20,529 nt of DNA from a virus. Its lineage: Duplodnaviria > Heunggongvirae > Uroviricota > Caudoviricetes > Demerecviridae. The notes under the pieces were generated by a model, which searched no databases, had not been told where the DNA came from, and saw only the letters and a program-made list of their open reading frames with translations. Positions 1 to 20,529 of this stretch are shown here, piece after piece. Positions within the stretch are counted from its first letter, which is position 1, and each line of letters starts with the position of its first letter. Where the stretch lies: positions 1-20,529 of the IMG/VR virus record IMGVR_UViG_2974655256_000001. One strand, given 5' to 3'. A program made the translations under genes and the position numbers.

Positions 1-469
1 TACGAGGTGGCTGATACCTCACTGTTACATTTATTTCCGCTAAACCATATGGGGCCAGTAGACCCTCATCTGTAGCTACTGAGGTGATGCTCATATCAGT
101 TGCCTCACATGGGAAGGTCGATCCATTAGGTTTACTAACAGTATATTCTAAATTTCCACCTGTGTCAATGACGGTTTTTATGTCAGCTACGAGTTTTTCA
201 AGTTGCTCTTGAATATCTGTTTTCTCTTTGTCATACACGAGGATTGGAAGTTCTAAAAACATCCACTGTTGGCCTGAGGGAAGATACTGCCCAGTTTCAG
301 TTCCGATATGGACTGCCACATAAGGAAATTCTCGGATTTCCTCGAATTTATAAGTTTGACGAGAAACGTTTCCATAAAGGTTATTGAAATACTCGTCAGG
401 TTGTGAACCATCCATTTGTGTGGCGATTCGGTCAACCACTGCTTGTGCAATACTTGTTCTGTGATCCAT
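1..469 (-). CDS. p142: Tail terminator protein (T5 p142 homologue), 3' end cut by the window edge; missing from the ORF track
   Basis: Hand translation from ATG at 469 gives MDHRTSIAQAVVDRIATQMDGSQPDEYFNNLYGNVSRQTYKFEEIREFPYVAVHIG...EINVTVRYQPPR, open to the edge. It matches recalled T5 p142 and follows p143 via TAATAAATG. Confidence 0.9.
   Translation of the reverse strand, partial: MDHRTSIAQAVVDRIATQMDGSQPDEYFNNLYGNVSRQTYKFEEIREFPYVAVHIGTETGQYLPSGQQWMFLELPILVYDKEKTDIQEQLEKLVADIKTVIDTGGNLEYTVSKPNGSTFPCEATDMSITSVATDEGLLAPYGLAEINVTVRYQPPR
140..168 (-). promoter_or_regulatory. Sigma70-type late promoter inside p142 (T5 PJ5-like)
   Basis: TTGACA (168-163), 17-nt spacer CAGGTGGAAATTTAGAA, TATACT (145-140). 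Near-identical to the recalled T5 PJ5 sequence and points toward the tail-tube gene beyond the window. Confidence 0.8.
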
Positions 470-472
470 TTA

Positions 473-1240
473 TTAGGTTCCTTGATTAACCTTGATTTTA
501 TATCTAGAGTGAATCAGGTCTCTTGCAGCTTTTGCGATTGCTTCCCCAATAAGTTTTTGAGGGTTTCGAGCGCCAGGGTAAGGTCGTAGAGAAAGTCTTC
601 GATATGTAGAAACTGCGGGGTTGAACACAGAGTAAGGACGAACCATATAGTTATACGTCACATTCAGCTCTGGAGCACCTTTACTAGTTTCTGCATCACG
701 TAACATAACATCTTTAATCTTTAAGGAGTTAGCAAAGCGACCAGTTCTGAACTTCAATGGTGCCCCTGCTTTTTTCATATCCTTGATTAAATATTCCTTA
801 GCTACTATCTCAAGAATAGCACGCATGTTACTATTTGATACGAAACGACCGGAAGCACCTGTTACTGCACCTGAATAGCCATCTTCAGTATCTCTAGGAT
901 CTCCAAAGTTTACCTGAACTCTACCGGTAGAACGTTTTTTACCAACAGCAGAACGTTTACCAGCGGTTGCTTGAATTAAATTCTCTAGAGCGCCTAAATC
1001 ACCAGAAAGATCTAAGTTAGAAGAAACAGCCTTCAGTATAGATGCTGTCCTAACATTTAATAAGTCTTGTGATACTGGTTTTGAGAATTTGAAAGATACC
1101 TGTGCAACTGTGCCATCTCTTGTAGGATCCTTCAAACCAGTCTCAACTGTATATACAACAGTATTCTTATTATTCTCAGATCGTCCTGCAGTATCTAGCT
1201 GCTCTTTAATAATTTGTCTAGCTAGATCAGAAAGAGCCAT
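473..1240 (-). CDS. p143: Tail completion protein (T5 p143 homologue), 255 aa
   Basis: Size and position between p144 and p142 follow T5 synteny; the start overlaps the p144 stop (TAATG). Confidence 0.8.
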   Translation of the reverse strand: MALSDLARQIIKEQLDTAGRSENNKNTVVYTVETGLKDPTRDGTVAQVSFKFSKPVSQDLLNVRTASILKAVSSNLDLSGDLGALENLIQATAGKRSAVGKKRSTGRVQVNFGDPRDTEDGYSGAVTGASGRFVSNSNMRAILEIVAKEYLIKDMKKAGAPLKFRTGRFANSLKIKDVMLRDAETSKGAPELNVTYNYMVRPYSVFNPAVSTYRRLSLRPYPGARNPQKLIGEAIAKAARDLIHSRYKIKVNQGT

Positions 1241-1752
1241 TACACTCTCCTATAGACTTCGATGATTGTACGAATATGTTCTGGAATACCAGACTTAGTA
1301 TTGTTAAACGTAACTGTCTCACCACCAATAGTCTTGGCTTGACGATAATCTTGCTTATGCCAGTGATCTACTAACAGACATGCTGCCAGTTTAAGATCTT
1401 CAGGCATTGGATTGAAACCACCTTGAGTATACTCTACATCCATATATCCTTCAGGAGGATTAAACTTAAGGAGAATAACACCATCAGGATACAGTTTAAA
1501 CTGTTCCGGATCTATTTCATTCTCGTTAATAGTCATCTTTGTAATAGATGTGGCTGAAGGAGAACTCAGGAAATATTTCCTACGGCTAGGTTTTGTGGTG
1601 ATTAATTGATCTACCGCATCTGCATCATCCATACCTAGAAGGCTTGTAATCAGCGTATTGGCAGCTTTAATCATCATCTCAACCTGAGTTTCCATATCAG
1701 GACGTTTTAAATTCCCATATAGTTTATAATCTTCAACAGTGATGATTTGCAT
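1240..1752 (-). CDS. p144: Head completion protein (T5 p144 homologue), 170 aa
   Basis: Directly downstream of the capsid gene. The YTQGG...PEDLKLAACLLVDHW and PEHIRTIIEVYRR segments are typical of head-tail connector proteins. Confidence 0.8.
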   Translation of the reverse strand: MQIITVEDYKLYGNLKRPDMETQVEMMIKAANTLITSLLGMDDADAVDQLITTKPSRRKYFLSSPSATSITKMTINENEIDPEQFKLYPDGVILLKFNPPEGYMDVEYTQGGFNPMPEDLKLAACLLVDHWHKQDYRQAKTIGGETVTFNNTKSGIPEHIRTIIEVYRRV

Positions 1753-1766
1753 TTATTTTTCCCAAT

Positions 1767-1792
1767 AAAAAAGGAGAGCCGAAGCTCTCCTT
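1767..1792 (-). terminator. Intrinsic terminator after the major capsid gene
   Basis: Minus strand AAGGAGAGC-TTCG-GCTCTCCTT followed by a T run: a C(UUCG)G tetraloop hairpin plus U tract. Confidence 0.9.
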
Positions 1793-1811
1793 ATCGGCTG
1801 AAAAGCCTGTA

Positions 1812-3188
1812 TTAAGATGCAGCGTACGCACCAGATACAACGCCGTTTTCGAAGTAACGTTGCAGGTTAACACGCTGAGTAACGTAGTATGCGTCACGCT
1901 GTTTGCCAGCTTGGCGCTCACGTTCAACAGTAACAGCACGCTGACGCGGCATTACGAAGTTATCTTTATAAACAATAACTGCGAATTCTGCAGAAGCAGC
2001 CTTAGCTGGGAAGTACTCAGAAACTACAACTGGCAGACCGTAAATACGACCAACCTGACCCTGCAGTTTAACAGCATCGTTACCAACCTGGGCAACATCC
2101 TGCCATTCTTCATCTTCCAGCAGATCGTAGTAAGCATCCATAGATACGATCAGTACCAGTTTGCTCAGTTTCAGACCATGACGGCCCAGTTTACGACGTA
2201 GCTTGGAGATAGTCTTAGCAGTTACCAGAACAGAACCGTCAGCTTTAGCTTCGGTAACAACCTTAGCACCATCATCAGCAGCCAGTTTCAGCAGACCCTT
2301 AGGCTGACCAGTACCATTACCGGACATGAAAGCTTCTTCGATAGAAACAGCGTGTGCTTCGATCAGACGCTTACGCAGCAGAGGCAGCAGGGAGAAGATT
2401 GCATCTTCTTCAGTTTCATCAGTGATGAAGGACTTAGCAGCCAGCTTGTAAGTTTTGAAGCTAATTTCAGTCAGTTGACCTTTAACTTCGTTACCAACAG
2501 TTTCGTCAGTACCGAATTTGGAAGCATCTACCCAAGTAGCACGACCAGCTTCTGGTTCAACGAGCATAGTAAGGATTTTGCTGGACATTGGCAGTTCATC
2601 GAACAGTGCACCAACTACCAGTTCCTTCTGCAGGTCACGGATAATACGGGTAGAGAAGATAGTTTCGTATGCTTCGCTAGACATGGAAACGGAAGAAGAA
2701 CCGTTAACAGCTTTAACGTGAGCCTTACCATGTTCAGTTTCGAATACGTCCTTCTCCATCATATAAGACAGAAGAACCAGTTTCTCAACTTCATCTTCGA
2801 AAGCATCCTGAGTGCCATAAAGAGCTTTAGCTACGCTATCACCAACGAAAGAACGACCTTCACGAGCTGCCAACAGAGACTTAATTTCGTCCTGAAGACC
2901 AACGATAGTTTCCTGTTGCTTTTCTACAGTCTGTGCAAACAGTTCTGCGCTCTTCTTAGACTTCTCGTCCAGGTTCTTAACTAGATCCAGAGCTTCTTCC
3001 AGACGCTTACGGTCTTCACCAACAGCTTTAGATACTAGGTCGTTCATACGAGCCATTTCTTTTTCTTCCTGCTCTTCACGCAGACGCTTAGCTTCCGCAG
3101 CTTTCTGAGCAGCAGTCAGACCTTCCAGAGATTTAGCCAGATCACCCAGACCAAGTTCTTCCTTCAGCTTATTAATATCAATAGTCAT
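1812..3188 (-). CDS. pb8: Major capsid protein precursor, HK97 fold, with N-terminal coiled-coil scaffold domain, 458 aa
   Basis: Same length as T5 pb8. A charged helical N-terminus is followed by K159/A160 (HVK-AVN), the T5 maturation site. The segments YETIFS.RIIRDLQKELVVGALF and QGQVGRIYGLPVVVSEYFP match recalled T5 pb8. Confidence 0.95.
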   Translation of the reverse strand: MTIDINKLKEELGLGDLAKSLEGLTAAQKAAEAKRLREEQEEKEMARMNDLVSKAVGEDRKRLEEALDLVKNLDEKSKKSAELFAQTVEKQQETIVGLQDEIKSLLAAREGRSFVGDSVAKALYGTQDAFEDEVEKLVLLSYMMEKDVFETEHGKAHVKAVNGSSSVSMSSEAYETIFSTRIIRDLQKELVVGALFDELPMSSKILTMLVEPEAGRATWVDASKFGTDETVGNEVKGQLTEISFKTYKLAAKSFITDETEEDAIFSLLPLLRKRLIEAHAVSIEEAFMSGNGTGQPKGLLKLAADDGAKVVTEAKADGSVLVTAKTISKLRRKLGRHGLKLSKLVLIVSMDAYYDLLEDEEWQDVAQVGNDAVKLQGQVGRIYGLPVVVSEYFPAKAASAEFAVIVYKDNFVMPRQRAVTVERERQAGKQRDAYYVTQRVNLQRYFENGVVSGAYAAS

Positions 3189-3205
3189 TTTTAAATAATT
3201 CTCCG

Positions 3206-3838
3206 TTATTCTTTAACGTAGCCTAAAGCTATCGCAAGTTTTTCTAGTTCAGAAAGATTACGTTCTTGAGCTGGGACAGCCTTAGAACTTGTTGCAGTAA
3301 AAGATTTGCGCCATTCAGTGTAATCGTGACCATTCATACTCTTAGCGAGGTTGAACGTTGAATCCTGATTACAAGGTACAGAAACTACCGAAACTTCGTA
3401 TAGTTCTAAATCTTTAATAATAAATATGTCAGTAGCTTCATCCCATTCTGCGTCTAGGCAGCGGAATCCGATACTGAAGGTTTTCAGTACACCGTTTTTA
3501 ATTAGTGAGAAGATAGCTGGATCAGAACTTTCATAGATCTCGCATTCAATTTCGAGACCCATTTCAGTAGGATTAAGATCAATACACTTGCCGATTGGAC
3601 GACGATGGTCGTGGCCGAAAAGAATAATCGGGTTTTTCATGTAGTTAGCAAGTGCATTAGACGTTTTCCATGCCGAAGCAGGAATTACGTCACCAGCGCG
3701 ATCTTTACTAATTGTATTAGCGAATCCACGGATTTTTACAACACCCTCTTTGGATTCGCTATCAATAGACTTAATGTAAGCGTCTAAATGAACCGGTGCT
3801 GATTTTAACTTGTTATAGTCAATAGCAGCATTTGTCAT
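3206..3838 (-). CDS. pb11: Prohead (maturation) serine protease, 210 aa
   Basis: HK97-type protease motifs ILFGH76D, KTFS122IGF and LYEVSVVSVPCN; located between the decoration and capsid genes. Confidence 0.93.
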   Translation of the reverse strand: MTNAAIDYNKLKSAPVHLDAYIKSIDSESKEGVVKIRGFANTISKDRAGDVIPASAWKTSNALANYMKNPIILFGHDHRRPIGKCIDLNPTEMGLEIECEIYESSDPAIFSLIKNGVLKTFSIGFRCLDAEWDEATDIFIIKDLELYEVSVVSVPCNQDSTFNLAKSMNGHDYTEWRKSFTATSSKAVPAQERNLSELEKLAIALGYVKE

Positions 3839-3841
3839 TTA

Positions 3842-4324
3842 TTAAGCCTCCGGCGCAGGATTGATAGTTGTTACGCACTCGTTAGAAGTAATAGAAGTAG
3901 ATTTACTATCCGTTACAACAACTTTGTAAGTACCAGCATCTTCTGCAGCAGCTGTAGCTTTGTTGAAATTAGGGCCAGTAACACCACTTAGTGGAGAACC
4001 GTCTTTAGTCCAAGCATAAGTATATGGTGCAGTACCACCAGTAACTGTTACGCCCAGATTAATTACTGCACCAGTATCAACAGCTAGAGTTTTAGCCAGA
4101 TTCTTTGTGAAAGCTAGAGCCGGAACAACCGGAGCAGTAACTTCGTATGCTTCTTTGAACTTATTCCAAACCTTTCGGTTGGTATGTGCAGTGGTCATTC
4201 CAAACTCTTTACGTAGAGTAGCGTAGTTTGGAACGAACTTGTGTGCTGCAACCGTAGCAAAGAAGATATGAGATTCTGGCAGCTTTTCACCAAAAATGGC
4301 CTTTAGACCATCATAATCAATCAT
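3842..4324 (-). CDS. pb10: Capsid decoration protein with C-terminal Ig-like domain, 160 aa
   Basis: The C-terminal half has an Ig pattern (GGTAPYTYAWTKDG...EDAGTYKVVVTD); T5 synteny; ATGA overlap with the portal stop. Confidence 0.88.
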   Translation of the reverse strand: MIDYDGLKAIFGEKLPESHIFFATVAAHKFVPNYATLRKEFGMTTAHTNRKVWNKFKEAYEVTAPVVPALAFTKNLAKTLAVDTGAVINLGVTVTGGTAPYTYAWTKDGSPLSGVTGPNFNKATAAAEDAGTYKVVVTDSKSTSITSNECVTTINPAPEA

Positions 4325-5538
4325 TCTTTATCCCCATCGGCAGTGCCTTGCGGTCTACCACCTTCTTGACCAGATACACCTGTTGCAGAACCAGCAACGT
4401 TAGCAGGAATACGAATCTTATTCATCTGCTCATCATCTAAAGGTTCAAGGTTAAGCTCTTCACGAGCTTCGTTACCAGTCATGATACCGTTATTAACCAA
4501 AGAGGTTAAATGTTTAGCCTCAGCTTCTTTATCTGGCGTCAGTGCAGCTACTTCCTTAGTATTAGGAGTAACCTTGTAGCCAAAGAAGAAAGCAAGAGAA
4601 CTAGTCAGCTTGTTCAGCATAGGAATGATAGTCATGTAATAGAACAATTCGATGTTTGGTCGAATGTTAGCATTATTACCACCATCAAGTAGCACTTGCG
4701 GAACACCAAAGGCAAGACAGATGGATTTATTAAATCCTTCGATATCTTCCTTGAAGTCTAGATCTTTAAAAGAGGATATTTGGGAGTACGGTTTTGCTTT
4801 CATACCACCATCTAGAATCAGGACAGTAGACTGACCCGTACTAGGATTATAATCGAGTTGTAATTCTTCTTGTTTACGCTCACGCAATTTCTTGTTCAGG
4901 ATTTCATCCGTCTCAAGAATAAGACCAATCACTGTGCCGTTATCGAGGAACTTCTCTTTAAAGTTAAGCATCTTAGAACGCTTCTCAAGAGAGTCAATAA
5001 CTGTAGCAACACGAGATTGTCCAGAAATTTGGGAGTTTGTGCCACACACGTAACTGTTATCCTTTATAAAGATAATCTCATCTACGCGATAGTCTATCTG
5101 GTTATTAAATATGAATTTTTTGATAAACTTATTGGCATCTGCCTCTACTTGCATTAGTGCAGCAGGGACATGATAAAGTGCTGTGCCATCCCAATAGATG
5201 TATGCACAACCCTCAAAAAGTAGGTCAGTGACTACAAGTCTACGGAATGTGCTTATATCCATGAATGGATTAGGTCGTACATTTAAGAGAGTGTCTAGAG
5301 TCTTTGCCTTGACGCCATTAGCGTACGTGACAATATTATATTTATCTCCGACAGTATAAGAACACTCCGCCGCACTATCGATAACCATGTTAGCAGTTCG
5401 GTTGAGAATCTCAATCTTACTGTAGGCTTGTCCAGTGGTAAATGGCTTACGGTTAGTGCGATGACTAACGGGTTCCATGTCTCTTATAATACGTTGACCC
5501 GGATTTAGCTTTTCAGTAATCCAGCTTTTTAAACCCAT
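4321..5538 (-). CDS. pb7: Portal protein, 405 aa
   Basis: HK97-like portal features (LLNVRPNPFM, LLFEGCAY, ICLAFGVPQVLL, GIMTGNEAREELNLEP); size and synteny as in T5. Confidence 0.93.
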   Translation of the reverse strand: MGLKSWITEKLNPGQRIIRDMEPVSHRTNRKPFTTGQAYSKIEILNRTANMVIDSAAECSYTVGDKYNIVTYANGVKAKTLDTLLNVRPNPFMDISTFRRLVVTDLLFEGCAYIYWDGTALYHVPAALMQVEADANKFIKKFIFNNQIDYRVDEIIFIKDNSYVCGTNSQISGQSRVATVIDSLEKRSKMLNFKEKFLDNGTVIGLILETDEILNKKLRERKQEELQLDYNPSTGQSTVLILDGGMKAKPYSQISSFKDLDFKEDIEGFNKSICLAFGVPQVLLDGGNNANIRPNIELFYYMTIIPMLNKLTSSLAFFFGYKVTPNTKEVAALTPDKEAEAKHLTSLVNNGIMTGNEAREELNLEPLDDEQMNKIRIPANVAGSATGVSGQEGGRPQGTADGDKE

Positions 5539-5975
5539 TATAAGAACCTTGCGAATCCTGATTTAGTTTCAGTCTTGACTTGTGTCTTTTCTTGAGGATT
5601 CTGTAGCTTTTCCTTTTGTTTAAGAACCCATGCCTTCTGCTTATTAGCAGAGAAAAGGGGAGGTTCTTTAGTGTACACCTTATGTAATAGTTGGTGATGG
5701 TGGACACAAAGGGTAACAGTGTCATCTACTAGCTCATGCCTATATCTTTCATAGAATGCCGTCCTATTTGAGAGGACTGTTTCTTCGTCAGTGAAATCCA
5801 ATTGGAGTTCTTTAGCAAATTTTTTAACTAGTAGAGACACTGTATGGTAATGATGAAGCTCTAATTCTTCACCACAACCACAGATTTCGCAGCGATCGGC
5901 TTTTTTATATTGACTTTTTATACCGTCTCGCATGAGTGATATAGCATCACGTTTATATTTTACATTTCCTGCCAC
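5538..5975 (-). CDS. Zn-binding HNH nicking endonuclease beside the terminase, 145 aa from a GTG start
   Basis: CEICGC, LELHH and VTLCVHHHQLLH motifs. The SD GAGGAGA (5987-5981) lies 5 nt before an in-frame GTG at 5975. The longer start at 6062 would lie upstream of the promoter at 6002-6030. T5 annotates this locus as a nicking (sci) gene, from memory. Confidence 0.8.
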   Translation of the reverse strand: MAGNVKYKRDAISLMRDGIKSQYKKADRCEICGCGEELELHHYHTVSLLVKKFAKELQLDFTDEETVLSNRTAFYERYRHELVDDTVTLCVHHHQLLHKVYTKEPPLFSANKQKAWVLKQKEKLQNPQEKTQVKTETKSGFARFL

Positions 5976-6001
5976 AGTATTCTCCTCAACTGTATGAATA
6001 T

Positions 6002-6030
6002 AGTATACATAATCATGTCGAATTTGTAAA
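6002..6030 (-). promoter_or_regulatory. Late-type sigma70 promoter for the HNH-portal-capsid operon
   Basis: TTTACA (6030-6025), 17-nt spacer, TATACT (6007-6002), in the terL-HNH gap. Confidence 0.75.
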
Positions 6031-6050
6031 GGGGATTTTAAAATGCAGGA

Positions 6051-6078
6051 ATGGGATACCAACTGAGTAGTATCCCAT
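6051..6078 (-). other. Hairpin just after the terL stop (possible weak terminator or mRNA 3' stabiliser)
   Basis: ATGGGATAC / GTATCCCAT 9-bp stem with a 10-nt loop; no adjacent clean U tract. Confidence 0.5.
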
Positions 6079-6089
6079 CCTATACTTAT

Positions 6090-7406
6090 TTATTTCCCAC
6101 GGGAAATTGAGTAAATTCCATAACGCAGTGCGTCACAAAGGTGAGAGTTTGCATCATGACGTGGTTTTTCACGTGATAATTTCTCTTCGCCTTCCTGGAA
6201 GTCCCACTTGTAGTTCGCTAGGGCGTGGATCAATGAGGTACATGAAGCATCTACGATGATCTTACCTTGCTGGAACAGTGCTTGCAGGCATGCCAAACCA
6301 TCTAGGACAGATTTCTTAGCAGGAGCAGAAGCGATTTCATGTTCATATGCTAAGTCCTGACGGAACTGAGCAGCAGCGGAGTCTACAAATATACGATCAA
6401 CATTATAACGATCTATGCAGTGTTGGATATAAGCAGCATGTTGGGCTGTAGTCTTTTCAGCCTGCTGATACTCTTCCAGTACGTAATAAACATCAGTATC
6501 GTAGTGATACTTAATTGTAAGAACTGCTGTAGGATCACGGTAACCAACGTCAATGCCAAGCAATGTTTCGAATGCTTCATCATCTTTAAAGAAGTGACGC
6601 ATACCTTTGAGATCTTTAACATGGTCGATGGCATTAAAGGTATCGAAGATCTGACCTTCGAATACAGAGAAGTCAGCCTCATATTCCTGGCGGAAGTAGT
6701 TTTTACTAACTGTACGACGTGCTTCCTCAATGTCATTCAGGTCAGCACGAGGGTTATCACGATATGTACCATGAATAGATACCCAGTTAGGCAACGTATC
6801 ATCAAATCCGTAGGCGTAAAATTCTTTAAACCAGTTACCTCCACGAGGAGTAGAGATAAATAGAGCCTTAGAATTAGGTTTATCTAGGGTAGGACGCAAC
6901 TGAACTCTAAAGGCATCACCACCTACATCAGAAATTGCAGCCTCATCAAAGATGATAAAATCATATGAACGTCCAACTGCGGAGTCGGCCTGAGCCGCGG
7001 AAGCTAGTTTAAATAGAGAACCATTAGCTAACTCAATCTCTTTATCTTTAGCGTTCTCACGTTCGGTTTGTAGGCCATATTTTTTAATAAGACCACGAAT
7101 CTGAGACCATCCAATGTTGGCCAGTGAGTAGTTAGGGGCAACTACTAGCACCTTCACATTAGGTTCCAGCAATTTTAGGAACCCAAGTGTATATGCTATA
7201 AAGGACTTGCCTACACGGCGTGACACACACGCCGTTACAAAACGATGTCTAGGATCCTCTAAAGCATTGATGATTGCTATTTGAGGACCATTAGGTGTAA
7301 TACCTTCTTGTGCTAGTATTCCCGAAACAGGTAGGCGAAAGAAACGTTTGTCTATTCCGAAATCAATAACATCTACTGTGTTAACGTAGGGTCTTGATAC
7401 TTCCAT
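6090..7406 (-). CDS. terL: Terminase large subunit, 438 aa
   Basis: Walker A SRRVGKS, Walker B FIIFDEAA, motif III FISTPRG, RNase H-like GIDVG and C-terminal HLCDALRY. Confidence 0.96.
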   Translation of the reverse strand: MEVSRPYVNTVDVIDFGIDKRFFRLPVSGILAQEGITPNGPQIAIINALEDPRHRFVTACVSRRVGKSFIAYTLGFLKLLEPNVKVLVVAPNYSLANIGWSQIRGLIKKYGLQTERENAKDKEIELANGSLFKLASAAQADSAVGRSYDFIIFDEAAISDVGGDAFRVQLRPTLDKPNSKALFISTPRGGNWFKEFYAYGFDDTLPNWVSIHGTYRDNPRADLNDIEEARRTVSKNYFRQEYEADFSVFEGQIFDTFNAIDHVKDLKGMRHFFKDDEAFETLLGIDVGYRDPTAVLTIKYHYDTDVYYVLEEYQQAEKTTAQHAAYIQHCIDRYNVDRIFVDSAAAQFRQDLAYEHEIASAPAKKSVLDGLACLQALFQQGKIIVDASCTSLIHALANYKWDFQEGEEKLSREKPRHDANSHLCDALRYGIYSISRGK

Positions 7407-7888
7407 TACTTCTTACCTCCAGTAGCTAGGGAAGTAATTAAGTCCATGTAGTTTTGATCCCCAGCTCCAGCAATAATATTATTCTGGATGTTGGTCTGGT
7501 TAGCTGGAGTACGGGCTGCTGCCTTCACTTTCTCCAATTCTACCATCATTTTCATCTCTTCCATCTTCATTTTATGTGCCTTCCAGAGAATATCCATAAT
7601 ATCCTGGTCAGAACCCATACCGGTCTCTTCTAGTTCCTCTAGTTTACGCTTGATAACTTCATCCAGAACACCAAATAAACGATCTCTGTTACGGAATCCA
7701 CTTTCCATAAAAATATCATTTAAGTAGTTCTTAACTTCACTACGATTCATAATATCTCGGAAAGCAATTTCGGACATTCCAAGACTACGTGCGGCAGAAG
7801 GCACATCACTCCCACACTGTAAATAAGCTTCAATCACATCCATCCCTTCAGGGGACATAAGATCTGGTACTAATACATCATTTGCCAT
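7406..7888 (-). CDS. terS: Terminase small subunit, 160 aa
   Basis: N-terminal HTH-like segment ([12 protein letters not shown]), central helices, and TAATG coupling to terL. Confidence 0.8.
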
Positions 7889-7898
7889 ATTTCCTCCT

Positions 7899-9656
7899 TT
7901 AGGTAAGGCGTTGAACTGTTACTCTTAATCTAGGTAGAAAAACTGCACTATCTAAACTTACGTGCATAACTACCCCTAACTCTACATTTCCGTTCCCCAG
8001 ATTTTTAGCAGTGTATATAAAACTATTTCTACTTAGGGCATTGTTAGGTGTGTATCTAAAAGCAGATGTAGTATGAAAAGGTACTAAATATCCTACTGGT
8101 AGTGTTAAAATCTGGTGGAATATCGCGTCTCCACTACTATAACTATATGCTCTTCTTCCTTGCACTTGAAACACACCGTTATTCCATGTATTAGCAGGAA
8201 CACCTGCACAGTTAAGATTACCTGATATAACTTCAGTGGTAAGAATTACTGTAGCATTGCCACCCGGTATACCTAGCCCAATAGTTGATAAACCAACGTA
8301 TCTATCTCCTGTTCCCGGGTAGCTAGGAGTAATATCATCTCCCATATAAGAACTACCTACATTTCCACCAAAAAGTCGTAATGGAACTGCTGAAGGCCCC
8401 CAAACAACCCCGTGTTCATTACCGATAGTATTATCATTAGAGTTTACGTACCATTGCTTACCAGCTCCGAATTTGTAAATACTAATTTGAGACTTAGCCC
8501 CTCCATAGTCTACAGGAGACCATAAACTCCCGTTACTAGAACCTACAAGTTCACACCTTGCAGTGGTATCTCCAAAGGCCCCAGTGTACGCTGCATTATT
8601 TCCAACATATTCCATATCTGGTCTATAACCTAAGTTACCAAAAGCGTTCTGGTTAATAAACTTGTATCCAGTATTGGGAAGACTAACCCCTTTAATTATG
8701 AAATTAGAAGGAGATATAAGAATATCTGAACCAGTAAAAGGATTACCAGAGATACTCATACCACCATTTGAGTATCTTAAATTCAGAACATACCAAATAA
8801 CTTTAGTAGGGGTTATGTTATACCAATCCTGTAATATTGTAGCGTTACCAGATTGGTTAGCTAAATTAGTTGTAGACCCCCTACAAACAAATCTGTTACC
8901 TCCATCATGATACATAGTATTTACATTACCTGGGAGCCCTTGTCTAACTCCACCATATCCACGTATATTAGAATTGCAGACATAAAACCAATCATGCCCT
9001 CTATGCGCTGCTCCTAGAGGCGACATCCATCCGGGATCCCAATAGTACGGGTTATTCCCATCTACAGGTACTGTGCTACTATTAGTAGGGAATCCTAACT
9101 GTGCAAAAGCTTCTGCAACAGTAATACCTACTGGAGCTCCTGCACCCGGCCTAACTATACCATGATACGTACTATGTAAGGTAGTACCCCCTGTACCATT
9201 TCTAGAGATAGATTCTTCATGTCCTATAGATGGGTTATAGTTATATGTTCCAGATGCCAGGCTATTACCAAATGCAAATCCACTAGTTTGGGAAACGCTA
9301 GCAAAAGATCTAAAGGGGTCTGCTTGAGTAGCAACTATAGTTTGACCTACCTTACTCTGAGTACCATTAAGAAAAGCCCTATGAGTACCATTAATCTCAA
9401 TAGCAGTTAGTATAACTCTACCTGGGTCATTAGATTTAATATTTATTATGTCAGAGGGCATCTGACATACAAAAAACCCATTTCCAGCATCACCTAACCC
9501 AGACTCATAAGTACCATCAACTAGGACAAATGGCATATCACTATGAAAAATACTATTGGTATTTGGACTATAGTGACGATTAATGTCACCACCAGATTCA
9601 GTATTTAAAGATAGTACGGTCTTACCATCGCTATATTTTCCAGCGAAAAAACCCAT
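7899..9656 (-). CDS. pb5: Receptor-binding protein, pb5 family, 585 aa (probably not the FhuA type)
   Basis: MGFFAGK...IFHSDM N-terminus, [12 protein letters not shown] core and VQRLT C-terminus align with recalled T5 pb5, while the middle is divergent. Divergent from llp as in all T5-likes. Confidence 0.9.
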
Positions 9657-9681
9657 ATAATCTCCTATTATAAAAATGTAT

Positions 9682-9710
9682 TTGCTTTCATCTCTCTATT
9701 TTGCTATAAT
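9682..9710 (+). promoter_or_regulatory. Strong early sigma70 promoter for llp (T5 PN25-like)
   Basis: A/T UP element, TTGCTT (9682-9687), 17-nt spacer, TATAAT (9705-9710), then AGATTCATAAATT as in the recalled PN25. Confidence 0.85.
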
Positions 9711-9741
9711 AGATTCATAAATTAGAAATGGAGAGATAAAT

Positions 9742-10008
9742 ATGAAAAAGTTTGTGATTGCACTAGTTGCCGCAGTTATGTTATCTGGTTGTGCACCTGC
9801 CCCCAAACCATTTTGTACGGGATTTGTAAAATCTTTTGGTGGTGCGGGAGAGGAACATTACGGCCTCAAGGTTCAAAAAGTTCGTATCAAGGGAGATCGC
9901 TTCCCCGTAGTACAGCTCCGTACTAAGTTTGGGTGGTGGGATCTCAGTCAGTTTGACCTTAAATATGGTGATTGTAAATTTAAACTAGAGCAATCTAACT
10001 ACCTGTAA
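9742..10008 (+). CDS. llp: Receptor-blocking (lytic conversion) lipoprotein, 88 aa
   Basis: Signal peptide with lipobox LSGC (Cys17), Ala at +2 (outer-membrane sorting), SD GGAG, and position next to the RBP gene. Confidence 0.88.
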   Translation: MKKFVIALVAAVMLSGCAPAPKPFCTGFVKSFGGAGEEHYGLKVQKVRIKGDRFPVVQLRTKFGWWDLSQFDLKYGDCKFKLEQSNYL

Positions 10009-10010
10009 TT

Positions 10011-10039
10011 AGTATAAAGCAAAAAGACATCTAAGTAAA
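10011..10039 (-). promoter_or_regulatory. Candidate late promoter for the pb5-terS-terL operon, reading antisense through llp
   Basis: A-tract UP element (AAAAAATAAAAAATT), TTTACT (10039-10034), 17-nt spacer, TATACT (10016-10011). Same -10 as the two other late-type promoters. Confidence 0.6.
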
Positions 10040-10185
10040 CTAAATTTTTTATTTTTTGGACGGTATATTGGCAGAAACCACTATGTAAGAAAAGTAGAAG
10101 TCCTTCTAGGAAGTCACGAGCATGGTTGGTTATGCACAAATTATAAAATATTTTAAAATATCCTATTTATTGGAGCATGAAAGAT

Positions 10186-10314
10186 ATGTCAAACAAAAGA
10201 AAGAACAGACGCGGAGAAGTGTACGAAGCGTGGATTAATATTTACGGATTTGGTTTTGTATTATTCCTAATCTTCGTAGGTTCTTGGTTAGCAGCTATGG
10301 CGGGGTGGATTTAA
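10186..10314 (+). CDS. Small membrane protein, 42 aa (not in ORF track)
   Basis: MSNKRKNRRGEVYEAWINIYGFGFVLFLIFVGSWLAAMAGWI: basic N-terminus plus one TM segment. GGAG lies 10 nt upstream and the stop overlaps the next ATG (TAATG). Confidence 0.7.
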   Translation: MSNKRKNRRGEVYEAWINIYGFGFVLFLIFVGSWLAAMAGWI

Positions 10315-10421
10315 TGGAATGGGTAATTATTGCATTACTAGGGATTGTGATTATTGGGCAGTGTATTCTAGATAATCACTTAGCTAGAATTGAAACCTTA
10401 TTATTGGAGAAATGTAAATGA
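10314..10421 (+). CDS. Small membrane protein, 35 aa (not in ORF track)
   Basis: MEWVIIALLGIVIIGQCILDNHLARIETLLLEKCK; TAATG overlap upstream and ATGA overlap downstream. Confidence 0.65.
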   Translation: MEWVIIALLGIVIIGQCILDNHLARIETLLLEKCK

Positions 10422-10612
10422 TGGAAGTGGCAGTTACACTAATAGTAATATTAGTCTGGGTAATCTTCATTGTCTCTCGTATTGCATATGTTCGCCTAAA
10501 AACTCTAGAAGCTCAGGTAAAACAACAACAAGTTACTCTAGAAAAGCTAGCACTACTGCAACGTTGTGATAGTACCCGTATTCTGCAAATTGAGAGGGAA
10601 TTAGATGTTTAG
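10418..10612 (+). CDS. Small membrane protein, 64 aa
   Basis: N-terminal TM (VAVTLIVILVWVIFIV) plus a coiled-coil-like tail; GGAG SD. Confidence 0.75.
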   Translation: MMEVAVTLIVILVWVIFIVSRIAYVRLKTLEAQVKQQQVTLEKLALLQRCDSTRILQIERELDV

Positions 10613-10850
10613 TATTGTAATTGCTTTTATTATCGGGATACTCGCGGGGGTTTTCGGGACAACTGCGGCAATTAACAAGCATCGTGAATACATTGCGGGA
10701 ATATCGCGGGAGCTTTCGGAAAGAGAGCGGAGGTTTGCGGAGAAACGTGCGGAGTTTGAGCGGGAGTGGTCGGATGGATCTCGGGCGTCGCGGAAGAGAT
10801 TCCGTATGTCAGAATCGGGAGATAAGCCAGTAGATAGGAGAAGTTCATGA
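10605..10850 (+). CDS. Small membrane protein, 81 aa, overlying a phased CGG array
   Basis: N-terminal TM (FSIVIAFIIGILAGVFG) plus a charged helical tail; GAGGG SD; overlaps both neighbours. Confidence 0.7.
   Translation: MFSIVIAFIIGILAGVFGTTAAINKHREYIAGISRELSERERRFAEKRAEFEREWSDGSRASRKRFRMSESGDKPVDRRSS
10634..10820 (+). repeat. Helically phased KCGG(R) array
   Basis: CGG starts at 10634, 10645, 10655, 10666, 10696, 10707, 10717, 10728, 10738, 10750, 10761, 10771, 10782, 10791 and 10816. The first 14 fit a period of about 10.5 bp. Confidence 0.85.
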
Positions 10851-11320
10851 TATTTAAGAAAATCCCTGATGAAATAGCTGGTAGTTTTTCATACGATCCA
10901 GATACGGGGCGATTCCTGCCTATTATAGGATATACTAAGGAAAGTGAAGGTTATCTCATATATCGTCACCCGCAGTTCGGAGAGTTTAGAGTGCATCGCC
11001 TCGCTTGGTGGTACATTTATGGGGAAGATCCGGGTGAATCTCTCATAGACCATAAAAACTGTGAAGGACTTGATAACCGAAAGAGTAACCTTCGTAAAGC
11101 GTCTCATGAGCAGAACTTGGCAAATCAGCGTCTGTCTAAGAACAATACTTCAGGAGTTAAGGGAGTATACTGGGACAACACTCGTAAGAAATGGAGAGCA
11201 CGTGGTAGACACCAGGGCAAATATTTTATTTCGGCTTACTTCGAGAGTCTTGAGGAAGCTGAGAGTGCAATAAGGGAAGCACGTGAGAAAGTATGCGGTG
11301 AGTTCACAAATCACGGTTAA
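10847..11320 (+). CDS. Free-standing HNH homing endonuclease with AP2-type DNA-binding domain, 157 aa
   Basis: VHRLAW...IDHKNCEGLDNRKSNLR...QNLAN HNH core, then NTSGVKGVYWD...KWRAR AP2 motif; AGGAG SD; ATGA overlap. Confidence 0.9.
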   Translation: MIFKKIPDEIAGSFSYDPDTGRFLPIIGYTKESEGYLIYRHPQFGEFRVHRLAWWYIYGEDPGESLIDHKNCEGLDNRKSNLRKASHEQNLANQRLSKNNTSGVKGVYWDNTRKKWRARGRHQGKYFISAYFESLEEAESAIREAREKVCGEFTNHG

Positions 11321-11439
11321 TAGCGCTAATTTGAAAATCTTGAAATTTCATAAGATTACACATGCGGATGTGCTCACTGCCTCCGGCGAAAATACTTAGT
11401 CTGCTAACCGCCACCCCCGTTACTATTAGCAGGGTAACT

Positions 11440-11476
11440 GTTTCATCCTGCAACCATTTTAATTGCAGGATGAAAC
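11440..11476. terminator. Perfect 14-bp hairpin closing the leftward pre-early operon
   Basis: GTTTCATCCTGCAA / TTGCAGGATGAAAC with a 9-nt loop, 17 nt past the dmp stop. The U tract is poor, so the terminator role is inferred. Confidence 0.55.
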
Positions 11477-11493
11477 TATTTCAACTTTAATTA

Positions 11494-12228
11494 TTACGCA
11501 ACTTTTAATTTCTCAATATATTGTTGCGGGCTGCAACTATATTCTGCGCGTTCTTCCTCGGTCATACTTTCCCAACATAATTTCAAACGATCAGCTAGGA
11601 ACTGATAATCATTATCATCATCGAGAGATTCATCAATAAAGGTTTCACCTATCAATGCCACGCCGATTGATAGAATATCATTAATGGCTTGCGCGTCCAG
11701 CGTTTTAAACCCGTATGATGCCGCTGCTGATAATACACCTTTATGATCATCAATCATCGTAAAATCAGCGTTCGGATATAGCTGTTTAAATAATTCAAAA
11801 TAATATGATTTATATATTGCGTCCTTACTGTGGTATATCTCGCTAACTTTATCAGCCTCAAAATATTTGTGTAGTGTATCGCGGGAAAATACACGGATAT
11901 TACTATCCCCACGCCCTCGCAATCCTTGTTTGCGCAAATAATAATAGTCCGACTTGCTCATCAGTCGAGCGGTGCAAATAATGTTTAACGTACTAACATC
12001 ATTCATGCACTGGCGCATATATGTAACAAGCGGCAATAGTGTATCTTGCATTATTAAATCATGTTTACATGCTTCATTTTTATACTTATTTAAATCTAAA
12101 TTGCCCTCGCTATCAAAGCAAGGCGCTACGCGATGGAAAGAATTAATGATAGTGCCGTCCAGATCCCAAATCATGACGCGGGAAATATGCGGGAAATTAC
12201 GGGTAATATTCGTTTTAACTTGATTCAT
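11494..12228 (-). CDS. dmp: Deoxynucleoside-5'-monophosphatase, HAD family, 244 aa
   Basis: HAD motif I WDLDGT, motif II CTAR, and a C-terminal MIDD; first pre-early gene of T5-likes. Confidence 0.92.
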   Translation of the reverse strand: MNQVKTNITRNFPHISRVMIWDLDGTIINSFHRVAPCFDSEGNLDLNKYKNEACKHDLIMQDTLLPLVTYMRQCMNDVSTLNIICTARLMSKSDYYYLRKQGLRGRGDSNIRVFSRDTLHKYFEADKVSEIYHSKDAIYKSYYFELFKQLYPNADFTMIDDHKGVLSAAASYGFKTLDAQAINDILSIGVALIGETFIDESLDDDNDYQFLADRLKLCWESMTEEERAEYSCSPQQYIEKLKVA

Positions 12229-12258
12229 TTTGTTACGTTCTCCATTTAAGGGATTAGA

Positions 12259-12305
12259 TTAATTCAGCATTACCCGCTATTTATAAGCGGGTAATAATAA
12301 ATTAA
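12259..12305 (-). other. Intergenic hairpin with internal loop before dmp
   Basis: 10-bp upper stem ATTACCCGCT / AGCGGGTAAT, 4x4 internal loop, 6-bp lower stem. Confidence 0.7.
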
Positions 12306-12308
12306 CTA

Positions 12309-12701
12309 TTAAAGACCATACGCCAACGCATCAGCAATAAAACTAATATCTTCACCAGATACACCGGAACGAATGCCCGCGCAGGTATATACCTTTGCGC
12401 TGGTCAATTGATCATCAAAGCAAGCTGGGCAAGGCGCGACAACTGCAAAGGCTAGACCGGATTTTACGGCGTCAATGATAATCGTTTCTTGTTTCACTGT
12501 GTCAACATAAACACCTGCGGCCTTAATGTAGCTACTTGCGCGCCCTTGCGTATAGGCAAAGGTAGTAACCTGCAAAGCGTCATTGAAATCTAACAGATCA
12601 TCAATAACGTGCCCCGCCTCAACGTGATACCGCTCACCATTAGAATAAACCAGAACGATGGAAGATTGAGCGCGATCGAATGGGATATTTTGCTTTTTCA
12701 T
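12309..12701 (-). CDS. Pre-early hypothetical protein, 130 aa (T5 gene 02 position)
   Basis: GGAG SD; size and position as in T5. Confidence 0.8.
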   Translation of the reverse strand: MKKQNIPFDRAQSSIVLVYSNGERYHVEAGHVIDDLLDFNDALQVTTFAYTQGRASSYIKAAGVYVDTVKQETIIIDAVKSGLAFAVVAPCPACFDDQLTSAKVYTCAGIRSGVSGEDISFIADALAYGL

Positions 12702-12722
12702 ATTTATATAACTCCAATTAGT

Positions 12723-13232
12723 TTAATAAGGGATATTAAATTCTTTACACTTTGATTTAACCCATTCTAAAAGAATAGATAAATCATAATTGCCTTTTGA
12801 AACATATTTATTTGTTATAGGGTTTTTAATTTTTGCCCTGTAATATTCTCCCGCTATGGGATCAACTTTATCAAGATAAATATATTTCGGTAATTTATTA
12901 CGCCTTTTATAATCACTCTTATTTGTCATATTAACAGCATGAGTAACTAGGCGTAAATTATTTATATTGTTGTTAACGGGGTAAGAAATTATTTTATGAT
13001 CTATATCTAAATCAGGGTTAATTTCTTTATTAAATAAAACCCAAATTAAACGATGAGCTTTATATAATTCACCATTAATCATTACATCATAATAGCCTGT
13101 CTGATTTAATGTTCCCGCTACACTTCCAGCCTTCACACCGGGCTTACTTATTTTCCATCGTAAAAATGATGGGCTAGATTCATCATAATAAACATTCTCG
13201 TTAACTTCATTAAAATCTATTTCTTTTGCCAT
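12723..13232 (-). CDS. Free-standing HNH endonuclease, 169 aa, between A1 and the 130-aa gene
   Basis: AHRLIW...DIDHK...NNNINNLRLVTHAVN; visibly more AT-rich than its neighbours; GGAGG SD. Confidence 0.88.
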   Translation of the reverse strand: MAKEIDFNEVNENVYYDESSPSFLRWKISKPGVKAGSVAGTLNQTGYYDVMINGELYKAHRLIWVLFNKEINPDLDIDHKIISYPVNNNINNLRLVTHAVNMTNKSDYKRRNKLPKYIYLDKVDPIAGEYYRAKIKNPITNKYVSKGNYDLSILLEWVKSKCKEFNIPY

Positions 13233-13236
13233 TTAT

Positions 13237-13274
13237 AATCCTCCAATTAATATTGTCTCACTAATTGGAGGATT
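13237..13274 (-). promoter_or_regulatory. 13-bp hairpin burying the SD of the HNH gene
   Basis: mRNA AAUCCUCCAAUUA - 12-nt loop - UAAUUGGAGGAUU, then AUAA AUG. Confidence 0.75.
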
Positions 13275-13302
13275 TAGGCAAATAAGATTTTAATTTATTG
13301 GC

Positions 13303-14970
13303 TTACTGTACAAAAAATTTACCGTTCTTAAAGTCGATCAAAGTACGCTGACCATTTGCATAGGTAATTAAATGCGTTTGTGTCCAGCTTGACGCGCCAA
13401 CGTTGTAACCCATGTCCAGACTACCAGCCACGCCAGCGGTATATACCCCGCCGTAAATGCTGGCGGTATGAGTGTGCCCCGTGTTTAATTTGCCCAATTT
13501 CTTAAACTGTTTCGGATTGCCACGGCTGCCGTTTATGCCATTGTGACCGTGTACGCCGCATTCAATGCCTGCAATTTTAAATGATTGGTCAGTCGTTAGG
13601 AAAATGGCGTTAAACTCGCAACCTGCAACCTTACGCAGCGCATAATCTAGCACGTTGAAAGTATCGTCTTTTTCTGCAATAGCTCCGTAAATCGCGGCAT
13701 TCAGGCGGTGATATAGTTCCGCGTTCGCTGGGTCGTCTTTAATGTTAGCATTACGATCATCAAGCCAACGGGATAGCGCCAAATCGTGATTCGATTCAAC
13801 AATGATTGTTTGCGAGAAATCGCGCTCCATTGATTCCAGTACGCGCCCCGTATCGATGAGATCATCCAGAACTTTATCACGTCCGGCGGCGTATTGTTTC
13901 GCTAGGAATACACCAGAGGCGCGGTTGTGATGGTTGCGTGATGTAAAGTCGTGAACGTCATGGATAAACTGATATTTTGGTTTAAGAATATCAAGCAAGC
14001 TATTTTCGCCAGCCCATGACGCGGCGGCGCACTCTTCATCTAATTTTTCTGCGTGAATATCGCCGTATTGTAAGCCTAAAACATGCCCCGATGTTTCATA
14101 GCATCCGGCGGGAGTAGCGCAAACATTCAGATCATAAAACACCCCGCTTTCGTCCATTGTTTCAAGCTGGCGAACAAAAAACTCACCGTCTTCGTCGAAC
14201 TCAACAATCAGCGCACCGAAATTATGCAGCGCCTCGGCCTTTTGTCCTGCTTTCTGCTGAATGTAATTTTTGAGCGTTGCCGTTCCGGTTGAATACATGC
14301 GGCGCACAATTTCACCTTTTAAAGCTGGCACGCTTTCGGCGGTGATTTTAGCCGCTCCAATTGCCAGACCTTCCAGATTAAGCGCGGTTGCAGTTTCAGC
14401 GAATCCAGAAAGCGGATAATCTGCGGTTGGCAAAACATTAATTTCAGCCATGAAAGCAAAACGGCGATTATTCAAAAACACGTTTTTATTGCAGATATAT
14501 TTGTCAAATGCTGAATCATATTTGATTCCGTCTGCGCCCTCGCCATTTTGGAATCCGTTTTTATTATAAATATACTTGCTAACCAGCAAATCAGCGCCGA
14601 TATATTTAGCAAATTGCTCCAGTGAGGCTAAAAAGTTTTTATGCGGGAACGTATTATTCTGAATCGATGTAATAATAAAGCGTTTGCCTTGTTTTACTTC
14701 CCAGCTTTCCACCGTGCTAGAAACAATCCCCGCCGCTTCTGGGCGCTCATCGTTTTTAATGGCTTTTGCTACTTTCGCCGCTTTCGGTTTCGCTGGTTTA
14801 TTTGCTTCCAGCCAATCACAAATAGCGGTGGAATGTTTTGGAGTATCGTAAACCGCTTTTGATATATCGTCGCAGACCTCCAGTTTAGTAGCGCGCAGAC
14901 GTTTACCGTAGAAATTAAAGTCAGCGGCCATTTTCAGGATAACGGTTTGTTTTTCTGCGGAAATAATCAT
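13303..14970 (-). CDS. A1: A1 protein (host DNA degradation, second-step transfer), 555 aa
   Basis: Size and position in the FST; calcineurin-like metallophosphoesterase motifs GDIH, HDVHD, SNHD, VHGH and GHTH. Confidence 0.9.
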   Translation of the reverse strand: MIISAEKQTVILKMAADFNFYGKRLRATKLEVCDDISKAVYDTPKHSTAICDWLEANKPAKPKAAKVAKAIKNDERPEAAGIVSSTVESWEVKQGKRFIITSIQNNTFPHKNFLASLEQFAKYIGADLLVSKYIYNKNGFQNGEGADGIKYDSAFDKYICNKNVFLNNRRFAFMAEINVLPTADYPLSGFAETATALNLEGLAIGAAKITAESVPALKGEIVRRMYSTGTATLKNYIQQKAGQKAEALHNFGALIVEFDEDGEFFVRQLETMDESGVFYDLNVCATPAGCYETSGHVLGLQYGDIHAEKLDEECAAASWAGENSLLDILKPKYQFIHDVHDFTSRNHHNRASGVFLAKQYAAGRDKVLDDLIDTGRVLESMERDFSQTIIVESNHDLALSRWLDDRNANIKDDPANAELYHRLNAAIYGAIAEKDDTFNVLDYALRKVAGCEFNAIFLTTDQSFKIAGIECGVHGHNGINGSRGNPKQFKKLGKLNTGHTHTASIYGGVYTAGVAGSLDMGYNVGASSWTQTHLITYANGQRTLIDFKNGKFFVQ

Positions 14971-15014
14971 GATAATAAAACTCCATTAAAGGGATTAGAT
15001 TAATAACGGCAATA

Positions 15015-15058
15015 TTGCCAAATATAACGCCTCGAATAATAGGCGTTATAATTTGCAA
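15015..15058 (-). other. Intergenic hairpin before A1
   Basis: TATAACGCCT / AGGCGTTATA 10-bp stem with a bulged extension, next to the palindrome GGCAATATTGCC (15008-15019). Confidence 0.7.
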
Positions 15059-15060
15059 CA

Positions 15061-15258
15061 TTAATTTAAAGGCATAAGGCTAGAACTAACACCACAAGCA
15101 ACGGCGGCAATAAAACAAAGCAAGCCCAAACGTTTTGCTAATTTAGATTTACGTTTAAAATAATACGAATCTAAATCATTTTGAAAATAAGCGAATAATA
15201 ATGAGGCCGCCATAATAAACAAGCCTAGAATTAATGATTCAGTAGGAAAGAAAATCAT
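15061..15258 (-). CDS. Pre-early membrane protein, 65 aa (T5 gene 05 position)
   Basis: Two hydrophobic segments around a basic loop; AGGAG SD. Confidence 0.8.
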   Translation of the reverse strand: MIFFPTESLILGLFIMAASLLFAYFQNDLDSYYFKRKSKLAKRLGLLCFIAAVACGVSSSLMPLN

Positions 15259-15304
15259 TTTTTAAAACTCCTGATTTAAGGGAAGAAAATAACTATCGCT
15301 AAAC

Positions 15305-15348
15305 AGTTATATTATTGCCCCCTCACTAAAAGGGGGCAAGGTATAACT
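15305..15348 (-). other. Intergenic hairpin with internal loop after A2
   Basis: TTGCCCCCT / AGGGGGCAA, 3x2 internal loop, AGTTATA / TATAACT. Confidence 0.7.
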
Positions 15349-15349
15349 A

Positions 15350-15757
15350 TTATTCGCCTGCGGCTTGTTTTACTTCATCGGCAACGCCTAACAGTTGCGC
15401 TACTGCGTCCAGCGTTTCAAGTTTTGCACTTTCCAGACTTGCCAGATCATCGGCGTCTTTGATAATGCCGGAATCGATAGCGTGTTTTGCAATAACGCGT
15501 ACATAATGAGCTTTGCGGATTGAACTACCGCCGCCGACTTTGCGCGGCTTATCGCTTTTTTGATATGCTTTCGCGCTGGTCAATTTTGACCGAACGGATA
15601 CGGGAGAAGCCGCGCCCACTGCTTTTGCAATCTCTTTTAAACCGTCGCTATTTGCGAAATCTAAACCGTTTTCATTAATTAACTGTTGATACATGGAAAC
15701 AGCTTTCTGAGTGTTTTCTTCATTCCATGCGAATTTTGCGGTTTTTGCGTTAGTCAT
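15350..15757 (-). CDS. A2: A2 protein (DNA-binding, second-step transfer), 135 aa
   Basis: MTNAKTAKFAWNEENTQKAVSMYQ N-terminus, size and position match recalled T5 A2. Confidence 0.88.
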   Translation of the reverse strand: MTNAKTAKFAWNEENTQKAVSMYQQLINENGLDFANSDGLKEIAKAVGAASPVSVRSKLTSAKAYQKSDKPRKVGGGSSIRKAHYVRVIAKHAIDSGIIKDADDLASLESAKLETLDAVAQLLGVADEVKQAAGE

Positions 15758-15803
15758 GATGTAAACTCCTATTAGTTTAATTTAAGGGATTAGATTAACT
15801 TAA

Positions 15804-15850
15804 TGTTAATCGTTATATCCCCCTGAAATAAGGGGGATATAAAGTTAACA
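15804..15850 (-). other. Intergenic hairpin with internal loop before A2
   Basis: 12-bp TTATATCCCCCT / AGGGGGATATAA, 3x2 internal loop, TGTTAA / TTAACA. Confidence 0.7.
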
Positions 15851-15855
15851 CTAAA

Positions 15856-16107
15856 TTACAGAACAGCTTCCCATTTTTCGTTACGTTGAACAACCTTTAC
15901 AGCGTCGCCGGATTTAACGCGAACGTTATAAACAGTTTTTCCGTTGTTACTCCGTTCCGTTTCAGCATATACCGCATCAATTACATCAAACGGCATAAGC
16001 GCCGCGCCTTTGATGCGTTCGGCTTTTCCGGTTAGTTCATCCGTTTTAGTAACGAAAGGAATAAAAACGGATTGACCAATTTTAGGCGCATTAGTAACGT
16101 TTTTCAT
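15856..16107 (-). CDS. Pre-early hypothetical protein, 83 aa (T5 gene 07 position)
   Basis: GGAG SD; position upstream of A2. Confidence 0.8.
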   Translation of the reverse strand: MKNVTNAPKIGQSVFIPFVTKTDELTGKAERIKGAALMPFDVIDAVYAETERSNNGKTVYNVRVKSGDAVKVVQRNEKWEAVL

Positions 16108-16131
16108 GGTATAAACTCCAGTTTATTCAGT

Positions 16132-16186
16132 GGATTGTTCCGCATTACCTGCTGTAAAAGTAGTGGCAGGTAATAAGTAACAATCC
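16132..16186 (-). other. Intergenic hairpin with 4x4 internal loop in the operon leader
   Basis: GGATTGTT / AACAATCC plus ATTACCTGC / GCAGGTAAT; the upper stem is nearly identical to the one before dmp. Confidence 0.7.
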
Positions 16187-16314
16187 GTTCGCCAATATAA
16201 TCAATTTAAAGAACTCCACTCAGGCCGCTATATCCCAGTTAGGGGGCGGGACACATTATGGTAAGTGCCGACCGTCAAATTTTATCAAGTTATCGCTCTC
16301 ATCGAACTGGGTAC

Positions 16315-16343
16315 ATCTTAAAGCCTATCGGCTAGGGTGTCAA
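16315..16343 (-). promoter_or_regulatory. Strong sigma70 promoter (T5 PD/E20-like)
   Basis: TTGACA, CCCTAGCCGATAGGCTT (17 nt), TAAGAT, matching the recalled PD/E20. The -35 contains the TGA stop of the 67-aa gene. Confidence 0.85.
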
Positions 16344-16543
16344 ACTGTTTTTTGCAGTTTTTTATGATTTTCTTTCAAGTCAATCATAATATTTCGCCAG
16401 ATCATTTCCAGACCTTGCTGGCGGCCTTTCTTGTACTGCTTAAATCGATATTTTACCGATCTTTGCGCTACTGTCAACAAATTTTTTGTTTTGCTGTCCA
16501 GTGCCTTGCTAGGTTTACCAGTGATCAATAAAGTTTGTTTCAT
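16340..16543 (-). CDS. Pre-early basic protein, 67 aa (T5 gene 08 position; possible Hdi-type FtsZ inhibitor)
   Basis: AAGGA SD; Lys/Arg-rich. The function is suggested only by position relative to T5.008. Confidence 0.65.
   Translation of the reverse strand: MKQTLLITGKPSKALDSKTKNLLTVAQRSVKYRFKQYKKGRQQGLEMIWRNIMIDLKENHKKLQKTV
16450..16477 (-). promoter_or_regulatory. Sigma70 promoter inside the 67-aa gene (T5 PH22-like)
   Basis: A-tract, TTGACA (16477-16472), 16-nt spacer, TAAAAT (16455-16450), then ATCGATTTA as in the recalled PH22. Confidence 0.8.
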
Positions 16544-17041
16544 ATCGTCGATTCCTTATAGTATATATAAGTTTACCGCCGATAGGCTTTAAGATATACC
16601 CAATTTTTAAAGAGCGCGGCGGTAAACTTCCCGCCGTGTAGTTCGTCATTGCCGCCCTACGAGATAAATAATAGGGGATTCCCGAAAATGGCGCAACCTT
16701 ATTTTTGTAAAGAAACGTAAAGACAAAATTCACCTCACCACGTCCGGCGACGGCCTAAATTAAAAGAAACGGGCGCGCGAGTACCACAAAACATAGCAGA
16801 TAGGCAAGTAATTTTTTCATTTATATTTGCTTTGCCCTACTTGACAAAATCTAAAAAGCTCGTGGCAGCGATAAACGGCTTATCCCTTTATGATTGGATG
16901 GCTAAAACTTTCATCGCGTTCTAGGGCGTTTTAGGCGGCTTATTTTCGACTTAACAAATCATTAACAACCGCAAAATTGAAAAATAGTTGTAAAAGGTCT
17001 TGACTTTTAAAAATCAAGACTAAATGAGTTAATTTATAAAA

Positions 17042-17566
17042 TTAATTAATTGACTGTTTAAATTCTTCTCTTTTTTGTTCTAACCATAATAATAACGTAT
17101 CTAAATCATAACCACATTTACTAACTTTTTTCTTAGTAATAGGATTCGTAATTTGAGCACGCAAATAATCACGGCCTAAACTATCACGCGGTCGCTTTTT
17201 ATCATAGTAAATATTAGTAGGCAAACCATTAGCACGTAATTTATAACCACGGTTACTAATATTCTGCAACTGAGTAGCTAGGCATAAGTTTTCAATGTTA
17301 TTATTTTGCCTGTTACGGTCTAGATGGTCGATTGTTAGATTGCTATCTATTTCTTTATGAAATAATACCCATATGATACGATGTACTGCGTATTCTGAGT
17401 TATTAATAGTTACGCGATAATAATCACCGGTACTAATATAACCAGCAATATCCCCAGCTTTTTTATTACCCTTATCAACTTTCCACCTTAGAAATGATGG
17501 CGATGTTTCATCATAATAAAAGTTATCATTAGCAAGCTCATATTTTATATCTTTATATTTACCCAT
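17042..17566 (-). CDS. Free-standing HNH endonuclease, 174 aa, in the divergent control region
   Basis: VHRIIW...TIDHLDRNRQNNNIENLCL; aligns end to end with the 169-aa HNH; AAGGA SD. Confidence 0.88.
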   Translation of the reverse strand: MGKYKDIKYELANDNFYYDETSPSFLRWKVDKGNKKAGDIAGYISTGDYYRVTINNSEYAVHRIIWVLFHKEIDSNLTIDHLDRNRQNNNIENLCLATQLQNISNRGYKLRANGLPTNIYYDKKRPRDSLGRDYLRAQITNPITKKKVSKCGYDLDTLLLWLEQKREEFKQSIN

Positions 17567-17605
17567 AATATAGTTTCCTTATGCTATTAGTTTAATCTCT
17601 ATTAT

Positions 17606-17614
17606 ATTATATCA
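17606..17614 (-). promoter_or_regulatory. Extended -10 promoter candidate for the HNH gene
   Basis: TG-A-TATAAT about 40 nt upstream of the ATG; no -35 match. Confidence 0.5.
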
Positions 17615-17673
17615 AAATAGTTAGCAGACTACCTAATAAGTTTTTACTGTAGTGAGAACCACTATCATTTAAG

Positions 17674-17766
17674 TTATCCACAAGTTTATTAACAGCATTT
17701 TTTGACTTGACACAATAGGAAGGATTTACAGCACTTTTGCACAGAGTTATTCACAGGTTATCCTAC
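17674..17766 (+). promoter_or_regulatory. DnaA-box cluster
   Basis: TTATCCACA (17674), TTTTGCACA (17735) and TTATTCACA (17747) fit TTWTNCACA. Degenerate copies are TTATTAACA (17686) and TTATCCTAC (17758). All have the same orientation. Confidence 0.7.
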
Positions 17767-17783
17767 TGTATAAATATACAGGG
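17764..17783. promoter_or_regulatory. LexA (SOS) box
   Basis: TACTGTATAAATATACAGGG versus the E. coli consensus TACTGTATATATATACAGTA: intact CTG-N10-CAG, 17/20 identical. Confidence 0.75.
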
Positions 17784-17824
17784 TAAACGGATAGCATATT
17801 ATATGGATGTCGATTTTAAGGCAT

Positions 17825-17904
17825 CTAGAACGCTCTATAACGCGCTTTCTTGCTGGTGGCCTTATTAAAGTAAAGCCAGTTTTAAGCGTTATACAGCGTT
17901 ATAG
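17825..17904. repeat. Inverted pair of 10-bp-spaced GCGTTHTAS dyads
   Basis: CTAGAACGCTCTATAACGC (17825-17843) and GCGTTATACAGCGTTATAG (17886-17904) pair with 2 mismatches. A third dyad is at 16916-16934. Confidence 0.65.
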
Positions 17905-17969
17905 GAGTAAACGCGCGATTAGCACATTTTTAGCAATTGGGCAAGGAAAATAAAAAGGTAAAATAAACG

Positions 17970-17999
17970 TTGCCCCTAAAAAGAAAATACGTTTATCAT
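17970..17999 (+). promoter_or_regulatory. Promoter candidate for the rightward pre-early operon
   Basis: A-rich UP element, TTGCCC, 18-nt spacer, TATCAT, about 30 nt before the GGAGG-preceded ATG at 18032. Confidence 0.55.
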
Positions 18000-18031
18000 T
18001 CTTCTACCGATTAACGAGGGAGGCCGAACAA

Positions 18032-19042
18032 ATGAGGCTATATAAACCAGATAACGCAACCGTCTTAAAAGGTGCATTGCGCAACCTGCTGGACGGTAGC
18101 AAGTCAACCAGCATTAAACATTTTATTAACAAGGCTGAAACTATTCATCAAAACTTTTTTGATGACTATGACGCCTATGATATGGATGGTTTTTTGCCAT
18201 TATACAAGTATGGGGCAACGCTAGTTTTATATAATCGGGATTGCCATATCTTTACGGGCAGGGGAGCGGGGCCGGATACCGATTTTATTATTGCGCAGGG
18301 TAATAATATTGTTGCGTATCATAGCAATTCAGGCCGTCAATCATTTAATATAAATGGTTTTGAGCTTATTGGGCTTGATCTGATAAATGGACTTTCTAGC
18401 ATTGAGGGATTTTTAGATGTTATCTGGAAGTATTTACCCGCTGGATGGCATAAGCCGGATAACGACGGATCTCAATATACTGGTATAATGGCTTTTGATG
18501 GCGATGGTAATTTTTTGTTACCTTCGAAATTATACCCGTATGTTTATAATGATCTGATAGAAGAAGCCGGGTTTTCTTTCTGGAAAGATGAAGATCAGAT
18601 TATTGACAGCGTAGAAAACCATGCTGTAAATTCTAACACTCAAAGCGTTAACACTCAAACTACTGAAAACAAAGGAAAAAACACCATGACCAAGATTGCT
18701 AACATCGTTGCCGCTAATAAATCCGCCGTTGTTAACGCTGCTAAACTGGAAGCGGGTAAAATTGCACTGACTCAAATCACAAAAGTAGCGGCGAAAAAAG
18801 CGCCGTTTATGATTAAAGGTTATATTGATACTCCGATTGGTCGCGTAGTGATCGCTAACCTGCTGAGTGTAGCGGTTGACCAGTACGCCCCGACTAATGC
18901 GAAAGCTAAAGCGGTAGCAGGCGCGGCAATGGAAGCGGCAATGTTGGAAATGGTACAGAGTTTCAATATTGCGGAAATGATCGATGAAATGGTAAAAGGT
19001 ATTGACATTTCTACTTTTACCACTAACACCGAAAGCGAGTAA
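18032..19042 (+). CDS. Pre-early hypothetical protein, 336 aa (T5 gene 10 position), with a possible internal start
   Basis: GGGAGG SD; first rightward FST gene; two parts separated by an N/T/S/Q linker. Confidence 0.85.
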   Translation: MRLYKPDNATVLKGALRNLLDGSKSTSIKHFINKAETIHQNFFDDYDAYDMDGFLPLYKYGATLVLYNRDCHIFTGRGAGPDTDFIIAQGNNIVAYHSNSGRQSFNINGFELIGLDLINGLSSIEGFLDVIWKYLPAGWHKPDNDGSQYTGIMAFDGDGNFLLPSKLYPYVYNDLIEEAGFSFWKDEDQIIDSVENHAVNSNTQSVNTQTTENKGKNTMTKIANIVAANKSAVVNAAKLEAGKIALTQITKVAAKKAPFMIKGYIDTPIGRVVIANLLSVAVDQYAPTNAKAKAVAGAAMEAAMLEMVQSFNIAEMIDEMVKGIDISTFTTNTESE

Positions 19043-19079
19043 TAATAACTAGCGGGGAAATAATCCCCGCTTTACTATT
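19041..19079 (+). other. Intergenic hairpin after the 336-aa gene
   Basis: AGCGGGGA / TCCCCGCT followed by TTACTATTT; either a weak terminator or a processing stem. Confidence 0.65.
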
Positions 19080-19109
19080 TCCCTGTTAATTGTTAGGAGA
19101 CTAGTTATT

Positions 19110-19418
19110 ATGCAACTAAATCAAATCATGTTAGCGCAATTAGCCGAAAAAATGCCGAATAGCCCACATGTTAATTATTCGGACGATCAAAGCAGTATTC
19201 CTATATGGGAAAAGCAAGGGCGTCCCTTTTTATGGGAACATGTAGAAAGCGCGAATAATTATCATGCTTTCTTTGATCGTGGTTATGGCTGGCTATGTAT
19301 TTTTGTAGATGAAACTTTGCTGGATTATGGAATGGATGAAATAGTCCGTGATGACGTAATTTTCTTAAATAAAGGATTTTACAGTGTAGCAAATTCTCTT
19401 TATTTCCCTGCTAATTAA
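19110..19418 (+). CDS. Pre-early acidic hypothetical protein, 102 aa
   Basis: AGGAG SD; by hand count about 14 D/E versus 6 K/R. Confidence 0.8.
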   Translation: MQLNQIMLAQLAEKMPNSPHVNYSDDQSSIPIWEKQGRPFLWEHVESANNYHAFFDRGYGWLCIFVDETLLDYGMDEIVRDDVIFLNKGFYSVANSLYFPAN

Positions 19419-19431
19419 TAGGAGGCTAGTT

Positions 19432-19926
19432 ATGTCAGAAGAAAAATATGGCTTTTCGCTAGAAAGTGTGAATGAAGCTAAACACGATATGATAGTTTTA
19501 GTTGATTGTCATACTGGCTATTGCGGAGAAGGCTGGACGGAGGAACATTTTGTTCCCGCTGGCTGTGATCTGGACGCTTTCGCAAACGAACACGCATATG
19601 ATAATGCTTCTCGTTTCGGTAGCGATGGGGAAGAAGATGAAGAAACAGGGGAATGGATTGAAAATGATAATGTATATGCGAGTCTTTATCATTATCAATT
19701 GAGTAAGTCCGGTACTTATGTAAATGGCGGCGATCCTATTAATACCGTTATGAAACTAATTATTAAACACGGTGGCGCGGAAATAATTGGTAACAAGGCG
19801 TTATTATATGCAAATCGATTAAAACAGCTTGTTTATATTCCTGATAATTCCCGTTGGGATGAATATGCCGTTTTACAGAAAGAACTAAAACGCTGTTTCG
19901 GCGTGGAAGCATTAGAAATAGTCTAA
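19432..19926 (+). CDS. Pre-early hypothetical protein, 164 aa, with a very acidic N-terminal half
   Basis: AGGAGG SD; contains DGEEDEETGEWIEND. Confidence 0.85.
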   Translation: MSEEKYGFSLESVNEAKHDMIVLVDCHTGYCGEGWTEEHFVPAGCDLDAFANEHAYDNASRFGSDGEEDEETGEWIENDNVYASLYHYQLSKSGTYVNGGDPINTVMKLIIKHGGAEIIGNKALLYANRLKQLVYIPDNSRWDEYAVLQKELKRCFGVEALEIV

Positions 19927-19939
19927 TGTAAAGTTTTGT

Positions 19940-19968
19940 AAAGGTCGCCTTAATCGGCGGCCTTTTTT
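19940..19968 (+). terminator. Intrinsic terminator
   Basis: AAAGGTCGCC - TTAATC - GGCGGCCTTTTTT. Confidence 0.85.
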
Positions 19969-19976
19969 GTTATAAT
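19968..19976 (+). promoter_or_regulatory. Extended -10 promoter abutting the terminator
   Basis: TG-T-TATAAT immediately after the U tract. Confidence 0.6.
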
Positions 19977-20034
19977 GCCTTTACACCGAAACGGTGGATT
20001 GAAAATTTTCCCAAAATTTTTTGGAGGCGTTAAA

Positions 20035-20262
20035 ATGGTACATTCTTCATCTTCTGCAATTTTTAATGGTATGGAATGGGTATCCGTTCCCGCTATTGTC
20101 AGCGTTATGGTTTCTGAGTTCGGCATAGGTAAAACTTATGTTACCATTCAGGGGCTTTACGACAATGACAAGATTGATCAGCAAACCGCCGGATTTTTGC
20201 TGGATGAATTGAAAGCTAACCATTGCACCAAAAAGCAAGCGGCAAAAATCGTTTTAATGTAA
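20035..20262 (+). CDS. Pre-early hypothetical protein, 75 aa (start moved from 19975)
   Basis: GGAGG (20023-20027) lies 7 nt before the ATG at 20035; the ATG at 19975 overlaps the -10 box. Confidence 0.75.
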   Translation: MVHSSSSAIFNGMEWVSVPAIVSVMVSEFGIGKTYVTIQGLYDNDKIDQQTAGFLLDELKANHCTKKQAAKIVLM

Positions 20263-20315
20263 TTAATAAAGGGGCGTTACTTTCGCCCCTCATTCCCTTA
20301 CTAGGAGTTATGCAA

Positions 20316-20528
20316 ATGTTAAAGAATGTTTCCCTTGCCCGTTCTAAAGGTTTTAAGCTGGTGGATGTTAACACGTTCGAGCGTCCAGATTGTAAAATCG
20401 AATATGTAGCACGCAACAAAAACGCTTTCCGTGTTACAGAAAAGAAATTTGACAAGCGCGGCAATTTGGTAGCCGAAACGGTTAAGCACTTTGCCACCTT
20501 TTACGCTGCGTTTCGTGGGGTGTTATAA
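20316..20528 (+). CDS. Pre-early basic hypothetical protein, 70 aa (start moved from 20223)
   Basis: AGGAG (20303-20307) lies 8 nt before the ATG at 20316, preceded by the hairpin AGGGGCG / CGCCCCT; TAA at 20526-20528. Confidence 0.75.
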   Translation: MLKNVSLARSKGFKLVDVNTFERPDCKIEYVARNKNAFRVTEKKFDKRGNLVAETVKHFATFYAAFRGVL

Positions 20529-20529
20529 T

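What the first reader, a model, noticed from the sequence alone, without database searches (positions are those of the whole stretch)
10634..10820. Helically phased CGG array hidden in a gene just before the inferred genome end
Seen: CGG spacings of 11, 10, 11, 30, 11, 10, 11, 10, 12, 11, 10, 11, 9 (then 25). That is 157 bp over 15 turns, or 10.5 bp per turn. Every CGG is preceded by T or G, and all are on one strand. They fall in all three codon positions of the 81-aa ORF (5 as CGG Arg, 8 after GCG/TCG, 2 across codons), so a protein repeat does not explain them. Flanking genes lack the pattern. Inference: a DNA-level signal on one helical face, most simply a multimeric protein wrapping site. 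Candidates are TerS or the terminal-repeat duplication machinery, which must locate the repeat boundary a few hundred bp away. I know of no description of this.
Basis: partly seen in the sequence, partly recalled or inferred. Interest (0 to 1): 0.85.

Follow-up and report, generated by a model that had tools for sequence, protein, structure and literature searches.

The report
Helically phased CGG lattice beside T5 terminal repeat
A small membrane-protein gene of this T5-like phage carries one CGG per turn of the DNA helix, a conserved and apparently undescribed signal beside the terminal-repeat boundary that probably docks a protein, though its role in genome-end formation is untested.

Summary
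Fifteen CGG lie at 10634-10818 with the stated spacings (mean 10.5 bp), inside the 81-aa gene 10605-10850 (T5.162 type).

- **Not chance:** it is the strongest trinucleotide cluster and the strongest 10-11-bp lattice in the 111.6-kb genome.
- **Not a protein effect:** CGG is the rarest Arg codon. Genome codon usage predicts 2.6 CGG (maximum 9 of 20,000). No synonymous permutation of 20,000 reaches the observed phasing.
- **Conserved:** all 34 distinct T5-like sequences examined keep the lattice, T5 and BF23 included. Klebsiella Sugarlandviruses carry a phased CGG array in a different protein context at the same place.
- **Position:** in T5, BF23 and Sugarlandviruses it ends 67-100 bp outside the left boundary of the terminal repeat. 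Here a 517-bp HNH-AP2 insertion moves the boundary to about 11371.
- **Limits:** there is no second array at the other boundary. Related genera with the same boundary motif lack the array, and its distance to the boundary varies.

Best reading (0.4): a one-face protein-binding site on duplex DNA that serves concatemer-junction processing, with TerS as the untested candidate. The main rival is a Rho loading site on the antisense RNA.

An earlier agent of this scan (e1-222041) reached a similar reading on another T5-like genome. I found no published description.

The parts
10634..10818 (+). Lattice of 15 K-CGG-R sites. A block of 4 (10634-10668) is followed by a 30-bp gap, a block of 10 (10696-10793) and one outlier at 10816. 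Mean spacing is 10.5 bp.
10605..10850 (+). The 81-aa single-pass membrane-protein gene (PHROG 6447, T5.162 type) that carries the lattice. It is a real gene: third codon positions vary most among relatives.
10806..11322 (+). A 517-bp insertion relative to T5 that holds the HNH-AP2 homing endonuclease gene (CDS 10847-11320). It replaces the 3' end of the 81-aa gene and pushes the array away from the repeat boundary.
   Evidence: (joint 10805/11323)
11323..11370 (+). Conserved pre-boundary motif (GCGCTAA ... AAATTTCATAAGATTACACATG ...) that stays adjacent to the repeat boundary in T5, BF23, Sugarlandviruses and AAS21.
11371..20529 (.). Terminal repeat. The single assembled copy starts at about 11371 by homology to base 1 of T5 and runs to about 22449 of the genome, beyond the window end.
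11440..11476 (.). 14-bp inverted repeat just inside the repeat and after the dmp stop. A T-rich tail follows only on the + strand, so it probably terminates the llp operon and not the minus-strand dmp transcript.
   Evidence: sequence read directly; the terminator role is inference
11494..12228 (-). dmp (5'-deoxynucleotidase), the first gene inside the repeat. It is transcribed toward the array.
7406..7888 (-). Small terminase subunit (PHROG 3802), identical in sequence to T5 TerS. It is the candidate reader of the array, but this was not tested.

Best explanation
The lattice is a cis-acting signal read on double-stranded DNA. About 13-15 copies of the short word K-CGG-R sit once per helical turn over roughly 185 bp, separated by AT-richer spacers. 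All copies therefore face one side of the helix, and the segment bends easily in one direction. This is the geometry expected for cooperative binding or wrapping by an oligomeric protein.

The signal is overprinted on the last small membrane-protein gene before the right terminal repeat. In replicating concatemers it lies on the unique-sequence flank of the junction, where the left genome end is cut. I infer that it recruits or organises a phage protein complex at that junction for end formation or packaging. TerS, a predicted HTH-plus-helical-core protein, is the prime candidate. The array would act as an accessory recruitment site, not as a ruler, and the cut position itself is more likely set by the separately conserved 48-bp boundary motif.

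Shown: the lattice exists, is statistically exceptional, works at nucleic-acid level, is conserved, and has a conserved position. Inferred: that it is read as duplex DNA, that a protein binds it, which protein that is, and the link to packaging.
For: 1. Statistics: see the observation check.
2. In-phase Arg codons are CGG, although CGG makes up only 13 of 1009 Arg codons in long ORFs. Out-of-phase Arg codons are CGT, AGA or AGG. All 15 sites carry the C and a K before it, where AAG|G, GAG|G or AGG would have supplied GG alone. The selected unit is therefore the 4-5-bp word K-CGG-R.
3. The 10.5-bp periodicity of GC-rich steps is the strongest in the genome. AT-rich steps run in counter-phase (166 degrees), and the six best combined windows all overlap the array.
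4. The lattice is present in all 34 distinct T5-like sequences (8-17 CGG, z 5.4-11.7), including T5 and BF23.
5. phiR2-01 keeps CGG positions through amino-acid replacements and one switch of reading phase.
6. Sugarlandviruses carry 13 phased CGG in a 153-aa ORF with a different protein context (synonymous-permutation P = 1e-4).
7. The position is conserved. The array ends about 100 bp (T5, BF23) or about 67 bp (K7_rec27) outside the left repeat boundary.
8. Two further genera have short G-rich tandem repeats at the same relative place, partly non-coding: 21 bp x3 GCGTGAG in G003 and 11 bp x4 TAGTGAG in PR1.
9. TerS is 93-100% identical among array-bearing T5-likes. In a low-confidence model its N-terminal four-helix domain weakly resembles the SF6 small-terminase DNA-binding domain 4zc3 (TM 0.73 over 55 residues, E = 2.4, not significant).
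Against: - No protein-binding data exist, and nothing here ties TerS to CGG.
- No second array or related lattice lies at the right repeat boundary. That region has only an unphased G-rich stretch.
- Nine of the 26 sequences in the first alignment, this window included, carry 0.5-kb insertions between array and boundary. Any function must tolerate 100 versus 580 bp.
- AAS21 (TerS 60% identical) and Cody (46%) keep the boundary motif without an array. IME260 (63%) has one. Array presence therefore does not track TerS similarity.
- Phage bobsandoy keeps only 8 sites.
- Extra conservation of synonymous positions inside CGG is only marginal within the clade (P about 0.04-0.055).
- From established knowledge, T5 injects its left end first. 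The left boundary is therefore probably where packaging ends, not where TerS would start it.
- The repeats in G003 and PR1 are not significant as lattices.
Confidence: 0.4

Rival explanations
1. Rho loading (rut) site on the antisense RNA. Minus-strand transcripts leaving dmp in the right repeat copy run into the array. There the RNA is C-rich and G-poor and carries a CC dinucleotide every 10-11 nt. Rho would bind it and stop pre-early or early transcription from reading antisense through llp and into the late tail-receptor and terminase genes.
For: - Over 10720-10797 the minus-strand RNA would be 46% C and 14% G.
- Regularly spaced YC dimers and C>G skew are the best predictors of Rho terminators, and (YC)N9-13 is the published search rule (PMC6144790).
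- The hairpin after dmp has a T-rich tail only on the + strand.
- This reading explains why distance to the boundary does not matter, why other genera can do without the array, and why the repeats at the same place in G003 and PR1 share G-rich/C-poor composition but not the motif.
Against: - The C of CGG, which is a G in this RNA, is invariant, and so is the K before it. Both are unexplained and run against G-poverty.
- The best-conserved sites, 10634-10666, lie where the skew is weak.
- The Sugarlandvirus array has only 60 G against 42 C.
- Half of the spacings give 8-nt linkers, below the N9 rule.
- 88 other windows in the genome have stronger skew.
Confidence: 0.18
2. The physical nature is the same, a one-face protein-binding lattice on duplex DNA, but the process is different. 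Possible roles are a transcriptional insulator or roadblock between the repeat and the unique region, a replication or recombination site, or a binding site for a host nucleoid protein.
For: All the evidence for a DNA-level signal applies. The absence of a partner array at the other boundary and the tolerance of insertions fit a role not tied to the cut site.
Against: The position next to the repeat boundary is conserved in two genera with different gene contexts. I know of no E. coli nucleoid protein with a CGG word (own knowledge). TRF finds no iteron-like longer unit.
Confidence: 0.14
3. The array is mainly a landing pad for the HNH-AP2 homing endonucleases that insert at its 3' edge. AP2 domains are known to bind GCC/CCG-type words, and the array persists through the dynamics of the selfish element.
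For: - The only AP2 match in this genome, and the only one in IME260, is the HNH gene abutting the array. PR1, Cody and AAS21, which lack the array, have none.
- The HNH-AP2 genes next to arrays in five lineages form one family, 29-48% identical across lineages.
- The complement of K-CGG is CCG-M, the core shared by the plant GCC and DRE boxes (own knowledge).
Against: A homing site needs one target, not 15 phased copies. T5, BF23 and K7_rec27 lack the HNH gene yet keep the array. Selection on a phage does not preserve its own vulnerability to a homing enzyme.
Confidence: 0.08
4. There is no present function at nucleic-acid level. The lattice would be a relic of old 21-bp (heptad) duplications in a gene for a transmembrane helix plus an amphipathic helix, whose 3.5-residue periodicity happens to equal 10.5 nt.
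For: CGG-bearing codons fall at i, i+4, i+7 positions (derived). Hydrophobic residues I30, I33, L37, F44 and F51 follow the same heptad. Two heptads, RELSERE and RRFAEKR, look related. Site-wise synonymous conservation is only marginal.
Against: Protein periodicity cannot explain the choice of the rarest codons only at in-phase positions. TRF finds no repeat. The lattice recurs in a Ser/Gly-rich protein context in Sugarlandviruses and survives amino-acid and phase changes.
Confidence: 0.07
5. A plus-strand RNA signal in the llp-operon mRNA, for example a cluster of GGA-type sites that titrates CsrA or another RNA-binding protein.
For: Read from the site list, 11 of the 15 sites contain GGA. 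All sites are in the mRNA sense.
Against: The invariant core is CGG, not GGA. Highly conserved sites such as GCGGCA and TCGGGC lack GGA. Strict 10.5-nt phasing has no known meaning for such proteins (own knowledge).
Confidence: 0.04

Closest known systems
Small-terminase recognition sites built from phased short repeats inside coding DNA (SPP1/SF6 pacL-pacR, P1 pac hexamer clusters, lambda cosB R sites). Recalled from my own knowledge.
   Same: Multiple short words lie on one helical face over 100-200 bp, near a terminase cut, and are often embedded in a gene. They are thought to wrap around or bend onto a TerS ring.
   Different: - Those sites lie in or next to terS, on the side where packaging starts.
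- Here the array is 2.7 kb from terS and outside the repeat, at the end that is probably packaged last.
- It is separable from the cut by 0.5 kb.
- The word is only 4-5 bp, repeated 13-15 times.
- TerS binding is untested.
T7 SRL/SRR short-repeat arrays flanking the direct terminal repeat. Recalled from my own knowledge, and also named by the earlier scan note e1-222041.
   Same: Arrays of short imperfect repeats lie immediately outside a direct terminal repeat at the concatemer junction, in a phage that must duplicate its repeat. Their function is still unclear.
   Different: T7 has arrays on both flanks, made of 7-bp units in non-coding DNA. T5-likes have an array on the left flank only, written through a gene, with strict helical phasing.
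Type II plasmid centromeres and iteron arrays (for example R1 parC, 2 x 5 eleven-bp iterons bound by ParR). Recalled from my own knowledge.
   Same: One binding word per helical turn, arranged in two blocks, bound cooperatively into a curved nucleoprotein filament.
   Different: Iterons share the whole 10-11-bp unit. Here only K-CGG-R is shared, and TRF finds no repeat. No adjacent ribbon-helix-helix or ParR-like gene is present, and the phage is lytic.
Rho utilisation (rut) sites (PMC6144790)
   Same: C>G skew and regularly spaced CC dimers on the minus-strand RNA.
   Different: The conserved word includes a G on that RNA. The spacing is at or below the lower limit of the published rule, and the skew is weak in the best-conserved block and in Sugarlandviruses.

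Membership tests
Terminase small-subunit recognition site (pac/cosB type) | Lies at a fixed, short distance from the terminase cut site | tested here: not met
   About 100 bp in T5 and BF23, about 67 bp in K7_rec27, but about 555-580 bp here and in other relatives with insertions.
Terminase small-subunit recognition site (pac/cosB type) | Repeated short words phased with the DNA helix | tested here: met
   15 sites with a mean spacing of 10.5 bp; z = 11.7, the top value in the genome.
Terminase small-subunit recognition site (pac/cosB type) | Specifically bound by the cognate TerS and required for packaging | not testable with these tools
   Only indirect evidence: TerS is 93-100% conserved among array-bearing phages and has a weak HTH-like N-terminus.
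T7-type repeat arrays flanking a direct terminal repeat | Arrays on both flanks of the repeat | tested here: not met
   No lattice or CGG cluster at the right boundary, about 22449 of the genome.
Iteron or centromere array | Whole 10-22-bp units similar to each other | tested here: not met
   TRF finds nothing at score 30. Only positions -1 to +5 are shared.
Rho utilisation site | C>G skew on the transcript | tested here: met
   The minus-strand RNA would be 37-46% C and 14-17% G over 10680-10837. The skew is weaker over 10634-10680 and in Sugarlandvirus.
Rho utilisation site | YC dimers separated by 9-13-nt linkers | tested here: inconclusive
   The linkers are 8-9 nt, from spacings of 10-11, against the N9-13 rule.
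Rho utilisation site | Rho-dependent transcript ends downstream | not testable with these tools
   Only assembled contigs of RNA libraries were available, and these carry no information on ends or strand.
Codon periodicity caused by an amphipathic or heptad protein helix | Periodicity disappears once the amino-acid sequence is held fixed | tested here: not met
   With the protein fixed, 0 of 20,000 synonymous permutations reach the observed phasing. Genome codon usage gives 2.6 CGG against 15.
AP2/GCC-box-type target array for HNH-AP2 endonucleases | An AP2-domain protein is encoded wherever the array occurs | tested here: not met
   T5 has only a weak AP2 hit elsewhere in its genome (E = 0.0018). 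BF23, T5 and K7_rec27 have no HNH gene between the array and the boundary motif.

The most novel reading that the evidence does not exclude
A bare trinucleotide lattice, CGG once per helical turn and overprinted on a gene, would be the long-missing cis-element of the T5 concatemer junction. It would act as a nucleosome-like wrapping site that loads the terminase or repeat-duplication machinery, so that each packaged genome receives a full 10-kb terminal repeat. Lineage-specific motif variants (GTGAG-type repeats) would occupy the same place in other Demerecviridae.
Probability: 0.25. Interest if true: 0.85.

Novelty: new variant of a known kind. Interest (0 to 1): 0.62.

Why it matters
T5 has been a model phage for 70 years. 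It is still unknown how its terminase finds the genome ends and how the 10-kb terminal repeat is regenerated from concatemers. My searches of the held literature found no cis-acting site defined for either step.

This lattice is the most exceptional sequence feature in the genome. It sits beside the left repeat boundary, is conserved in at least three genera, and can be removed by purely synonymous recoding. That gives a clean genetic handle on the question.

It is also a clear case of a DNA signal shaping a protein. Eleven of the 27 invariant residues of the small membrane protein lie in codons that overlap a CGG. If the Rho rival is right instead, the array would be an unusually regular natural rut site that insulates late genes from repeat-borne promoters.

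Tried and rejected
- **Tandem repeat:** TRF found nothing in 10400-11500 at score 30.
- **Second array:** none found at the right repeat boundary or anywhere else in the genome.
- **T5 nick sites:**
  - The published consensus R/GCGCRGG (PMC3517423) lies on the minus strand at 21981, 22925, 34836, 52002 and 90488 of the genome.
  - Four of these sites (8.6, 19.1, 33.1 and 64.5% from the repeat's left end) fit the classical major-nick map recalled from my own knowledge (7.9, 18.5, 32.6 and 64.8%).
  - The array's CGGs are on the other strand, so I rejected a nick-site reading.
- **Imported GC-rich DNA:** rejected, because G (72) far exceeds C (33) and only one CCG is present.
- **G-quadruplex:** from inspecting the sequence, the G runs are too short and too far apart, and they are not conserved in T5.
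- **Overlapping +1-frame ORF 10621-10833:** it is open, but variation among relatives follows frame 0.
- **Public reads:**
  - Only assembled contigs were available, so they gave no information on molecule ends or on strand.
  - RNA-library contigs of a T5-like phage span the array, the boundary and dmp. This does not show a single transcript.
- **Pattern scan of IMG/VR for five CGG at 11/10/11/10 spacing:** it returned mostly GC-rich chance hits or true 21-bp and 11-bp tandem repeats, and nothing comparable to this overprinted lattice.
- **Metagenome scan:** it added only seven close relatives.
- **TerS fold:** the model was poor (pLDDT 56) and Foldseek gave no significant match.
- **TerS similarity versus array presence:** no clean correlation.
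- **Literature:** searches on T5 and BF23 termini, packaging and the injection-stop region found no description of the array.

Full report
**What the window is.** The window comes from a T5-like phage (Demerecviridae, Markadamsvirinae). The region 9700-11400 is 88-95% identical to the best of 397 matching Salmonella and Escherichia T5-like records, including BF23.

The local gene order is as follows:
- TerL, 6090-7406, minus strand.
- TerS, 7406-7888, minus strand, PHROG 3802.
- Receptor-binding protein, 7899-9656, minus strand.
- llp lipoprotein, 9742-10008, plus strand.
- Several tiny membrane-protein genes, the last being the 81-aa gene 10605-10850 (PHROG 6447).
- An HNH-AP2 endonuclease, 10847-11320.
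- The pre-early genes dmp (11494-12228, minus strand) and A1.

The assembled genome has 111,601 bp and holds one copy of the terminal repeat.

Every site is preceded by G or T, and 14 of 15 are followed by a purine, so the word is K-CGG-R. The only caveat is one CCG at 10802.

The genome holds 737 CGG, so 1.25 are expected per 190 bp. The array has 15 and the next-best window has 8. No other trinucleotide reaches this 12-fold local enrichment. A Rayleigh test for 10.25-11-bp phasing, run over all 64 trinucleotides and the whole genome, ranks this array first with z = 11.7.

**A protein repeat does not explain it.**
- CGG makes up 13 of 1009 Arg codons in the phage's long ORFs. GCG and TCG are also rare.
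- With the 81-aa protein held fixed and codons drawn from genome usage, the mean is 2.6 CGG and the maximum 9 in 20,000 trials.
- With the gene's own synonymous codons permuted, none of 20,000 trials reaches the observed periodic resultant.
- Of 30 positions where CGG is synonymously possible, the 15 in use are the in-phase ones. Out-of-phase Arg codons are CGT, AGA or AGG.
- The CGG-bearing codons do follow an i, i+4, i+7 pattern, and the protein is a transmembrane helix followed by an amphipathic helix. A heptad periodicity therefore coexists with the lattice, but it cannot account for the codon choice.
- The gene is real. Among relatives, third codon positions vary most.
- Eleven of the 27 invariant residues lie in codons that overlap a CGG. 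The DNA signal therefore appears to constrain the protein.

**It looks like a duplex-DNA signal.** GC-rich and AT-rich dinucleotide steps both oscillate at 10.5 bp, 166 degrees out of phase. The six best combined windows in the genome all overlap the array. This is the signature of DNA that bends in one preferred direction and presents one face.

**Conservation.**
- In 26 sequences (window, T5, BF23, GSP044 and 22 IMG/VR T5-likes), 13 of 14 main sites are kept in at least 18. Several are kept through Ser/Ala or Thr-Ala/Leu-Gly replacements.
- With 34 distinct sequences, every one keeps a lattice (8-17 CGG, z 5.4-11.7).
- Individual sites do turn over, and the extra conservation of synonymous positions inside CGG is only marginal (P about 0.04-0.055).
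- Yersinia phage phiR2-01 is the most distant carrier of the gene in the tblastn listing (about 70% protein identity). It has 13 CGG with 11/10/11 spacings, and one site has moved from GCG|G to a CGG codon.
- Phage bobsandoy keeps only 8 sites.
- Klebsiella Sugarlandviruses (IME260, K7_rec27, vB_Kpn_3) carry 10-13 phased CGG in the last ORF before the repeat. That ORF is a 153-aa protein whose array-bearing part is Ser/Gly-rich. Synonymous permutation gives P = 1e-4.
- No CGG lattice exists in Providencia PR1, Pantoea AAS21, Vibrio Cody, Aeromonas AhSzw-1 or the IMG/VR genome G003.
- PR1 (11 bp x4 TAGTGAGAT) and G003 (21 bp x3 with GCGTGAG) do have G-rich tandem repeats 65-290 bp outside their left repeat boundary, partly in non-coding DNA. 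As lattices these are not significant.

**Relation to the genome end.**
- In the T5 record the repeat copy begins 42 bp after the stop of the 81-aa gene and about 100 bp after the last main CGG.
- The PhageTerm-defined BF23 repeat begins at the same place (PMC10644984).
- In K7_rec27 the array ends about 67 bp before the same motif.
- A 48-bp motif (GCGCTAA ... AAATTTCATAAGATTACACATG ...) always abuts the boundary. In this window it is at 11323-11370, so the repeat begins at about 11371.
- Between array and motif this phage has a 517-bp insertion (10806-11322) that carries the HNH-AP2 gene. Contigs of a T5-like phage skip exactly this segment.
- Nine of the 26 sequences in the first alignment carry some insertion at this spot. 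The array is therefore near the boundary but not at a fixed distance from it.
- The right boundary, at about 22449 of the genome and outside the window, has an unphased G-rich stretch and no lattice.

**Candidate readers.**
- TerS is identical to T5 TerS and 93-100% identical among array-bearing T5-likes.
- It is 63% identical in IME260, which has an array, and 60% in AAS21, which has none. There is no clean correlation.
- The AlphaFold model is poor (pLDDT 56). It shows an N-terminal four-helix domain (pLDDT 69-82) followed by long helices. Its best terminase-related structural hit is the SF6 small-terminase DNA-binding domain, and that hit is not significant.
- From established knowledge, T5 injects its left end first. 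The left boundary is therefore probably the last DNA packaged, which argues against a classical initiation site.

**The HNH-AP2 association.** The only AP2-domain match in this genome is the HNH gene that abuts the array. The same is true in IME260, and the array-less genomes tested have none. The HNH-AP2 genes at this spot in five lineages form one family, 29-48% identical across lineages. AP2 domains are known to bind GCC/CCG-type words (own knowledge). The array, or its edge, is therefore probably this family's homing platform. That explains the insertion hotspot. It does not explain why HNH-free phages keep the array.

**The Rho rival.** Read on the minus strand, the array gives RNA that is 37-46% C and 14-17% G, with a CC every 10-11 nt. 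It lies downstream of dmp, whose hairpin lacks a T-tail in that direction. Published predictors of Rho terminators are exactly C>G skew and regularly spaced YC dimers, with linkers of 9-13 nt (PMC6144790). This reading fits the indifference to distance and the dispensability in other genera. It does not explain three things: the invariant C and K of the word, the strong conservation of the first four sites where skew is weak, and the modest skew in Sugarlandviruses.

**Other checks.** The T5 nick consensus R/GCGCRGG (PMC3517423) maps to the minus strand. Four of its five sites fit the classical nick map recalled from my own knowledge. The array is on the other strand and is not a set of nick sites. 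I found no description of the array in papers on T5 or BF23 genomes, termini or the injection-stop region. An earlier agent of this scan reached a similar reading on another T5-like genome (e1-222041). That is not independent evidence.

**Verdict.** The lattice is a real, conserved and apparently undescribed nucleic-acid signal.
- I give about 0.6 to its being a one-face protein-binding site on duplex DNA.
- Within that, 0.4 goes to a role in concatemer-junction processing or packaging, as an accessory recruitment site and not a ruler.
- The Rho rut rival gets 0.18.
- The remaining rivals get 0.04-0.08 each.

Its interpretation is partly supported, and its specific prediction of a partner array at the other boundary fails.

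Noticed in passing
window 10847-11320; L034 1962-2441; L031 1706-2203; L017 2706-3203; L018 2679-3215: One family of HNH-AP2 homing endonucleases (29-48% identical across lineages) sits at the 3' edge of the CGG array in Tequintavirus, Epseptimavirus and Sugarlandvirus. It is the only AP2-domain gene in this genome and in IME260. AP2 domains bind GCC/CCG-type words, so the array may be its docking site.
   Followed up: partly
window 11323-11370, and equivalents in L024, L001, L166, L037 and L209: A conserved motif of about 48 bp (GCGCTAA ... AAATTTCATAAGATTACACATG ...) always abuts the left terminal-repeat boundary. It is present even in genera that lack the CGG array, and is a better candidate for the actual cut-site signal.
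   Followed up: partly
genome G000 positions 21981, 22925, 34836, 52002 and 90488 (minus strand; outside the window): The published T5 nick consensus R/GCGCRGG occurs five times on the minus strand, at 8.6, 9.4, 19.1, 33.1 and 64.5% from the repeat's left end. Four of these sites fit the classical T5 major-nick map recalled from my own knowledge. Only two full matches lie on the plus strand.
   Followed up: partly
genome G000 about 22190-22450 (outside the window; last 250 bp of the terminal repeat): The strongest G-over-C skew in the genome (0.6) lies just inside the right repeat boundary. It is purine-rich and not helically phased. Its function is unknown.
   Followed up: no
L209 1200-1325 (IMG/VR 2595698685) and L035 2290-2445 (Providencia phage PR1): G-rich tandem repeats (21 bp x3 with GCGTGAG; 11 bp x4 TAGTGAGAT) lie 65-290 bp outside the left repeat boundary, partly in non-coding DNA. 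They may be positional analogues of the CGG array with a different word.
   Followed up: partly
L126 880-1010 (IMG/VR 2706795839, unrelated contig): A non-coding run of about 14 tandem 10-11-bp units (ATCGGAGTATT-like). It is a classical iteron or centromere-like array, found by the CGG-spacing pattern scan.
   Followed up: no
window 11440-11476: A 14-bp inverted repeat directly after the dmp stop has a T-rich tail only on the plus strand. It probably terminates the llp operon inside the repeat and leaves minus-strand dmp transcripts without an intrinsic terminator.
   Followed up: no
window about 12246-12276: In DNA run X3, contigs break here and mean depth steps from about 3350 to about 5360. 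This is not at the homology-inferred repeat boundary (11371), and I have no explanation for it.
   Followed up: no

Follow-up and report, generated by a model that had tools for sequence, protein, structure and literature searches.

We describe a site in the first-injected DNA of a T5-like phage that is predicted to bind LexA, the SOS repressor of the host. The DNA analysed (IMGVR_UViG_2974655256_000001:1-20529; 20,529 nucleotides, hereafter the window) carries on its minus strand a 16-mer, CTGTATATTTATACAG, that is, judged from its sequence, a high-quality LexA operator. This predicted operator forms the inner terminal palindrome of a 131-bp cis-acting module, which we consider likely to serve as a docking element for host proteins and not as a gene-specific promoter. 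The site is a known element, inverted repeat D or palindrome D of phage T5, with an apparently unreported identity as a putative host LexA operator.

The original prediction had read this stretch as a LexA-repressed promoter of the kind found at the E. coli recA gene, aimed at a neighbouring HNH endonuclease gene. Its three elements, TTTACC, the 16-mer and TAGGAT, are indeed present on the minus strand at the spacing described, and the two hexamers are of the quality that had been given for them (Table 1). The 16-mer has the arms of a gammaproteobacterial-type LexA operator, with CTGT and ACAG in inverted orientation and 8 bp between them, and 15 of its 16 bases agree with the core of the LexA operator consensus TACTG(TA)5CAGTA (PMC6590174). 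The extended 20-mer of the window, CCCTGTATATTTATACAGTA, has TA flanks and an AT-rich spacer and matches this consensus at 17 of 20 positions; the corresponding 20-mer at a second copy of the box in the same genome, TACTGTATAAATATACAGTA, matches it at 19 of 20. The CTGT-N8-ACAG core occurs only once in the 20.5-kb window, and shuffled windows contained 0.18 matches on average; because 17 of 100 shuffles also yielded at least one match, the lone occurrence is not significant in itself. The weight of the predicted operator lies in its AT-only spacer, the identical second copy in the genome and its conservation across genera. A third match to the core, CTGTTCAAACATACAG, is found at positions 81184-81199 of the phage genome, far from the terminal repeat and with GC in its spacer. 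It is probably a chance occurrence, about one being expected per 110 kb.

Table 1. Features in and around the 131-bp module (positions in the window unless phage-genome coordinates are indicated)
Feature	Position	Strand	Remark
131-bp module	17781-17651	minus	equivalent of T5 IRC-spacer-IRD (Repeat Region 2), by alignment
LexA-operator-like 16-mer CTGTATATTTATACAG	17781-17766	minus	CTGT-N8-ACAG core, AT-only spacer
Proposed -35, TTTACC	17787-17782	minus	4/6; outside the conserved module
Proposed -10, TAGGAT	17765-17760	minus	4/6; inside the conserved GGATAA context
DnaA box TGTGAATAA	17755-17747	minus	1 mismatch to TGTGGATAA
DnaA-type box TGTGCAAAA	17743-17735	minus	3 bp past the TGTGAATAA box
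DnaA-type box TGTTAATAA	17694-17686	minus	distal pair
Consensus DnaA box TGTGGATAA	17682-17674	minus	distal pair
Inverted twin module	phage genome 21645-21775	opposite orientation	3.9 kb rightward, in the candidate injection-stop region
HNH endonuclease gene, hegG-like, 174 aa	17566-17042 (ATG 17566)	minus	Pfam HNH_3 PF13392, E 5e-15
Promoter of the HNH gene	17614-17601	minus	extended -10 TGATATAAT (17614-17606) and overlapping second TATAAT
Promoter-like TATACA-16-TATTAT	17775-17802	plus	9/12; -35 inside the LexA box; T5 and the present phage only
First gene of the rightward pre-early cassette	18032-19042	plus	T5.011 homologue, DUF7566

By alignment, the region corresponds to part of the left terminal repeat of T5, between hegG and T5.011, an interval that lies at the centre of the first-step-transfer (FST) DNA. 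A 1.1-kb query (window 17000-18100, from the 111,601-bp virus record) is 97% identical to the Salmonella phages Stp1 and VSe12, and T5 itself carries the identical 16-mer. In the T5 record AY587007, the box (6137-6152) makes up the final 16 bp of the annotated inverted repeat D (IRD; 6112-6152), and its partner copy, with which IRD' begins in Repeat Region 3, bears the annotation palindrome D (9330-9349), the 16-mer being the core of the palindrome. The annotation of Repeat Regions 2 and 3 of T5 comes from AY587007 (Wang et al. 2005). Davison (bioRxiv 10.1101/866236) compared the 131-bp IRC-spacer-IRD and IRD'-spacer-IRC' repeats in 25 phages, described DnaA-box pairs with a 3-bp separation and proposed that the eight DnaA boxes of both repeats form the injection stop signal. 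The same work names PalD as one of the palindromes that might be cleaved under a restriction-enzyme hypothesis, and it describes 'type 4' phages, which possess the Repeat Region 3 copy only. The words LexA and SOS are absent from that preprint, which treats the 16-mer as a repeat end or palindrome only. A 2023 paper on BF23 contains neither LexA nor an SOS box, and a 2026 PNAS paper none of the terms LexA, SOS or recA; both describe the region as functionally untested or poorly understood. A literature search for T5 or T5-like phages in connection with LexA or an SOS box returned nothing relevant.

The module of the present phage is virtually the same as that of T5. It starts with the LexA box and continues after 10 bp with a DnaA-box pair of 12-bp period, a 52-bp spacer and a second DnaA-box pair, so that 131 bp hold four DnaA-type boxes in two pairs with 3-bp gaps; the DnaA boxes that had been placed in the path of the postulated promoter's RNA are real. 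As in T5, the site lies between divergent pre-early units, and the module has an inverted twin about 3-4 kb rightward within the terminal repeat. The identical second box occupies phage-genome positions 21645-21660, 1.1 kb past the end of the window. The two copies are homologous from the box onward, whereas their upstream flanks are unrelated (...ccgtttacc versus ...gcaggaata). The rightward pre-early cassette has a LexA box at either end, the two boxes turned towards each other and their DnaA arrays lying on the sides away from the cassette; the twin faces 1.5 kb of non-coding repeats. The present phage differs from T5 in that its HNH gene is 83 bp closer to IRC. Comparison of window positions 17567-17650 with T5 (locus L001, 3066-3230) places these 83 bp between IRC and the hegG promoter in T5 only; because they are missing here, the junction of the HNH insertion differs between the two phages.

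Several further motifs were observed around the twin. A DnaA-like site, TTATTCAC(T/C), lies 11 nt upstream of the Repeat Region 3 LexA box in the orientation opposite to that of the DnaA pair (locus L007, 1480-1488) and is shared by the Repeat Region 3 copies of T5, Eps7, Gostya9, SP15 and Shivani; with this site on its inner flank, the Repeat Region 3 box is bracketed by DnaA-type sites. Within the CATTCTCATT-type repeats that adjoin the twin on its right, a 19-mer (L007 1704-1722; phage genome ~21848-21866) shows two mismatches to the Fur-box consensus GATAATGATAATCATTATC. A second Fur-like 19-mer with two mismatches to this consensus is found at window positions 11604-11622, ~620 nt upstream of dmp. 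FhuA, the receptor of T5, is Fur-regulated. A search of both module regions against Rfam gave no family match, and the sole match in the downstream repeats, to PrrF, was sub-threshold (25.6 bits against a gathering score of 90).

Next we analysed the conservation of the module, which is present in 538 phage records, mostly at two places per record and at four when both terminal repeats are included. With either the window or the module of a Vibrio phage as the query, matches in the distant Klebsiella and Vibrio phages start exactly at the first base of the box. A profile was made from 26 module copies of 15 phages belonging to Tequintavirus, Epseptimavirus, Sugarlandvirus and Pogseptimavirus, together with unclassified ones; these were found by similarity to the module, so that lineages that lost it are under-represented, and gene conversion between inverted copies may inflate identity within a genome. 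The CTGT arm is intact in every one of the 26 copies and the ACAG arm in 23 (the exceptions being two CCAG and one ACAA), and the spacer consists of A and T alone in 25. The first DnaA box of the adjacent pair shows 94% identity; the second, at 86%, is less conserved than the LexA arms. Outside the module, mean identity falls to 58% over the six bases of the proposed -35 and to 59% over the 24 bases beyond them. A further sample, anchored on the DnaA pair and hence unbiased for the box, added 10 unique T5-like loci, all of which carry the box, nine with perfect arms and one, a UViG, with CTGG. (A first IMG/VR anchor, CCTTCCTATTGTGTCAAG, was too specific and matched only T5 itself and one contig.) Degenerate or single copies are tolerated in places: NBEco001 has one module, with ACAA, and Kpn24-P3 and KKP_3711 each have one CCAG copy.

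At the locus of the Vibrio phage, only one module, the Repeat Region 3 copy, is found within 5.5 kb on either side. The A2 protein of this phage is 39.5% identical to that of the present phage, whereas the box is identical at 15 of 16 positions. Such tight constraint on the LexA-contact bases while the phage proteins drift suggests that the site is read by a conserved host protein, and a docking site for host LexA under purifying selection is the best reading of the box, as a prediction. The two central bases (window 17773-17774) read TT or AA in each of the 36 copies, and a palindromic centre, TA or AT, does not occur among them. TT and AA are each found in both module positions, and the single-step intermediate was never seen. 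The box thus occurs in either orientation, which fits a symmetric site for a dimer and not an oriented promoter element.

In Sugarlandvirus (KpGranit, L010 1874-5516; Spivey, L020 2553-6018), the pre-early cassette lies between its modules in the orientation opposite to that seen in T5 and Eps7: the homologue of T5.011 (DUF7566) is on the A2 strand, and the inner flanks of the LexA boxes are swapped between the two module positions. The arrangement resembles the outcome of an inversion during evolution, with recombination inside the 131-bp inverted repeats.

The constancy of the box also bears on the possibility that the palindrome is bound by a protein of the phage itself, such as an A2 dimer or an A1/A2 complex, and is maybe even a cleavage site, its likeness to a LexA operator being coincidence or mimicry. 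Any dimeric binder would suit a palindrome, PalD has been listed among candidate cleavage sites, and second-step transfer needs both A1 and A2 (Davison, 10.1101/866236). Against this, the half-site agrees with the LexA consensus at all seven specified positions, AT spacer included, and the motifs conserved beside it are likewise sites for a host protein, DnaA. Moreover, nothing would keep a phage protein from co-evolving with its site, yet the site remained nearly unchanged while A2 diverged to the extent described. We therefore regard a phage-encoded reader as quite improbable. Still harder to credit, and in our estimate very improbable, is a purely structural or recombinational box, that is, an inverted-repeat end, a small cruciform or a hotspot of cassette inversion that LexA does not read. 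The end of homology between the inverted copies exactly at the box and the inverted cassette of Sugarlandvirus would fit such a function. However, the 7-bp AT stem would make a very weak hairpin, the arms are kept at the Vibrio locus with its one module in the 5.5 kb on either side, and structure alone leaves the LexA-consensus sequence unexplained.

A predicted LexA operator still left room for the promoter that the original prediction had built around it: TTTACC and TAGGAT as -35 and -10, a start near 17753, and an RNA that crosses the DnaA boxes and provides SOS-induced expression of the HNH endonuclease. In E. coli recA, the LexA box fills the 16-bp spacer between the -35 hexamer TTGATA and the -10 hexamer TATAAT. 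The phage element shares with recA the CTGT-N8-ACAG box with its AT-rich centre and the geometry of hexamer, 16-mer and hexamer, and several phages of Tequintavirus and Epseptimavirus likewise have TTTACC or TCTACC together with TAGGAT at their Repeat Region 2 copy. In other respects the two differ. The recA hexamers match consensus at five and six of six positions, those of the phage at four each, giving 8/12 in total. In a scan that required at least 4/6 per hexamer, A at position 2 and T at position 6 of the -10, and a spacer of 16-18, sites this good occurred about once per 260 nt of strand in the window, and TTTACC-16-TAGGAT is not listed in a 9/12 promoter scan of the window. Nor is the -35 conserved: its place is taken by GGAATA in the twin, and by GAAATA or AAGGTA in the phages of Klebsiella and Vibrio. 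The -10 is replaced by TGGAAT in T5 and TGGTAT in a Vibrio phage, both of which have lost the key A at position 2. The G at position 3 of TAGGAT, on the other hand, is present in 26 of 26 module copies, and GGATAA is nearly invariant, a pattern that suits a DnaA-type site better than a -10. TAGGAT therefore looks like the TA flank of the LexA 20-mer followed by the start of a degenerate DnaA-type site, GTAGGATAA, which is phased at 11 bp to the DnaA box that follows (the period of the pair being 12 bp).

The HNH gene is equally hard to reconcile with such a promoter. It has a promoter of its own, with the extended -10 TGATATAAT 40 nt upstream of its ATG; in T5 the identical TGATATAAT falls inside an annotated promoter feature (AY543070, 5938-6012 complement). 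The expected co-occurrence of box and HNH gene fails, because the box with the same flank is carried by at least eight phages that have no HNH gene at this locus (Eps7, Gostya9, SP15, CitS1, NBSal003, KpGranit, Spivey and KKP_3711), and an HNH gene at this position has been described as an insertion found in few T5-like phages (Davison, 10.1101/866236). Furthermore, the phage element is, in contrast to that of recA, duplicated and independent of any downstream gene, the twin facing non-coding repeats. The HNH gene is, on this evidence from sequence, a later insertion with its own promoter and not the predicted target of the box, and a LexA-repressed, recA-style HNH promoter is very improbable. 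Of the earlier claim, the near-consensus LexA operator stands, and the promoter aimed at HNH does not; the local reading is corrected in that the box does not serve its neighbour.

Other promoters might overlap the box, in which case it would be the LexA operator of one of these, and part of pre-early transcription would be tuned by the SOS state of the host. The plus-strand site at 17775-17802 is also present in T5, and CitS1, SP15, Shivani and NBSal003 have, at the Repeat Region 2 copy, a TTAACA-16-TATATT (10/12) that points leftward and whose -10 falls within the LexA box. However, no single arrangement is kept across copies or genera: the promoter-like sites that overlap the box are weak or lineage-specific only, and neither the twin nor the only copy within 5.5 kb on either side at the Vibrio locus has a usable -35. 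In addition, the AA-centre orientation of the box converts TATATT to TATAAA, and the TATA-rich LexA consensus yields -10-like hexamers automatically. We consider this use of the operator unlikely. The TTAACA-16-TATATT loci (L013 3205-3232, L017 5486-5513, L021 5982-6009 and L022 3947-3974) all belong to HNH-less phages; the arrangement is absent from T5 and the present phage, where that flank is replaced. A strong TATAAT just upstream of the box on the minus strand was rejected as a real promoter, as it has no usable -35 at 16-18 bp, is missing from the promoter-scan lists and lies in a stretch specific to T5 and the present phage. In T5 RNA-seq runs, available as assembled contigs that are mute on starts, strands and levels, the entire 4-kb stretch is covered by one contig in each run; a search of the literature for a map of T5 transcription start sites found none.

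The DnaA part of the module has parallels in bacteria. A 22-nt anchor covering the DnaA pair matched phased TGTGGATAA arrays in MAG contigs of unrelated bacteria (L048-L052: Cyanobacteria, Competibacteraceae, Synergistia, Vulcanimicrobiota and Poribacteria), and these arrays are presumably replication origins. The 11-12 bp phasing of the phage module is likewise origin-like. None of the matched arrays, by contrast, carries a LexA box: the scan of genome contigs with this anchor returned DnaA arrays only and no chromosomal source of the composite. Within T5, the replication origins map elsewhere, and the replication genes have yet to enter the cell during the FST stage (Davison, 10.1101/866236).

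A host LexA operator on a mobile element is in itself familiar. LexA-controlled modules include the tum promoter of coliphage 186, rstA of CTXphi and the colicin operons, and in such temperate phage and plasmid modules each operator overlaps a defined promoter, from which a gene is driven upon SOS induction. The present phage, in contrast, is obligately lytic, and its site is paired, non-coding and placed beside DnaA-box arrays. A LexA operator in an obligately lytic T5-like phage is unusual, as had been pointed out, and the accompanying idea of host sensing or binding is reasonable. The site is, moreover, kept in a phage from a recA1 host: both boxes are retained by the T5-like phage ESCO30, for which E. 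coli DH5a is the recorded isolation host. DH5a is recA1, and LexA is therefore not cleavable there. It follows that neither LexA cleavage nor SOS induction is required for growth, and any SOS input would be modulatory. An SOS-sensing switch for a single gene is probably not the function of the site.

Taken together, the evidence favours a module that would act as a host-protein docking element on the first-injected DNA. Upon entry of the FST DNA, a dimer of host LexA, of which a cell contains ~1,300 molecules (PMC6590174), would occupy each box beside a DnaA oligomer. Our best guess as to the role of this arrangement, which we hold with no more than even confidence, is that it forms a boundary or anchor of nucleoprotein and takes part in handling the first-injected DNA, pausing or anchoring it at the border of FST and second-step-transfer (SST) DNA, a function already proposed for the DnaA boxes (Davison, 10.1101/866236). 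The Repeat Region 3 copy, which lies at this border, is the one that stands alone at the Vibrio locus, within 5.5 kb on either side, and in the 'type 4' phages, and this favours handling of FST DNA over gene regulation. Some observations count against the docking role. Certain phages manage with a degenerate or a single box copy. LexA is not membrane-associated and has no obvious part in an anchoring by DnaA at the membrane. The nearest promoters, the extended -10 of the HNH gene and the plus-strand TTGCCC-18-TATCAT of the cassette, are ~150 bp and ~190 bp away, which leaves a classical repression of known promoters unexplained.

How T5 injection halts at 8% and then restarts has been a question for over 50 years. 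In phages that range from those of Vibrio to those of E. coli, a near-consensus predicted LexA operator edges the candidate stop module, at both copies where two are present. LexA would thereby become a second host protein beside DnaA in the existing hypothesis, and one that is easily manipulated, as lexA(Def), lexA3(Ind-) and recA hosts are viable and dnaA nulls are not. It is conceivable, if distinctly doubtful, that LexA and DnaA, perhaps with Fur, are working parts of the T5 two-step transfer checkpoint, in which LexA dimers on the two facing boxes would contribute to a nucleoprotein block or anchor at the FST/SST border, and A1-dependent breakdown of host DNA, through RecA activation and LexA cleavage, would help to time the release of this block. 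If this were true, a lytic phage would use the SOS repressor of its host as a structural timer, dispensable but advantageous.
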